DNA of 62,686 nucleotides, taken from positions 1 through 62,686 of the forward strand of contig JACRNX010000030.1 in NCBI GenBank assembly GCA_016214755.1, given 5' to 3'. This stretch comes from Candidatus Falkowbacteria bacterium (GTDB lineage Bacteria; Patescibacteriota; Patescibacteriia; UBA11705; JABHMO01). The notes below the pieces were generated by a model, which was given only the letters and a program-made list of their open reading frames with translations, did no database searches and was not told the origin of the DNA. Shown piece by piece: positions 1 through 62,686 of this stretch. Made by a program: the position numbers and the translations under genes. Numbering within the stretch: position 1 is the stretch's first letter; every line of letters starts with the position of its first letter.

Positions 1-50
1 CGAGCAAAACATGTGGGTCATTGCCGCTACCGCGCCGGCTATTCAGGCGG

Positions 51-134
51 TCAAAACTATTCATTAAAGCACAAGTCAAAACTATCAAGGTATGACATTT
101 CTATTTCCCTCAAACTATGACATTTCTATTTCCC
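51..134 (+). repeat. Iteron/operator-like direct repeats: TATGACATTTCTATTTCCC x2 (91-109, 116-134) and TCAAA(A)CTAT x3 (51-60, 76-85, 110-118)
   Basis: Read directly. Two perfect 19-bp copies lie 25 bp apart, each preceded by a TCAAA(A)CTAT word, immediately upstream of the promoter of the first operon. Confidence 0.75.
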
Positions 135-155
135 GTTGACACTGTCCCTACATTG

Positions 156-184
156 TTGACAACGAGCCAGCTATTTAGTAAGAT
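156..184 (+). promoter_or_regulatory. sigma70-like promoter TTGACA-17 nt-TAAGAT for the 226..3164 operon
   Basis: -35 TTGACA at 156-161, a 17-nt spacer, -10 TAAGAT at 179-184. Two further TTGACA words lie at 136-141 and 201-206. AGGAGG sits 8 nt before the ATG at 226. Confidence 0.5.
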
Positions 185-225
185 GAGGTGAAATCGAACA
201 TTGACAACTTAAAGGAGGAAGAAAG

Positions 226-1827
226 ATGCAGCAGCAATTAGTCCTGTTTTTGCGGCCAGCGGAAATGCTGGTCTTCAACACTCTGTTTGACAATGCCAGC
301 CAATTATCAAAAACCATGCCAGGAAAGTTTATCGTCTTGACGCCAAAGGCAGTTGAAAAGCTGTTCCACGAAATCGCGGACGCGGAAAAAGATATTAAGC
401 CGGAAAGTTTTTTTCACAATGTGGTTGAAGCGTTAGTCAGATGCGGATTACTGTTAAAAGCCGACGATAAAACTAAGGATGCGCCGGCCGGCGTTTTCCA
501 GCTATTAGTTGAGAAATCGCAAATCAATGGTCCGGATTATATTGTGGAAAAAGGCGTTTTCCGCCTTGTCATTTCGTTTAAGAGGGTGTTTCGCATTTTT
601 CACGCGGGCGCAGAAGATAAAGCCAGCGCTGTTCCGCCGGTTGAGAAACCAGCGGTAGACGTAGGGACAGAATTAAATTCTGTCCGGAGCCTATCCGCGC
701 CGGCGATGCAAGACATTGTCGCGCGGCTGGAAAAGCTGGAACGTTTTGTCGAAGAGCAACAAAAAGAAATTGAAGATATGGGGCAAACAGTAAAACAATG
801 CGTTGACGCGATTCGGTTCCAAAACGTAGGAACCCCGCCAATGGCGGGGTCTGCGTCCGAGACCGTAGGGACAGGTCGCGACCTGTCCATGTCCAAAATC
901 GCAGGGACAGAATATCATTCTGTCCCCGCGTTAGACAAAATAACCAAGATGCCGGAATTTAATAAAGTTCTTTCTCATATTGAACAGATATTAGTGTTAT
1001 TTGTCCTTTCGCCATTCGCGAAAGAATGGGCGACGTCAGGGGAGTTTGTTCGATTTGCTGAAAAATATATAAGTCACAGATTTAGATTGCTTCTTATCGG
1101 AACGGTTTCTATATATATCAAAAAACACCAAGAACTTTTTGAATGGAAACTTCTCTCTGATTCGGAGAGAAAACGTCGAGGAGTGAGAAGCAACGCTAAA
1201 CTTTTGTTCCGTTTATTGCCAGCGGGCGAAGCGCGCGCTTTGAGAGTGCTTGAATTATTCGGCGTCAAGCGAGACGAGCGAGATGAACAAATTTGTCATG
1301 CTGGACTTTCCGCCGAAGGCGGATCCGCCTCAGGCGGAGATCCAGCATCTACATCTAATAGATTCCGGGTCCCGCCGTCGCCAAGGCTTTTGCGGGCAGG
1401 CAAGCCCGGAATGACGGATAAGCAAGACAAGATTGTAGGAACAGGTTGTGATCTGTTCCTCGCCTCTGCGCCAGATGAAAGAATCAAACGAATAATCCAA
1501 AGTCCGTATTTTCAAGTATTGCCATTTATGCAAAGATTGCTGATTTACATTGGACTTTCTCCGTTTTACGATAACTGGTTTGTGCAATATGAACTTCAAA
1601 ATTTTATCGCCAGATGCGATGGCGTTTGCCCGTCTCCAAAGGAGCGCCATCTAATCAACTCATTATTGGTGAATGATATAAAAAAATCTGGTAGCCTTTT
1701 TTTGAGAAAGGAAATTCCCGATGATGAAAGAATAAGATGGAAACATTCCTCAAGATTACGCTTCCAGTACAAGTTAAGCCCGGCCGGAGAGAAACGAGTA
1801 AAAGAATTGTTAACAAAATTTGAATGA
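226..1827 (+). CDS. Hypothetical protein with repeated winged-helix-like modules separated by palindrome-encoded linkers
   Basis: 533-aa ORF with a strong AGGAGG RBS. Two clearly homologous modules (..LSPFAKEW..LLPAGEARALRVL.. and ..LSPFYDNW..LSPAGEKRVKELL..) plus an N-terminal module. The linkers are built from REP-like hairpins. No family recognised with confidence. Confidence 0.55.
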   Translation: MQQQLVLFLRPAEMLVFNTLFDNASQLSKTMPGKFIVLTPKAVEKLFHEIADAEKDIKPESFFHNVVEALVRCGLLLKADDKTKDAPAGVFQLLVEKSQINGPDYIVEKGVFRLVISFKRVFRIFHAGAEDKASAVPPVEKPAVDVGTELNSVRSLSAPAMQDIVARLEKLERFVEEQQKEIEDMGQTVKQCVDAIRFQNVGTPPMAGSASETVGTGRDLSMSKIAGTEYHSVPALDKITKMPEFNKVLSHIEQILVLFVLSPFAKEWATSGEFVRFAEKYISHRFRLLLIGTVSIYIKKHQELFEWKLLSDSERKRRGVRSNAKLLFRLLPAGEARALRVLELFGVKRDERDEQICHAGLSAEGGSASGGDPASTSNRFRVPPSPRLLRAGKPGMTDKQDKIVGTGCDLFLASAPDERIKRIIQSPYFQVLPFMQRLLIYIGLSPFYDNWFVQYELQNFIARCDGVCPSPKERHLINSLLVNDIKKSGSLFLRKEIPDDERIRWKHSSRLRFQYKLSPAGEKRVKELLTKFE

Positions 1828-2729
1828 AAACATTAACGCCGACAAATGCCAGAAAGGAGGCAAAAATGGGCGTGAAAACCAGGTTGGACGGAATCAGGCG
1901 GGCGATTAAAGCAGGTGAAAAAGAACTTGAAAAGCTGGTCCGTAAAGAAAAGAGATCAAGGGAAATTTGGACTAAGGCGTACATGGTTTTTATTAAGGCG
2001 GGCGAAATACTCGCTCAATTGAAAGTTCGCGGGACCAAGAAAGAAGAGGCGTTGCGCAAGGTCGTTCTCAGTTGGAGAACACGGACTGTTGAACTGACGC
2101 AGGAAAGAGACGAACTGCGCGCGCGAATTAGAGAAGCGGAAGAAAAACTTCAGAAGCAGAGAATCGCGCTCGCCCAGTTCGTCGAACAGACCGTGGGTCT
2201 GACGCGCGCGACAGATGAAATCGTGAATCAGGTGTTTGTTTACAACGACGCCGTTGTCCAGTCGGGACAGAAAAGAGAGGGCTATCTCACTGCCCACGTG
2301 TTCAGCCGTTTGGTTGATGACCAAGGCAATCTTCGTTCGCAAATCACTTTCGACAGCTCGGACGGTTTGCGCCGGGTGGTGGCGATGGTCAACACTATGA
2401 CCATTGTCCGTTCTGATCTCGCGGACGAGGCGATGAAACAAATCCAGCAGTTCTTCGGACGTTTTCAGCAAACCACGCCGATGGACGCGACCATGCAGGC
2501 GCTGTATGATTTGACGAAGAAGTTGCTCGTTGAAAAAATATCGCATAAAGTCGGACCCGACCTCTATCGTTTTCTGGCGGTTGATTTTGACCCAGCGACT
2601 TTGCCGGAGCTGGCGCTTGCCCAGCGATTGCTCCGCGAAAGCATTCGTTCGGAAAAAACGACCTCTTATATTCGGCTTTACGAGCGGCTGAACAGGACGT
2701 CGAAGTGGATGCCGGTGAGGCAGATTTGA
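1824..2729 (+). CDS. Hypothetical protein, N-terminal coiled coil
   Basis: 301-aa ORF with an ATGA overlap onto the upstream stop. An alternative start at 1866 (MGVKT..) has an AAGGAGG RBS. The N-terminus is heptad-rich and K/E/R-rich; the C-terminus ends in ..SYIRLYER... No confident family call. Confidence 0.6.
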   Translation: MKTLTPTNARKEAKMGVKTRLDGIRRAIKAGEKELEKLVRKEKRSREIWTKAYMVFIKAGEILAQLKVRGTKKEEALRKVVLSWRTRTVELTQERDELRARIREAEEKLQKQRIALAQFVEQTVGLTRATDEIVNQVFVYNDAVVQSGQKREGYLTAHVFSRLVDDQGNLRSQITFDSSDGLRRVVAMVNTMTIVRSDLADEAMKQIQQFFGRFQQTTPMDATMQALYDLTKKLLVEKISHKVGPDLYRFLAVDFDPATLPELALAQRLLRESIRSEKTTSYIRLYERLNRTSKWMPVRQI

Positions 2730-2747
2730 AAAAGGAGGCGAGAACAG

Positions 2748-3164
2748 ATGGACGAATGCGAAGTATGCCGGGCGACTATCTCAAAATGGGCGCGCGGAAA
2801 CGCATCAATCGCGGATTTACTGGAAGATAAAGTTACCGAGCATTTAAAAATATGTACTGTTTGCTTCCAGTTCCTTTTCAGTCAATTGGCAATAATAGCC
2901 GACTGCGCGATTATGCCTGCTCCGCCTGGAACTCTCTGCAATCAGTACCGACAAGTTCTGTTTGGCATCGCGCACGGACAGGAATTGTTCGGAGAAAAAG
3001 CGGGAAATCTCGCGCGGGTGCATTCGCTTTTATGCGAGCCGTGCGGGCAATATTTTTTCGAGGAATGCGAAAAAGACGAGACAATCGAAGTTCCGCCATT
3101 GCCGCAGAAAGTGCTGGAAGCGCTTCTTGACGCCGGCACAGATTTGCCTGAAGAAGCATCATAG
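2748..3164 (+). CDS. Putative zinc-binding protein with two ZAS-type H-x3-C-x2-C motifs (anti-sigma-like)
   Basis: AGGAGG lies 9 nt upstream. Motifs are CEVC...HLKICTVC and C...HSLLCEPC, each with about 25-27 residues between the first Cys and the His, as in zinc anti-sigma (ZAS) domains. Confidence 0.6.
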   Translation: MDECEVCRATISKWARGNASIADLLEDKVTEHLKICTVCFQFLFSQLAIIADCAIMPAPPGTLCNQYRQVLFGIAHGQELFGEKAGNLARVHSLLCEPCGQYFFEECEKDETIEVPPLPQKVLEALLDAGTDLPEEAS

Positions 3165-3207
3165 CCGTAGGGACAGGGCATTGCCCTGTTCATTGGATTA
3201 ACAAAAA

Positions 3208-3236
3208 GACCGAGAACAATTTCTCGGTCCTTTTAA
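3208..3236 (+). terminator. Intrinsic terminator of the 226..3164 operon
   Basis: Perfect 8-bp stem GACCGAGA/TCTCGGTC with a 6-nt loop, followed by CTTTTAATT. Confidence 0.7.
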
Positions 3237-3489
3237 TTATTATACGGATTACGGATTATGTACGAATATACGGATAATACAAGATGTACAGATTATTACA
3301 GATGTACAGATGAGGACAAGCTAAACGGTATAAACAAGATGGATGAGACAGCCCGAGCCTTTGTTACTCGTTGCGCGTTACGCGTCGCGTGTCGTTTTAA
3401 TGTTTTAGTGCTTTATTGTTTTTTTGTTTTCTTGATTTTTTGATTTCTTGTCCGCGCTTCTATGCTTCAGTGTTTCTTTGCTTCAGTAA

Positions 3490-3762
3490 TCATTTACTTG
3501 CTAAATTCAATCCTCTCGCTGATTCTATCGGCTCTTTGCTTTTTACGTTCGTGGCTTTTTCCGGCGCTTCTTTCGCCGCTTCCGCCGCTTGTTTTTGAAC
3601 TGGCGGCGGCGCGTCAATTTTTACTTCTGTTTTTCCAGCGTCATCAGGGTCTTTTTTGTAATCCTCGAATTTCGGCGCGTGTTTTAAAGTGTCTTTTTCC
3701 ACTTCTTGCACGATTTTTTTCACCGGTTTTTCGCCTGCGTTTGAAGGTTTTTCGAATGGCAT
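3490..3762 (-). CDS. Possible small Lys/Glu/Pro-rich hypothetical protein
   Basis: 90-aa ORF in a low-complexity region where several frames are open. No RBS and no motif, so it is retained only as a possibility. Confidence 0.3.
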   Translation of the reverse strand: MPFEKPSNAGEKPVKKIVQEVEKDTLKHAPKFEDYKKDPDDAGKTEVKIDAPPPVQKQAAEAAKEAPEKATNVKSKEPIESARGLNLASK

Positions 3763-3828
3763 AAAATAAGTTTAATAATTAGTTGGTTTATCATGAACCT
3801 GACCCCGCCATTGGGGAGGAATGGTTCA

Positions 3829-3915
3829 TGGTGCCGCCGGTCGGGGTCGAACCGACATGGAATTGCTCCCACACGATTTTGAGTCGTGCGCGTCTACCAG
3901 TTCCGCCACGGCGGC
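3829..3915 (-). tRNA. tRNA-Leu (anticodon CAA), CCA encoded
   Basis: The reverse complement folds by hand into a cloverleaf. Acceptor stem is GCCGCCG/CGGCGGC. Anticodon stem is CACGA/TCGTG with loop CTCAAAA. It has a long variable arm, a T arm GTCGG-TTCGACC-CCGAC, and a 3' ACCA. Confidence 0.92.
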
Positions 3916-3952
3916 AAAATGATTTAATTTATTATAGCCAAGAACAACAAAA

Positions 3953-3981
3953 TTGTCAAAATAAAATAATTGCTGTATAAT
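3953..3981 (+). promoter_or_regulatory. Promoter TTGTCA-17 nt-TATAAT directly in front of parA
   Basis: -35 at 3953-3958 and -10 at 3976-3981. The parA ATG at 3991 is only 9 nt past the -10, implying a leaderless or near-leaderless mRNA. Confidence 0.5.
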
Positions 3982-3990
3982 GTTTTCGAT

Positions 3991-4752
3991 ATGGCGAAAA
4001 TCATCGCGGTGGTTAATCAAAAAGGGGGGGTCGGCAAGACGACAACAGCCGTGAACCTCGGCGCTTATCTGGCGGAATTCGGCAAATACGTTTTGCTGAT
4101 TGATTTGGACCCGCAGGCGAACGCCACTTCGGGGCTCGGCGTTGATTATCAGAATTTGGAAAAAGGCATTTACGAAGCGCTTTCGGGAAATTTTTTAGTC
4201 CGAGAAATTATTCAACCAACCAGTCATATCGGTTACCGGATCGCGCCCGCCACGCCGGCTTTGGCTGGCGCCAATGTCGAGCTGGTCAATATTGACAAGC
4301 GCGAGTTCCGGCTGGCGGAAGCCCTGCTCGAAGTCCGGAGCGATTATGACGTGATTATCATTGATTGTCCGCCGTCGCTCGGTCTGTTAACGTTAAACGG
4401 GCTGGTGGCGGCTGACCACGTGCTCATTCCGATTCAAGCGGAATATTACGCCCTCGAGGGTTTGGGCCAGTTAATGAGCACGATCGCGCTCGTCCAAGAA
4501 AATTTAAAACCAGAATTGTCCATTCTCGGCGCGGTCATCACCATGTTTGATAAAAGAGTGCGGCTGTCTGACCAGGTTTTTCAGGAACTTTATAAATTCT
4601 TTCCTGATAAAATATTCCGGACCGTGGTGCCGCGCAACGTGCGGCTGACCGAAGCGCCCAGCCACGGAAAATCCATCGCTCATTACGACGCTGGCTCCAA
4701 AGGCGCGCGGGCGTATGAAAAATTGGCGCGGGAGGTTTTGGAAATAATTTAA
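3991..4752 (+). CDS. parA: Chromosome partitioning ATPase ParA/Soj
   Basis: MAKIIAVVNQKGGVGKTTT deviant Walker A, and DCPPSLG. The start was moved from 3970 to 3991 because of the promoter position. Confidence 0.93.
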   Translation: MAKIIAVVNQKGGVGKTTTAVNLGAYLAEFGKYVLLIDLDPQANATSGLGVDYQNLEKGIYEALSGNFLVREIIQPTSHIGYRIAPATPALAGANVELVNIDKREFRLAEALLEVRSDYDVIIIDCPPSLGLLTLNGLVAADHVLIPIQAEYYALEGLGQLMSTIALVQENLKPELSILGAVITMFDKRVRLSDQVFQELYKFFPDKIFRTVVPRNVRLTEAPSHGKSIAHYDAGSKGARAYEKLAREVLEII

Positions 4753-4854
4753 ATAAAAAATGAAAAATAATAGATAAAAAACACAAATTAAAAATAAAAA
4801 ATTCCAAATTTATTATTTATTATCTTTCATCTTTAATTTACATATTTTAATATT

Positions 4855-5736
4855 ATGGCAAAGATAATTGGTTTGGGCCGGGGGCTTAGCTCCTTAATCC
4901 CAAAAAAAATTTCATCAAGCATTTTTTCCGAGGGACATCGAGATATTTTAGTGAGCCAAGACGCGAACAGGATTTTGCAAATCCCCGTTGAAGACATCGG
5001 CGTCAATCCGCTTCAGCCGCGCAAGGTTTTTGACCATGAAATGATGGAAGAATTGACCGAGTCAATTAAAGAGCACGGCATTATTCAGCCGCTGATTGTT
5101 ACTGTTCTGCCGGGCGGCGCGTACGAACTTATCGCCGGCGAGCGCCGTTTGCGCGCGGCGAAAATTTTGGAACTGGCCAGCGTGCCGGCGATTATCCGCG
5201 CGGCAGGGGAGCAGGAAAAATTGGAATTGGCTTTGATTGAAAATGTCCAGCGCGCGAATTTGAATCCAATGGAAAAAGCGGCGGCTTACGCGCGCCTGGC
5301 GGATGAATTTAATTTGACGCAGGAAGCGGTGGCGAAAAAAATGGGAATCAGCCGCTCCGCGGTGGCCAACACATTGCGTCTTTTGGATTTGCCGGAAAAA
5401 GTCCAGCAAGCTATCGTCAGCGGTGAGATTACCGAAGGCCATGCGAAAATAATTTGCGGTTTGTCGGATGAAAAAGAGCAACTCGCGCTTTTGGAGAAAA
5501 TTTTGCGGAATGATTTCACTGTCCGCGAAGTGGAGCAGGATGTCCGGAGCTCGTCTAAAAAAATAATAACAAGGAGGAGGTTGAAAAATCCTTTGCTTGA
5601 AGAAAAAGAAGACCAATTGCGCCGCGCATTGGATACCAAAGTGAACATTAACCAGAAAGGCGAACGCGGGCAAATCATCATTGAATTTTATTCTGACGAA
5701 GAGTTGGATTCAATCATCAACAGAATCGTTAAATAA
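4855..5736 (+). CDS. parB: Chromosome partitioning protein ParB/Spo0J
   Basis: IQPLIV..IAGERRLRAAK ParB box, an HTH (LTQEAVAKKMGISRSAVANTLRLL), and position directly after parA. Confidence 0.93.
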   Translation: MAKIIGLGRGLSSLIPKKISSSIFSEGHRDILVSQDANRILQIPVEDIGVNPLQPRKVFDHEMMEELTESIKEHGIIQPLIVTVLPGGAYELIAGERRLRAAKILELASVPAIIRAAGEQEKLELALIENVQRANLNPMEKAAAYARLADEFNLTQEAVAKKMGISRSAVANTLRLLDLPEKVQQAIVSGEITEGHAKIICGLSDEKEQLALLEKILRNDFTVREVEQDVRSSSKKIITRRRLKNPLLEEKEDQLRRALDTKVNINQKGERGQIIIEFYSDEELDSIINRIVK

Positions 5737-5741
5737 TCAGT

Positions 5742-6293
5742 ATGCGAAAAATTTTCATTTTAATTTTGTTAATCATTGTCAGCGTTTCATTTTCCGGTTG
5801 TGTGGGTAAAAAAGGCGAAGCGGGGTTATTTTTGTCGGAAAAAGAGGTCAAAGCGAAAGTCAAGGATTGGCGCGTTTACACTAATCCGGCTTTTCGTTAT
5901 GAACTGCGGCATCCGCTCGCTTGGCGAATGGAGACGAGCGGCGAAGACGGCAAATTAACCGAGTTTTTTATTTCCAAACAATCAGCGTCAAAGGCGTTCG
6001 TGATTCGCGGCGTTTCCAATTGGAAAGAAAATTTAACCCTTGAGCAATATTTCGCCGGCCAGCCCGAGGACTTGTTCAAAGCCGGTTATGAACAAGAAGA
6101 GACAACCGTGTCCGGCGAAAAAGCGGTTTGGTTCAAGGCCGTCAAGCGCGCTGATTTGCCGATCAATGTCATCGCCGTCGCCAGCGAAGACAGGATTTTA
6201 ATCATTGAAATTTGGACGGATTGGGAGGATAGTTTGGCGGTGCTGAACAGCATAAAGTTTTATCCGAACAAGACGTTTGATGGAATTAAATAA
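5742..6293 (+). CDS. Hypothetical lipoprotein
   Basis: Signal peptide with lipobox (..VSFSGC). The mature domain (YTNPAFRYELRHPLAWRME..) resembles the C-terminal domain of the 40909..42069 protein (YGYKILYPIAWVVQP..). Confidence 0.7.
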   Translation: MRKIFILILLIIVSVSFSGCVGKKGEAGLFLSEKEVKAKVKDWRVYTNPAFRYELRHPLAWRMETSGEDGKLTEFFISKQSASKAFVIRGVSNWKENLTLEQYFAGQPEDLFKAGYEQEETTVSGEKAVWFKAVKRADLPINVIAVASEDRILIIEIWTDWEDSLAVLNSIKFYPNKTFDGIK

Positions 6294-6334
6294 ATAAGAA
6301 AATAAGAAATTAAGAAAATAAGAAAACAAATGTT

Positions 6335-6484
6335 GCTACAAATTACCCTTCGACGGGTTCGACAAGCTCACCGCAGGCAAGCTCAGGGCAAGCTCATCAC
6401 TACGAATGTTACAAATGAAAATTTAATTTTTCCGTCTCAAAAATCCGTACATCCGTACATCCGTACATAATCCGTAATCCGTAT
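6335..6484 (+). repeat. About 150-bp composite repeat; an inverted copy lies at 51235..51376
   Basis: Hand alignment of this segment with the reverse complement of 51235..51376 is near-identical across GCTACAAATTACCCTTCGACGGGTTCGACAAGCTCACCGCAGGCAAGCTCAGGGCAAGCTCA.. and the following ..AATCCGTAATCCGTAT words. Confidence 0.8.
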
Positions 6485-6487
6485 TTT

Positions 6488-6517
6488 AAAAGCCGGGAAA
6501 TGTTCCCAGCTTTTTTA
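6488..6517. terminator. Candidate bidirectional terminator between convergent genes
   Basis: Hairpin AGCCGGGA-aatg-TTCCCAGCT is flanked by a T-run on the plus strand (TTTTTTATT) and an A-run upstream. It lies between 5742..6293 (+) and 6578..7255 (-). Confidence 0.55.
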
Positions 6518-6577
6518 TTATGTCCGCCTAAAAAGCGTTACGCGTTACTCGTTGCGCGTTCCTAAGCATTGGTTTAT

Positions 6578-7255
6578 TTACGGATGTTCATTAATTCTTG
6601 TTTGGCGATAGATTCGCCGCGTGATGGACACCCAATTGTTACTATAGTCAGTTTTGATTTCCAAAACACCGTCATAATTGGCGCTGTATTCAGAACCGCT
6701 CTTTTCAGCTAACGCGAACGGCTCTTCGCCTGTTGCTCGGACGCGGAAGAAGATTGGTTTATCAATAAACCATCTCCAGCGCCAGCCCTTTTTTAGTTTA
6801 AAAACAGTGTATTCTATTCCTGGATTAATCCAGTTTTTGAAATCAGCGTCTTCTATAAATATATTGTCGTGGCCAACAGGATTTACAGTTACCGTGGTTG
6901 ATGGTTTCGCCGCGTCCGCGCGAATCAAATCGTCTAGTTGGCGATATAGCCAGATCGCGACGCCGATTAAGCCGCCGATTAGTAGAAGGGCGACGAGAAT
7001 GCCACTAATGGCGGTCGCCAGGGTCGCCTTACTCGTTGGAGTCGCGCTCGGTGTTGGCGCGGCCGGCGCGCTTGGAGTCGCCGGCGCGGCCGTTGTTTTT
7101 GCGGACTTTGAAAAAAGTGCTTTCGCGATGAGCCAGACGATGGCGCCGGCCGCGAGTGCAATGCCTATTTTCCAGATGTCTGAAATGTCTGTCGTTTGGT
7201 CGAGGCAGATTAGCGCGCTGGCCGCGGTGACAACAGCAAAGAAAAACTGTTTCAT
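6578..7255 (-). CDS. Hypothetical membrane protein, co-operonic with the SPFH gene
   Basis: 225 aa with N-terminal TM helices, an Ala/Pro/Thr linker, another TM helix and a beta-rich C-terminal domain. Its start overlaps the stop of the upstream SPFH gene by 4 nt. Confidence 0.65.
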   Translation of the reverse strand: MKQFFFAVVTAASALICLDQTTDISDIWKIGIALAAGAIVWLIAKALFSKSAKTTAAPATPSAPAAPTPSATPTSKATLATAISGILVALLLIGGLIGVAIWLYRQLDDLIRADAAKPSTTVTVNPVGHDNIFIEDADFKNWINPGIEYTVFKLKKGWRWRWFIDKPIFFRVRATGEEPFALAEKSGSEYSANYDGVLEIKTDYSNNWVSITRRIYRQTRINEHP

Positions 7256-8271
7256 GGCGCGCCCCGCGTGAATTTGGTGAGCATTGATTTAATCTCATCC
7301 ATAATATTGCCGCTGATGACGAATTTAGCGCCTGGATTGGCGAACATTTTCGCGTAGGTATCCAGCGCTTCTTTCGAGAGGAGGAACGCCGCTTTTTCTT
7401 TGTCCGGCAGTTTTTCCGCGCCGAGCGCTTGAGCAATCGTGCGGATTGATTCTGCCTGGCCCTTAGCTCTGGTTTTCATTGCTTCCGCGTCACCGTTGGC
7501 TTTGATTACCGCGATATCTCTTTCTCGTTCGGCAATTTTCTTCAATTTGTCGAATTCAATTTGAGCAGTCCTTTGCATGAAAGATTCTTTTGTAATGTTG
7601 TCGAGCGCTTCTGCTAGCTTGGGGTCAGCCGGTATGAAAGGATTGTTGAGTTTCAAGAAAACAATGTCAATCGGTATGTTTTTATCATCGCAATCTTTCT
7701 GTGTTTCAGCGCGAATTTCTTCCACAGATTTTTGAGGAAATCTCATTACGTCGGTATAATTCATGTCCATCGCTTTTTCTCGAAATTTTGCCTGGATGAT
7801 GTCAGTCACTTCTTCAATCAGTTTCGCCAATTTCTCTTTCTGTTGTTCCGCGGAAGTTAAGTAGCGGACATATATTTCGACCCGTTTTCGCGCCTCGTCA
7901 TTAAAAATAAATTTTTTAGCAGGATCTTTTTGAAAGGAGACCACGAAGTTTAAGCTTACTTGTTTTGACTTGAATTCCGCGATTGCGCCGAGTTTAGCGG
8001 GCTCGGTAGTGGCCGCCTCAAGCGGCGGCACATTGCAGGTTACGACGACTTCCTCAATGTTCGTTGTCATTCTTTCAATCTTTACTTCTTCTTTATGACT
8101 AATCGGATATGGCAATGTCCAATACCAACCCGGAGGGAGGACGTTTATGATTTTGCCGCCGAAGCGGGTGACAAAAACATAATAGCCCTGTTTGACAATG
8201 GTTACACAAGAATAAATTATTCCTATTATTACGATGGCAATAATGCTTCCAATTCCAATCCAAGTCAACAT
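7252..8271 (-). CDS. SPFH/band-7 (prohibitin/flotillin-like) domain protein
   Basis: N-terminal TM helix (MLTWIGIGSIIAIVIIGIIY), then ..VKQGYYVFVTRFGGKI..LPPGWYW.. and a long coiled-coil tail (RERDIAVIKANGDAEAMKTRAKGQAESIR). The start at 8271 has GGAG upstream; the track ORF extends to 8394. Confidence 0.8.
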   Translation of the reverse strand: MLTWIGIGSIIAIVIIGIIYSCVTIVKQGYYVFVTRFGGKIINVLPPGWYWTLPYPISHKEEVKIERMTTNIEEVVVTCNVPPLEAATTEPAKLGAIAEFKSKQVSLNFVVSFQKDPAKKFIFNDEARKRVEIYVRYLTSAEQQKEKLAKLIEEVTDIIQAKFREKAMDMNYTDVMRFPQKSVEEIRAETQKDCDDKNIPIDIVFLKLNNPFIPADPKLAEALDNITKESFMQRTAQIEFDKLKKIAERERDIAVIKANGDAEAMKTRAKGQAESIRTIAQALGAEKLPDKEKAAFLLSKEALDTYAKMFANPGAKFVISGNIMDEIKSMLTKFTRGAP

Positions 8272-8595
8272 GGCTTTCTCCTTTCTACAAATAGAGGTTA
8301 GAGGTGAGAAATTGGAGGTTAGAAAAAACAAAAGCAGTTTGATTGTCAATGAACGGTAGATATTGTATCTTAGCGCAAAATAAAAAAAAGTCAATAGTTG
8401 TCTCTGACCACCTCCCCTCGTTCCCCTCCCCGCCAGAGGCGGGCAAGCTTAGCAAGGAGGGGATGTTAAACATAGGGACAGAATACAATTCTGTCCCTAC
8501 AATTTACCTCCTATCCCGACGTTCGCCTTTGGCGAAGTCGGGATCCCGACCGTAGCGTCGGGACAACCTACTCACTACAACCTACTCACTAGACC

Positions 8596-11466
8596 CTATC
8601 CCCCAGCCGTTGAGCCGAGGACTTTTAAGATGAAATTGATGATGATGAAACTGGTGAAGACGACAATTAAGCCGATGCCCGCCCAAACCATGGTGTCGCG
8701 GCCTTGTTTTATCATTTTGTCTTCGCCGCGCGAGATGAGCCAGAGCGTGCCGCCGTAGAGGAACATGGCGAGCGCGGCGCTGCCGATAAGTCCGATAATC
8801 CATGATATGACGCGGCCGATGACAACCGCGAAATCCGTCTCGCCGAGGAAATTCGGCAGTTCAATTGATTTAATCTCCGTGGCGCCGGCTTGCTCGGCTG
8901 TCGGCGCGGTGCATTTTCCGTTTTCGCATAATCCAGATTGACAGACATCGTTTTCTCCATCCGCGCAGGGTTCGTCTGCCCCGTATTTTGATTCGCATTT
9001 ATCAGTGTTTTGGCCAGAAGCATTATCAGTATTATCGCAAAAGAATCCCGAGCCGCACTCGTTGTTTTCCGCGCAACCGCAGATACTGCTCATACATATT
9101 CCAGAAAGACATTCTCCTTCTTCTTGCCCTCCCGCGTTTTTTAACGTACAGGTATCTCCTGATTTCTTTTTCAATTCACATTTGTTGTTTGTGTTGCAAA
9201 ATTCATGACTTGGACATTGAGAGGGAGAAACAGTGGGGTTGCAAGCTTTACCGCTGGCGACGCCTAATTTTTCGCAAAGATTAGTGGGGAGATCGCCTTG
9301 ATTATTACAGTATTCTCCAGAATTACAATGACTGTTTGCCGTGCAGCCACATTTTAATGCAGGAGACGGACAAGTTTGATATAAACATTCTGCAGGTGTT
9401 GTGCAGGACACGCCAGCTAGTTTTTTAACTTGGCATTCGTTAGGGTCTTTAGACGTGTCGCAGTAATGGGTAGCAGGACATCCGTCAGGAGATGGAGATG
9501 GATATTTTTTTGTATCACAAAGTATTGGTCCACCGGGTTTTGCCGCGCCGCCCGCGGCGGCCGGTTTCGGCGCGCACTTTGATGTTTTGGCATCGCAGTT
9601 TCCGCTTTTACATGTTTCAGGAAAAGCGATAGCACATAGTTCTCCGTTAGCTATTTTTTTTATACATTTGGTGGTCGTGGTATCGCAAAAATAATCTTGG
9701 CCACAATTTTTGTCCTCTTTGCAACCGATTACTGCTTCGGGTTTGATTTTACAATTATCGCAAGCGGCCTTTTCTGCGTCTGGAGTAGTTGTAGCTGGAT
9801 CGCATTCTTCTTCGTATTCAACTATTCCATTGCCGCACTTTGGGACATCTTTACATTTTTTTTCTACTGGATGGCAGAAGTTAGATTTACAATGGCCGCC
9901 GATTTCGCAATCGCCGCCGACATCTTTTTTATTTACACAAGTTCCGACACTGCAATATTGGTCAACCGTGCATTCGATTTTAAGAAATCCTTTGATTACT
10001 TCGCATTCTGACGGCGCCGCTTTTTCGCAAAGATGCGAGGCGGTGTTGCATTTTTTGCCCTCTGAACAATCTTTGTCAGCATAACAACCGCCGAGTGTTA
10101 TACATTGTCCAGTTGAACCGCATTGGCCTGACTCGCAGTCGCCGTCTTTTTGGCAAGGAGCGTCTTTTGATTTTACTGCTACGCATTTGAAAAACGCGCC
10201 GCTTTTATCGCAGAAATAATCAAGTTCACAATTAGCATCTTTGGTGCATTCGTGATCCTCGGGATTTACGTCTTTGCAGGTGCCGCTACCAGGGACAGTC
10301 TCTGTATCACAATATCCAGATAAGCATTCTTCATTGACCGCGCACCCAGAATTATTATTTTTTTTATCCTCGCAAATTTTATTTGTGGCCGCGGACTTGC
10401 AAAATTTGCCGTCTCCGCAGTCAGTATCCTTTTGACATTTATCGGTGTCCGCGCATTTGCCGCTGACGCATTTTCCAGAGAGGCACTGATTGGCAGTGTT
10501 CGCAGTGCAGGATTTGCCTGGCGCCTTTTTGCTAAGGCATTTCTTGGGCATCGAGCTAATGTCGCAATAATCCGTGGAAGAGCAATTTTCGTCTTTTTTG
10601 CATTGGTCTTCCACGATAATGCACTTTTGGTATAAACATTTTCCCGAAACGCATTCGTTATCTTTCGCGCATGTTTCCCAACTGTATTTTTTTTCTTTGC
10701 AAATTTTTGGGGTTTTGTCTGTTCGGCAATAAAAATCTGTTTCGCAGTCAGCGTCAGTTTTGCAATACGCCGGCTCTTGGCAAATGCCGAAATAGCAAAC
10801 TTCGGATAAGCATGCTTTATTACTTTTACACAAATTGTCTCCTTCTAACGATGGCTGGCAAGTCAGACCTGGGTCGCAGAAGTAGTTATTTGGACAGCCC
10901 CCATCTGAACCTATGCCGCCTGCTTTTGTGCACTTTTGAGCGCACTTGTATTCGTATTTTATACAGTCGCCGGATATACATTGAAATGAATTGAGGCAGT
11001 CGTGGCCAGTTTGATATTTTGAAACGCAAGTATTGGGCACGATCTCGGGCTTGCAAAATTGATTGGCGTCTTTGCAGAGATTTTGCAAACCGCACTGATT
11101 GGTCGGAATTCCAAGCGCGACGCCGGCCGGGCATTTTCCAAGCGTGCAGCCGCTTTGCTTTAAACATTGCGCTGACAGTTCTTTGTAACTATCTTGCGCG
11201 TAATTTTGTTTCGCCATTAGTTGTTCTAATTCTGAAAAACCAATGAATTCTGGATAATAATTGCTGATATTCTCCGGCGTAACTGGTCCGATATTGGCTA
11301 AGCATTGCGCCGGCGAAGAAACGCAACAGACATCAAACGGTTTGTCGAGGAGATCTTTAATAGTATAGTTATAATGGTTCGTTACTGCTTGGGCGCTACT
11401 GGCAAGCAAAGTAAAACTAATCGCGAAGAATATTATCGCGGAAAAGAGGATTTTTGTTTTTGGCAT
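8596..11466 (-). CDS. 956-aa secreted Cys-rich repeat protein with a C-terminal TrbC/VirB2-like two-helix membrane domain
   Basis: Signal peptide MPKTKILFSAIIFFAISFTLLASSAQA. About ten tandem modules of the type C-x-[KT]D-x-[DN]C-x4-5-[FY]C..K..C...EC.SG.C. The C-terminus is ..ISWIIGLIGSAALAMFLYGGTLWLISRGEDKMIKQGRDTMVWAGIGLIVVF.. Confidence 0.85.
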   Translation of the reverse strand: MPKTKILFSAIIFFAISFTLLASSAQAVTNHYNYTIKDLLDKPFDVCCVSSPAQCLANIGPVTPENISNYYPEFIGFSELEQLMAKQNYAQDSYKELSAQCLKQSGCTLGKCPAGVALGIPTNQCGLQNLCKDANQFCKPEIVPNTCVSKYQTGHDCLNSFQCISGDCIKYEYKCAQKCTKAGGIGSDGGCPNNYFCDPGLTCQPSLEGDNLCKSNKACLSEVCYFGICQEPAYCKTDADCETDFYCRTDKTPKICKEKKYSWETCAKDNECVSGKCLYQKCIIVEDQCKKDENCSSTDYCDISSMPKKCLSKKAPGKSCTANTANQCLSGKCVSGKCADTDKCQKDTDCGDGKFCKSAATNKICEDKKNNNSGCAVNEECLSGYCDTETVPGSGTCKDVNPEDHECTKDANCELDYFCDKSGAFFKCVAVKSKDAPCQKDGDCESGQCGSTGQCITLGGCYADKDCSEGKKCNTASHLCEKAAPSECEVIKGFLKIECTVDQYCSVGTCVNKKDVGGDCEIGGHCKSNFCHPVEKKCKDVPKCGNGIVEYEEECDPATTTPDAEKAACDNCKIKPEAVIGCKEDKNCGQDYFCDTTTTKCIKKIANGELCAIAFPETCKSGNCDAKTSKCAPKPAAAGGAAKPGGPILCDTKKYPSPSPDGCPATHYCDTSKDPNECQVKKLAGVSCTTPAECLYQTCPSPALKCGCTANSHCNSGEYCNNQGDLPTNLCEKLGVASGKACNPTVSPSQCPSHEFCNTNNKCELKKKSGDTCTLKNAGGQEEGECLSGICMSSICGCAENNECGSGFFCDNTDNASGQNTDKCESKYGADEPCADGENDVCQSGLCENGKCTAPTAEQAGATEIKSIELPNFLGETDFAVVIGRVISWIIGLIGSAALAMFLYGGTLWLISRGEDKMIKQGRDTMVWAGIGLIVVFTSFIIINFILKVLGSTAGG

Positions 11467-11621
11467 AATTTTATTTTAGAGAGGATAGGGATTAGTAATC
11501 CGTAACTTGTAATTGGTAATTTGAAAATTAAAAATTAAAAATTCATTGAAAATTGAGAATTGAAAATTTATCTCGTCCTCATCTGTATATCTGTAAAAAT
11601 CAGTACATCTTGTATTATGTA

Positions 11622-13070
11622 TTATTTGAATTTGGGCAGGAATTTTTTCCAACCTTTATTTTTATATGTTTCAATTTGGTGTCTGGCGGTTCTGGTTTTA
11701 ACTGAATCAATCCACTCGGTATTCGGTCCCTTGCGGTTTTTGTCAGTGATAATTTGAACCACGTCGCCGTTTTTCAGTTTGCGATCGAGCGCCACGATTT
11801 CGTTGTTGACCATCGCTCGCGCGCATTTATTGCCGATTTCCGTGTGGATGTGATAAGCGAAATCAATCGGCGTGGCGCCGTCCGGCAGGTCAATGACGTC
11901 GCCTTGCGGAGTAAAAACGAAAATGCGATTTTGGAAAACGTCAATCTTCGCGCCTTCGAGCAGTTGGGTGTTGTCTTTAAGCCCCTTCAGCCAATCAGCC
12001 AATTCATTGACCCAGGCGATTTCTTTTTTATCAATCTTGCCGGCTTCTTTGTATTGCCAGTGGCTGGCGATGCCGAGTTCCGCCTGCTCGTGCATTTTCC
12101 GCGTGCGAATTTGGATTTCCACGATTTCTTGGTCATCGCCGAAAACAGCGGTGTGCAATGATTGGTAGCCGTTTGGTTTTGGCTGGGCGATGTAATCTTT
12201 AATGCGGCCGCGGATCGGCTTCCATAAACTGTGCACAATGCCAAGGACGGCGTAGCAATCAGCGACGTCTTGCACGATGACGCGCAAAGCGACAAGGTCG
12301 TAGATTTGTTTCGCGTCGCGATTGTATTTCAGATACTTGCGGTAAAAGCTGTAATAATGCTTGGTGCGGCCGTAGATGTCGGTGGATTTGATATTTTCTT
12401 TATCGAGCCGCGTTTTAATTTTTCGAATCATGCTGTTCAATATCTTTTTTTTCAGCGGAAAATTGCTCTTGATAATTTGTTCGATATTTATGTATTCGTC
12501 CGGATAGGCGTATTTAAAAGCCGCGTCTTCAAGCCGCGACTGCAGTTCTCCGATGCCCAAGCGATTGGCGATGGGCGCGTAAATTTCCAATGTCTCGAGG
12601 GCGATGCGCTTTTGTTTGTCTGCCGGCAGAACGTAGAGCGATTGCAAATTGTGCAGGCGGTCGGCGAATTTAATCAAAATAACGCGGATATCCTCGGCCA
12701 TGGCGACAAACATTTTTCTTAAATTTTCAAGGTAGCGGTCAATGCCGCGATATTTTACCCGCGATAGTTTTGTTATCCCTTCAACCATTTTGGCGATATC
12801 AGTGCCGAATTCTTGGCGGATTTCATCGAGGGAACGTTTGGTATCCTCGGGTACATCGTGCAGAAGTCCGGCGATGACAATCGGCACTGGTAATTTTAAT
12901 TCCGCCAATGTTTTCGCGGTGTACAAAGAGTGAACAATATAATCATCGCCTGTTGTCCGTTTTTGTCCTTGGTGCGCTTTTTCCGCGAAATTATAAGCTT
13001 GCTCGATTAATTTAATATCGGCATCCGAATAATTTTGCTTAATGATTTCCTGCAATTGGCGGAAGGTCAT
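11622..13070 (-). CDS. rel: RelA/SpoT homologue (HD hydrolase + synthetase + TGS), short form
   Basis: HD motif ..HSLYTA..LLHDVPEDT. Synthetase motifs YGRTKHYYSFYRK, DLVALRVIV, GYQSLHT, EIQIRT. TGS VFTPQGDVIDLPDGATPIDFAYHIH. No ACT-type C-terminus. Confidence 0.9.
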   Translation of the reverse strand: MTFRQLQEIIKQNYSDADIKLIEQAYNFAEKAHQGQKRTTGDDYIVHSLYTAKTLAELKLPVPIVIAGLLHDVPEDTKRSLDEIRQEFGTDIAKMVEGITKLSRVKYRGIDRYLENLRKMFVAMAEDIRVILIKFADRLHNLQSLYVLPADKQKRIALETLEIYAPIANRLGIGELQSRLEDAAFKYAYPDEYINIEQIIKSNFPLKKKILNSMIRKIKTRLDKENIKSTDIYGRTKHYYSFYRKYLKYNRDAKQIYDLVALRVIVQDVADCYAVLGIVHSLWKPIRGRIKDYIAQPKPNGYQSLHTAVFGDDQEIVEIQIRTRKMHEQAELGIASHWQYKEAGKIDKKEIAWVNELADWLKGLKDNTQLLEGAKIDVFQNRIFVFTPQGDVIDLPDGATPIDFAYHIHTEIGNKCARAMVNNEIVALDRKLKNGDVVQIITDKNRKGPNTEWIDSVKTRTARHQIETYKNKGWKKFLPKFK

Positions 13071-13303
13071 GTTTCAAAATAAAAAATTAAAAATAATAGA
13101 TAATAAAGTTAAATTCAAAATTCAAAATGCAAAAATCAAAAGTTCAAGTAAAAAGTAAAAAGTTTTTGTTTTGACTTCAAAATACTTTTGGATTTTGATT
13201 TGCAATTTTGACTTTTACCTTTTGACTTCTAACTTAAATATCTTTGAATCTTTAGTCTGTATCTTTTATTTATTATTTATCATCTTTCATCTTTCTTATT
13301 ATA

Positions 13304-14944
13304 TCAAAGTCGAAATCTTCTTTCCACTTCCTGCTTGTTGAAATAGTCCTCGATGTGTTTTTTGGCGGCGTTGGTTTTGACGAATTTAAGCCATTCGTAA
13401 CTGGGGCCGTCTTTCGCGCGGTCGACGGTTATCTGGACGACGTCATTGGTCGCTAATTGATGGTCGAGAGACACCTGGATGTCATTGACAACCGCGCCGG
13501 CGCATTTATTGCCGATTTCCGAATGGATGTGATAAGCAAAATCAACCGGCGTGGCGCCCGAGGGCAAAGAGATAACGTCGCCTTTCGGGGTATAGACGTA
13601 AATGCGGCTGTTGAGTATCTCGGAAGAAAACTTCGCCCAAAATTCCTCGTCATTTTTATACTGTTGCTGTTTTAGCAACAATTCTTGAATCCAAGGCGGA
13701 ATTTTCTTCTTTAGATTTTTATAGTACCAATGGGCGGCAATGCCGTAATTCGCTTCTTCATTCATTGCTCTGGTTCTGATTTGGAATTCTGTCGCCCGGC
13801 CGTTCAGCCCAAAAACAGTGGTATGCAAACTTTGATAATGATTATTTTTGGGAGCGGCGATGTAATCTTTAAACCGGCGGTGCCTCGGCCGCCAGAGCCG
13901 GTGGATGATGCCAACTATCCGATAGCAATCATCCACTGAATTCACGATTACGCGCAAGGCGAAAACATCGCAGATATCGTCGAAACTTTTTTTCTTCGCT
14001 TTCATTTTAGTATAGATGCTGTAAAAGTGCTTAAAGCGGCCGTCGATTTGGCAGGCAATACCCGCGTCGGCAGCCGCTTTTTCTAAGATATTTTTTGTTT
14101 TTTGAATATATTTATCGCGATTTTTCTTTTCGTCAATATTGAATCGGCGCGAAATTTTTTCGTATTCTTCTGATTCGAGGATTTTGAATGAATAGTCCTC
14201 CAATTGCCAGCGCAGTTTCCAGATTCCGAGAAGATCGGCGAGGGGCGCGAGAATTTCTTTTGATTCAATGGCGCAGATTTTTAACGCGTCTTCCGAGGGC
14301 AGAGTGCGATTTTTCAAGCGGTCAATGTTGGAACACATTTTAATGATAATAACTCGGAGATCCGCCGCCATGGCGACAACCATTTCGCGCAAATGGGATA
14401 TGTATTGCTGGTTGTTCGGGGCTTTTATCCAAAGAAGTTTTTGAAAATGTTGCACCAGTTCGGCTATTTCTTTATTTGATATTTCCGCGATCTCTTCGAT
14501 AGTGACGTGACAATGATAGGGGAGTTCGTGCATAAGCGCGGTGCAGACAGCCGTCAAACCAATTCTGATACTCGCGACTTTCAACGCCGTGCGGTATGAG
14601 TGGTCGAATCGTCCTCTATCCTCGCGCAATTTTTGTTCAGCGTAGTTATAGCATTTCACGAGAACGCCGATTTCCGCCCCTAATTTATTTTCAATTTTCG
14701 CGTGCAAATTCTCATCTCGCTTTGCCAAATCAAAAAATAAACACGCGCAAACGCATTCCACTTGCGCCTTTTCTTCGGCGGCGATTATCGCGGCTTCAAC
14801 CGCTTGTTCATGCAGTATTTTTCTTTCGCTTGAATCGAAACGTTCAAGTTCATCATTGAGCAGCTGGTAAGCTTTTTCAATAATTTCAGCGGAAATCGTC
14901 GGTTGCTTTTCTTTAATTATTTCTATAATTTTGCCAATATCCAT
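13304..14944 (-). CDS. Second RelA/SpoT homologue with a degenerate HD domain
   Basis: Synthetase and TGS motifs are conserved (GRFKHFYSIYTK, DVFALRVIV, HYQSLHT, EFQIRT, VYTPKGDVISLPSGATPVDFAYHIH). The HD dyad position reads LMHELPYH and there is an extra N-terminal extension. Confidence 0.88.
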   Translation of the reverse strand: MDIGKIIEIIKEKQPTISAEIIEKAYQLLNDELERFDSSERKILHEQAVEAAIIAAEEKAQVECVCACLFFDLAKRDENLHAKIENKLGAEIGVLVKCYNYAEQKLREDRGRFDHSYRTALKVASIRIGLTAVCTALMHELPYHCHVTIEEIAEISNKEIAELVQHFQKLLWIKAPNNQQYISHLREMVVAMAADLRVIIIKMCSNIDRLKNRTLPSEDALKICAIESKEILAPLADLLGIWKLRWQLEDYSFKILESEEYEKISRRFNIDEKKNRDKYIQKTKNILEKAAADAGIACQIDGRFKHFYSIYTKMKAKKKSFDDICDVFALRVIVNSVDDCYRIVGIIHRLWRPRHRRFKDYIAAPKNNHYQSLHTTVFGLNGRATEFQIRTRAMNEEANYGIAAHWYYKNLKKKIPPWIQELLLKQQQYKNDEEFWAKFSSEILNSRIYVYTPKGDVISLPSGATPVDFAYHIHSEIGNKCAGAVVNDIQVSLDHQLATNDVVQITVDRAKDGPSYEWLKFVKTNAAKKHIEDYFNKQEVERRFRL

Positions 14945-14946
14945 AT

Positions 14947-15128
14947 AGTGAGATGGTTGCGAAACTGCTTTTGCTGCAATTTGTCTTTTTTACCTGATAC
15001 TTCGTCAGACTGCGCCAAAATGATTTTCGCCGTAATCCTATTACGTCTCAAATCATTTTGCTTGTCTTCCTCGTCTCAGGCAAAAAATTTCAAATTTCGC
15101 TTAAAAGGGGTTTCGCAACCATCTCACT
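14947..15128. repeat. 182-bp long palindrome with perfect 19-bp termini (AGTGAGATGGTTGCGAAAC / GTTTCGCAACCATCTCACT)
   Basis: The terminal inverted repeats at 14947-14965 and 15110-15128 are exact. Interior arms also pair (CAAAATGATTT/AAATCATTTTG). The element starts 3 nt upstream of the start codon of the second RSH gene. Confidence 0.8.
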
Positions 15129-15189
15129 TACATTTAAGCAAGAATTAGAAAAAAAATCAACTGTGAACAAGATTAACGGGCGAAGTTGA

Positions 15190-15218
15190 TTGACAAGAAC
15201 AAAAAAGTTTGTTATAAT
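15190..15218 (+). promoter_or_regulatory. Consensus promoter TTGACA-17 nt-TATAAT with no protein gene behind it
   Basis: -35 at 15190-15195 and -10 at 15213-15218, both perfect consensus hexamers with a 17-nt spacer. Confidence 0.6.
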
Positions 15219-15223
15219 GGAGT

Positions 15224-15294
15224 TGTTGATGATAGGGGAAGAATTCCCAATTTGAGAACTCCCGGGTCTTTTGGTCTGGGAGTTCTCGCTTTTT
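15224..15294 (+). ncRNA. Candidate ~70-nt small RNA (promoter-to-terminator unit)
   Basis: Starts about 6 nt after the -10. It has a small hairpin GGGAA-gaa-TTCCC, then a perfect 10-bp stem GAGAACTCCC/GGGAGTTCTC (15254-15287) followed by GCTTTTT. The only ORF inside is 8 codons. Confidence 0.4.
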
Positions 15295-15375
15295 AAAATA
15301 GAATCTAGAATCTAGAAAGTAGAAAATAGAATGTAGAATTTTGTTAGACAGGGTTTTAAAATCAGCTTAACGAAA

Positions 15376-15413
15376 CTAAAAATCTCTTTGACGTACGTCG
15401 GAGAGATTTTTAG
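15376..15413 (-). terminator. Strong hairpin downstream of topA (candidate terminator)
   Basis: Perfect 12-bp stem CTAAAAATCTCT/AGAGATTTTTAG enclosing the GACG-ta-CGTC palindrome, about 130 nt after the topA stop on the minus strand. The trailing U-run is weak. Confidence 0.4.
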
Positions 15414-15542
15414 TGCGGGGCGCTGGATGAAACCCCAATTATTTGTTGATGATAGGGTTGTCACAGCGGCCCCACGGAAGTATTATAGAGAATGTTTATT
15501 TTATTCGCAAGCGTTGATTGTTTCTTTTGTAGGAAACGCATA

Positions 15543-17762
<2,220 letters not shown>

Positions 17763-17992
17763 AATAAAAATTAAAAAGTAAAAAGTAAAAATGAAAAATT
17801 ACAATTAAAAAGAAAAAATGGGAAATTCAGAATTTCTTTTTTATTTAGTTCGATTAACGATAATATGACAGAGCGATTAATAATTGTCAAATTTTGTCAA
17901 AAGATTCCTCCATTCCGCTCCGCTTCAGTCGGAATGACAAAAGTGTAAACAATGTTGAACTTTCTAATACTTGAATCTTAAATCTTGAATCT

Positions 17993-19081
17993 TTAAATTA
18001 AAACGTACGTCATATTGCCGATGTTTTTCACTCGGCCTTTGATTTCGAGGAGCATTAAAGCGGCGTTGATTTCAATAATGGATAAATCGCTGCGCCGGAC
18101 CAGCTCATTGACATGCAATGGTTCAACGCGCAAAAATTTTAGAATGGCCGCCTCTTCCGGCGAAGCGGGAATGGTCTCGTCTGTTTTTTGGACGCCGTCG
18201 AATCGCTTGATATTCAATTCTTCAAAAATATCTTCCGCGCTGGCGACAAGTTTGGCGCCCTTTTTTATTAACTCATTCGCGCCAATGGACATTTGATTCG
18301 TTATGTTGCCGGGCACGGCGAACACCTCGCGGTTTTGTTCAAGCGCGAAGCGGGCGGTGATGAGCGCGCCGGATGATTCGCCCGCTTCTACGACGAGCAC
18401 GCCCAGAGACAAGCCGGCGATTACGCGATTGCGCGTTGGAAAATGATGGCGTAGAGGCAGAGTACCTGGAGAATATTCAGAAACAAGCAATCCGCCTTTG
18501 GCGATGATTTCTTCTGCCAGCGGCCGATTGACAGATGGATAAATGTTTTGTTTGTCCAGTCCAGAACCGAGCACGGCGGCGGTTAGTCCATTATGCGCGA
18601 GGCAGGCAATGTGGGCCGCGGCGTCAACGCCGAGCGCTAGTCCGCTGACGATGAACATCTTTTCCGCGACCAATTCAGCCACGATTTTTTCGGTAACTAA
18701 TTTGCCGTAAGCCGTGATTTTGCGCGTGCCGACAACCGCGATCGCCTGATTAGTTAAATTATTTAGCTCGCCTTTGTAATAAAGGATAAACGGCGGGCTG
18801 TAAATTTCTTTCAATAATTCGGGATAACGTTCCTCGGCGATGGTGATGGTGTTGATTTTTTCAGCGTTTAATTTTTCCAGTTCTTGGTCAGGATTAATTT
18901 CTTTTCGCGTCAAAATAAATTCTTCCGCGAATTCCTGATTGATTCCCGCGCGGATAAGTTCAGCCAGCGGCGCTGTCCACGCTTCTTTTAAAGAAGGAAA
19001 ATAGGCGCGCAGGGCGCTGATTTTTTGAAAGCCGAATTTATTCACGGCTGAAAAGGCGAGCCAGTATTTTAAATCAGACAT
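17993..19081 (-). CDS. dprA: DNA processing protein DprA (Smf)
   Basis: IAVVGTRKITAYG, SGLALGVDAAAH, VVEAGESSGALITA and a C-terminal winged-helix-like tail. The start is set at MSDLKYW (19081) because the upstream 29 codons are a REP palindrome and word repeats. Confidence 0.9.
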   Translation of the reverse strand: MSDLKYWLAFSAVNKFGFQKISALRAYFPSLKEAWTAPLAELIRAGINQEFAEEFILTRKEINPDQELEKLNAEKINTITIAEERYPELLKEIYSPPFILYYKGELNNLTNQAIAVVGTRKITAYGKLVTEKIVAELVAEKMFIVSGLALGVDAAAHIACLAHNGLTAAVLGSGLDKQNIYPSVNRPLAEEIIAKGGLLVSEYSPGTLPLRHHFPTRNRVIAGLSLGVLVVEAGESSGALITARFALEQNREVFAVPGNITNQMSIGANELIKKGAKLVASAEDIFEELNIKRFDGVQKTDETIPASPEEAAILKFLRVEPLHVNELVRRSDLSIIEINAALMLLEIKGRVKNIGNMTYVLI

Positions 19082-19521
19082 ATCGTTTATAAGTTCAAAG
19101 CTCCAAGCACAAAGTCCAAAGTAAATTTTCCGCCAGAGGCGGATCCGCCTTCGGCGGAAAAATTTCAAATCTTCTATTTTCTAGATTCTACTTTCTATTT
19201 TCTATTTACAGATTACGAGTTACGGATTACCAACCCCGCGTCCCTTGTAGTAAACAGCAAACTTTTGAATTAGTCAAAAATTGTATAAAAAGAGAAGGCG
19301 GGTAATCTGTAATCCGTAACTCGTAATCCGTAATTTTTTAGACTACGAATTACAAATTTCGCTACGAATCTACGAATTTAGAAGTGGGAAGTTGGAGATT
19401 GGAAGTTAGGGATAGTTAAAAATCAAATCCAACTTCTCATCTCTCACCTCTAACCTCTCATATTTGTAAATCTTGTATTATAGTATTTTAGCTTAATTTG
19501 AAGAAAGGGAGATTAAAATCC

Positions 19522-19550
19522 TTGACTTTTCAGTCAAAGTATGCTATAAT
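19522..19550 (+). promoter_or_regulatory. Promoter TTGACT-17 nt-TATAAT
   Basis: -35 at 19522-19527 and -10 at 19545-19550. Confidence 0.6.
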
Positions 19551-19598
19551 TTAATGGTTCGTAGGTCATCAATCAACATACAAAACAAAGGAAATGAG

Positions 19599-19700
19599 AT
19601 GGAAGCAGTGGTGATGTTCGTCGGAATGTTCTGTGGCATGATCTTGGGACTCGGGATTTGCGCAGCAGGCGCCGCGATAATTCGCGGGGTGAAGGAGTAG
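19599..19700 (+). CDS. 33-aa hydrophobic small peptide (MEAVVMFVGMFCGMILGLGICAAGAAIIRGVKE)
   Basis: Not in the ORF track (<60 aa). AAGGAAA lies 6-8 nt upstream. It has its own promoter and terminator and a single predicted TM helix with a basic C-terminus. Confidence 0.5.
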   Translation: MEAVVMFVGMFCGMILGLGICAAGAAIIRGVKE

Positions 19701-19709
19701 TAGATAAAG

Positions 19710-19746
19710 CAGTCATATCTTCACAAGGTATGACTGTTTGCGTTTT
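19710..19746 (+). terminator. Intrinsic terminator of the small-peptide unit
   Basis: Stem CAGTCATA/TATGACTG, an 11-nt loop, then TTTGCGTTTT. Confidence 0.65.
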
Positions 19747-19806
19747 AAATGAAATTAAATTCCAATTACGATTTACGGATTACGAATTACGGATTACGAA
19801 TCAAGG

Positions 19807-19835
19807 TTGACAGGATTATTATTTCACGCTATAAT
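19807..19835 (+). promoter_or_regulatory. Consensus promoter TTGACA-17 nt-TATAAT
   Basis: -35 at 19807-19812 and -10 at 19830-19835. AAGGAGG follows at about 19849 and the ATG at 19861. Confidence 0.65.
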
Positions 19836-19860
19836 TGGCAGTCGTAAGAAGGAGGTAAAA

Positions 19861-21132
19861 ATGAGAGGTTTCATCGTGTTTTTGTTCTTTCCAATTATTG
19901 TTTCCTGTTTTGAGATTGAGGCAAAGCCGTCGAAGAAGCACTCTGTCCGACAAATTCAAAGCGCCAAACCAAAAACAACCGCGGTGGTTCCGTCGGAATC
20001 AGATAAGCCGAACGTCTGTCCGAGAAATCCAGCGCTGCCGGCTGATAAAATTGATGTTCAGGAAAGGATCTGCTCCGCGCGCGAGCTTTTGAAAAGCGAG
20101 CGCGCTGAAATGAAAATTTGCGAAAAGAAAAAGATGATTTGCCGCGGCAAAGGTACAAAGCGGCATTGCGGGATGGTTGTTACGGCCAAACCGATTTGCT
20201 ACCGGACAATCATTCTCGCTTCAATGGACGTAAAGACCGGCCGACTGGCGATTATCGAAATGATCAGGTTGAAAAATGGCAAATGGTCTAGGATAGGATA
20301 CGCCATTCATAGCGGCGCTAGCGACGGCGTTGACACTGAATACGAAGTCCGCTCGCCGCCGGGCCAAGTGGTGCTTGGGATTCAATATCCTCTCTCGTTG
20401 CGCACGCATCGAGGATTGGAGCGGGTGCGGGCGGTTTACACTCCGTATTCAGACGCGCTGGTTAACGCGTTTCCTGAATTGATCGAAGTCGGCTATTTGT
20501 ATCTGTTTCACGAACTTGAAGTCGCGCGCCAGAAAATTACTGAAGCTGGCGTTGACGTCGCGGACATTAATTGGGAAACGCTTTTCGCGCTTGTTCTCGT
20601 CGAGCATCTTACGAACGAAGTGGTGGAAGATAAAAATGTTGAAAGGGAAACGCGCCGCGTGCTCTCGACGATTGGCGCGAATCAGGAATTGGCCTATCGC
20701 TATTCCGTCTCCTCGGCAAAAGCGCGAGGAATCGCTCAAATAATCCCACGAACATGGAACGCGTTGCATCGCCGGTATCCGAAATTGGTTTCCGCTGATT
20801 TCTATCGCGGCACCGCGACACATTCAATCGCTCTTGTGACGCAGATATTGCTCGCCAAAGAAGACCTGAAATTTCTTTTTTCTCAAAAGGGATGGCGGAA
20901 AAATCCGAGCAGGCGGGAAGAATTTTTGCGCGATAGCCGCGGGGTTGGCGAATATCTGGCGCTGGCGTACAATGGCGGCGCGCCGCGCGCTTACCGCTGG
21001 CTTGAGAGCGGAAAAAAAATCGCCTTGCCGCGCGAAGGTCTGCGTTACATTCAGAAATTCAATCAGGTTTGGAAATGGCACCAAGACGTAAAACGCCGAA
21101 CCAGCCGCGCTCAGGGAAAATTAGCTCTATAA
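19861..21132 (+). CDS. Secreted hypothetical protein, possibly lytic-transglycosylase-like
   Basis: Signal peptide MRGFIVFLFFPIIVSCFEIEA. The C-terminal part contains ..SSAKARGIAQIIPRTWNAL.., reminiscent of the SLT G-x-x-Q-I motif; the product call is tentative. The start was moved to 19861 (promoter and RBS). Confidence 0.7.
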   Translation: MRGFIVFLFFPIIVSCFEIEAKPSKKHSVRQIQSAKPKTTAVVPSESDKPNVCPRNPALPADKIDVQERICSARELLKSERAEMKICEKKKMICRGKGTKRHCGMVVTAKPICYRTIILASMDVKTGRLAIIEMIRLKNGKWSRIGYAIHSGASDGVDTEYEVRSPPGQVVLGIQYPLSLRTHRGLERVRAVYTPYSDALVNAFPELIEVGYLYLFHELEVARQKITEAGVDVADINWETLFALVLVEHLTNEVVEDKNVERETRRVLSTIGANQELAYRYSVSSAKARGIAQIIPRTWNALHRRYPKLVSADFYRGTATHSIALVTQILLAKEDLKFLFSQKGWRKNPSRREEFLRDSRGVGEYLALAYNGGAPRAYRWLESGKKIALPREGLRYIQKFNQVWKWHQDVKRRTSRAQGKLAL

Positions 21133-21413
21133 AGAATTCAGCAAGACAAGACAAGCAAGACAAGTAAAACAAGCAAGACAAGCGGGACGAGTCATCGCTT
21201 GTCAACGCTCGTCAACGCTTGTTTTGCTGACCTTGCTGTTTATCGCCGATTGCGATACGCTTGAAAGGCGAGTTCTCTTCTGCTGAAAGCCAAATCAGTG
21301 CTTGATAGCGAAGCAGAATATCGCTCTGTCTGCGCTGTCATCTTGTTCAAGTCCCACCAACATTCTTCTATTAATCTTTCATATCATCCTCAGAAGCAGA
21401 GGAGAATGAGCAG

Positions 21414-21449
21414 CGCCCCGGCACGACAATCGTGACGAGGCGTTTTTTT
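21414..21449 (+). terminator. Intrinsic terminator about 280 nt after the 19861..21132 stop
   Basis: Imperfect GC stem (CGCCCCGGCACGA-caa-TCGTGACGAGGCG) followed by T7. Confidence 0.55.
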
Positions 21450-21495
21450 ATTGAATTTGATAGATCCTGTTACAAATTGAGAAATTGGCTACAAA

Positions 21496-22077
21496 TTACA
21501 AATCGCTACAAATGTTACGAATTGGTTTACTTGGCTTGCTGATCACTTGTAGAAGTTTCCCCATAATTTTTTCTTTAACAAAGTTCAACTTGATTTTTTC
21601 GAATAATGAAAAATTTTTTAGAACAAAATCAGCAGTGTCGCCTTGTTTGTTTTTTTCGCTTTTCCCGACGCCCACGCGCATCCGGATGAAGTTTTGCGTG
21701 CTGATGGCGTCAATAATGGACTGCACGCCGCGGTGGCCGGCGCTGGCGCGGTCGGTCTGGATTTTGAATTCGCCAAACGCAATGTCAACATCGTCGTGGA
21801 CAACGATTAAGTCCGCCGATTCGATTTTATAAAATGACAGCAGCAATTGCGCCGCCTGGCCGGAATTGTTCATAAAAGTCAGGGGTTTGGCGAGAATAAT
21901 TTTTTCGTCATTCAAATTGCCTTCGGAAATTTCCGCTTGGAATTTTTTGCTTTCGCGCCAATCGGAAAAGCTGTTTGCCAATTTTTTTTGCAGGCAGTCG
22001 AGAACCATGAAGCCAACGTTGTGCCGCGTGTTTTTGTATTTTTCTCCGGGATTGCCCAGCCCAATTATTATTTTCAT
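21496..22077 (-). CDS. pth: Peptidyl-tRNA hydrolase
   Basis: MKIIIGLGNPGEKYKNTRHNVGF.. and ..VVHDDVD.. motifs; length is typical. Confidence 0.92.
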   Translation of the reverse strand: MKIIIGLGNPGEKYKNTRHNVGFMVLDCLQKKLANSFSDWRESKKFQAEISEGNLNDEKIILAKPLTFMNNSGQAAQLLLSFYKIESADLIVVHDDVDIAFGEFKIQTDRASAGHRGVQSIIDAISTQNFIRMRVGVGKSEKNKQGDTADFVLKNFSLFEKIKLNFVKEKIMGKLLQVISKPSKPIRNICSDL

Positions 22078-22161
22078 AATGTTAAAATCATGGATAGAAT
22101 TTAGAATCTAGAAAGTAGAATGTAGAAGTATGTTAGAGGGTGCATTTAAAAATTCTAAATT

Positions 22162-23619
22162 CTAGATTCTATTTTCTGTTAGCATTAATTTGATGCCGCA
22201 GCCGGGAAATTTAAAATATTCCCTGATCGCGCTGACGATGAAACGCCGGTAGGGAAAAACGAGATTGTCCGCGTTATCGGCGATGATTTCAAAAGTAAGC
22301 GGCGATACTCCGCGCTGTTTGATTCCGCGGATATAGGGGGACATGAAGCCCGAGCCGCGAGGCGGCGTTTTTCTTCGCAACAGATAACGTTTAAATTCAT
22401 TTAATTGTTCTTGGCTGATTTTTTGGCGTTCAGATTCGAAAATTTCAATCGTCATTCTTACCAGCCGCTCGACCCTTCGACTCGCCCCGACGGACGTCGG
22501 GGCTCGCTCAGGGTGTCGCCCATCCCGAGTCGAAGAGTCATCTTGCCTATGGGGCTCCACTTTGGCGCCGGTTTTCGCCGAGAGGAAGATAATCGGCGCC
22601 CAGGTCAGAAACGGGAAAAAGCGGTGGAGATAGAGCGCGTATTCTTTGTCGCTTTTCGTGGTTTTATTCGGGAAGAGGTCCCATTTATTCACGATGAAAA
22701 TCAACGATTTGTTTTGTTCCAAAATTTCATTGGCTAAATTTTTATCTTGTTCGGTAATCGGTTCGCTGGCGTCAATTAAAAGAAGGCAGATGTCGCTTTT
22801 TTTAATGGCCGTCAAACTTCGCTCAATGCTTCTTTCTTTTAATTCATCTTTTATTTTTCGGTGTTTGATGATGCCAGCCGTGTCAACAAAAGTGAGATGA
22901 TATGTTTTCTCGTTTTGGACGCGTTCGATCGTCATGTCTTGGCTGTCGCGGGTGGTGTGGGGAACAGGGGAGACGATGGCGCGCTCTTCGCCGACGAGTT
23001 TGTTGAACAGCGACGACTTGCCGACATTCGGCTTGCCGATGATCGCGATTTTAATTGAGTTGTATCCAGGCGCATCGTCGGGCGAAATCCGCGCATCATT
23101 GTTTTTGAATTGCCGCCTTAGTTCGTCCAACACGCCATCCAATAAATCGCCGGTGCCGCCGCCGGTTTTCGCGGAAATGGCGAACACGTCTTTAAATCCT
23201 AATTGATAAAAATCCGCCGCTCGGCTCAAATGTTTGGCTGAATCAATTTTGTTGACCACGACGAGCGTTGGTTTTTTTGATTTTTGAATAATTCTCGCGA
23301 ACTGATTGTCCTGGGGCAGGAGCCCGTCTTTTCCGTCCACGACGAACAAAATCAAATCCGCTTCTTTGATTGATTTTTCCGCTTGGCCGGCGGAAAGCCG
23401 ATCAATTTCTTCTTCTCCTGAAACATCGAGTCCGGCGGTGTCAACAATCGTGAATTGCTGTTTGTCCCAGCCGCAAATTCCAAAACGCCGGTCGCGGGTG
23501 GTGCCGGCGATTCTCGAGGTGAGCGCTTTTTTGTCGCCGACTAAGCGGTTGAACAGCGTTGATTTGCCGACATTGGTGCGGCCGATGATGGCGACAAGGG
23601 GGAGCTTGGTATATGTCAT
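22162..23619 (-). CDS. der: Ribosome-associated GTPase Der/EngA (with an in-frame palindrome insertion)
   Basis: Two G domains (GRTNVGKSTLFNRL, DTAG; GKPNVGKSSLFNKL, DTAG, NKWD) plus a KH-like C-terminus. The start is at MTYTKLPL (23619), 13 nt after the upstream stop. Confidence 0.92.
   Translation of the reverse strand: MTYTKLPLVAIIGRTNVGKSTLFNRLVGDKKALTSRIAGTTRDRRFGICGWDKQQFTIVDTAGLDVSGEEEIDRLSAGQAEKSIKEADLILFVVDGKDGLLPQDNQFARIIQKSKKPTLVVVNKIDSAKHLSRAADFYQLGFKDVFAISAKTGGGTGDLLDGVLDELRRQFKNNDARISPDDAPGYNSIKIAIIGKPNVGKSSLFNKLVGEERAIVSPVPHTTRDSQDMTIERVQNEKTYHLTFVDTAGIIKHRKIKDELKERSIERSLTAIKKSDICLLLIDASEPITEQDKNLANEILEQNKSLIFIVNKWDLFPNKTTKSDKEYALYLHRFFPFLTWAPIIFLSAKTGAKVEPHRQDDSSTRDGRHPERAPTSVGASRRVERLVRMTIEIFESERQKISQEQLNEFKRYLLRRKTPPRGSGFMSPYIRGIKQRGVSPLTFEIIADNADNLVFPYRRFIVSAIREYFKFPGCGIKLMLTENRI
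22462..22556 (-). repeat. REP-like palindrome inserted in frame in der
   Basis: Minus-strand CACCCTGAGCGAGCCCCGACG-tc-CGTCGGGGCGAGTCGAAGGGTCG encodes ..EPHRQDDSSTRDGRHPERAPTSVGASRRVERLV.. between the G2 domain and the KH domain. Confidence 0.7.
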
Positions 23620-23632
23620 ATATGACTTGCTC

Positions 23633-25051
23633 TTATTCTTCTTCCGCGTTTGCTCCAAGAACAATGAAAAAATCCAAATCCGGCGTCGCTTCACTCATTA
23701 TCCAATCAGGAATTTCGTTTCCCGAGAGCATCGTGGACTGGTATTTTTTTTCTAAAAGTTGAACTTGGTCTTTTTGCTCGCGCGTTGAAATTTTAAAAAT
23801 TTGCGTCGCGGTTTTATTTTGCTCCGGCGCGTTGCCGATTTTCAAAACGCGGAATCCCAGCAGTTTCAGTTCCTGCGAGTGGCGCGAGGCCAAACCGCTG
23901 ATTTCCGTGCCGTTCCTGATTTCAACGGTAATCGGCTTGTTTTCCGCGATAATCTGTTCGCTTTGAAAAACGTTTTTTACCAGATATTGAATTTGGTTGA
24001 AGTCGTCTCCTTTTGGCTGAAGAACGTACGCTTCATTAACGATATTGGCGTAAAGAAGTCCGCTTTCGCTGTCGTCTAAAACTTTAGTAATGATATTTTT
24101 TGCGTCAACTTTCTCGATCAGCTTGGCGAGAACAATCGCCTCCCATGGTTCCATATTGGTTTTAAAATTATCGGAAAGCGTATTCGACAATTTGCTGATT
24201 TTTCTGGGAGATAAGAAAAAGCTGTAAGAAAGAACTCGTTCTTTGAATGCTTCTAAAATTTTTTGCTGGCGCTTGCTTCTGGCGAAATCCGACCCTTCGC
24301 CATTGTTGCCGTGCCGCGAGCGCGCGAATTTCAGCGCCGTGTCTCCGTCCATCGTTTGCAGGCCGGCTTCGAACGAAACGACTTGGTATTTGAAATCCGC
24401 GGTTGGATATTGAAAATCAGTGAAAGCGCGCTCAACGTTGATTTTTAATCCGCCGAGGTCGTCAATGATTTTTTCAAAGCTGGAAAAATCCACCCGCACG
24501 TAATATTGGATGGGAATATCCAATGTTTTTTCCAGCGTCTGGCTGGCGAGCATGGGTCCGCTGCCGAATTCTTTTTGCTCGCCAAAAGCGTTCGCGTTAT
24601 TGATTTTCCACCAGCCGAATGCCGGTATGTTCACAAGTAAGTCGCGCGGGATAGAAATGAGCGCCATCTTTTGGGTGGATGGCTTGACGCTGGCGACGAT
24701 AACCGTGTCTGTTAAATACGGCCCTTCGTGCCCGGCGCCGCCCATGCCGAGAAGGAGGATGTTGATTCTGTCGTCTGTTTCGCCTTTAAGATTGTTGCCA
24801 TCCAATGCTAAACTGCTTAATTGTTTGAGAATATTAATTTTGCCGTTAAAGACTTCGCTGATGCTATTGCCGGTGAAAATCACTTGGTAGGAAAAAATGA
24901 AAAAAGCGATTGTCATGATTATCAGCAAATACAAAATGAAGCGGCTGACGCGGAAAATTTTCCGTCCGTGCGGTTGTTGGTTGTCGCTCGGCGACAAAAG
25001 ATTAATCCGTCCGTCGAGCACTTGCTTTCTGGCTTCAAATCCGTCCTGCAT
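23633..25051 (-). CDS. LytR-CpsA-Psr (LCP) family protein
   Basis: N-terminal TM helix, then ILLLGMGGAGHEGPYLTDTVIVASV..ISIPRDL..FARSRHG.. motifs. Confidence 0.85.
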   Translation of the reverse strand: MQDGFEARKQVLDGRINLLSPSDNQQPHGRKIFRVSRFILYLLIIMTIAFFIFSYQVIFTGNSISEVFNGKINILKQLSSLALDGNNLKGETDDRINILLLGMGGAGHEGPYLTDTVIVASVKPSTQKMALISIPRDLLVNIPAFGWWKINNANAFGEQKEFGSGPMLASQTLEKTLDIPIQYYVRVDFSSFEKIIDDLGGLKINVERAFTDFQYPTADFKYQVVSFEAGLQTMDGDTALKFARSRHGNNGEGSDFARSKRQQKILEAFKERVLSYSFFLSPRKISKLSNTLSDNFKTNMEPWEAIVLAKLIEKVDAKNIITKVLDDSESGLLYANIVNEAYVLQPKGDDFNQIQYLVKNVFQSEQIIAENKPITVEIRNGTEISGLASRHSQELKLLGFRVLKIGNAPEQNKTATQIFKISTREQKDQVQLLEKKYQSTMLSGNEIPDWIMSEATPDLDFFIVLGANAEEE

Positions 25052-25134
25052 AAAAGAAATAACAAAAAGTCCTCCCGCTAATTATATGTTAAAATCAGTT
25101 AATTAGCAAGCATGAAAGGATAATTTTGATGGAG

Positions 25135-25163
25135 TTGAAGTTGTTCTAAAAGTGTGATATGAT
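25135..25163 (+). promoter_or_regulatory. Promoter TTGAAG-17 nt-TATGAT (TGn extended -10) for lepB
   Basis: -35 at 25135-25140 and -10 at 25158-25163, preceded by TGA. An 80-nt word hairpin (25168-25241) lies in the leader. Confidence 0.5.
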
Positions 25164-25247
25164 GTTTAAAAGTAAAAATGAAAAATGAAAAAGTAAAAAG
25201 TGAAGCGGTTTTTCCTTTTTCATTTTCAATTTTTACTTTTTAACCTT

Positions 25248-25847
25248 ATGCCCTTTGTCACCCGTTATTCAGAGCCAAAATTAACGCCCGCCCAAAAAGC
25301 CATTCATTTTGTTTGGGATTTGTTGAAAGTGGTCTGTGTTTCCCTAGCCATCATCATTCCCGTGCGCTATTTTTTGATTCAACCGTTTTACGTTAAAGGC
25401 GCGTCAATGGAGCCATCTTTTTTTGACCATGAATATTTGATTATTGATGAAATAGGTTACCGGTTCGGCGAGCCGAAACGCGGCGATATTGTTGTCTTTA
25501 AATATCCAAAAGACCCGTCGCTGTATTTTATTAAAAGAATCATCGGTTTGCCGGGAGAAACCGTGGAAATCGCTGACAGCAAGGTTTATATTCATCCAGC
25601 GGAGCCGGGCGCGCCTAAGTTTATTTTAGACGAGGAAAATTATTTGTCGTCGGAGGTTAATACTTTCGGAAATAAAACCTGGGTTCTCGGCGCGGACGAT
25701 TATTACGTGCTCGGCGATAATCGCGAGTCCAGTTTGGATTCGCGGACATTCGGCCCGGTTTTTCGCGAACTTATTGTCGGCAAGGTTTGGTTTCGCGGCT
25801 GGCCAGTCGCGCGGGTTGGGTTGTTTCCGTCGGTCAAATATGAATAA
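25248..25847 (+). CDS. lepB: Signal peptidase I
   Basis: S26 motifs: VKGASMEPSF (Ser), YFIKRIIGLPGE (Lys), VLGDNRESSLDSR. The start is at the ATG at 25248 because the upstream codons of the track ORF are the hairpin arm. Confidence 0.9.
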   Translation: MPFVTRYSEPKLTPAQKAIHFVWDLLKVVCVSLAIIIPVRYFLIQPFYVKGASMEPSFFDHEYLIIDEIGYRFGEPKRGDIVVFKYPKDPSLYFIKRIIGLPGETVEIADSKVYIHPAEPGAPKFILDEENYLSSEVNTFGNKTWVLGADDYYVLGDNRESSLDSRTFGPVFRELIVGKVWFRGWPVARVGLFPSVKYE

Positions 25848-25867
25848 GTTAAAAGTTAAAACTGAAA

Positions 25868-26245
25868 ATGGAAAACGAAAAGGAAAAATTTAAAACCGAA
25901 CTAAAGCGTCGAATTTATACATGGATTCTTCGCCTTATTAAATTTTTAGATAGTTCGCCAAAAGATACCATAACTTATCGGGTTGTCGATCAATTATTTA
26001 GAAGCGGCGGCAGTATTGGCGCGAATTATATTGAAGCTCAAGCATCAAGTTCCAAAAAGGATTTTGTTAATTTTCTACATCATTCTCTTAAGTCTGCAAA
26101 TGAATCAAAGTTTTGGTTGGCGATTCTTAGAGATACCAAACGCGGAGATGCGGAGAAAATTAATTTGCTTCTTGACGAACTTATTGAAATTGCCAATATT
26201 TTAGGCGCCAGTATCTTAACCGTTAAAGGCAAAAGAAAGTTTTAG
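25868..26245 (+). CDS. Four-helix-bundle protein (23S rRNA intervening-sequence protein / Avd-like family)
   Basis: ..RSGGSIGANYIEAQASSSKKDFVNFLHHSLKSANESKFWL.. matches the family signature (s-I-x-a-N-I-a-E...f..fl..a.gS..E). The size of 125 aa is typical. Confidence 0.85.
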   Translation: MENEKEKFKTELKRRIYTWILRLIKFLDSSPKDTITYRVVDQLFRSGGSIGANYIEAQASSSKKDFVNFLHHSLKSANESKFWLAILRDTKRGDAEKINLLLDELIEIANILGASILTVKGKRKF

Positions 26246-26290
26246 ATTGTCAATTTTCGTTTTTCATTTTTACTTTTTAATTTTATTTTT

Positions 26291-27619
26291 ATGCCAAGAC
26301 GAAAAAAAGAAGAAATTCCGCATGAAGAAATAAGAAAAATAAAAACGCCGGCGATCGTAGACGGCATGCGGGATGTTTTGCCCGCTGACCACAAATATTG
26401 GGAGTTCGTGGAACGGGAAATTCGCAAAGTGATTGACGGTTACAGTTTTTTACGGATCGCCACGCCGATTCTTGAAAAGTACGAGCTTTTCAATCACACG
26501 TTGTTTAAACAGAGCGGCGCTTTGGAAGGAGAGGTTTTTGATTTTATTGACCGCGGACAGAAATTAATCTTGCGGCCGGAGAACGCCGCTTCCATCGCCC
26601 GCGCTTTTATTTCGCATAACATGGCCAACCAGCCCATGCCGCTTAAGGTTTATTTTTGGGGTCCGATGTTTCGGCAAGCGCGCGGGGAAGCGAACAAGTG
26701 GCGGCAATTCACCCAGGCGGGGTTTGAGATTATCGGCGAAAAAGCGCCGGCCATAGACGCGGAGCTGATCATTATCGCCAGCAATATCATGAAAAATTTG
26801 GGATTAGAAACAGAAGTGCGGCTGAACAGCGTTGGTTGCGGCATCTGCCGGCTTGAATACAGCAAAGCGCTTTCCGGCTATCTGAAATCCAAGCGGGCGA
26901 TGCTGTGCCAGGACTGCCGGCGCCGGATTGGTCGCGACCCCCAGCATTTTCTGGCTTGCCAAAACAACCGTTGCGCGCGGCTCAAGGAAGACGCGCCGCA
27001 AACCGTTGATTGGCTGTGCGATGAATGCCGCAACCATTTGTTTCGCGTCCTCGAATATCTAGATGAATTAAAAATTCCTTATCAGCTTGATTCCACTTTA
27101 CTTTCCACTTTTGGTTTTTACTCGAAAACGATTTTTGAAATTAACGCTAATGGCGAACGGGGCGAAAAAATTTCTCTGGCCAGCGGCGGCCGCTTCGATA
27201 ATCTTTTGGAAATGCTAAGCGGCCCGGCCATGCCCGGCGCTGGTTTCGCCTTGGGGCTGGAGCGGGTGATTCAACAGCTTAAAACAGCGAAGGCGGAAGT
27301 GCCGAACCCAGCGGCGCCGGACGTGTTTTTGGCGCAAATCAGCGAACAGGCGCGGCAGAAGGCATTCGCTTTTTTCGAGGAACTGCGGCGTCACAATTTT
27401 TCCATTAAAGCGAATTTATCAAAAGCGAATTTGAAAGCGCAATTGGAAATCGCCGCCAAGTTGGGCGCGAAATATGTTTTGATTCTTGGCCAAAAGGAAG
27501 CAATGGAAGGCACGGTGATTTTGCGCGATATGGAGAGCGGGATTCAGGAGGTGGTCAATCGCACCAAGGTCGTCAAGGAAATTCAAAAGCGATTGAGAGA
27601 CAATTTGTTGAAATTGTAA
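26291..27619 (+). CDS. hisS: Histidine--tRNA ligase
   Basis: Class II motifs: LRPENAASIARAF, FRQARGEANKWRQFTQAGFEIIG, GGRFDNL, and a C-terminal anticodon-binding domain. Confidence 0.92.
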   Translation: MPRRKKEEIPHEEIRKIKTPAIVDGMRDVLPADHKYWEFVEREIRKVIDGYSFLRIATPILEKYELFNHTLFKQSGALEGEVFDFIDRGQKLILRPENAASIARAFISHNMANQPMPLKVYFWGPMFRQARGEANKWRQFTQAGFEIIGEKAPAIDAELIIIASNIMKNLGLETEVRLNSVGCGICRLEYSKALSGYLKSKRAMLCQDCRRRIGRDPQHFLACQNNRCARLKEDAPQTVDWLCDECRNHLFRVLEYLDELKIPYQLDSTLLSTFGFYSKTIFEINANGERGEKISLASGGRFDNLLEMLSGPAMPGAGFALGLERVIQQLKTAKAEVPNPAAPDVFLAQISEQARQKAFAFFEELRRHNFSIKANLSKANLKAQLEIAAKLGAKYVLILGQKEAMEGTVILRDMESGIQEVVNRTKVVKEIQKRLRDNLLKL

Positions 27620-27742
27620 TCAGCGATGGAAGACTTTTTGCCTGTCATGCTTCGAGAGCCTCAGCATGACATCAACTTGTCACCTTGAGGCGAGTTTGAA
27701 CGTGAACTGTTTCAAATCGTTTCGCATAAACCTCTCGAATGG

Positions 27743-27771
27743 TTGACTTTTCAATTTTTTTAGCTTAAAAT
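27743..27771 (+). promoter_or_regulatory. Promoter TTGACT-17 nt-TAAAAT upstream of rpsU
   Basis: -35 at 27743-27748 and -10 at 27766-27771. Confidence 0.5.
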
Positions 27772-27863
27772 AACTTCTGAAATAGAGTCAATTTCTATTA
27801 TTCGATTATTCTATTTTCTACTTTCTATTTTCTAGATTCTAAATAAAGGAAAGGAGTTTTGAA

Positions 27864-28112
27864 ATGGCAATTGAAGTTAAAAGGAAAAAAGTTGAAACAT
27901 TCGAATCATTATTGCGGCGATTTAATCGGCGCATGATTCAGAGTAAATTAGTTTTGGAATGCAAGCGAAAAGCGCATTATAAGCGGCCGTTAAGCCGCAA
28001 TCGCCAGCGGGCGAACGCGCTTTCACGAAAGACCTACAGCGAAAAGCGCAATTATCTGCGCAAGACAGGCCGTCTGCCGGAAGAAGAATTGACGCAGAAG
28101 AGGAGGTATTAG
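27864..28112 (+). CDS. rpsU: 30S ribosomal protein S21
   Basis: MAIEVKRKKVETFESLLRRFNRRMIQS..; basic, 82 aa, with a GGAG RBS. Confidence 0.92.
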   Translation: MAIEVKRKKVETFESLLRRFNRRMIQSKLVLECKRKAHYKRPLSRNRQRANALSRKTYSEKRNYLRKTGRLPEEELTQKRRY

Positions 28113-28185
28113 GGTATAGGGTTTAGGGTAGAGGGTATAGGGTAGAGTTAGGTTTTAGGTTGAATAAAATTGTGGTATAATAAGT

Positions 28186-28635
28186 ATGAGTTTATCACAA
28201 GAAATTGAGAAGCAACTGACTCAAGCGATGAAAGAAAAGAATGAGTCGGTTTTAGTGACCATGAGAATGTTAAAATCAGCGATGACGAATCGGGCGATTG
28301 AATTGATGAAAAAAGAATTGACTGACGAAGAAACCATCAGCGTCATCCGCGGAGAAATCAAGAAGCGCGACGATTCAATCGAAGCGTATCAAGCGGGCGG
28401 CAGGCAGGACTTGGTTGAACAAGAAACGCGGGAGAAAGAATTATTGAAGGCGTTTTTGCCGCCGGCAATGTCGGCCGAAGAAATTAAGTCCGCTGTCGAA
28501 AAAGCGATGGCCGGGCTGGCGGAGGCAGACAAGAAAAATTTTGGAAAAGCCATGGCTTTGGCCATGAATGAACTTAAAGGAAAAGCGGACGGCAAGGCGG
28601 TCAGTCAGGCGGTGAAAGAATTGCTCACGCAATAA
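28186..28635 (+). CDS. GatB/YqeY domain protein
   Basis: ..LTQAMKEKN..RMLKSAM.. and ..KNFGKAMALAMNELKGKADGKAVSQAVKELL are typical of the YqeY family. Confidence 0.88.
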   Translation: MSLSQEIEKQLTQAMKEKNESVLVTMRMLKSAMTNRAIELMKKELTDEETISVIRGEIKKRDDSIEAYQAGGRQDLVEQETREKELLKAFLPPAMSAEEIKSAVEKAMAGLAEADKKNFGKAMALAMNELKGKADGKAVSQAVKELLTQ

Positions 28636-28650
28636 TCATTGATATAAATC

Positions 28651-30756
28651 ATGCTTGTCAACAAGATCCTGAATCGAGTTCAGGATGACAAATTTGGTTC
28701 GCCGGAAGAAAATTTAGCCGCGGTGGCGAAACAGGCGGGCTTGGAGAAAGAAGATCCGCGGATTATCGTCGCTCGATTCATCAAATGGTTTCTCGGTATT
28801 ATCGGCGCCATCGCGTTTATCATCGTCCTTTATGGCGGCTACACCTACATGACATCAGCCGGCGATCCGGAGAAAGTAAGGAAAGCAGAGGCAATATTGA
28901 AAAACGGCGTCATCGGGCTGATTATTATTTTCGCCGCTTATTCAATTACGGTTTTTGTGTTTAACATGTTATCGGTGAAAGAACCGTCTGGGACAGGATT
29001 GACGACCGCCGGCAGTGGACAGCTCGCCGGCAGTCCGTATGGATTGTCGAAAGGCGCGTTCGGCACGGTGATTCAAAGCCAGTATCCCCTGCCGGAGCAA
29101 ACCGGCGTGCCGCGCAATACCATGATTTTGGTGACTTTCAAAGCGCCGTTTGCCATTGATTCGCTGATTGACGTCAGTAAAAATGGCGATTGTCCAAAAG
29201 ATGACAAAGGCGCGTTGATAAAAAATTGCGGGGCAATTAAAACGGCCGCGTTCCGCGTTTATCAATGCGCGGATATGTTAAAAGAAAAATATTCTGATGA
29301 TAAAAACGCGACTTGCTTTAATAAAGAAATTTTTGATTTGGCGGATGAGAGCAAATTGGTTTCCGGTTATGGAATCGTAACCGAGGATTCTAAGACGATA
29401 ATTTTTAACCCATACGGCGACTCAAAAGAACAGCATTTGGGCAATGAGTTTGAAGATGTGCCATATATCGTCTATTTGACCGGCAAGATAATGCGGCAGG
29501 ATAATCCGGCGAAGTCCATTTTCACGACACAATATCCTGACCATAAGTGGCGGTTCACTACCAGCACGATTTTGGATTTGACGCCGCCTAAAGTCAGTTC
29601 AGTGGTGCCGGCTAATGTCGTTTACCCGATTAAGTGTCCGGGTGTTGGTTGCGCGGACGTTGATTCCAGCGGCAAGGTCTATTTGAATCAAATGGTTTAC
29701 ATTCATTTTAATGAACCAGTGATTCCGCCGCTCACGCAGACGCAGGATTGCACGATCGCTGATGATGACAATGAGGCGCAACTTGTTAACAACAAAAAAA
29801 TAGGCAGTTGTTTGACGATGCATGTCCCAGGTAAATGGAAAGTGGGAATTAATGGCTATCAAACAATCCAGTTCATTCCCACTACGCCGTGCGAAGGCGT
29901 TGAGAAAAATTCTTGCGGTAATCCGGTCTATTGTCTGCCGGCGAATTCGCAATTAATTGGTAAGGCCTTGGCGGCGAAAATTGTCGGCGGCGTTAGCATG
30001 CCCGGGACCGGTATTATGGATATGGCCGCCAATTCTTTGGATGGCAATGGCAACGGCAAGTCCGATGGGCCCGGCCCAATAGACGCTGACCCGAATAATA
30101 AAGACGCGATGCTCGATAGTTATTTTTGGGATTTTATAACTGGCGACAAATTGGATTTGATTGCGCCATGGGTGACCAGTTTGGAACCGAACAATAATAC
30201 CGCAGGCATTACGGACGTGAATCTTCCGTTATCCGCGATGTTCAGCGAATCAGTGGACGCCTATTCTGTTGACACGGAAATAAAATTAACTGGCTATAAC
30301 TCTGATGGAAAACAATTTGACGGCTGGTTTGACCCGAATCTTGGGAAAGAGGTTATTACGGAAAAAGTCGGCGACAAGGAGGTCTCGTCTGAAAAAGTTT
30401 TAGACAACAAAGCGGTGATTAGCCACGGCCCGTTTGAAGAATATATCGAAGGCCCTTCTCCATTGTACACGCCGGTTATTGGTTCAGAAGTAAAAGACAC
30501 GCGCCAGAATTGTTTCAGCCCGACCAAAGACGGCGCGGCGAAGGCGGAAGAAACAACTATTTTAAATAGCGAATGCGGGGTAAAAGATGCGGCAGGGGAG
30601 GTAAAAATACCTGGCGTCTCTTGTTGTCCGCAAGACGGAACTTATAAATTAATAGGGGACACAGGCGAAGAATGCACAACGCCTTGCCCGACAGGTTACA
30701 ACAAAGTAATAAAAGATAAAAAAGAAGAATGTATAATGCCGAAGGTTGTTAAGTAG
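28651..30756 (+). CDS. 701-aa surface protein: N-terminal TrbC/VirB2-like two-helix domain plus Ig-like (SbsA/Big_5-like) ectodomain and a Cys-rich tail
   Basis: ..IVARFIKWFLGIIGAIAFIIVLYGGYTYMTSAGDPEKVRKAEAILKNGVIGLIIIFAAYSI.. followed by beta-rich repeats (TPPKVSSVVPAN.., LIAPWVTSLEPNN..). The first 14 codons are a REP palindrome, so the start is uncertain (in-frame GTG at 28723). Confidence 0.8.
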   Translation: MLVNKILNRVQDDKFGSPEENLAAVAKQAGLEKEDPRIIVARFIKWFLGIIGAIAFIIVLYGGYTYMTSAGDPEKVRKAEAILKNGVIGLIIIFAAYSITVFVFNMLSVKEPSGTGLTTAGSGQLAGSPYGLSKGAFGTVIQSQYPLPEQTGVPRNTMILVTFKAPFAIDSLIDVSKNGDCPKDDKGALIKNCGAIKTAAFRVYQCADMLKEKYSDDKNATCFNKEIFDLADESKLVSGYGIVTEDSKTIIFNPYGDSKEQHLGNEFEDVPYIVYLTGKIMRQDNPAKSIFTTQYPDHKWRFTTSTILDLTPPKVSSVVPANVVYPIKCPGVGCADVDSSGKVYLNQMVYIHFNEPVIPPLTQTQDCTIADDDNEAQLVNNKKIGSCLTMHVPGKWKVGINGYQTIQFIPTTPCEGVEKNSCGNPVYCLPANSQLIGKALAAKIVGGVSMPGTGIMDMAANSLDGNGNGKSDGPGPIDADPNNKDAMLDSYFWDFITGDKLDLIAPWVTSLEPNNNTAGITDVNLPLSAMFSESVDAYSVDTEIKLTGYNSDGKQFDGWFDPNLGKEVITEKVGDKEVSSEKVLDNKAVISHGPFEEYIEGPSPLYTPVIGSEVKDTRQNCFSPTKDGAAKAEETTILNSECGVKDAAGEVKIPGVSCCPQDGTYKLIGDTGEECTTPCPTGYNKVIKDKKEECIMPKVVK

Positions 30757-30804
30757 ATTCGAGATTAAAGATTAAAGATAAAAAAATACAGAGCCGCGCC
30801 TTAC

Positions 30805-30923
30805 CGTCATTGCGAGGAGTCCCGCTAAGGCGGGACGACGAAGCAATCTCGAGACTATAGACGCTGGGATTGCAGAGTTTATCCCGAACTTGTTGAGGGA
30901 TCGTCGGACTCCTCGCAATGACG
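30805..30923. repeat. 119-bp composite palindrome with perfect 18-bp arms (CGTCATTGCGAGGAGTCC / GGACTCCTCGCAATGACG)
   Basis: The arms at 30805-30822 and 30906-30923 are exact reverse complements. The element lies between the two pilin-domain genes. Confidence 0.8.
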
Positions 30924-31018
30924 TGAAAAAAAGAACGCCTGTCTGCAGGCAGGCTCACCATGGATGACAAATGTACTGAACTCGGGATGACAATACGAGT
31001 TACTAAAAAAGTTAAAAC

Positions 31019-34000
31019 ATGTTTGCGCGATTGAAAAAAGATTCAAGATTCTTGATAGCCGTGGTTGGCGCGGTGATTATTTTCAGTTTGTTCGCGTTCA
31101 GCGCGCTGGACATTGTCCATGCGCAGGGAACGCCGGAAGAGGGGCTGGCGCTGACTGGCACGGCGGCTGGACTGCAAGCCGGACAAGACCTCCGCGTAAT
31201 CATCGGCAACATCATCAAAATTATTCTGGGATTTTTAGGCGTGCTCGCTTTATGCATTGTTCTTTACGCTGGTTTTTTGTACATGACTTCTGGCGGCGAT
31301 CAAGAGAAAGTGCAGAAAGCGCGGCGGTGGCTGGTGAACGGCGCGATCGGTTTGGTCATTATTTTTTCCGCTTACGCCATTACTTCGTTCATCATCAATA
31401 AACTGAAAACGGCGGTCAGCGGCGAGGAAGCGTCAATTGCCGGCGGCGGAGGAGAGGGTGGACTGGGCATCGGCGGCATCATGGTGTTCACCGCCGGGCC
31501 GATCACGCCCAACACGCCGGCGGCCATCAATTATCCGGTCAAAGTATTTTTTAACAAAGGAGTGGATTCGAAAACAATAAATAAAGATAATGTCCAAATA
31601 ATTAAAAAGGGCGCTAAGGGCAAAGTGGTAAAAACATTAGCGCCGATTGAGGTGATTGAAAAAGGCGGCCAGGGCGCGGACAGTTTAAGCAAGATTCTCG
31701 TTAGCGACGACCAGTTCACGGGCTGGGATGTCTGTTTAACCGATACTTCTTCCGAGAGCACCAAAAAAATATCCGAGGGATACACGCCGATGTCAATGAT
31801 TTTTGATATTAGTGAATTAAAAGGTAAGTTGCCGTCTTCAGCAACGTATAAATTTGAAAACAAAAATTCGCCGGGCGGAAGATTCACGATTAGCTGCGGT
31901 GACAAAAATAATCCGGCGAAAAAAATCATAAAAGAAAAATGGGCCACGTCAGATAAACCTTATACCCAAAAAGTGAAAAATTCTTTAGAACTGCCTAAGG
32001 AATGTTTCAACAATGTCGCTGACAATCTGTTGTATATTCAGTGGAAGAGAGCGGGCGGCGCTTGCATTAAATTTGATTACATGGCGCTGGAAATGGCGTA
32101 TGAAGATTACACTGGCGCCGAGTCCGCGGTCAGCGGCGGTTTTAACGTCAGCGGTTCAACCGTGAGATTCCTGCCAGCTGATGATTGCAAAGATCCTGCT
32201 TGCAAAGGACAAAAATGTTTTGAAAAAAATACTGATTACAAAGTAGTTTTAAAGCCAAATGTCATTAAATCAAACACTGGCATTGGTTTGTCTTGCGCCG
32301 TTGGTAGTGTCTGCCTGCATGAATTTTCGACTAACGATGTCTGCGACGTCACCGCGCCGGCTGTTTCTTTCATCGAGCCGTGGAATGGCGCGAAAGTCAG
32401 CCAGGACGCGGATGTTGATGTAACAGTGAAGGCGATTGATGACGGCGGAGTGGATTACATTGATTTTTTGGTGGACAGCGTGTTTCAGGATAAAGCGACG
32501 CCGGCCAGCGGTAAAAACGAGCAAGAATTTTACGGCTATTTTTCGTGGAATACCGAGGATATTGTTTTAGATCCAGTGACGAAAAAAGCGGTTAAAAAAT
32601 TAAAAGCAGAAGCCGAGGACTTGGACAACCATTTGGCGAGCAAGGAAATTGAGGTAACGGTTTTGCCGGCATATTGTTTTGACAAAGAGGGCGCGATTAT
32701 ATGTGATAAAGACGGCACGCATCCTGAATGCGGCAAGTGTGATGGATCTGATTGCGTGAAAGATGATGATTGCGCTGGCGTCTGCAATAAAAAGTGTGTT
32801 GACGCAGAAGCGAAGCAATGCAAAGTTAATGCTGATTGCGCGTCCGGCGTGGCGTGTAAAGGCACTTGCGAGACATTGCCGGTTATCACCAATGTCAGTC
32901 CAGATATAGCCGGCGCGGGAAATTATGTAACGATTTTTGGTAAAGGATTTTTGTCATATAAAGAAGGAGTAAGCCAAGCGTTTTTCACTGGCGCGGCCGG
33001 AGGATATTTGGAAGCAAAGATTGTTAATTGCGTGGCAGGCAAGCCGGCCTGGTCATATAATCAAATAATCGTAAAAGTGCCTGAACTGGCTGGCACTGGC
33101 CCAATTAAAATAATAAATTCAAGCGGAAAGGAAGATGATACACAGGACGAGGATGGCTGGCAGGGCGAGTTTGAGTTCGACGCGAAAATAAAATATCCGG
33201 GTTTGTGCGCGGTCCAATTACAGAGTTGTACGCCGTCAAATATTGTTTCATGCGACGAAGGCGCGGTCGGCGATTCAGTCAAAGCAATAGGAATAAATTT
33301 CGGGCATGAGATGGCTGATTATGACATGATTTATTTCGGCAGCGCGCCGTTCGGGCAAGGCGCGGGCTTTGATTGGAAGGATAAGGAAATAAAAGGAATC
33401 CAAATACCAATAGTTAATCCTGCTAGTTATGGTGTGACTGTGGCCAAAGAGGATTCGAAGGATATTAATAAAAAAATTTACAGCAATCCGGTTTATTTTC
33501 ATGTTATTCCAGCCGCCAATCTGCCGAAGATTGATAAAGTCAGTCCAATGCCCGCGCCGTTTGGCCAGATGGTAACGATTAGCGGGCAATATTTTGGAGC
33601 AAACGTCGGTCATGTTGAATTTAGGCGATACATTAACGGCCAGCCGTATGATTGGGTCGCGGGTTTGGCCTGCGCCAGTGGAAGCTGGTCAGACAGTGAA
33701 ATCATTATTAAAGTGCCGAAAGAAATCGCCAATACTATTGCCAAAATCGAAGGCGCGGACGCTTTTAGCAAGGATTATCAAATTATTGTTTATAACTCGA
33801 AAGGGTTGGCCAGCAAGCCGGTTGATTTTGAAATTAACAACAAGGCGCCGGGGCCGGGCTTGTGTTCGATCAGTCCAAACAATGGGCCAGTCGGGACGAA
33901 ATTTAATTTATCCGGTGAAAATTTTGGCGAGTCAAAAGATTATTACATAAAATTTCCTGCGCCTGACAAAAAAAATGTTAATGTCACTGCTTTCAAAACA

Positions 34001-37000
34001 TGGGGAGAAAAACTGATTGAAAACGCGGCCGTGCCGGCTGGCGCGATTTCCGGCGCTGTGTTTTTGAGTTCAAACGCCGCGGACGTGGATATTGACAGCA
34101 ATAGTTTGAACTTTAGCGTCGGCAGTTGCAAAAAGGACTCTTGCGACGAAGGATTGACTTGCTGTCCAACTGGTATTTGTCAGACAAAATGCGAAGCAGA
34201 AGTGGAATATTCGCCATCAGAATATATGTGGTTAGTCAGCACTGGTCCCTTACCGATTTTGCCGCAGGTGTTGGAGCGAAGTTGCATCAAAGGCGTGTAT
34301 TCGCAATCGCCATCGCCATTCAAATCAACGGAAGACGCGTGTCCCAATGGTTTGATCTCCGCCACTTTCAATACGGCGATGAAAAAAGATAGTTTGAATA
34401 ATAATATCGAAGTGCGGCGCTGTTTTCTCAAAGATGGTGGCAAATGCGATTTCAGTATTTGTAAGAAAGGAGAAAAATTGGGAGACATAATTTGCGCCGG
34501 CGGCGAGGTTAAATGTCTGAAAAACGGCACGTGCGTTGCCAAAAGCGTCAGTCAAATAACGGCCAATGATTTTAGCGAGTCAAATTTGTCTATTAGTTGC
34601 AAAACGCCGGCCGGCGCGGATTGTTCTGTCGGCGCGAAGGACTGCCAATGTGTCAAAGGTTCGCTAGTTTCGCAGTTCAATTTATTTGACGCGCTGTCAG
34701 AATTAGCGGCCGGAGAAGTTCCGTTGATAAAGTCGGAAGACGACAAAGGAAAAATTATTCCTTATCAACTATTCGAAAATACTTGGTATCAGGTAATTAT
34801 CAAAGGCGGAACCATGAATGACGAGAATCAGTTCGAGGGCGGAGTCGTCTCGTCGGACGGAAAATCAATGGCTAGCGATTATGCCTGGACGTTCAAAACG
34901 AAAAATGAAAAATGCGTTCCTGATAATTTACTGTTGAAGCCGCTTATCGGTTTAATCAGCGATTTATACGGCATGCAAAAGTATATTGTTTCAGGACAAT
35001 ATCAATGTCAGGAAATCGCGCTTAACAATGAAAAATGGGAGTGGGGAGCGCAGGAGAGTTATAAAGAGAAAATTAAATTCAGCGGATATGGATGCGTTAA
35101 TGGAATTGAAGGGCAAATTTGTCCAGCCAACACGAACGATAAACGGCCGGACATTGGGTTTTACGGGTTGTTTACTGAAAAAGCGTCCACATTAAATTTA
35201 GAAACGCCGCTTGGTGAACCAGCGATTATTTTTGCGGACGCGGTGCCGACAGTTGATTCATTCATGAAAACCGCTTTTGACAAAATGCATAAAGAAGGCG
35301 GACTGGAAGTTAAATTCGCGGCGCCAAAAGTGATTTCTTATTATCCAAATTGCCAATCAGCTTGCATTAACAGCGAGCTCGGCGCGCATTTCAGCGCTCA
35401 AATGGACGCGGCTAGTTTGACGCCAAATAGCGTTAAACTTTATTCCTGCGCCAGCGCTGATTGCATTAATTTGACGTCAGTAGCGTTAACGTCGGGAGAA
35501 ATTGATTATCAATGGACAGCGCCTGACGTGACAAATAAAAGTCAGATAAGCAATTTAAAAGTCAATCCGACAAATGATTTGTCATCCAATACTTTTTATC
35601 GAATGGTAATCACAAATGGCGTTCAAAGTTCAAGCTTGAAACCGCTGGCGGGCTTGAATTATACAATTGCGAACGCGCCCAAAAGCGATTGCGCTGATTG
35701 GAAAGATAATGACGCTGATAATGGCATTGATGTCAGCGGCGGTTATATATACAAAGGCAACGATAAAAAAATATTAGATTTCGTTTGCGGTTGCTATAAT
35801 ACATCTGCGACAGGTGAACCAGCGCAGAAATTCGTCTCGTATAATAAAGTTGACGCTAAAGTGGCTTGTCCGACGGGAGTAAGTTTTTCTTGTTTTAACA
35901 TCAAGGAATCAATCATTACCGACCCGGTGGATTTGAAAAAAATTGTCGAGGATTATAATTATTTCAGCCCAGACAGCCAGTGCGCGAGCGAAGCGGATTT
36001 TGAAATCGGCAAGTCGGGGCAGTACGACGCGTTCAGTTGGGTGTTCAAAACCAAAGCGTCTTCGGAAAAATGCGAGATTGACAAAGTCGATGTCGTGCCA
36101 GTTAGTTACACGACCGAAAAGCAAGGCGAAAAGATTGAATATTGGTCGAATCCATATTCAGCGCCTGATGAATGTTCGGATAAAGGACAGCTTTTAGACC
36201 CGTTTGATTATGCGTGGAAGTGGGATAGCACAGCCAAAGTCATTGTTAACAATATTGCGATCCCTGCAATAGCTGAAATTACTAACACGAAAATAATGGA
36301 CGTACCTGAATATTGCACAGAGAATTGTTTGGCAAAAGGCGGCACGCCCGCTGGTTCTGTTTGTGGCGACGGCGCAGTCGGCTCTGGCGAAGAGTGCGAT
36401 GATAAAAATATCGTGAACGGAGATGGCTGTTCGGATAAATGTCTATTAGAACCGTTTAAAAATTGCACTGCCGATCAATTAAAAAATAAAGCAACGGGTT
36501 GTTGCGGCAACGGCACGCCAAATGAAGCGATTACAAATATTTACGGAAAAACATATAACGAAGAATGCGACGCGGGTTGCGAATACAAAGACGGGAGCGG
36601 TAAGGCCTGCGCGCCGTCCGCGGACAAACCAGAATGTGTCTGCGTATCCAAAGAATCATATTGTTCAAATGGCTGCTTAAATATTGGCACGGCGGCTGGT
36701 TTTGTCTGCGGTAACAGTAAAGTCGAAGCCGGCGAAGATAAAGATGATGGAAATAATAAAGATGGCGACGGCGTGAGTTCGATTTGTTTGAATGAAGGCG
36801 CGAAGTATAAAACAGGAGAGAAAGCGGCGTTATGCGGTGACGGTAAAATTGATTACGGCGAAGAATGCGAGGCGATTGCGAAGACAGCAGGCGGTTCAAT
36901 ATCATTAGATAATAATCCATATTGCAATGAAAAATGCTTATGGCAGGGATTTCCTGCTTGCGGAAAATGCGAAAAGAAGGTCGTTGATCCAGCGACAGGT

Positions 37001-39928
37001 AAGGAAACAGTTACAGCATGTTTACCGACAGATCCAGCTTGCGGCTGTTATAAATGTTGCGGCAACGCGCAGTTGGAGGATTATGATAATACGGATAAAG
37101 ATGACAATATAAATACGGATTTTGATGAAGAATGCGAAGCGACAGCGTTGTCTTGCGTGAAAAAGACAAAGACAGCGGACGGGAAAGAGAAGATCGAGTC
37201 GTGTGATTATTTGAAGGAGACGAATTGCGTCTGCGAGTTAAAATTTCCTGAATGGTGCAGTCCAAAATGCTTGAATCTGGGCTCGTCGTATAAATATGAT
37301 TCGTATTGCGGTGATGGATATGTTGGCAATGAAAAGCTTGTTAGTGAAAAGCCCGGCACTAAATACCTTTCCCTTGGCGAGGACGAACAATGCGAAGATG
37401 CCGGCTCAATGAGCGGCGCGCCATATCAAGTGGCGATAATAAAAGAAATAATGGATTTTTTCGCGGTGGATTCTGCGAACAAACCGATATTTTCATTCAA
37501 CGCCGCAACAAAATTTGTCGAAGGCGCGACGAAAATTATTGCGACAGCGACAGTGGATAAAGACGGAAAAAGTGTCGGGAAAACAGGAGAAGCTGATTTA
37601 AAATTCCGCACGAACGACCCGGACGTGCTCGCGAAATTTTGCTCGACTGAATTATGGCTTTCCGCAGGCAGTTCGCCGACAGAGAATCAGCAGAATGTCT
37701 GCCGCAACGCGCTGTTGTCATTTAATTTTGACAAACAATTAGACACGGCAAGCGCCAGCGTCGTGCTGTACAAAGTCGTTGGTAGTAATTCTGAACCGGT
37801 TGAATCGTCTTTCGCGGCCACGAACGTCGGCGGCAAGACGCATATCATTGTTACGCCCAAGTCGCTTTTGGATGCAACGAAAGATTATAAAGTTAAAATG
37901 TTCAATATAAAAAATGTCTGCGGATTTTATTTCTCGCCGTGGACGTTAAATTTCAAGACAGGAAGCGCTGTCTGCAAGCTCGATAAAATTAAAATCGAAC
38001 CAGCGGAAGAATTTGCGTTCGCGCCGAATCAAATTCATCTATTCCAAGCGTTGGCGATGAGCGGCGAGGAGGCGATAAACGAGGCAGTAGGTCTTTATGA
38101 GTGGACTTGGACATGGACGGCGGACGACACGACGATTGTCAGCGCTCCAGTTGCTTGCGCTTTTCCTCAAAATAGTAATGTGTGTGCATCGGGAACAGGG
38201 GTTGATAGTCCGACTGTCAATGTGACAAACCAAGCAAAGAACGGAACGGCGACGATTTTCGCTGAAACAAAAATCACGAAAGATGTTAATGTTGATGCGA
38301 CGGATGAAAATGCGAAAAGCACGGTAGGAGAAACAACTTCCGGCAGCGCCAAACTACAAGTTCTGATTTGTGAGAATTTATGGCAGCCGACAACATTGCC
38401 GGCGAATTGGGATACTTGGAAAATTACCAGTACAAATTTATCTGAGCCGGTTTCAACGCATGTTTACGAGAAAAATTACAACATCGGCTTGTTGTACTGC
38501 CGCGATTTCGGCCAGCCAAATAATAAAACCGACGACTTGCCGAAGGTGAAAATTATAACTATGGGCGGCTGTCAAAACGGAATTGATGACGATATGGACG
38601 GAAAAATAGACGCACTCGAGACGAAAATATTTACGGACAAGGTTAATATATCAATTCAGTCAAAAGATGTAGGGATGTCTTTCAGTAGTGAACCAGTAAA
38701 TTTTGTAAAGCAGGGAAAAACAACAGCAATAACTTTAAAGTTCACGTTGACTAAGCCAGTTCAGAATTTATTTACATTGAATATAGAATTTTTTAATAAT
38801 GACACCTCGATAGGTAGCAAGAATTTAATTGGAATTAACAATAATATTCCGAAATATTTTCCTTTTGACCAATTTCTTAATTATGGAAATGTGGCATTTA
38901 AAGTTATAGTGAAGGAAGAGAATAGCATTATTACTACTACAATGGGATTTTTAGAAAATAATGATTCTGATCCTAAGTGCAAGACCAAGGACGACAGTGA
39001 AATCGCAGTAGGAAATTTATTGACAGAATATTTTTTGACGCGCGACGAGACAGAAACAGATAATTCAACTGATGTTATCGCTCTCCGCATCTACAAAAAT
39101 CCAGAATTTTTGGCGCCGTCGGTTTGGTACCAAAAATACGCGCCGAATCCAGCGGACACGACCAGCAGTTTGTCTCTCGACTGCCAAAAAGACGAGTTTG
39201 GAGAATTTTGCTATTCAGCGGCCGTGGACGGGCCGTCGGTTTATGTCGGCGCGAGCAATCTGGCGGGAGGTACTACTCCGGGAATTGATATTTATAACAA
39301 CATCCATATTTTAAGCCATTCGCAAAGCGCGAACGAGGCGACATTAAATATCTTTAATCAAATAGTGGCGTATTTGCAGTTCAATTTTAATCTTGGCGGT
39401 TTGTCGAAGGTCTCTTTAATTCGCGACACGCAGAGGATTCAAGATATGGTGTGGACGCGGCTTGTTATTGACCAATACAAACAAAAGCATAATGGCGAGG
39501 CGCCGCAACTTGAATCAGGCACTTATGAACGGGGATTGTCGTTTAGTGTTTGGCCATCTTGGCAGAACGAATTAGGCGGCGCGTTGAAGCAGACATTGCC
39601 GGTTGATCCGTTGAATCATTTCAAATGGGAAAAGCCGAGCTTTGTTGGCGCTGGAATCGCCTGCCTTGGTTCTGTTAAATGTCCGGACGCGGCTTTCCAG
39701 TGCGTTATTCCCAATAAATATTGCGTTAAATGTCCAACCGGATTTGACGCGCTGACCTGCTATGACAGCAACACGCAAAAGTTTTTCAATTATTATTCAA
39801 ATCCAGACGAGCATCCGGTTTACTCTTATCAAGCTGACCCAGAAAATGCAAAAAACAAATCAGCGTATAAATTGGACTTTATGCTGGAGATAACGAGTAA
39901 GATATATAAAATAACGACGGGGTTTTAG
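31019..39928 (+). CDS. Giant (2969 aa) cell-surface protein: signal peptide, TrbC/VirB2-like two-helix domain, Ig-like and IPT/TIG domains, CGDG..EECD Cys-rich repeats
   Basis: Signal peptide ..ALDIVHA-QG. Pilin-like segment IIKIILGFLGVLALCIVLYAGFLYMTSGGDQEKVQKARRWLVNGAIGLVIIFSAYAI. IPT-like PVITNVSPDIAGAGNYVTIFGKGF, PKIDKVSPMPAPFGQMVTISGQYFG, PGLCSISPNNGPVGTKFNLSGENFG. Cys-rich repeat CGDGAVGSGEECDDKNIVNGDGCSDKC plus five related repeats. Confidence 0.9.
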   Translation: MFARLKKDSRFLIAVVGAVIIFSLFAFSALDIVHAQGTPEEGLALTGTAAGLQAGQDLRVIIGNIIKIILGFLGVLALCIVLYAGFLYMTSGGDQEKVQKARRWLVNGAIGLVIIFSAYAITSFIINKLKTAVSGEEASIAGGGGEGGLGIGGIMVFTAGPITPNTPAAINYPVKVFFNKGVDSKTINKDNVQIIKKGAKGKVVKTLAPIEVIEKGGQGADSLSKILVSDDQFTGWDVCLTDTSSESTKKISEGYTPMSMIFDISELKGKLPSSATYKFENKNSPGGRFTISCGDKNNPAKKIIKEKWATSDKPYTQKVKNSLELPKECFNNVADNLLYIQWKRAGGACIKFDYMALEMAYEDYTGAESAVSGGFNVSGSTVRFLPADDCKDPACKGQKCFEKNTDYKVVLKPNVIKSNTGIGLSCAVGSVCLHEFSTNDVCDVTAPAVSFIEPWNGAKVSQDADVDVTVKAIDDGGVDYIDFLVDSVFQDKATPASGKNEQEFYGYFSWNTEDIVLDPVTKKAVKKLKAEAEDLDNHLASKEIEVTVLPAYCFDKEGAIICDKDGTHPECGKCDGSDCVKDDDCAGVCNKKCVDAEAKQCKVNADCASGVACKGTCETLPVITNVSPDIAGAGNYVTIFGKGFLSYKEGVSQAFFTGAAGGYLEAKIVNCVAGKPAWSYNQIIVKVPELAGTGPIKIINSSGKEDDTQDEDGWQGEFEFDAKIKYPGLCAVQLQSCTPSNIVSCDEGAVGDSVKAIGINFGHEMADYDMIYFGSAPFGQGAGFDWKDKEIKGIQIPIVNPASYGVTVAKEDSKDINKKIYSNPVYFHVIPAANLPKIDKVSPMPAPFGQMVTISGQYFGANVGHVEFRRYINGQPYDWVAGLACASGSWSDSEIIIKVPKEIANTIAKIEGADAFSKDYQIIVYNSKGLASKPVDFEINNKAPGPGLCSISPNNGPVGTKFNLSGENFGESKDYYIKFPAPDKKNVNVTAFKTWGEKLIENAAVPAGAISGAVFLSSNAADVDIDSNSLNFSVGSCKKDSCDEGLTCCPTGICQTKCEAEVEYSPSEYMWLVSTGPLPILPQVLERSCIKGVYSQSPSPFKSTEDACPNGLISATFNTAMKKDSLNNNIEVRRCFLKDGGKCDFSICKKGEKLGDIICAGGEVKCLKNGTCVAKSVSQITANDFSESNLSISCKTPAGADCSVGAKDCQCVKGSLVSQFNLFDALSELAAGEVPLIKSEDDKGKIIPYQLFENTWYQVIIKGGTMNDENQFEGGVVSSDGKSMASDYAWTFKTKNEKCVPDNLLLKPLIGLISDLYGMQKYIVSGQYQCQEIALNNEKWEWGAQESYKEKIKFSGYGCVNGIEGQICPANTNDKRPDIGFYGLFTEKASTLNLETPLGEPAIIFADAVPTVDSFMKTAFDKMHKEGGLEVKFAAPKVISYYPNCQSACINSELGAHFSAQMDAASLTPNSVKLYSCASADCINLTSVALTSGEIDYQWTAPDVTNKSQISNLKVNPTNDLSSNTFYRMVITNGVQSSSLKPLAGLNYTIANAPKSDCADWKDNDADNGIDVSGGYIYKGNDKKILDFVCGCYNTSATGEPAQKFVSYNKVDAKVACPTGVSFSCFNIKESIITDPVDLKKIVEDYNYFSPDSQCASEADFEIGKSGQYDAFSWVFKTKASSEKCEIDKVDVVPVSYTTEKQGEKIEYWSNPYSAPDECSDKGQLLDPFDYAWKWDSTAKVIVNNIAIPAIAEITNTKIMDVPEYCTENCLAKGGTPAGSVCGDGAVGSGEECDDKNIVNGDGCSDKCLLEPFKNCTADQLKNKATGCCGNGTPNEAITNIYGKTYNEECDAGCEYKDGSGKACAPSADKPECVCVSKESYCSNGCLNIGTAAGFVCGNSKVEAGEDKDDGNNKDGDGVSSICLNEGAKYKTGEKAALCGDGKIDYGEECEAIAKTAGGSISLDNNPYCNEKCLWQGFPACGKCEKKVVDPATGKETVTACLPTDPACGCYKCCGNAQLEDYDNTDKDDNINTDFDEECEATALSCVKKTKTADGKEKIESCDYLKETNCVCELKFPEWCSPKCLNLGSSYKYDSYCGDGYVGNEKLVSEKPGTKYLSLGEDEQCEDAGSMSGAPYQVAIIKEIMDFFAVDSANKPIFSFNAATKFVEGATKIIATATVDKDGKSVGKTGEADLKFRTNDPDVLAKFCSTELWLSAGSSPTENQQNVCRNALLSFNFDKQLDTASASVVLYKVVGSNSEPVESSFAATNVGGKTHIIVTPKSLLDATKDYKVKMFNIKNVCGFYFSPWTLNFKTGSAVCKLDKIKIEPAEEFAFAPNQIHLFQALAMSGEEAINEAVGLYEWTWTWTADDTTIVSAPVACAFPQNSNVCASGTGVDSPTVNVTNQAKNGTATIFAETKITKDVNVDATDENAKSTVGETTSGSAKLQVLICENLWQPTTLPANWDTWKITSTNLSEPVSTHVYEKNYNIGLLYCRDFGQPNNKTDDLPKVKIITMGGCQNGIDDDMDGKIDALETKIFTDKVNISIQSKDVGMSFSSEPVNFVKQGKTTAITLKFTLTKPVQNLFTLNIEFFNNDTSIGSKNLIGINNNIPKYFPFDQFLNYGNVAFKVIVKEENSIITTTMGFLENNDSDPKCKTKDDSEIAVGNLLTEYFLTRDETETDNSTDVIALRIYKNPEFLAPSVWYQKYAPNPADTTSSLSLDCQKDEFGEFCYSAAVDGPSVYVGASNLAGGTTPGIDIYNNIHILSHSQSANEATLNIFNQIVAYLQFNFNLGGLSKVSLIRDTQRIQDMVWTRLVIDQYKQKHNGEAPQLESGTYERGLSFSVWPSWQNELGGALKQTLPVDPLNHFKWEKPSFVGAGIACLGSVKCPDAAFQCVIPNKYCVKCPTGFDALTCYDSNTQKFFNYYSNPDEHPVYSYQADPENAKNKSAYKLDFMLEITSKIYKITTGF

Positions 39929-40032
39929 GCATTGTTTAACATCCCCTCCTTGCCAAGGAGGGGAAAGAGGGGAGGTAGACAGGACACCCCCTCTGTGTCT
40001 CCCCCTTGGTAAGGGGGAGAGAAACGAAATAT

Positions 40033-40692
40033 ATGCCAAATGAACAAAACAAACCAGAAAACAAAGAGGTTGTTGATATCTTCGCTGGATTGGACCCGGC
40101 GCCAGAGCGGATCAGAAAAGAAATTCCTGAAATGAGACCGCCTGCGGCTTCAATGAGTGATTTTTACGTTCCGCCGGCGCCACCGTATCCTCCGCCACCT
40201 CCGGCGCGCGGCAAATTTTTTATTGTCGCTATTGTCTTAGCAATATTTCTCGCGATAATTGTCATTGGCTTGATTGTTTTGAAATTCGTTTTTGGAATTA
40301 ATTTAGAAAAAATTAAATTTGGAGGAAAATCAGCGCCAGTAGTGGAAAAGGTTGAGGAAGCGATTCCCGTGCCAATAGTTGAAGCGCCGGTGATTGAACC
40401 CGCGATTGAACCGAAGAGCGCGCCAATCATAGAAATGATAAAAGAAGACAGCGACAATGACGGCTTGACAGACGCCGAGGAAACAAACCTTGGAACCAAT
40501 TTATTAAAAATTGATAGCGATAACGACAAGTTGCCTGATTACGATGAGGTGAAAATATATGGCACTGACCCGTTAAGGGCAGACAGCGACGGCGATGGTT
40601 ATCTTGATGGTGAAGAGGTGATCAATGGATATAATCCAAAGGGGCCGGGCAAGTTGTTGAATTTTGAGAAAGCGCTGGAGAAAGTAAAATAG
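40033..40692 (+). CDS. Small TM protein with thrombospondin-type-3-like Ca-binding repeats
   Basis: Start MPNEQNK (the upstream part of the track ORF is a repeat element). Pro-rich segment and a TM helix (FFIVAIVLAIFLAIIVIGLIVL), then DSDNDGLTDAEE..DSDNDKLPDYDE..DSDGDGYLDGEE. Confidence 0.8.
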   Translation: MPNEQNKPENKEVVDIFAGLDPAPERIRKEIPEMRPPAASMSDFYVPPAPPYPPPPPARGKFFIVAIVLAIFLAIIVIGLIVLKFVFGINLEKIKFGGKSAPVVEKVEEAIPVPIVEAPVIEPAIEPKSAPIIEMIKEDSDNDGLTDAEETNLGTNLLKIDSDNDKLPDYDEVKIYGTDPLRADSDGDGYLDGEEVINGYNPKGPGKLLNFEKALEKVK

Positions 40693-40908
40693 ACGGTTTC
40701 TCCGAAGGGCTACTTTTTGACGACAAAAAGTAGCCAAAAATCGCTGGGGTTCCGCATTCGCGTGGGGACAATTATCGTTCGTGGAAAATGCGTTGGCGAA
40801 GCTCCACCCCAGACCCCGTGAGATGAGTAAGTAATAGTTAAAAACACGGGTTAAAGACGGTAAAAAATTTTAAATAACATTGATTTTTATATTTTTAAAG
40901 TAAAACGT

Positions 40909-42069
40909 ATGTTCGATGACATTGATAAAAAACAAACTGCGACGGCGCCGAACGCGCCGGCGGTTTCAAATCAACCAGCCGCGGCCATAGTAAAACCGAC
41001 GGCGCCAAGCGCGGATAGTGCCGAGGCGGCCAACGTCGAAGAAGTCCATACCATGCCAATGGAATATTATCTTGGTTCGCAGACGGCCGAAATGACGAAA
41101 GGCGAAAAAGTGACGAAAAGCGCGGGGCCGGCTGGCGCCTCGGCGCCGAGCAAAAAGAGGATTTTAAACATTGTTATTGTCGCGGTTTTGGCTTTAATCG
41201 TGGCCGGCTCGGCGTTTTTATTGTTCAAAAGTTATGAACAACCGGCGCCCGCGCCGGCTCCAGTAGTGACGTTCGCGCCCACAGTCACGTCAACCGCGCC
41301 GGTAGCAGAACCTGAACCAACGGTTGCTCCTCCTGCGCTAGTGGTAAAAGTTGAAACACCGGCGCCAGTCGCGAAATTCAATCCCGCGGAAATTAAAAAA
41401 TTCACTTTATCTTTAATGAGTGGATTAGACACGGATAAAGACGGATTGACGGACGCGGAAGAAGCGGTGTTCGGCACGAACATAAATCTAAACGACAGCG
41501 ATGGCGATGTTTTTAAAGATAAAGAAGAAATTATAAATTTTTACAGTCCAGTGGATAAAGGAAAAGTCCGTTTATGGGAAAAATTATTCGTCCAATATTA
41601 CGTCAATAAAAATTACGGATATAAAATATTATATCCAATCGCTTGGGTAGTTCAGCCTGTTGATCCTGACGATCCGAAGGACTTGATGATAAGCTCCAAT
41701 CAAAATGAGTTTGTTAATATTGTTGTTTTGGATAAAGACACGAAACAAACATTGGAGGATTGGTATTTGCAAATGGCGCCAGAAGTTAAAAAGGAGGACC
41801 TGAAAAAATACCAAACATTCAGCAAATTGCCGATATTGGAAAGTCCGGACGCTTTCACCGCTTATATTGAGTCCGCGAAAAAAGATAAAGTGTTTGCCGT
41901 TAATTATAATATCGGCTTGAAAGAAGAGGCGAGTTTTCCCGCGGTTTTCCAAACAGTGATAAACAGTTTCGAGTTCGCGCCAATTGAATACACGCCGACG
42001 CCGATTCCATTGACACCGAAGCCAGCGGCGCCGGGTGAAGATACGGGCGAATTGCCGGGTGGGGAATAA
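40909..42069 (+). CDS. TM protein with TSP3-like Ca-binding repeats and a C-terminal beta-rich domain
   Basis: TM helix ILNIVIVAVLALIVAGSAFLLF, a Pro/Ala/Thr linker, DTDKDGLTDAEE..DSDGDVFKDKEE, and a C-terminal domain like that of the 5742..6293 lipoprotein. Confidence 0.8.
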   Translation: MFDDIDKKQTATAPNAPAVSNQPAAAIVKPTAPSADSAEAANVEEVHTMPMEYYLGSQTAEMTKGEKVTKSAGPAGASAPSKKRILNIVIVAVLALIVAGSAFLLFKSYEQPAPAPAPVVTFAPTVTSTAPVAEPEPTVAPPALVVKVETPAPVAKFNPAEIKKFTLSLMSGLDTDKDGLTDAEEAVFGTNINLNDSDGDVFKDKEEIINFYSPVDKGKVRLWEKLFVQYYVNKNYGYKILYPIAWVVQPVDPDDPKDLMISSNQNEFVNIVVLDKDTKQTLEDWYLQMAPEVKKEDLKKYQTFSKLPILESPDAFTAYIESAKKDKVFAVNYNIGLKEEASFPAVFQTVINSFEFAPIEYTPTPIPLTPKPAAPGEDTGELPGGE

Positions 42070-42098
42070 AATTAGGGGGTAGGTGGTAAGGGGGTAGT

Positions 42099-42209
42099 GA
42101 GTAGTTTTATAGAGACGACAAAAATTGGAATTGAGAAGTGAGCTGTCTTGGAAGGGTTCCTTTTTACGTCAAAAAATCTCTACAACCTACTCACTACAAC
42201 CTACAACCT
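42099..42209 (+). repeat. 111-nt repeat, copy 1 (candidate structured RNA or MITE)
   Basis: Identical to 50571..50681 except for 2 substitutions (hand alignment). Rod-like self-complementarity: GACG..AAAAA / TTTTT..CGTC and GGAAY / GTTCC. Confidence 0.8.
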
Positions 42210-42278
42210 GTTTCGTTTTTTCGTTTTTCGGTATGTTAATCCGTATATCCGTAAAATAATCCGTAATCCGTATCTAAG

Positions 42279-42701
42279 ATGATAATTGAAATTAATAATC
42301 AAACCGATTATTCTATCCCGAAAGAAAAGATTGACGCTTTGCTCCGTCTGGCCGGCCGGGTTTTGAAAATCAGAAAAAAACAGCGGATATCGGTTGCTTT
42401 TGTCCCGTCCGCGCGGATCAGGGAAATGAACCGGATATATCGCAAAAAAAATAAAATAACTGATGTCTTGTCATTCGCGCTTTCTCCGTCTGAATCGGAA
42501 ATAATTATTTGTCCGTCAGCGGCGAAAGCGCAAGCGAAAAAACAGCCCGGCGGATTCCAACAAGAAATTTTAGCTTTAGTTCTGCATGGATTTTTGCATA
42601 TTAATGGATTCGAGCATGAAAAATCAAAGATCGCCGCGAGGAAGATGGAGAAAATTGAAGAAGATATTATTACAAAATCCGAAATCCTAAATCCTAAATA
42701 A
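42279..42701 (+). CDS. ybeY: rRNA maturation RNase YbeY
   Basis: HGFLHINGFEHE metal-binding motif; 140 aa. Confidence 0.88.
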   Translation: MIIEINNQTDYSIPKEKIDALLRLAGRVLKIRKKQRISVAFVPSARIREMNRIYRKKNKITDVLSFALSPSESEIIICPSAAKAQAKKQPGGFQQEILALVLHGFLHINGFEHEKSKIAARKMEKIEEDIITKSEILNPK

Positions 42702-42860
42702 ATTCCATCCTTCGAGGCTCGTCCCGCCTTCAGCGAGACTCGCACCTCAGGATGACAAACTACAATTCCCTAAGCCACTCTATAAATTGTTTGGAGTTTG
42801 AACATTGGAAAATTGGAGTTTGTTTAGAATTTCGATATTCGAATTTTGAATTTAAACTTT

Positions 42861-43214
42861 ATGGTAAATTTAAAACGACTGCTTCAAAGTTTCAAATGCG
42901 CTTTCCGCGGATTGGGCTCGGTGGTCAAAAAAGAGCAAAATTTTCGCGTTCACATAATCGCCGCGCTTCTCGCGATTTTTTTTGGCATTTATTTTGAGAT
43001 TAAATTATGGCAATGGTCGCTCATTATTTTGATGGTGGCCGCTGTTTTTATTTTAGAATTGGTGAACACCGCTTTTGAACGGCTCGCTGACATGCTGGAA
43101 CCGAAAATCCACGATTATGTCCGCGAGATAAAAGATATTATGTCGGCGATTGTGCTGATCGCGTCGCTGACGAGTTTGATTATCGCGCTGTTGGTTTTTC
43201 TGCCGTATTTTTAG
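42861..43214 (+). CDS. dgkA: Diacylglycerol/undecaprenol kinase family protein
   Basis: ..KKEQNFRVH.., three TM helices, and the ELVNTAFERLADM motif. The ATG at 42861 is preferred over the TTG at 42846. Confidence 0.82.
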   Translation: MVNLKRLLQSFKCAFRGLGSVVKKEQNFRVHIIAALLAIFFGIYFEIKLWQWSLIILMVAAVFILELVNTAFERLADMLEPKIHDYVREIKDIMSAIVLIASLTSLIIALLVFLPYF

Positions 43215-43487
43215 AATGTCATGCTTCGAGAGCCTCAGTATGACAAAGGTCGTTCGCTATGTCATCCTGAGGTTCTCGAAGGATCGAAGGGCTGAACTAA
43301 AAATGTGTGCAAAAAATTGAAAAATCCTGTAAATTTGGGATTTTTTAAGCACCATTTGGCGTTTTGTTAAAAAGGTATTATAATAGAATAGTAAATCGTA
43401 ATCTGTAATTGGTAATCCATAATTTATGAGACAGATTTAAAATTACGAATTACGAATTACGAATCCCTGTTTTCTCTTAATTATCTT

Positions 43488-44738
43488 ATGTCCGAACATA
43501 TAATTACCGGTCTCGATGTCGGGTCGTCAATGACGCGCATTGTCATCGGCCAAATAACTAAGAGCGGCGAGGCGGAGCAACTTAATATTATCGGCGTGGT
43601 GGAAGTGCCTTCACAGGGTTTAAATAAAGGGCTGGTTGTCAGCATTGAAGACGCGGTATCCGCTATTTCCGGTTGTATCGAAAAGGCGGAGCGGATGATC
43701 GGGCTGCCGATTGAGCACGCTTGGATTGGCATTGGCGGCACGCACATCGCTTCGCAGGAAAGCAATGGTGTCATCGCTATTTCGCGCGCCAATGGCGAGA
43801 TCCAAGAGAATGATGTCGCTCGGGTGATTGAGGCAGCGCGGGCAGTGGCGGCGCCAGTTAATTATGAAATTTTGCACGTCATTCCAAAGACATTTTCCAT
43901 TGATAATCAGACTGGAGTGAAAGATCCAATCGGCATGTCGGGCATCCGGCTCGAAGTGACGACGCAGGTAATCCGCGGTTTGAGCTCGCACATAAAAAAT
44001 CTCACCAAGTGCGTTTATCGCACTGGACTGGATATTAATTATGTCATTTTTTCCGCGTTGGCGGCGGCCGAGGCAGTGCTCACCAATCGCCAGAAGGAGT
44101 TGGGCGTGGCTTTGGTGGATATCGGCGCGCGAACGACCAAAGTTGTTGTTTTTGAAGAAGGCGACGTGATTCACGTCGCTGTTTTAGCGATTGGCGCTGA
44201 CCATGTCACCGCTGATTTGGCGATGGTTTTGCAGACATCGCTCGATGTCGCCGAACGGTTGAAACTGGAAATCGGCAGCGCTTTGCCGGCGCAATTTGAA
44301 AAAACCGAAGAAATTAATTTGCGCGATTTCGGCGGCGACAATCAGGTGTTCTCGAAAAAATACATCGCGGAAATCATTGAAGCGCGCGTTGAAGAAATCT
44401 TTGATAAGATTGACAAAGAACTGCAAAAAATAAGTCGGAGCGGTCTCCTGCCGGCCGGCCTCGTATTAATCGGCGGCGGCGCGAAATTGCCTGGCATGGT
44501 GGAAGTGGGAAAGAAAAAAACAATGCTGCCGACCGCGGTCGGCGCGAGCAAACGTTTCAATACCGCGGTTGATAAAGTGAATGACATCGCTTTCGCCACT
44601 GGTTTGGGACTTGTTATGTGGGGCTACGGCGCGCTCAATGAAAAGGGCGGGACGAAATTCCATTTATCAGGGATTTCCGGTTCAGTCAAAGAAACAACAG
44701 GCAAAGTAATCGGTTGGTTCAAAAATTTGATTTCTTAA
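43488..44738 (+). CDS. ftsA: Cell division protein FtsA
   Basis: Actin-fold motifs GLDVGSSMTRIVIG, VDIGARTTKV, LIGGGAKLPG; directly upstream of ftsZ. Confidence 0.92.
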   Translation: MSEHIITGLDVGSSMTRIVIGQITKSGEAEQLNIIGVVEVPSQGLNKGLVVSIEDAVSAISGCIEKAERMIGLPIEHAWIGIGGTHIASQESNGVIAISRANGEIQENDVARVIEAARAVAAPVNYEILHVIPKTFSIDNQTGVKDPIGMSGIRLEVTTQVIRGLSSHIKNLTKCVYRTGLDINYVIFSALAAAEAVLTNRQKELGVALVDIGARTTKVVVFEEGDVIHVAVLAIGADHVTADLAMVLQTSLDVAERLKLEIGSALPAQFEKTEEINLRDFGGDNQVFSKKYIAEIIEARVEEIFDKIDKELQKISRSGLLPAGLVLIGGGAKLPGMVEVGKKKTMLPTAVGASKRFNTAVDKVNDIAFATGLGLVMWGYGALNEKGGTKFHLSGISGSVKETTGKVIGWFKNLIS

Positions 44739-44811
44739 TTTTAATGTGGTAAGACGAGGGAGAGAGCTAACCCCCTCTGTATCTCCCCCTTGGTAAGGGG
44801 GAGAGGAACAT

Positions 44812-46020
44812 ATGCCAGAAGTAAAACCAGAAATACAAACAATCGCGAAAATAAAAGTCATCGGCGTCGGCGGCTGCGGCGGCGCGGCGGTTAATCGCAT
44901 GGTAGCGGCAAAAGTTAAAGGCGTGGAATTTATCGCCATTAACACGGATTTGCAGGCCTTGCAACACAATACGGCGCCTTTGAAATTGCACATCGGCCGG
45001 AGCACGACGCGCGGTCTTGGCGCGGGCATGAATCCAGCGCTTGGCCGGAAAGCGGCGGAAGAATCGCAAAATGAAATCCGCGAAGCGTTGAAAGGCGCGG
45101 ACATGATATTTTTAACGTATGGCGGCGGCGGTGGCACGGGCGGCGGCGCGGGTCCGAAAGTGGCGGAAATCGCCCAAGAACTTGGCGCGCTCACTATTGC
45201 CATTGTCACCAAACCGTTTTCATTCGAAGGCGGCCCGCGAAAACGTTTTGCCGAAGAAAGCATCAATGAACTTAGCGCCCGCGTTGACACGTTGATAACA
45301 ATTCCGAACGACAGAATCTGGCAGATTATTGACAAAAAAACGCCATTGCTCGAAGCGTTTGGTCTTGTTGATGAAGTTCTGCGTCAGGGCGTGCAGGGGA
45401 TTTCCGAATTGATTACTTTGCCCGGACTTATTAACGTTGATTTCGCTGATGTTAAAACCATCATGGAAAAGAGCGGTTCAGCTTTGCTTGGCATGGGCGA
45501 GGCCGGCAGCGATAACCGAGCGGTGGAAGCGGCGAAAGCGGCGATTGCCAGTCCGTTGCTGGAATTATCCATCGAAGGCGCGAAAGGAATTTTGTTTACT
45601 ATTACCGGCGGGCCGAACATGACTATGTATGAAGTAAGCGAAGCGGCGAAAACAATCACCGAGTCGGTGGATAATGACGCGAAAATTATTTGGGGCGCGG
45701 TGATTGACGATTCGCTTAAAGACACGATGAAAATAACGGTTGTCGCCACTGGATTTGAAGACGCGGTCCGCGGCCATTTGCGCGGGGTCTCGTCAGCTGT
45801 CCGCGGCGCTAGCGGCATTTTCGCGCCGCCGAAACAAGCGCCAAAGCCCGATCTGCCGTCGAAATCGCCGTTTGAATATAAAAATATAAAAATTGAAGAA
45901 AATAAAAATGATGAAACCGTAAAGCCGTCGTCCACAGTGCTTACTGATATTAATGAACCGACTAGCGCTGACGACGAAGATATTGAAATCCCGCCGTTTA
46001 TTAGGAAAAAAATGATGTAG
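44812..46020 (+). CDS. ftsZ: Cell division protein FtsZ
   Basis: VIGVGGCGGAAVNRM, NTDLQAL, the tubulin signature GGGGGTGGGAGP, and the C-terminal conserved peptide DIEIPPFIRKK. Confidence 0.96.
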   Translation: MPEVKPEIQTIAKIKVIGVGGCGGAAVNRMVAAKVKGVEFIAINTDLQALQHNTAPLKLHIGRSTTRGLGAGMNPALGRKAAEESQNEIREALKGADMIFLTYGGGGGTGGGAGPKVAEIAQELGALTIAIVTKPFSFEGGPRKRFAEESINELSARVDTLITIPNDRIWQIIDKKTPLLEAFGLVDEVLRQGVQGISELITLPGLINVDFADVKTIMEKSGSALLGMGEAGSDNRAVEAAKAAIASPLLELSIEGAKGILFTITGGPNMTMYEVSEAAKTITESVDNDAKIIWGAVIDDSLKDTMKITVVATGFEDAVRGHLRGVSSAVRGASGIFAPPKQAPKPDLPSKSPFEYKNIKIEENKNDETVKPSSTVLTDINEPTSADDEDIEIPPFIRKKMM

Positions 46021-46237
46021 TTTTACAAATTCGAAATCCGAAATCCTAATTTCTAAACAAATCCGAAATCAGAAATTCGAAATCTTAAACAAATTTGAAA
46101 ATTACAATTTTCCAAATTACTTTTTTATGTTTAGAATTTAAAACATTGGAAAATTAGAGCTTGTTTAGAATTTAGAAATTCGGACTTATAATTTTCAAAT
46201 AGGAGGCGGGTTATCCGTCTCTTTTGTTAAATAGCGT

Positions 46238-46924
46238 ATGGACTACAAAGGATTGTTATTTCTTGACATTGACGGTACGTTTTTCCGCTGGTCGCTGTTT
46301 TTATATATGGTTGACGCGCTGATTGACGAGGGCGTGTTCAACAAAGTTATCCGCCGGCACTTTGCCGCGGAAGAAAGAAAATGGCGGGAGCGGCAGGGGA
46401 GTTATGATGAATATTTGAGCCGGGTGATTGAGATATTCGAGGCGCGGATTGAAGGCGTCCAAACAGCGGATTTTGAAGCGATTGCGCGAGAGATGGTTGA
46501 AAAATACAAAAATCAAGTTTATCGTTTCACTCGCGATTTAGTTAAAGAAAAAATTAGGGAGGGCTGGTACATCGCCGCCATAAGTTGTTCTCCCGAGGAG
46601 GCCGTCAAACCATTCGCCATCGCTTGGGGAATCCACGAGGCGCGGGCGGCGGAAATCGAAAAAGTCAACGGCCGATACACCGGCATGCGCCACGTGCCGC
46701 GCGACAAAGCTAAAATCGCGCGCGAAATAATGAGCCGGCCGGAATTTCAGGAAATACCAGCGGAAAATATCTGGGGCGTGGGCGACAGCGAAAGCGACAT
46801 CAATTTTTTGGAAATCGTCGGCCATCCGATTTGTTTTAATCCCACTTTGCAGTTATACGAGGAAGCCAAGCGACGGCGATGGCAAGTGGTGGTGGAGAGG
46901 AAGAACGTCATTTATAGAATCTAG
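46238..46924 (+). CDS. HAD-superfamily hydrolase (SerB-like subfamily IB)
   Basis: LFLDIDGTF (motif I), ISCSPEE (motif II region), GVGDSESD (motif IV). Confidence 0.8.
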   Translation: MDYKGLLFLDIDGTFFRWSLFLYMVDALIDEGVFNKVIRRHFAAEERKWRERQGSYDEYLSRVIEIFEARIEGVQTADFEAIAREMVEKYKNQVYRFTRDLVKEKIREGWYIAAISCSPEEAVKPFAIAWGIHEARAAEIEKVNGRYTGMRHVPRDKAKIAREIMSRPEFQEIPAENIWGVGDSESDINFLEIVGHPICFNPTLQLYEEAKRRRWQVVVERKNVIYRI

Positions 46925-47038
46925 AAAATAGAAAATAGAATTTAGAAAATAAAATTGTTATCCACAGGCTAGACAAGAAAAAATATCGGCGCGAAAAATT
47001 CAATCAATTTAGACGAAAACTTGACGCCGCTTTAAATT

Positions 47039-47132
47039 TTGAAGCGGTTTTGTTATTGATGTATAATGTTAATTGAAGACAACAGTGGAGAACGTTTAAA
47101 AGAGACAAAAAGGCGAACGCTGTTGTTTTTTT
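47039..47132 (+). promoter_or_regulatory. nrdD promoter (TTGAAG-17 nt-TATAAT) followed by a terminator-like leader hairpin
   Basis: -35 at 47039-47044 and -10 at 47062-47067. Stem ACAACAG(79-85)/CTGTTGT(120-126) is followed by T6. About 130 nt more of leader precede the ATG at 47261. Confidence 0.45.
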
Positions 47133-47260
47133 ATTCGGTTGTAAAACGACCTTTCGTCTCTTCGCAGAACGTGGAGCCACTTAGAATGACGAAAAGAACG
47201 CTATGGCCATATGAAATTTAATTGGAATTTGTAATTTGGTACTTGGAACTTTATTAAATT

Positions 47261-49327
47261 ATGGTTTACGCGGCAAATAAAATCATCCAAATTCACAAGC
47301 GCGACGGCAGTATCGTTGAATTTGACCAAGCGAAAATTTCCAGCGCCATTTTCAAAGCCATGCGCGCCTGCGGCGAGCCGGACGCGGAGAAAGCCGAGCA
47401 GTTGTCGGACGTTATTGTCGAAAAACTGAACAAAAAATTCCATCAGCGGTCCATTCCGGCAGTAGAGGAAATCCAGGACATTGTCGAGGAGGTTTTGATT
47501 GAAAGCCGGCTGATTAAAGTCGCCAAATCGTATATCATCTATCGCGACCAGCACGCTAAGATGCGCGACATTCAATCCATGATCAATTCCGACGAATTGA
47601 TGGATAACTATCTGAAGCAATTGGACTGGAAGGTTAAAGAAAACAGCAACATGGATTATTCATTGCAGGGGCTGAATAACTACGTGGCGTCGAATTTGAG
47701 CACGAATTATTGGTTGAACAAGATTTATTCGCCGGATATCAAACAGGCGCATCTTTCCGGCGATTTTCATCTGCATGATTTACAGCTCTTGGCGCCGTAT
47801 TGCTGCGGCTGGGATTTCAAGGATTTGTTGTTGCGCGGATTTGGGGGAGTGCGCGGCAAAGTCGAGAGCAAGCCGCCGAAACATTTGATGACCGCTTTAA
47901 GTCAGTTAGTTAATTTTTTCTATACTTTGCAGGGCGAAGCGGCCGGCGCGCAGGCCGTGTCGAATTTGGATACTTATCTCGCGCCGTTCATTCGCGCCGA
48001 CGAGCTGGATTTCAAAGGGGTAAAACAGCAGGTTCAGATGTTTCTGTTCAACATGAACGTGCCGACGCGGGTGGGGTTTCAATCGCCTTTTACCAATGTT
48101 ACTTTGGACTTGTTTCCGCCGGCCGACGTGGCGGAGGAGGCGGCGATCGTGGGCGGCGAGCCGCAGGCGGAAAAGTACGGCGATTTTCAGAAAGAAATGG
48201 ACATGTTCAACCAAGCGTTCATTGAAATAATGATGGAAGGCGACCGCAAAGGCCGAGTGCTGAGTTGGCCGATTCCGACGTACAATATCGCGAAAAATTG
48301 GGATTGGGATTCAGCGATAATCAGTCGGATTATGGAAATGACCGCCAAATACGGCATTCCGTATTTTTCCAATTTCGTGAACAGCGACATGCGGCCGGAA
48401 GACGCGCGCAGCATGTGCTGCCGCCTGCGGCTCGACAACCGCGAATTGCGCAAGCGCGGCGGCGGTTTGTTCGGCGCCAATCCATTGACTGGCTCAATTG
48501 GTGTAGTGACCATTAATATGGCCCGGCTGGGGTATTTGGCGAAAACAAAAGAAGAATTTTTTGAACGATTGGCCGGACTGATGGATTTAGCCAAAACCAG
48601 TTTGAAGATTAAGCGCAACGCCCTGGAGAAATTCACTGACGGCGGATTGTATCCGTATTCACGGCACTATTTAAGCGGAATAAAAGAACGTTTCGACGAA
48701 TATTGGAAAAATCATTTTAACACCATTGGTTTGAACGGCGTTAATGAGGCCTGCTTGAATCTGCTTGGCGTTGAACACAGCATCGCTTCAGTTGAAGGCC
48801 GTAAATTCGCCGGTCAGGTTTTGGATTTTATGCGCGAGCGCATGATGGATTATCAAAATGAAACGAACGAGCTGTTTAATCTGGAAGCAACGCCGGCCGA
48901 AGGGACGTCTTACCGTTTCGCCCGGCTTGATAAGGAAAAATTTTCCGATATAATCGTCGCCAACGAGCAGGCCTGGCAAGAAAAAAAAGCGGCGCCGTAT
49001 TACACCAATTCAACGCATTTGCCGGTCGGTTACACGGATGATATTTTCGAGGCATTGCGCTTACAAGATGATTTACAGACGAAGTACACTGGCGGCACCG
49101 TCTTGCATGGTTTTATCGGGGAAAAACTGCCGTCAGCGGACAGCACGAAATTGCTGGTGAAAAAAATCGCGGAAAATTTTCATTTGCCGTATTTCACCAT
49201 CACGCCGACTTTCAGCGTCTGCCCGATTCACGGCTATCTCGAAGGCGAGCACGAGTATTGCCCTTTCTGCGATGAAGAAATGGGCTACGCGGAAGAAGCG
49301 GCGAAATTGGAAAAATTAGGTAATTAA
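47261..49327 (+). CDS. nrdD: Anaerobic ribonucleoside-triphosphate reductase, large N-terminal piece (lacks the glycyl-radical loop)
   Basis: ATP-cone (IHKRDGSIVEFDQAKISSAIFKA) and a class III RNR core. It ends after the zinc ribbon CPIHG..x..CPFC, and no RVxGY motif occurs before the stop. Confidence 0.9.
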   Translation: MVYAANKIIQIHKRDGSIVEFDQAKISSAIFKAMRACGEPDAEKAEQLSDVIVEKLNKKFHQRSIPAVEEIQDIVEEVLIESRLIKVAKSYIIYRDQHAKMRDIQSMINSDELMDNYLKQLDWKVKENSNMDYSLQGLNNYVASNLSTNYWLNKIYSPDIKQAHLSGDFHLHDLQLLAPYCCGWDFKDLLLRGFGGVRGKVESKPPKHLMTALSQLVNFFYTLQGEAAGAQAVSNLDTYLAPFIRADELDFKGVKQQVQMFLFNMNVPTRVGFQSPFTNVTLDLFPPADVAEEAAIVGGEPQAEKYGDFQKEMDMFNQAFIEIMMEGDRKGRVLSWPIPTYNIAKNWDWDSAIISRIMEMTAKYGIPYFSNFVNSDMRPEDARSMCCRLRLDNRELRKRGGGLFGANPLTGSIGVVTINMARLGYLAKTKEEFFERLAGLMDLAKTSLKIKRNALEKFTDGGLYPYSRHYLSGIKERFDEYWKNHFNTIGLNGVNEACLNLLGVEHSIASVEGRKFAGQVLDFMRERMMDYQNETNELFNLEATPAEGTSYRFARLDKEKFSDIIVANEQAWQEKKAAPYYTNSTHLPVGYTDDIFEALRLQDDLQTKYTGGTVLHGFIGEKLPSADSTKLLVKKIAENFHLPYFTITPTFSVCPIHGYLEGEHEYCPFCDEEMGYAEEAAKLEKLGN

Positions 49328-49534
49328 GAAATTAAGAAAACAAGAAATTAAGAAATTAAGTAATTGGTAATTTGGAAATTAAAAATTAAAAATGAAAAAC
49401 GAAAAGGATAAAGGAAAAACCGATATTTTAGGCGCGAGTGTTTTAACTGTTAATGACAAAAAGAGCGTTTTAAGTTTTTAATTTCCCTTTTTACTTTTTC
49501 ATTTTCAACTTTTAATTTAAAGGAACAACATCTT
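49328..49534 (+). repeat. 207-nt intervening cassette in nrdD: internally deleted four-helix-bundle gene (mini-ORF 49392..49481) between inverted word arms
   Basis: The mini-ORF MKNEKDKGKTDILGASVLTVNDKKSVLSF matches the N- and C-termini of 25868..26245 (MENEKEKFKT / NILGASILTVKGKRKF). The arms AATTAAAAATTAAAAATGAAAAACGAAAAGG and CCCTTTTTACTTTTTCATTTTCAACTTTTAATT are inverted. Confidence 0.75.
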
Positions 49535-49681
49535 ATGACCTTGCAAAAAATCGAGCGGCAAAAATGTGAAATCTATTCGCGCGTGGTCGGCTACTTAAGC
49601 CCGATCCATCGTTGGAATGACGGCAAAAAAGCGGAATTTGGCGATCGAAAAACGTATGATAAGATGCTTAGTAAGAATTAA
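49535..49681 (+). CDS. nrdD: NrdD C-terminal glycyl-radical fragment (48 aa, separate ORF)
   Basis: MTLQKIERQKCEIYSRVVGYLSPIHRWNDGKKAEFGDRKTY.. carries the class III RNR glycyl-radical signature R-V-x-G-Y...W-N-x-G-K..E. AAGGA lies 10 nt upstream. Same frame as 47261..49327. Absent from the ORF track (<60 aa). Confidence 0.75.
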   Translation: MTLQKIERQKCEIYSRVVGYLSPIHRWNDGKKAEFGDRKTYDKMLSKN

Positions 49682-49764
49682 GAGGAGGTTATTAGTGAGT
49701 AGTGAGTAGTTGGTAGTGGGTAGTGTTTTGATATAATTACCACCTACAACCTACCACCTACAAT

Positions 49765-50451
49765 ATGCTGATTGGCGGACTGCAGAAAACAACCTTGCTT
49801 GATTATCCGAACAAAGTGGCAGCGACGGTTTTCACCATTGGGTGCAACTTTCGCTGCTCTTTTTGTCATAATCCGGATATTGTTAAAGGCATTACCCGAG
49901 TGATTCCCGTGCCCCGCGTTTTGCGTTTTTTGCAGAATCGCAAGAAATTGCTCGACGCGGTTTGCCTTTCCGGCGGCGAGCCGACTATCCAGCGCGGCCT
50001 CGTCTCGTTTATCAAAAAAATTAAAGCCCTCGGCTATTTGGTGAAATTGGACACTAACGGCGCGCGGCCGGACGTGATTGAAAAATTGCTGGCGGAAAAA
50101 TTAGTTGATTATATCGCCATGGACATCAAGGCCAAATGGGAGGATTATCAAAAAGTCACTTGCCGGATTTGGGATTTGGACGCGGTGAAAAAAAGCGCTA
50201 TAATGTTAATGAAAAGCGAAATTCCTTATGAATTCCGCTCCACGGTTTTGCCCGTGCTCCACCGCGAGGCGGATCTGCTGGCGATAGCCGAGCAAATCAA
50301 GGGCGCGGCGCGATATTATCTTCAGCCGTTTAAAAGCGAAAGCAAACTGGTCAATGATAATTTCGTCGGCGAAAAAACGTATTCCAAAAAGCAGTTGAAC
50401 GATTTCATTTCGAAAATTAAAGGATGGTTTTCCGTCTGCGAAGTGCGGTGA
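49765..50451 (+). CDS. nrdG: Anaerobic ribonucleotide reductase activating protein (radical SAM)
   Basis: CNFRCSFCHN CxxxCxxC cluster motif, LSGGEPT, and its position after nrdD. Confidence 0.9.
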   Translation: MLIGGLQKTTLLDYPNKVAATVFTIGCNFRCSFCHNPDIVKGITRVIPVPRVLRFLQNRKKLLDAVCLSGGEPTIQRGLVSFIKKIKALGYLVKLDTNGARPDVIEKLLAEKLVDYIAMDIKAKWEDYQKVTCRIWDLDAVKKSAIMLMKSEIPYEFRSTVLPVLHREADLLAIAEQIKGAARYYLQPFKSESKLVNDNFVGEKTYSKKQLNDFISKIKGWFSVCEVR

Positions 50452-50570
50452 AAAAATATGGATTACGGATTATGTACGGATATACGGATTACGGATTTGT
50501 CCAAATGTACGGATTAACATACATACGAAAAAACGAAACAGGTTGTAGGTTGTAGGTGATAGGGGGTAAT

Positions 50571-50681
50571 GAGTAGTTTTATAGAGACGACAAAAATTGG
50601 AACTGTGAAGTGAGCTGTCTTGGAAGGGTTCCTTTTTACGTCAAAAAATCTCTACAACCTACTCACTACAACCTACAACCT
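50571..50681 (+). repeat. 111-nt repeat, copy 2
   Basis: See 42099..42209. Here both flanks (GGTTGTAGGTTGTAGG.. / ..CTACAACCTACAACC) form an additional closing stem. Confidence 0.8.
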
Positions 50682-50689
50682 AACAAAAT

Positions 50690-51028
50690 ATGGACGAACT
50701 AAAATCATTAATTTCCAGAAATCTGCGCGAAACCGAAGAAGTTAAAGCAGCGGTAAAAAAAATTCAACGTTATGTTTTATGGCAGCAGATTTTTAGCTGG
50801 ATAAAACTAGTAATTATCGTCGTGCCGATTGTGCTGGCAGTTATTTACGGCATGCCGCTTTTCAAGCAGGCGATCAGCGCGTACCAAGGATTAATGGGCA
50901 AGGTTGATGCGATAAAAGGCGTTAATAATGGTCCGGCCGGCATCATGAAGATTTTTGAAGAATTGGAAAAGGGCGGACTAAAAAATGGAACATTAAACGA
51001 AGCGGAGATAGAAAAATTTTTAAAATGA
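50690..51028 (+). CDS. Hypothetical small membrane protein
   Basis: 112 aa, with one central TM helix (IFSWIKLVIIVVPIVLAVIYGM) and amphipathic flanks. No family recognised. Confidence 0.6.
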   Translation: MDELKSLISRNLRETEEVKAAVKKIQRYVLWQQIFSWIKLVIIVVPIVLAVIYGMPLFKQAISAYQGLMGKVDAIKGVNNGPAGIMKIFEELEKGGLKNGTLNEAEIEKFLK

Positions 51029-51033
51029 TTTGC

Positions 51034-51196
51034 AGACCTTTTGCAAAATAACTTTTTCTACTGCAAATTCCAAATTTCGGCTGCAAATTGTTCAGGGCTC
51101 CTCACATTATACGTTGTATAGTGTTTCGTCGCCCATTCACAATTTTCGCTCGAAATTTGTAATTCTCGTTGCGAAAAATTATTTCGCAAAAGGTCT
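51034..51196. repeat. 163-bp long palindrome with 18-bp arms (AGACCTTTTGCAAAATAA / TTATTTCGCAAAAGGTCT, 1 mismatch)
   Basis: Arms at 51034-51051 and 51179-51196. The interior is built of TGCAAA/TTTCGC-type words, the same architecture as 14947..15128. Confidence 0.7.
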
Positions 51197-51234
51197 TGTT
51201 GACACGGCGAAAGGGCGGTGTTTTAATTTTAAAT

Positions 51235-51376
51235 ATACGGATTACGGATTATGTACGGATATACGGATTATTTGAGACAGGAAAATTAAATTTTATTTGT
51301 AGCATTTGTAGTGGTGAGCTTGCCCTGAGCTTGCCTGCGGTGAGCTTGTCGAACCCGTCGAAGGGTAATTTGTAGC
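51235..51376 (-). repeat. Inverted copy of the 6335..6484 composite repeat
   Basis: Its reverse complement aligns with 6335..6484 over about 140 nt with few differences. Confidence 0.8.
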
Positions 51377-51428
51377 CGCTATTGATTCTTATTTCTATAA
51401 TTTTATACTTTTTATATTTTTATATCCT

Positions 51429-52652
51429 ATGTGTGACAAAAATTCACGCGGCTATTTGGCCGTTGTCATCATCGTCAGCTTGATCGTCGGCGGGTTCGCC
51501 GGCGCCTTTGGTTCTTTTTTCATCGCGCCGTCTTTGGAAAAAACAAATTGGGGCAAGCAGTTTTTAGGGACAAACGCGCCGGAGCAATCCGTCAATCAAA
51601 AAAAAGTCATCAGCGTTGAAGAAAATTCAGCGACGATTGAGGCGGTGAAAAAGGTCTCGCCGTCTGTCGTCAGCGTCGTCGTCACTAAAGAATTGGAAAG
51701 TTTTTACAATTTGACCGGGCCGGATGTTTTTAATTTTTGGAATTTCGGAACGCAAATCCCTCAAGGCAATGGCAAAAAAGAGAAAAAAGAAATCGGCGGC
51801 GGCACGGGCTTTGTCATCGGCGCCGACGGTTTGATTTTGACCAACAAGCACGTGGTAGCCGATGAGCAGGCGGAATATTCCGTTCTTTTCAGCGACGGAA
51901 AAAGATACGAGGCGAAGGTGCTTGGTCGCGACACTGTTTATGACGTCGCGGTTTTGAAAATTGACGCGAAAAATCTGGCGGTCGCGGAAATCGGCGATTC
52001 GGATAAAATTGAAATCGGGCAAACGGTCATCGCCATCGGCAACGCGTTGTCCGAATATTCCAATTCAGTGACTCGCGGCGTGGTGTCAGGCATCAATCGG
52101 AAAGTTATTGCCGGCGACAGCGGCGGCGGCTCGGAAGTTATTCAAGGAGCGATCCAAACCGACGCGGCGATTAATCCAGGCAATTCCGGCGGCCCGCTTT
52201 TGAATCTGGCCGGCCAGGTCATCGGCGTTAACACTGCGGTCAACTGGCAGGGGCAATCGCTCGGTTTCGCCATCCCGATCAATCAAGCCAAAAGCGTGAT
52301 CGAGAGCGTCAAGCAATTCGGAAAAATCGTGCGGCCGTGGCTCGGCGTTCGCTATATCCAGTTAAACGAAGAAATCGCCAAAGCCAATAATTTGAAATAC
52401 AATTACGGGGCCATGGTTCTGCAAGGCCAGAATAAAACCGAACCAGCGGTGGTGGCGGCTAGTCCGGCGGAAAAAGCGGGCATTAAGGAGAATGACATTA
52501 TTTTGGAAGTCAATGGTGAAAAATTGGACGATGATTCGTCATTAGTCCAAGAGATTTCCAAATACAAGCCGGGCAATGTGATAATTTTGCAAGTCGCGCG
52601 CGAGGATAAAGTTATGGAAATAAAGGTGAAGTTGGAGGAGAGGCGGGAATAG
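51429..52652 (+). CDS. htrA: HtrA/DegP-family serine protease with PDZ domain
   Basis: N-terminal TM helix, GGGTGFVIGADGLILTNKHVV (His), a DVAVLK (Asp) region, GNSGGPLLN (Ser), and a C-terminal PDZ domain (..GAMVLQ..SPAEKAGIKENDIILEVNG..). Confidence 0.9.
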   Translation: MCDKNSRGYLAVVIIVSLIVGGFAGAFGSFFIAPSLEKTNWGKQFLGTNAPEQSVNQKKVISVEENSATIEAVKKVSPSVVSVVVTKELESFYNLTGPDVFNFWNFGTQIPQGNGKKEKKEIGGGTGFVIGADGLILTNKHVVADEQAEYSVLFSDGKRYEAKVLGRDTVYDVAVLKIDAKNLAVAEIGDSDKIEIGQTVIAIGNALSEYSNSVTRGVVSGINRKVIAGDSGGGSEVIQGAIQTDAAINPGNSGGPLLNLAGQVIGVNTAVNWQGQSLGFAIPINQAKSVIESVKQFGKIVRPWLGVRYIQLNEEIAKANNLKYNYGAMVLQGQNKTEPAVVAASPAEKAGIKENDIILEVNGEKLDDDSSLVQEISKYKPGNVIILQVAREDKVMEIKVKLEERRE

Positions 52653-52702
52653 GGCAAATAGAGCAAATAGGACATATAAGACAAATAGGACATATATTAA
52701 CC

Positions 52703-53806
52703 ATGCAAGACAGTTTTGAAAAAATGACCGAACTTAAAGAACGCATTCAGCGAGCTTGCGCGATTATTCGAATTGACGAGAAAAAGAAAAAAATCATTGA
52801 ATTGCAGCACCAGATGTCGCGGCCGGATTTTTGGCGTGAGCAAGAACAAGCGAAAAAGACCAGCCGGCTGGCGTGCGATTTGGAGGAAGAAGTCGCGGCT
52901 TGGGAAGGGCTCGGACAGCGCATTGACGATTTGCGCGCGTTGATTGAGATGGGAGAAGGAAACGAATCGTCCAACTTGCGGGTAGACGCGGAACAGGAAT
53001 TGGCGCTAGTGGAAAAAGAATTGAATAAAATGGAATTCGCTTTGCTTTTTGCCGGAAAATACGATCATTGCGACAGCGTGGTGAGCATTCGCGCCGGCGC
53101 CGGCGGCACGGACGCGCAGGACTGGGCGGAAATGCTTTTGCGGATGTACCTTCGTTTTTGCGAAAGCCAAAAGTGGCAGACGAAAATCGTGGAAATTTCA
53201 GCGGGCGGGGAAGCGGGAATAAAAAGCGTTTTGTTCGAAGTGCGCGGCCGGAACAGTTACGGCTATTTAAAAGCCGAGCACGGTGTTCATCGCTTGGTTC
53301 GCATTTCGCCGTTTGACGCGGAGAAAATGCGGCACACTTCGTTCGCTTTGGTGGAAGTTCTGCCGCTGTTGGAAGAAGCGGGAGAAATTGAAATAAAACC
53401 GGATGAACTTCGGATTGACACTTATCGGGCGGGCGGGCACGGCGGACAGGGAGTCAATAAAACCGATTCCGCGGTCCGGATAGTCCATCTAGCGACGAAG
53501 ATTACAGTTACCTGCCAGAACGAACGTTCCCAGCAGCAGAATCGTGAAACAGCGCTTAAAATTCTGCGGGCAAAACTCCAGCAATATCATGAAGCGAAGG
53601 AAGAGGAGGAACGGATGCGGTTGCGCGGCGAATACACGGAAGCGGCTTGGGGCAATCAAATCCGTTCTTATGTTTTGCATCCGTATAAAATGGTAAAAGA
53701 CCATCGGACGGAAATGGAAACAAGCGACGTGGAAAGAGTTCTCGACGGCGATTTAATTTTGTTTATGGAGGCGTATTTAAGAATGAAGGTTGGAAATAGG
53801 TTGTAG
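52703..53806 (+). CDS. prfB: Peptide chain release factor 2 (single ORF, no programmed frameshift)
   Basis: SPF tripeptide (VRISPFD) and GGQ (AGGHGGQGVNKTDSAVRI). The full-length 367 aa lie in one frame. Confidence 0.93.
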   Translation: MQDSFEKMTELKERIQRACAIIRIDEKKKKIIELQHQMSRPDFWREQEQAKKTSRLACDLEEEVAAWEGLGQRIDDLRALIEMGEGNESSNLRVDAEQELALVEKELNKMEFALLFAGKYDHCDSVVSIRAGAGGTDAQDWAEMLLRMYLRFCESQKWQTKIVEISAGGEAGIKSVLFEVRGRNSYGYLKAEHGVHRLVRISPFDAEKMRHTSFALVEVLPLLEEAGEIEIKPDELRIDTYRAGGHGGQGVNKTDSAVRIVHLATKITVTCQNERSQQQNRETALKILRAKLQQYHEAKEEEERMRLRGEYTEAAWGNQIRSYVLHPYKMVKDHRTEMETSDVERVLDGDLILFMEAYLRMKVGNRL

Positions 53807-53867
53807 TGAGTAGTGGGTAGTGTTTTGATATAACTACCACCTACCACCTACCACCTACCACCTAATT

Positions 53868-54950
53868 ATGCGTTGGTTTGTCGGAGTGATTATCGCAGTT
53901 GTCATCGCCGGAGCCGTGGCGGCGGCGAGTTATTTTATTTTTCACGAAGAAGTTGATTTTATCGTTGATAAAACATTGAAAACCGCTGGTTTGATTCCAT
54001 TCGGCGATTGGGCGCGCGGTCAGGAAAAGGAAGCGGAAATATTGAACGCCAAGGAAGCGCTGGAGTCGCGGATCAGCTTGCTGGCGGTCGGCGACATAAT
54101 GCTCTCGCGCGTCGTTGGCCAGAAAATGGTTGCGTACAAGGATTATCATTTTCCGTTTTTGAAAGTCCAGGATTTGATTGGCCAGGCGGACATCAGCTTC
54201 GGTAATTTGGAAAGCCCGATTATAAAAGGAGCGCCGGTTAAAACCGGCTCGTTCAATTTTCGCGCCGACCCGGAAGCGGCCGAGAGTTTGTCTTTCGCCG
54301 GCTTCGATGTGTTAAGTTTGGCGAACAATCATATTTTAAATCAAGGACAGGATGGACTGCAAAAAACGTTTTATTATCTAAAAGAACAAAAAATTGATTA
54401 TTGCGGCGCGGTGAACAATTCCGGCAAACTTCAATTCGATACGCTTCTGCCGACGATTAGAGAGGTCAAAGGCGCAAAGATTGGCTTTCTGTGTTACGGT
54501 TATGGTCCGGAAAATTACGCGGCCAAGCAAAAAAGCGCGGGCATTATCCTTATGGACGAAGAACAACTTGCTCGCGACATTCAAAATGCAAAAGAACAAA
54601 ATTTAGTTGATTTTCTGGTTGTCTCAATGCACGATGGCGTTGAATATCAAAAAGAGCCGTCTGCGCGTCAAAAATCGTTTGCCCATCGAGCGATTGATCT
54701 CGGCGCTGACCTTGTCGTCGGCCATCACGCGCATGTCGTTCAGGAAATCGAACAATATAAAGGCAAATACATTTTTTACGGTTTAGGCAATTTTGTTTTT
54801 GACCAGATGTGGTCCGAAGAAACGAGAAAGGGATTGGCGGTGAAGTTTATTATTAAAAAGGAATCGGCCGGCGTGTTTAAAGTTGAAACAGTTGAACAAT
54901 ATCCTGTCATAATCGAGGATTATGGCCAGCCAAGTTTAGTCAGAAAGTAG
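53868..54950 (+). CDS. CapA/PGA-capsule-synthesis-like metallophosphatase family protein
   Basis: TM anchor, then LLAVGDIMLSR, GNLESP, LSLANNH, VSMHDG, VGHHAHV. Confidence 0.85.
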   Translation: MRWFVGVIIAVVIAGAVAAASYFIFHEEVDFIVDKTLKTAGLIPFGDWARGQEKEAEILNAKEALESRISLLAVGDIMLSRVVGQKMVAYKDYHFPFLKVQDLIGQADISFGNLESPIIKGAPVKTGSFNFRADPEAAESLSFAGFDVLSLANNHILNQGQDGLQKTFYYLKEQKIDYCGAVNNSGKLQFDTLLPTIREVKGAKIGFLCYGYGPENYAAKQKSAGIILMDEEQLARDIQNAKEQNLVDFLVVSMHDGVEYQKEPSARQKSFAHRAIDLGADLVVGHHAHVVQEIEQYKGKYIFYGLGNFVFDQMWSEETRKGLAVKFIIKKESAGVFKVETVEQYPVIIEDYGQPSLVRK

Positions 54951-54981
54951 AAAATAGAAAGTAGAAAATAGAATTAATGAA

Positions 54982-55332
54982 ATGGGTACAAAATCATTTA
55001 AAGAATTAATTGTTTGGCAAAAGTCGCGAGATTTAGCAATTGCTGTTTATCAATTTACAGAAAAATTTCCACGTTCAGAATTATATGGATTGTCAAGTCA
55101 GATGAGACGAGCCGCTGTTTCAATTTCCTCGAATATCGCGGAAAGTTATCGCCGTTTTCATTTTAAAGAGAAAAGACATTTATTGACAATTGCTTTTGGT
55201 TCTGGTTCGGAGTTAGAAAGTCAAATTGAGATTTCGAAAATATTGTTCTCAAATATAGATTACGATCGCGCGGAGCGAACTTTAGACGAGGTAATGAAAC
55301 TCCTCAATAATTTTTTGAATAATAATAAATAA
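54982..55332 (+). CDS. Four-helix-bundle protein (23S rRNA intervening-sequence protein / Avd-like family)
   Basis: ..LIVWQKSRDLAIAVYQFTEKFP..QMRRAAVSISSNIAESYRRF..GSGSELESQIEISK.. is a canonical signature of the family. Confidence 0.88.
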   Translation: MGTKSFKELIVWQKSRDLAIAVYQFTEKFPRSELYGLSSQMRRAAVSISSNIAESYRRFHFKEKRHLLTIAFGSGSELESQIEISKILFSNIDYDRAERTLDEVMKLLNNFLNNNK

Positions 55333-55380
55333 AATTCTACATTCTACATTCTACATTCTATTTTCTATTTTCTAAATTCT

Positions 55381-56322
55381 ATGTTTATTAAACCAAAAGT
55401 ATTAGTCACCGGCGGCGCCGGGTTCATCGGCTCGCACCAAGTAGACGCGCTCATTGACGCCGATTATCGAGTGGCGGTGGTTGACAATTTGTCAACCGGC
55501 GATCGAAATAATTTGAATCCGCAGGCAGAATTTTACGAATTAGACATCCGTGAAAGCAAGCTGGCGGAAGTTTTTGAAAAAGAAAAGCCGGACTTTGTTT
55601 TTCATTTCGCAGGGCAAATCAGCGTCAATCAGTCGGTGGAAGACCCGGTTTACGACGCGGACGTCAACATCATCGGTTCGTTGAATCTGCTGGAGCAATG
55701 CGTGAAATATAAAGTCAAAAAAATTATTTTTTCTTCCACCGGCGGCGCGCTTTACGGTGAAGCGGACGTCGTGCCGACGGCAGAGGACTATCCCTGCCAG
55801 CCGATTTCACCGTATGGCATCGCTAAATTGTCGGTGGAAAACTATTTGCGATTTTATTTTGAACAATTCGGTTTGGCCTGCGGCATAATGCGCTACGCCA
55901 ATGTCTATGGCCCGCGCCAGAACTCAAAGGGCGAAGCCGGCGTGATCGCGATTTTCACGGAAAAAATGCTCAATCGTTTAACGCCAATCATCCACGGCGA
56001 CGGCCATCAAACGCGCGATTATGTTTTTGTCGAAGACGTCGTCAGCGCCAACATGGCGATGCTGGAAAGCGAGGCCGTGGATTTTTACAATGTTGGCACT
56101 AGCCGGCAGACGACGGTGAACGAGGTTTTTAATTTCATCAAAAAGGAATTAGCGTCGGACGCCGAGCCGCGCTATGACCCTAACGCGTTTGCCGGCCAGG
56201 CGGTCAGCTGTTTGAGTTTTGAAAAAATTCAGCGCGCGCTCGGCTGGCGGCCGCTCTTTGATGTTGAGGAAGGAATCAAGAAGACGGTGGAGTGGTTTAG
56301 GGATAAAGAAAATAGAAAATAG
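55381..56322 (+). CDS. NAD-dependent sugar epimerase/dehydratase (UDP-glucose 4-epimerase-like)
   Basis: VLVTGGAGFIGSH Rossmann motif and the catalytic SPYGIAKL (YxxxK). Confidence 0.88.
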   Translation: MFIKPKVLVTGGAGFIGSHQVDALIDADYRVAVVDNLSTGDRNNLNPQAEFYELDIRESKLAEVFEKEKPDFVFHFAGQISVNQSVEDPVYDADVNIIGSLNLLEQCVKYKVKKIIFSSTGGALYGEADVVPTAEDYPCQPISPYGIAKLSVENYLRFYFEQFGLACGIMRYANVYGPRQNSKGEAGVIAIFTEKMLNRLTPIIHGDGHQTRDYVFVEDVVSANMAMLESEAVDFYNVGTSRQTTVNEVFNFIKKELASDAEPRYDPNAFAGQAVSCLSFEKIQRALGWRPLFDVEEGIKKTVEWFRDKENRK

Positions 56323-56478
56323 AAAGTAGAAAGTAGAAAGGATAGGGTGAAAATTAATGGAGACATGGAATTACAGATAGGATGTGGCGTCAGATTTCGT
56401 GCGTTTAGTTTTCCCCTTTAGACTTGCCCTGAGTAAAATCGAAGGGATAAGGGGGAAAAAGGGGGTTATTCAAGGGTT

Positions 56479-57435
56479 ATGAAACGTGGAAGCAATAATT
56501 TTTTGCCAAAGGATAATTTTCGGCCACGCAAACGGTTGGGGCAGAATTTTTTGATTGATAAAAATATTTTGCGAAAAATTATGGCCGCCGCTCGTTTATC
56601 AGCCGCGGACAACGTGCTTGAAGTCGGCCCGGGAAAAGGCATTCTGACCGAAGAGCTCGTCAAAAAAGCGAAGCGGGTCGTGGCGGTGGAAAAAGATAAA
56701 AGATTGGCAGAAGAAATTCTAAACAAATCACAAATTCCAAATTACGAATTACGTCCTTCGAGGCTCGCCCCGCCAGAAGCGGGGCTCGCACCTCAGGATG
56801 ACAAGTGCGTTTTCTCTGTCACCCTGAGCCCATTCGACGGAGTTTATCCTGAGCGAAGTCGAAGGGCTCAGGGTAAACTCTGTCGAAGGGACGATTTACG
56901 AATTATCTGCGCCGACATCTTGAAGATTACGGCGGACGATTTGCGGGAATGGTTTAACGCTGAACCGTATAAAATCGTCGCCAATTTGCCGTACAATATC
57001 ACCAGCCGATTTCTACGGCAGTTTTTGGAAAGCGACTATCAGCCGAAAGAAATGATTTTAATGGTCCAAAAAGAAGTGGCTGAGCGCGTCGTCCAAAAGC
57101 CCGGGCAGATGAGCTTGTTGTCCGTGTCAGTGCAATTTTTTTGCGAACCGGAAATTTTGTTTTTTGTCTCAAAAAATTGTTTTCAGCCGGCGCCGAAAGT
57201 TGACAGCGCCGTCATTCGATTGAACAATATCCGGCGCGATAAGTTCGCGATTCCAGCGGATATTTTTTTCGCGGTGGTGAAAAAAGGGTTCAGCGCCAAG
57301 CGCAAGCAGTTGAAAAACAATCTTGGAGTGACCGCGACGGCATTAAGTCAGCTGGGGCTTAAGCCAACAGTCAGGCCGCAGGAGCTTTCAATGGGCGATT
57401 GGATTAAATTGGCGGAAAGAGGTGGTAGATTGTAG
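56479..57435 (+). CDS. rsmA: 16S rRNA (adenine1518/1519-N6)-dimethyltransferase RsmA/KsgA (with an in-frame repeat insertion)
   Basis: KRLGQNFL, VLEVGPGKGILTE, VAVEKD, ANLPYNITS. An extra block of about 60 aa lies between the SAM-binding strand and the ..IICADIL.. strand. Confidence 0.88.
   Translation: MKRGSNNFLPKDNFRPRKRLGQNFLIDKNILRKIMAAARLSAADNVLEVGPGKGILTEELVKKAKRVVAVEKDKRLAEEILNKSQIPNYELRPSRLAPPEAGLAPQDDKCVFSVTLSPFDGVYPERSRRAQGKLCRRDDLRIICADILKITADDLREWFNAEPYKIVANLPYNITSRFLRQFLESDYQPKEMILMVQKEVAERVVQKPGQMSLLSVSVQFFCEPEILFFVSKNCFQPAPKVDSAVIRLNNIRRDKFAIPADIFFAVVKKGFSAKRKQLKNNLGVTATALSQLGLKPTVRPQELSMGDWIKLAERGGRL
56728..56906 (+). repeat. About 180-nt composite REP-like insertion, in frame, inside rsmA
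   Basis: Contains a family-A unit (56755-56804, also at 42709-42758 and 58712-58761 rc) and a GTCACCCTGAGCC..GGCTCAGGGTAAAC palindrome. It is bounded by TTACGAATTA words on both sides. Confidence 0.75.
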
Positions 57436-57672
57436 GTGGTAGTGAGTAGGTGGTAGTCGCCCACCAATTTGTCAAAAGATCCTGAATCGAGTTCAGGATG
57501 ACAATTAGACATGCCCAAGATTTATTCACATCCCTTTGGTTATTTGCATTAAAAATGTTATAATGTATTCAGTAAAAAAACACGCTAAAATAAGCAAGCG
57601 ATGTCTGCATATTTTTCAAGACAATAAGTTTTGCGTTTTCACTTTCTACAACCTACTCACTACAACCTAAAT

Positions 57673-58572
57673 ATGCGCGAAGAAGATAAGAAGGAATTTC
57701 CAGCGGATGAACCTGAAATCCAGCCAGATGTTAATGTTGAAAAAGGATTCGGAGCCACGCGGTTCGCGCAAAGCAATCCAGTGGATGATTTTAATGTTTA
57801 TCAAAGAGAGAAAAGGAAACAAATAATCGCTTTAACCGGAGTGGCGGTGATTGGCATCGGAATAGTAATTATTGGATTTTGGCAATTAAAAAATAATTTG
57901 ACGCTGCCTTGGCCAGCCGCTCCCAAAGACAGCGGGACAGCTGTTTCCGCGAGCCAGGTAATCGAAAAGATGGATATCAGCGATGAAGATCCGGCGGTTT
58001 TGAAACAAAAGGATTCAGATGGAGATAAAATCAGCGACTTTGACGAATATTACATTTATGGCACCAGCGCTTATCTCGCTGATTCTGATTCAGATGGCGT
58101 CTCGGATTTTGACGAAATCCAAAATAGCGAAGACCCGAATTGCGAAAAAGGCAAGCAATGTTTTCGAACTGGAGAGTTCGTGGAAGCCGGCTTGAGCGAG
58201 GGGACGAAAACCGAAAGCAGTCCAAAAAGCAGTTTATTGAATATTGACGCTGACACTTTGCGGAAATTGTTAGCGCAGTCAGGCAAAATCAGCGAAGACC
58301 AGTTGAAAATAATCAGCGACGCGGATTTGATAGAGATGTACAAGCAAATGCTGGCGGAAAATCCGGATTTAGTGAAAAAGTTTGAGGCGCAGGCGAACGA
58401 GGATAAAAGTTCGGCGCCAACCGAGGGGAGCGTGACGATCGTGGATATAAAGAAAATGCTGTTGAGCCAAGGGATAAGCGAATCAGAATTAAACGCTTTC
58501 GGCGACGCGGAGTTGACGAAAATGTACCAAGCGGCTTTTGAAAAAGTTAAGACAGAAGAACAAAACAAATAA
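57673..58572 (+). CDS. TM protein with TSP3-like Ca-binding repeats
   Basis: Start MREEDKKEF. TM helix IIALTGVAVIGIGIVIIGFW, then DSDGDKISDFDE..DSDSDGVSDFDE. The upstream codons of the track ORF are word repeats. Confidence 0.8.
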   Translation: MREEDKKEFPADEPEIQPDVNVEKGFGATRFAQSNPVDDFNVYQREKRKQIIALTGVAVIGIGIVIIGFWQLKNNLTLPWPAAPKDSGTAVSASQVIEKMDISDEDPAVLKQKDSDGDKISDFDEYYIYGTSAYLADSDSDGVSDFDEIQNSEDPNCEKGKQCFRTGEFVEAGLSEGTKTESSPKSSLLNIDADTLRKLLAQSGKISEDQLKIISDADLIEMYKQMLAENPDLVKKFEAQANEDKSSAPTEGSVTIVDIKKMLLSQGISESELNAFGDAELTKMYQAAFEKVKTEEQNK

Positions 58573-58778
58573 TGTTTTGTCATGCTTCGAGAGCCTCAGC
58601 ATGACAAGCATCCTCGGCGTGACAGAATCTTCGCGTGAAGAAAGTCGCCCCTCTGTGTCACCCTGAGGCTCTCGAAGGGTGACATTGGGTGACATTTGGA
58701 AAACGTCCTCATGTCATCCTGAGGTGCGAGTCCCGACGAAAGTCAGAGCGAGCCTCGAAGGATGACGAAGAGAATATT
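58573..58778. repeat. Tandem array of three or more REP-like palindromes
   Basis: GTCATGCTTCGAGAGCCTCAGCATGAC (58579-58605, also at 27644-27670 and 43219-43245); GTCACCCTGAGGCTCTCGAAGGGTGAC; and the family-A unit at 58712-58761 in reverse orientation. Confidence 0.8.
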
Positions 58779-61700
58779 ATGATTATGTTTAAAACAAGTA
58801 AAACAGAAAAAAATAAAAAAGTGATTACGATTTTAATAGTGTTGTTTTTTATTTTGCAAACAGCGAATCCGATTTTGTGGATGCCGAAAGAGGCGGTGGC
58901 GATAATGGCGGTAGAGGACGTGCCAGTGTTAGGAGCAATAACTGGCACTGCTGTTAGCGAGAAAGGCGAAAGGACAGCAAAAGAAGTAAAAGAATCAGTG
59001 TTCGATAAAATTTTCAAGGGAATGGTGTTAACCGCGGCGGTTACTTTGAGAAACACCTTGATCATGATGTCAAAGCGCGCGGCCGAGCAGACCGTTACTT
59101 ACATTTCCACCGGCAGTTGGGGGCAGGGCGCGATGTTTTGGACTGAAGCGTGGGGCACGTTCAAGGAAAATTTAACTTATTATATCATCGGCCAGTTTTT
59201 GGATAATTTGAACGCTATGTTCGGCATTGACATCTGCCAGCCGGGCACGCCGGAATTTGAATTTGGTTTAAAATTAGGATTGCAATTCGCCTGGCTTGAA
59301 GACCCCCAGCTTGATAAACTAAAAAAGCCGAACTGCGATTTGCAGAAATTATCGCACAATTGGGGCGCGCTTGTTGACGGCATCAGGAAGAAATATGAGG
59401 CGGTTATCGGTTTCGCCAAAGCCGACCCTTATCATCAAGCGTATATGTCGGTCGCGGTTTTGAATGAGGTCTTTGATGTTTCTTATTCAAGAGAAAAAAG
59501 CGGCATTGGCATGAAGCTGACAGTTGAGGATAAAGCGGCCGAAGAGATAAGGAAAAAACAGGAAGCAGAGGCTAAACAGCGGGAGGAAAATCAGGGAGCC
59601 AAGGGAATAACATCGCCGGGCAGAGAATATATTAAAACGCCGTCCTGGCTCACCAAAAGCCATTCAGAATCAGAATTAGAAGCAGCAAAGTCAACCCCGA
59701 AAGAGGAACTCAGCCCAGCTGGCGATGTCATGGCATCAGTTCCTGGTTCTATAGCAGTAGCGTTTTTGAACACCTTTGTCTCAAAAATGTGGACTGATTA
59801 TATTTTAAAGAAATTTTTTGAAAAGGGCTTAGTCAATCCAACGGCCTCGTATAATCCGCTTCAAAAAACATTTGACACCAAAGAAAATCTGCAGAAAGAG
59901 TTTGCCATGCAGACGATTAATCTTGCTTTTACCCAAAAGCAGATTGACCTTTTGTCTGAATATTCGACTTGTCCCGAGTTCCGCGGATTGAACAATTGCG
60001 TGATGGATAATTCATTCGCCGAGGCAGTGCGCCGCGCCACGCAAGACAAGCCGCTTACAGTCCAAGGGGCGATTGACGCTAAATTATTGAAAGGCGATTT
60101 GCCGTTTATCGGCGTAAACGATGACCGCAACAAAGATGATGATTGTTATACAATCGGTTATTGTTATTCCAACTTAGTCAAACTCCGCCGGGCGCGCATT
60201 ATTCCGATTGGCTGGGAAATCGCGGCGAACTTGGTTGAGCCCGGCATGAATAAAAATTTGAATGATTTAATTAACGATTTTAGTGCAGCATCCAGTCCAT
60301 TTTATAAATTGGTTGACCCGAATTGGGTACTGCGCTATCCGGAGACGCAGTGCAAGGCAACGGTTAGCGGGCAGCTTTTAATCGGCAGCGGCGCGGACGA
60401 GCGTTCGGAAGCGTGCGTGGATATGACGAGTTGCGTCAAGACCAATGAAGACGGCTCTTGCGCCGCGACAGGTTATTGCGCGGCCGAGCGCAATGTGTTC
60501 CGCTTCGGCGGCAAGCAGTGCAACGGCGCGTATGATTCTTGCCGCACGCTTCAGACGCGGACAGGGAAGACAGCCAGTTATTTGATGAACACAGTTGATT
60601 CCGGCGTTTGCAATGCGGATAATGTTGGTTGCAAGTGGTACAGCACGTTAAAAAATATTAGTGCAGGAACATTGGTATCGTCAGAACTGTGGTCAAGCGC
60701 GGACGCGGATAAAATTTATTTGAATAAAAAAATTGAAGACCAAGAATGTTCGCCTAAATCAGATGGCTGTACGCGGTTTATCCGCACCAAAGCCGGCATG
60801 GGCACGAATTTGATTCCTAATGGTGGATTTGAAATTAATGATGGCAAGGACGATAGTTTGGCGAATAGTACGTCGCAAAATGTCCCTGGCTGGGGGAATC
60901 AAAAATTAACGAACGACGCGTTCAGCGGCAAGGCAGGGTTGCTGTTAGTGAGTAATGAAAAAGCGGAACAATCAGTACAGATTGCACCTGCGAAATATAA
61001 ACGTTTTTTCACGTTAAGTGGAAAGATAAAGCCAATGGAATTAGGGGAAGGCGCGACAATAAATCTTTCGTCTGATGTAACAGGAACATTGGTACAAAAG
61101 AGCCAAATGCCAGTAGCCGCAGATATTATGAATAAACAAGATGAATGGGTGGAAATTAAACGTACTTATGAATTAATGCCTCTTGCCGGCGCAAGTGATA
61201 TTACTGATAGTACGAAATTTGCAACTTCTTTTACAATTCAAATCGAACCAAATAAAAAAGTAATAGTTGACGAATTAATGCTTGAAGAAATTGACGAGCC
61301 GACGCTGGAGGCGAGCCATAGTTATGTTGATTACGCGACAAAAAATGATGTGCATTTGAAAAAAGCGCCTGATTATTTAAAATGTTATAATGTACATACC
61401 ATAGCAACGCCTCCTAATCAACCAATGCCGGATTTAACTTTATACGGCAAACCAAAAATTAGCGCGCAAATTACGATAGGTGATGATGTCGTCAGCACAG
61501 ACAAGTTAAGCGGTTGTGATAAATACGCGAAATTGTGTTCAGCCGAGGAAGTCGGTTGTGAGGCATACAAGCCGACTGATGGCGGCGCGACCATGAACGG
61601 CATCGCGTCGTATTATGATTATTGCCCGAAAGAGTGCGCCGGCTACAATGCGTTCAGTATGTCGGAAACCTATTTTGAAGATGGCGAATTCCCGAAATTT

Positions 61701-62686
61701 TTAATTCCGTCCACAGCTAAGAAATGCAATGCCGCGAACGCCGGCTGTGATGAATTTACCAATTTGGATGTTTTAGCCGCGGGCGGTGAGGCGAAAGAAT
61801 ATTACAAAGAATTGCGGCATTGCGCCAAATTGCCGGAAAAGCAAAGCAGTTGCTCGACTTTTTACACTTGGGAGGGCTCGGAGGTTACGGGCTATCAATT
61901 GCAGTCGCATAATTTGCAAAAAGCGGCTGACGGTAGTCCTGATATCGTCAATCCGACGAGTAATGCGTCTGCCTGCGATAAAAATATTTTTAACGCCAAA
62001 ACCAATCCTGATTGCCGGCAGTTCTATGATAAAGACGGCAAGGTTTTCTATAAATTATATTCAAAAACCATATTCTGTTCGGCTGACTGTCATCCATTCC
62101 GGCGCACGTTGAAATACACAGGACAAATTGACGCGCAAAATATAGCAGAATGCACTGGCCGCAATGGCGAGTGGAAATCCGGCGAATGCGTTTTTTGGGC
62201 CATTCAAAATCAGGGCGTAAAATGTTCGGCCGAGAACAATGCCTGCCGCGAGTACCGCGGCAATCAGGCGGGCATTGAGTTTGAAGTGGAGAATTATACT
62301 TTTTCCGCGGGCACTGATTCTGATTTATCAGAATTGCAAGCGTCAAAGTCAACATTGAAAACATCCCCAGAATACGGGCAATATCTTAATGTCTCTAAAG
62401 GCAATAGTTCTTATATATATTTGGCGACCAAACCGGATAAAGTAATTTTTGGAGCAGCGGATTATAATGTTTCTTTTTGGATAAAGCAAGCAAGTTCAGC
62501 GGGTAATTTTGGTGTCGGCTTGAAGGCAGATGCTGCGGACGCGGCGAGCGCTCAAATAATGATTACTGACAATAATGTAAATCTATCTACCGAATGGAAA
62601 TTCCATACTTTTCAAATAATTGCTAATTCGTTTGTAGATTTTTCAAACAAGTCCTCGCTAACGCCATCATTGGTGGTTTCATCCAC
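58779..62686 (+). CDS. Large (>1302 aa, 3'-truncated by the window) secreted/anchored Cys-rich protein with CBM4_9-like jelly-roll segments
   Basis: Hand translation gives MIMFKTSKTEKNKKVITILIVLFFILQTANPILW.., open to the window end, so it is missing from the ORF track. It has paired-Cys modules (..CDKYAKLCSAEEVGCEAY.., ..CNAANAGCDEF..) and NLIPNGGFE..GW.. segments. Minus-strand track ORFs here are shadows. Confidence 0.8.
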   Translation, partial: MIMFKTSKTEKNKKVITILIVLFFILQTANPILWMPKEAVAIMAVEDVPVLGAITGTAVSEKGERTAKEVKESVFDKIFKGMVLTAAVTLRNTLIMMSKRAAEQTVTYISTGSWGQGAMFWTEAWGTFKENLTYYIIGQFLDNLNAMFGIDICQPGTPEFEFGLKLGLQFAWLEDPQLDKLKKPNCDLQKLSHNWGALVDGIRKKYEAVIGFAKADPYHQAYMSVAVLNEVFDVSYSREKSGIGMKLTVEDKAAEEIRKKQEAEAKQREENQGAKGITSPGREYIKTPSWLTKSHSESELEAAKSTPKEELSPAGDVMASVPGSIAVAFLNTFVSKMWTDYILKKFFEKGLVNPTASYNPLQKTFDTKENLQKEFAMQTINLAFTQKQIDLLSEYSTCPEFRGLNNCVMDNSFAEAVRRATQDKPLTVQGAIDAKLLKGDLPFIGVNDDRNKDDDCYTIGYCYSNLVKLRRARIIPIGWEIAANLVEPGMNKNLNDLINDFSAASSPFYKLVDPNWVLRYPETQCKATVSGQLLIGSGADERSEACVDMTSCVKTNEDGSCAATGYCAAERNVFRFGGKQCNGAYDSCRTLQTRTGKTASYLMNTVDSGVCNADNVGCKWYSTLKNISAGTLVSSELWSSADADKIYLNKKIEDQECSPKSDGCTRFIRTKAGMGTNLIPNGGFEINDGKDDSLANSTSQNVPGWGNQKLTNDAFSGKAGLLLVSNEKAEQSVQIAPAKYKRFFTLSGKIKPMELGEGATINLSSDVTGTLVQKSQMPVAADIMNKQDEWVEIKRTYELMPLAGASDITDSTKFATSFTIQIEPNKKVIVDELMLEEIDEPTLEASHSYVDYATKNDVHLKKAPDYLKCYNVHTIATPPNQPMPDLTLYGKPKISAQITIGDDVVSTDKLSGCDKYAKLCSAEEVGCEAYKPTDGGATMNGIASYYDYCPKECAGYNAFSMSETYFEDGEFPKFLIPSTAKKCNAANAGCDEFTNLDVLAAGGEAKEYYKELRHCAKLPEKQSSCSTFYTWEGSEVTGYQLQSHNLQKAADGSPDIVNPTSNASACDKNIFNAKTNPDCRQFYDKDGKVFYKLYSKTIFCSADCHPFRRTLKYTGQIDAQNIAECTGRNGEWKSGECVFWAIQNQGVKCSAENNACREYRGNQAGIEFEVENYTFSAGTDSDLSELQASKSTLKTSPEYGQYLNVSKGNSSYIYLATKPDKVIFGAADYNVSFWIKQASSAGNFGVGLKADAADAASAQIMITDNNVNLSTEWKFHTFQIIANSFVDFSNKSSLTPSLVVSS

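Follow-up and report, generated by a model that had tools for sequence, protein, structure and literature searches.

How does the gene for a conserved methyltransferase come to carry a block of palindromic DNA inside its reading frame, and what becomes of its protein? The rsmA (ksgA) gene of this Candidatus Falkowbacteria contig raises this question. It is addressed here from the gene outwards, within the whole 62.7-kb stretch of DNA that was analysed (the window) and in related genomes and metagenomes.

The rsmA gene and the boundaries of its insert

The gene, the block within it and the flanks of the block are as follows.

56479–57435, plus strand: rsmA/ksgA open reading frame, 318 amino acids with the insert included, identified by Pfam, by matches to KsgA structures in the PDB and by Foldseek.
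56742–56753, plus strand: left flank, a heptamer tract AATTACGAATTACG that includes the left TTACGAATTA word as well as the TTACG adjoining the insert.
56754–56900, plus strand: inserted block of 147 nt (49 codons), the edge of which can slide by 5 nt along the TTACG repeat.
56896–56905, plus strand: right TTACGAATTA word, the native L-R-I-I codons of strand 3.

The rsmA product matches the Pfam family RrnaAD (E = 1.6e-53; 181.9 bits, cut-off 24), with the match split in two stretches, and KsgA proteins in the PDB with E-values down to 3e-39. A model predicted by AlphaFold2 with a 120-sequence alignment has the KsgA fold, reaching target-normalised TM-scores of 0.73–0.88 against KsgA structures in Foldseek. 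The structure alignments break after query residue 81 and restart at 138, positions whose counterparts in B. subtilis are 86 and 94. As the initial annotation had stated, the RsmA motifs are intact on both sides of the insert: the GxGxG SAM-binding motif, NLPY and the acidic residues that follow strands 2 and 3 are all present, every residue invariant in the 120 homologues is kept (E48, G50, G52, G54, D73, N169, P171 and Y172), and so are the near-invariant E71 and D146. Its description of the gene as essential was too strong, since KsgA is near-universal yet dispensable in E. coli. A second intact rsmA, which would have marked this copy as a likely pseudogene, is absent from the 62.7-kb window, and the reading frame is intact over 318 codons. 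The nearest homologues belong to Parcubacteria, Kuenenbacteria, Falkowbacteria and Moranbacteria, the best of them (261 amino acids) sharing 58% identity by BLASTP and 66–67% over aligned columns; this places the contig in CPR/Patescibacteria. Sister strains lacking the insert had been proposed as a check; the databases searched yielded no empty-site sister genome, the nearest RsmA among 5.8 billion proteins being the one at 58% identity.

The segment from D73 to D146 spans 22 amino acids in 74 of the 120 homologues and 24 in a further 17, against 72 in the window RsmA. The loop thus has one of these two lengths in 91 of the 120 CPR homologues and other lengths in the remaining 29, with an overall range of 19 to 96 amino acids, which supports the earlier view of an insertion rather than an ancestral domain. 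The extra codons, about 49, lie between helix B and strand 3 of the methyltransferase fold. An earlier estimate of some 60 codons had counted native loop residues (KSQIPNYEL and LR) with the 147-nt block. In-silico removal of 56754–56900 restores an open 269-amino-acid RsmA with a 23-residue loop that reads ...AEEILNKSQIPNYELRIICADILK..., and the GC content of the insert is 0.58 versus 0.46 for the rest of rsmA.

At the DNA level, the predicted empty junction joins ...AAATTACGAATTACG directly to AATTATCTGC..., and the sequence left after removal, AAATTACGAATTACGAATTA, is an (ATTACGA)n heptamer tract. The same heptamer stands in tandem in a spacer (43441–43464), and perfect period-7 tracts, 16 in the contig, are common between genes. 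The pentamer TTACG borders the 147-nt block on both sides (56749–56753 and 56896–56900), and the TTACGAATTA word is found at 56742–56751 and again at 56896–56905, where it aligns with CTGCGAATAATC (LRII) of the nearest homologue, P0002. These flanking words had been read as a target duplication. Both copies are real, but they do not form a clean duplication: they lie 154 nt apart (147 + 7), a distance not divisible by three, so that excision between them would break the frame, which is kept only by the 147-nt register. A simple 10-nt target duplication was therefore rejected. Since the insert lies in a heptamer tract, direct repeats would border any insertion there and speak neither for nor against a target duplication. 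The same applies to the fixed duplication typical of miniature transposable elements with inverted repeats (MITEs): a 5-nt TTACG does border the insert, but the target itself consists of tandem heptamers.

Only one of the six frames of the 147-nt block is free of stop codons, namely the rsmA frame, and the peptide that it encodes holds 9 K+R, 7 D+E and 6 P in 49 residues. In the AlphaFold2 model, the RsmA core has pLDDT values above 90, 10-residue block means fall to 42–54 over residues 91–140, and values stay below 50 at residues 107–136. The extra segment sits between a helix (residues 74–83) and a strand (140–144). The comparison with orthologues and KsgA structures suggested at the outset thus places the insert in a length-variable loop, which, from the topology of the Rossmann-like fold, is expected on the side of the sheet opposite the SAM pocket.

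Several other genes of the region were recorded. Small genes for '23S rRNA intervening sequence proteins' lie between housekeeping genes near rsmA (54982–55332 and 25868–26245), and in a syntenic relative (L002) rsmA is flanked instead by small GIY-YIG genes (3164–3430 and 6272–6583). The window also encodes a 956-amino-acid protein with Dickkopf-like cysteine-rich repeats and a C-terminal type IV secretion pilin domain (8596–11466), and an open reading frame of 2969 amino acids (31019–39928).

Composition of the insert and its repeat family in the window

The insert combines a 51-nt palindrome and a 76-nt nested palindrome, joined by a short linker.

56754–56804, minus strand: module 1, a long-form repeat, TGTCATCCTGAGG-TGCGAG-CCCCGCTTCTGGCGGGG-CGAGCC-TCGAAGGA, in which CCCCGCTTCTGGCGGGG is the apical hairpin segment.
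56805–56816, plus strand: linker of 12 nt, AGTGCGTTTTCT, read from the sequence.
56817–56892, plus strand: module 2, a nested palindrome with an outer CCTGAGC...GTCGAAGGG, 25-nt inverted arms and an inner CCTGAGCGAAGTCGAAGG unit.

Module 1 shares 88% identity over 51 nt with 42708–42758 and also matches 58712–58762 in reverse, which bears out the proposal that the block is encoded by two REP-like palindromes of a kind also found between genes. Its outer stem shows erosion in the 3′ part, with pairing at 4 of 7 positions by hand count, so it falls under the 5/7 cut-off of the census described below. Two inverted repeats lie in module 2, I4 and the 25-nt I1 (88% complementary), and the stretch 56831–56890 has the lowest folding energy of any 60-nt window in the contig (−38 kcal/mol). 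A consensus scan of the insert found no intrinsic terminator. At gathering thresholds, Rfam gave no match at the insert, across the window or in 15 other repeat-bearing loci, and a permissive Rfam scan of 56300–57700 returned chance-level matches only. Pfam reports only methyltransferase families for rsmA, with no intein or intron signature. A reading of CUGAGG...CUCGAAGG as a hammerhead or kink-turn, considered by eye, was discarded because A9 and the third stem are absent and the arrangement of bulge and GA pairs does not fit.

Related repeats were located with the query CTGAG...CGAAG, with a minimum of 5 complementary bases among the 7 that flank it and with shuffled sequence as a control; a listing of GC peaks had proved too noisy for this purpose. 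The family and a simpler relative, the TGTC REP, are represented in the window by the following elements.

42703–42757, minus strand: long-form, intergenic, directly 3′ of the ybeY stop codon (similarity and census).
58712–58767, plus strand: long-form, intergenic (similarity and census).
27643–27671, minus strand: short-form, TGTCATGCTGAGGCTCTCGAAGCATGACA (census).
43217–43245, 43260–43288, 58578–58606 and 58656–58684: further short-form copies (census).
51318–51370, plus strand: variant CCTGAGC...GTCGAAGGG within a dispersed repeat of about 200 nt, with a partner at 6341–6393 on the minus strand.
57476–57501, minus strand: simple TGTC REP, TGTC-ATCCTGAA-CTCGA-TTCAGGAT-C, 41 nt past the rsmA stop codon, with a twin at 28665–28690.

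Nine canonical CCTGAG...TCGAAGG copies were counted, all intergenic, versus 0.42 in shuffled sequence. Seven of them open with TGTCA and close with its complement (TGTCA...TGACA), and AT follows the TGTC in six of these seven. The short form can be written TGTCA(Y/T)(C/G)CTGAGGCTCTCGAAG(G/C)(R/A)TGACA, and its stem carries compensatory changes (CACCC/GGGTG versus CATGC/GCATG). The long form occurs three times, in rsmA and at 42703–42757 and 58712–58767, with identical arms of 19 and 14 nt and wholly different apical hairpins.

The window holds further repeats of interest. Its 16 perfect period-7 tracts comprise varied heptamers and lie mostly in or beside intergenic spacers (for example 15299–15317, 42682–42699, 43441–43464, 53834–53864, 55334–55360 and 56307–56325), and its GC-rich palindromes tend to adjoin or occupy such tracts. 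Two pairs of longer intergenic repeats are dispersed: 51227–51422 matches 6287–6491 (206 nt, 85% identity) and contains the CCTGAGC...GTCGAAGGG element, and 50546–50681 matches 42073–42209 (137 nt, 95% identity). At least eight spacers share a TAGAAAR-rich motif of about 34 nt, which is present in both orientations. The TGTC REP at 28651–28700 lies inside the first 14 codons of a called 701-amino-acid ORF (MLVNKILNRVQDDK...), the true start of which may lie downstream. Within the ORF at 226–1827 (533 amino acids, no Pfam match) lie three GC-rich hairpins of very high stability, whose sequences are of other types (831–890, 1291–1350 and 1360–1420); these may be in-frame palindromes, or the ORF may not be one real gene.

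Related insertions and the distribution of the family

A second conserved gene of the window carries a copy in frame.

22474–22518, minus strand: in-frame family copy within der/engA (ORF 22162–23694, minus strand), encoding the peptide RHPERAPTSVGASRRVE.

The Der segment of about 27 amino acids that contains RHPERAPTSVGASRRVE is absent from B. subtilis EngA and has the second GTPase domain on one side and the KH domain on the other. The likeness to Rickettsia palindromic elements (RPEs) proposed for rsmA therefore gains a second case, in addition to an in-frame position in a tolerant loop.

In other CPR genomes, the RsmA loop of several homologues is also occupied by palindromes, which are independent of those in the window gene. 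That of P0002 holds a simple TGTC REP of the type at 57476–57501, which differs from the palindromes of the window gene, and that of P0006, whose contig is syntenic with the window, is longer by 74 amino acids through several TGTCATT... units. Other GC-rich palindromes occupy the loops of P0004 and P0083. The latter forms a filled/empty pair with P0058, both from Moranbacteria: the two proteins are 86% identical with a single 10-residue gap, which corresponds in the DNA to a 30-nt GC-rich palindrome in a (CAATTTT)n tract, without duplication. The P0083 repeat differs from the window family but lies in the same loop and in the same sort of target. A second RsmA loop, near residue 205 and normally of 10 amino acids, contains inserts of 10–33 amino acids derived from GC-rich palindromes in P0009, P0012 and P0068.

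The long form was sought beyond CPR with the pattern CCTGAGGTGCGAG-N8-30-GAGCCTCGAAGG in one genome per species, yielding at least 119 loci. The matches listed come mostly from Alphaproteobacteria, including Bradyrhizobium, Afipia and Caulobacter, with others from Actinobacteria (Gordonia, Janibacter and Aeromicrobium) and one Chloroflexia genome. Among them, 125 distinct copies carry 111 different apical segments, which still pair (a mean of 3.4 terminal pairs versus 0.6 in shuffles), and the first outer pair covaries, being T-A in 85 copies and C-G in 31. The alphaproteobacterial copies among the matches listed mostly start with CGTCAT. One alphaproteobacterial genome (L063, 6997–7641) has six near-identical long-form copies arrayed head to tail, one about every 122 nt, and in another locus (L086, about position 5776, minus strand) the apical hairpin is itself a small CCCTGAGCCCGTCGAAGGG unit, a nesting like that of module 2 in rsmA.

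A metagenome scan for the short form (TGTCATCCTGA-N1-4-CTCGA-N0-3-AGGAT) matched at least 120 contigs. Identical 25-mers occur on contigs of 29% to 69% GC among the matches listed, where 119 of 135 copies are intergenic or at gene edges. Five in-frame cases confirmed by Pfam were found on low-GC contigs, in PriA (two copies), cobalamin adenosyltransferase, the delta′ subunit of Pol III, a YchF-like GTPase and an Fe/Mn superoxide dismutase (SOD).

Less expected is that the sequence of these repeats is conserved between distant phyla and that the family is absent from Rfam. It is possible, if rather doubtful, that the CCTGAG...TCGAAGG elements are more than ordinary REPs, namely an as yet undescribed pan-bacterial structured DNA or RNA module held constant by conserved cellular or mobile machinery. 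Behind this reading stand the identical 25-mers at 29–69% GC, the invariant arms and internal loops around a covarying, hypervariable hairpin, the spread over Alphaproteobacteria, Actinobacteria, Chloroflexi and CPR, the lack of an Rfam family, and the in-frame coding copies.

Comparison with known elements and competing explanations

RPEs, first reported by Ogata (2000), have been reviewed since (PMC2229807; PMC10969869), and the RPE-bearing guanylate kinase (gmk) of Rickettsia is translated and active (PMC2229807; PMC10969869). Like the repeats in rsmA, they are palindromes that lie both between genes and in frame in conserved genes, where the fold tolerates them; the rsmA and der copies are likewise in frame, that of rsmA in a length-variable loop of low model confidence. 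RPEs measure 105–146 bp, and the rsmA insert of 147 nt is at the top of this range. Unlike RPE-1, which consists of a single long stem-loop and has a conserved peptide of its own, the rsmA insert combines two short, unrelated-looking REP units, and in place of one stem-loop of 105–146 bp whose terminal inverted repeats measure about 12 bp it has two palindromes and a 12-nt linker. The hosts also differ: RPEs belong to Rickettsia, whereas the insert is found in a free-standing CPR lineage. The likeness is one of behaviour, and the only link in sequence is through the equation of R. conorii RPE-6 and RPE-4 with the CGTC-1 and CGTC-4 families in one paper (PMC3733652).

That paper describes CGTC-tagged REPs with the tag CGTC, TGTC or CCTC, a stem of 8–9 bp that opens with AT and a loop of 4–5 nt; they are found in five phyla, have no dedicated transposase, form a CGTC/TGTC-tagged superfamily to which Neisseria dRS3 also belongs, and have in-frame copies in many genes, among them that for the R. 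conorii dimethyladenosine transferase, which has a CGTC-1 dimer at its N-terminus (Di Nocera, 2013; PMC3733652). Set against this account, the simple copies at 57476–57501 and 28665–28690 agree in having TGTC followed by AT, an 8-bp stem and a 5-nt loop, dimensions shared by the P0002 copy but not by the CCTGAG...TCGAAGG forms of the rsmA insert. The canonical copies also have the tag and the AT opening in the proportions given above. In both groups most copies are intergenic near gene ends, with a minority in frame; dimers or clusters are frequent, many phyla are involved, and no transposase is linked, which for the window holds within the copies and ORFs scanned (no transposase among about half of the ORFs of at least 100 amino acids). 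The stem of the REPs described there is simple, whereas that of the CCTGAG...TCGAAGG forms has two parts and an internal loop that is conserved, and the long form also carries an apical hairpin that is hypervariable. The described tag is unpaired and at one end; most window copies are instead mirrored (TGTCA...TGACA), the tag pairing with the far end. The peptides VILR.., ..PQDD and PERSRR of the window family are not among the intragenic examples that the paper lists. With in-frame REPs and RPEs on record (PMC2229807; PMC10969869; PMC3733652), the rsmA case is a further example of a known phenomenon, and the initial annotation overstated its novelty for a very different lineage, since in-frame REPs of the related CGTC/TGTC class are already known in several phyla (PMC3733652).

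MITEs such as Correia/NEMIS, ERIC and YPAL are also small, non-autonomous and hairpin-forming, and are sometimes fused in frame to ORFs (PMC2229807). They span 100–200 bp, with defined terminal inverted repeats, TA duplications and sometimes a known parent IS, whereas the window units are 25–55 nt long, and neither a parent element nor a clear duplication turned up for them. The mobile GC clusters of yeast mitochondria are GC-rich palindromes that enter AT-rich DNA and occur in frame in VAR1; they belong to organelle genomes and are unrelated in sequence to the window repeats. Searches of published text with the repeat sequence strings returned unrelated primers only, and literature searches for palindromic elements or MITEs in CPR/Patescibacteria found nothing relevant.

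The data show the in-frame insertion in RsmA, its identity as two REP-type palindromes, its open frame, the intact motifs and the tolerance of the loop; very probably, the block is translated and disordered. Two small non-autonomous palindromic repeats entered the AT-rich heptamer tract in which the connection from helix B to strand 3 is encoded; they are of REP type, mostly TGTCA-tagged and with a CCTGAG...TCGAAGG core, and would have arrived through a mobilising activity acting in trans. The copy would owe its survival to its length, which is a multiple of three bases, to the use of its sole stop-free frame and to the freedom of the loop to vary in length. Its product would most likely be a disordered protrusion of about 49 residues from the surface of a methyltransferase that is otherwise normal, and its effect roughly neutral. 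Every long-form copy, in the window and among the other matches listed, differs in its apical hairpin; such differences inside a single genome fit poorly with a master element that was copied recently and speak against it.

Four other explanations deserve consideration. The gene could be a decaying pseudogene, or the insert could have inactivated it, in which case RsmA function would be lost or come from another source: the window shows only 62.7 kb of the genome, E. coli can dispense with ksgA, and the eroded outer stem of module 1 (4 of 7 pairs) suggests age. The intact 318-codon frame, the retention of all residues invariant in 120 homologues, the coincidence of the one open frame of six with the frame in use and the lack of a second rsmA in the window nevertheless make this unlikely. 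Co-option of the insert, for instance as an arginine-rich arm contacting rRNA or a partner protein, might be suggested by its charged and proline-containing composition and by the fact that RsmA and Der both act on ribosomal subunits. It is a little harder still to accept, as the peptide is conserved in none of the 120 homologues examined, model confidence is low for the insert, and the same repeats occur in enzymes unrelated to RsmA and Der, SOD and cobalamin adenosyltransferase among them.

Removal or skipping of the insert before the protein matures, as an intron, an intein or a bypassed segment, is brought to mind by its very stable hairpins (−38 kcal/mol) and by the bypassing of GC-rich palindromes in some yeast mitochondria, but such removal would leave nothing to keep the insert stop-free and a multiple of three in length, and it is both; 49 amino acids are, moreover, too few for an intein, and neither Pfam nor Rfam reports an intein or intron signature. 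This possibility is therefore very remote. The least credible reading is that of an old, lineage-specific RsmA loop or domain that owes nothing to repeat DNA. Many CPR RsmA proteins are indeed expanded here (the 29 of 120 with neither of the two common lengths), but the extra peptides are unrelated between homologues, the insert DNA is made of repeats also found between genes, and the nearest homologue, P0002, has a different palindrome at the site.

The insertion of this palindromic block extends to CPR/Patescibacteria the in-frame behaviour of Rickettsia RPEs and intragenic REPs. CPR genomes are small, and one might expect a cost where insertions enter their conserved genes. In RsmA, the loop that joins helix B to strand 3 stands out as a place where insertions land repeatedly. 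For annotation, conserved proteins become longer through such inserts and their domain matches are split, and the gene need not be broken. The wider lead is the conservation of the repeat sequence itself across phyla.
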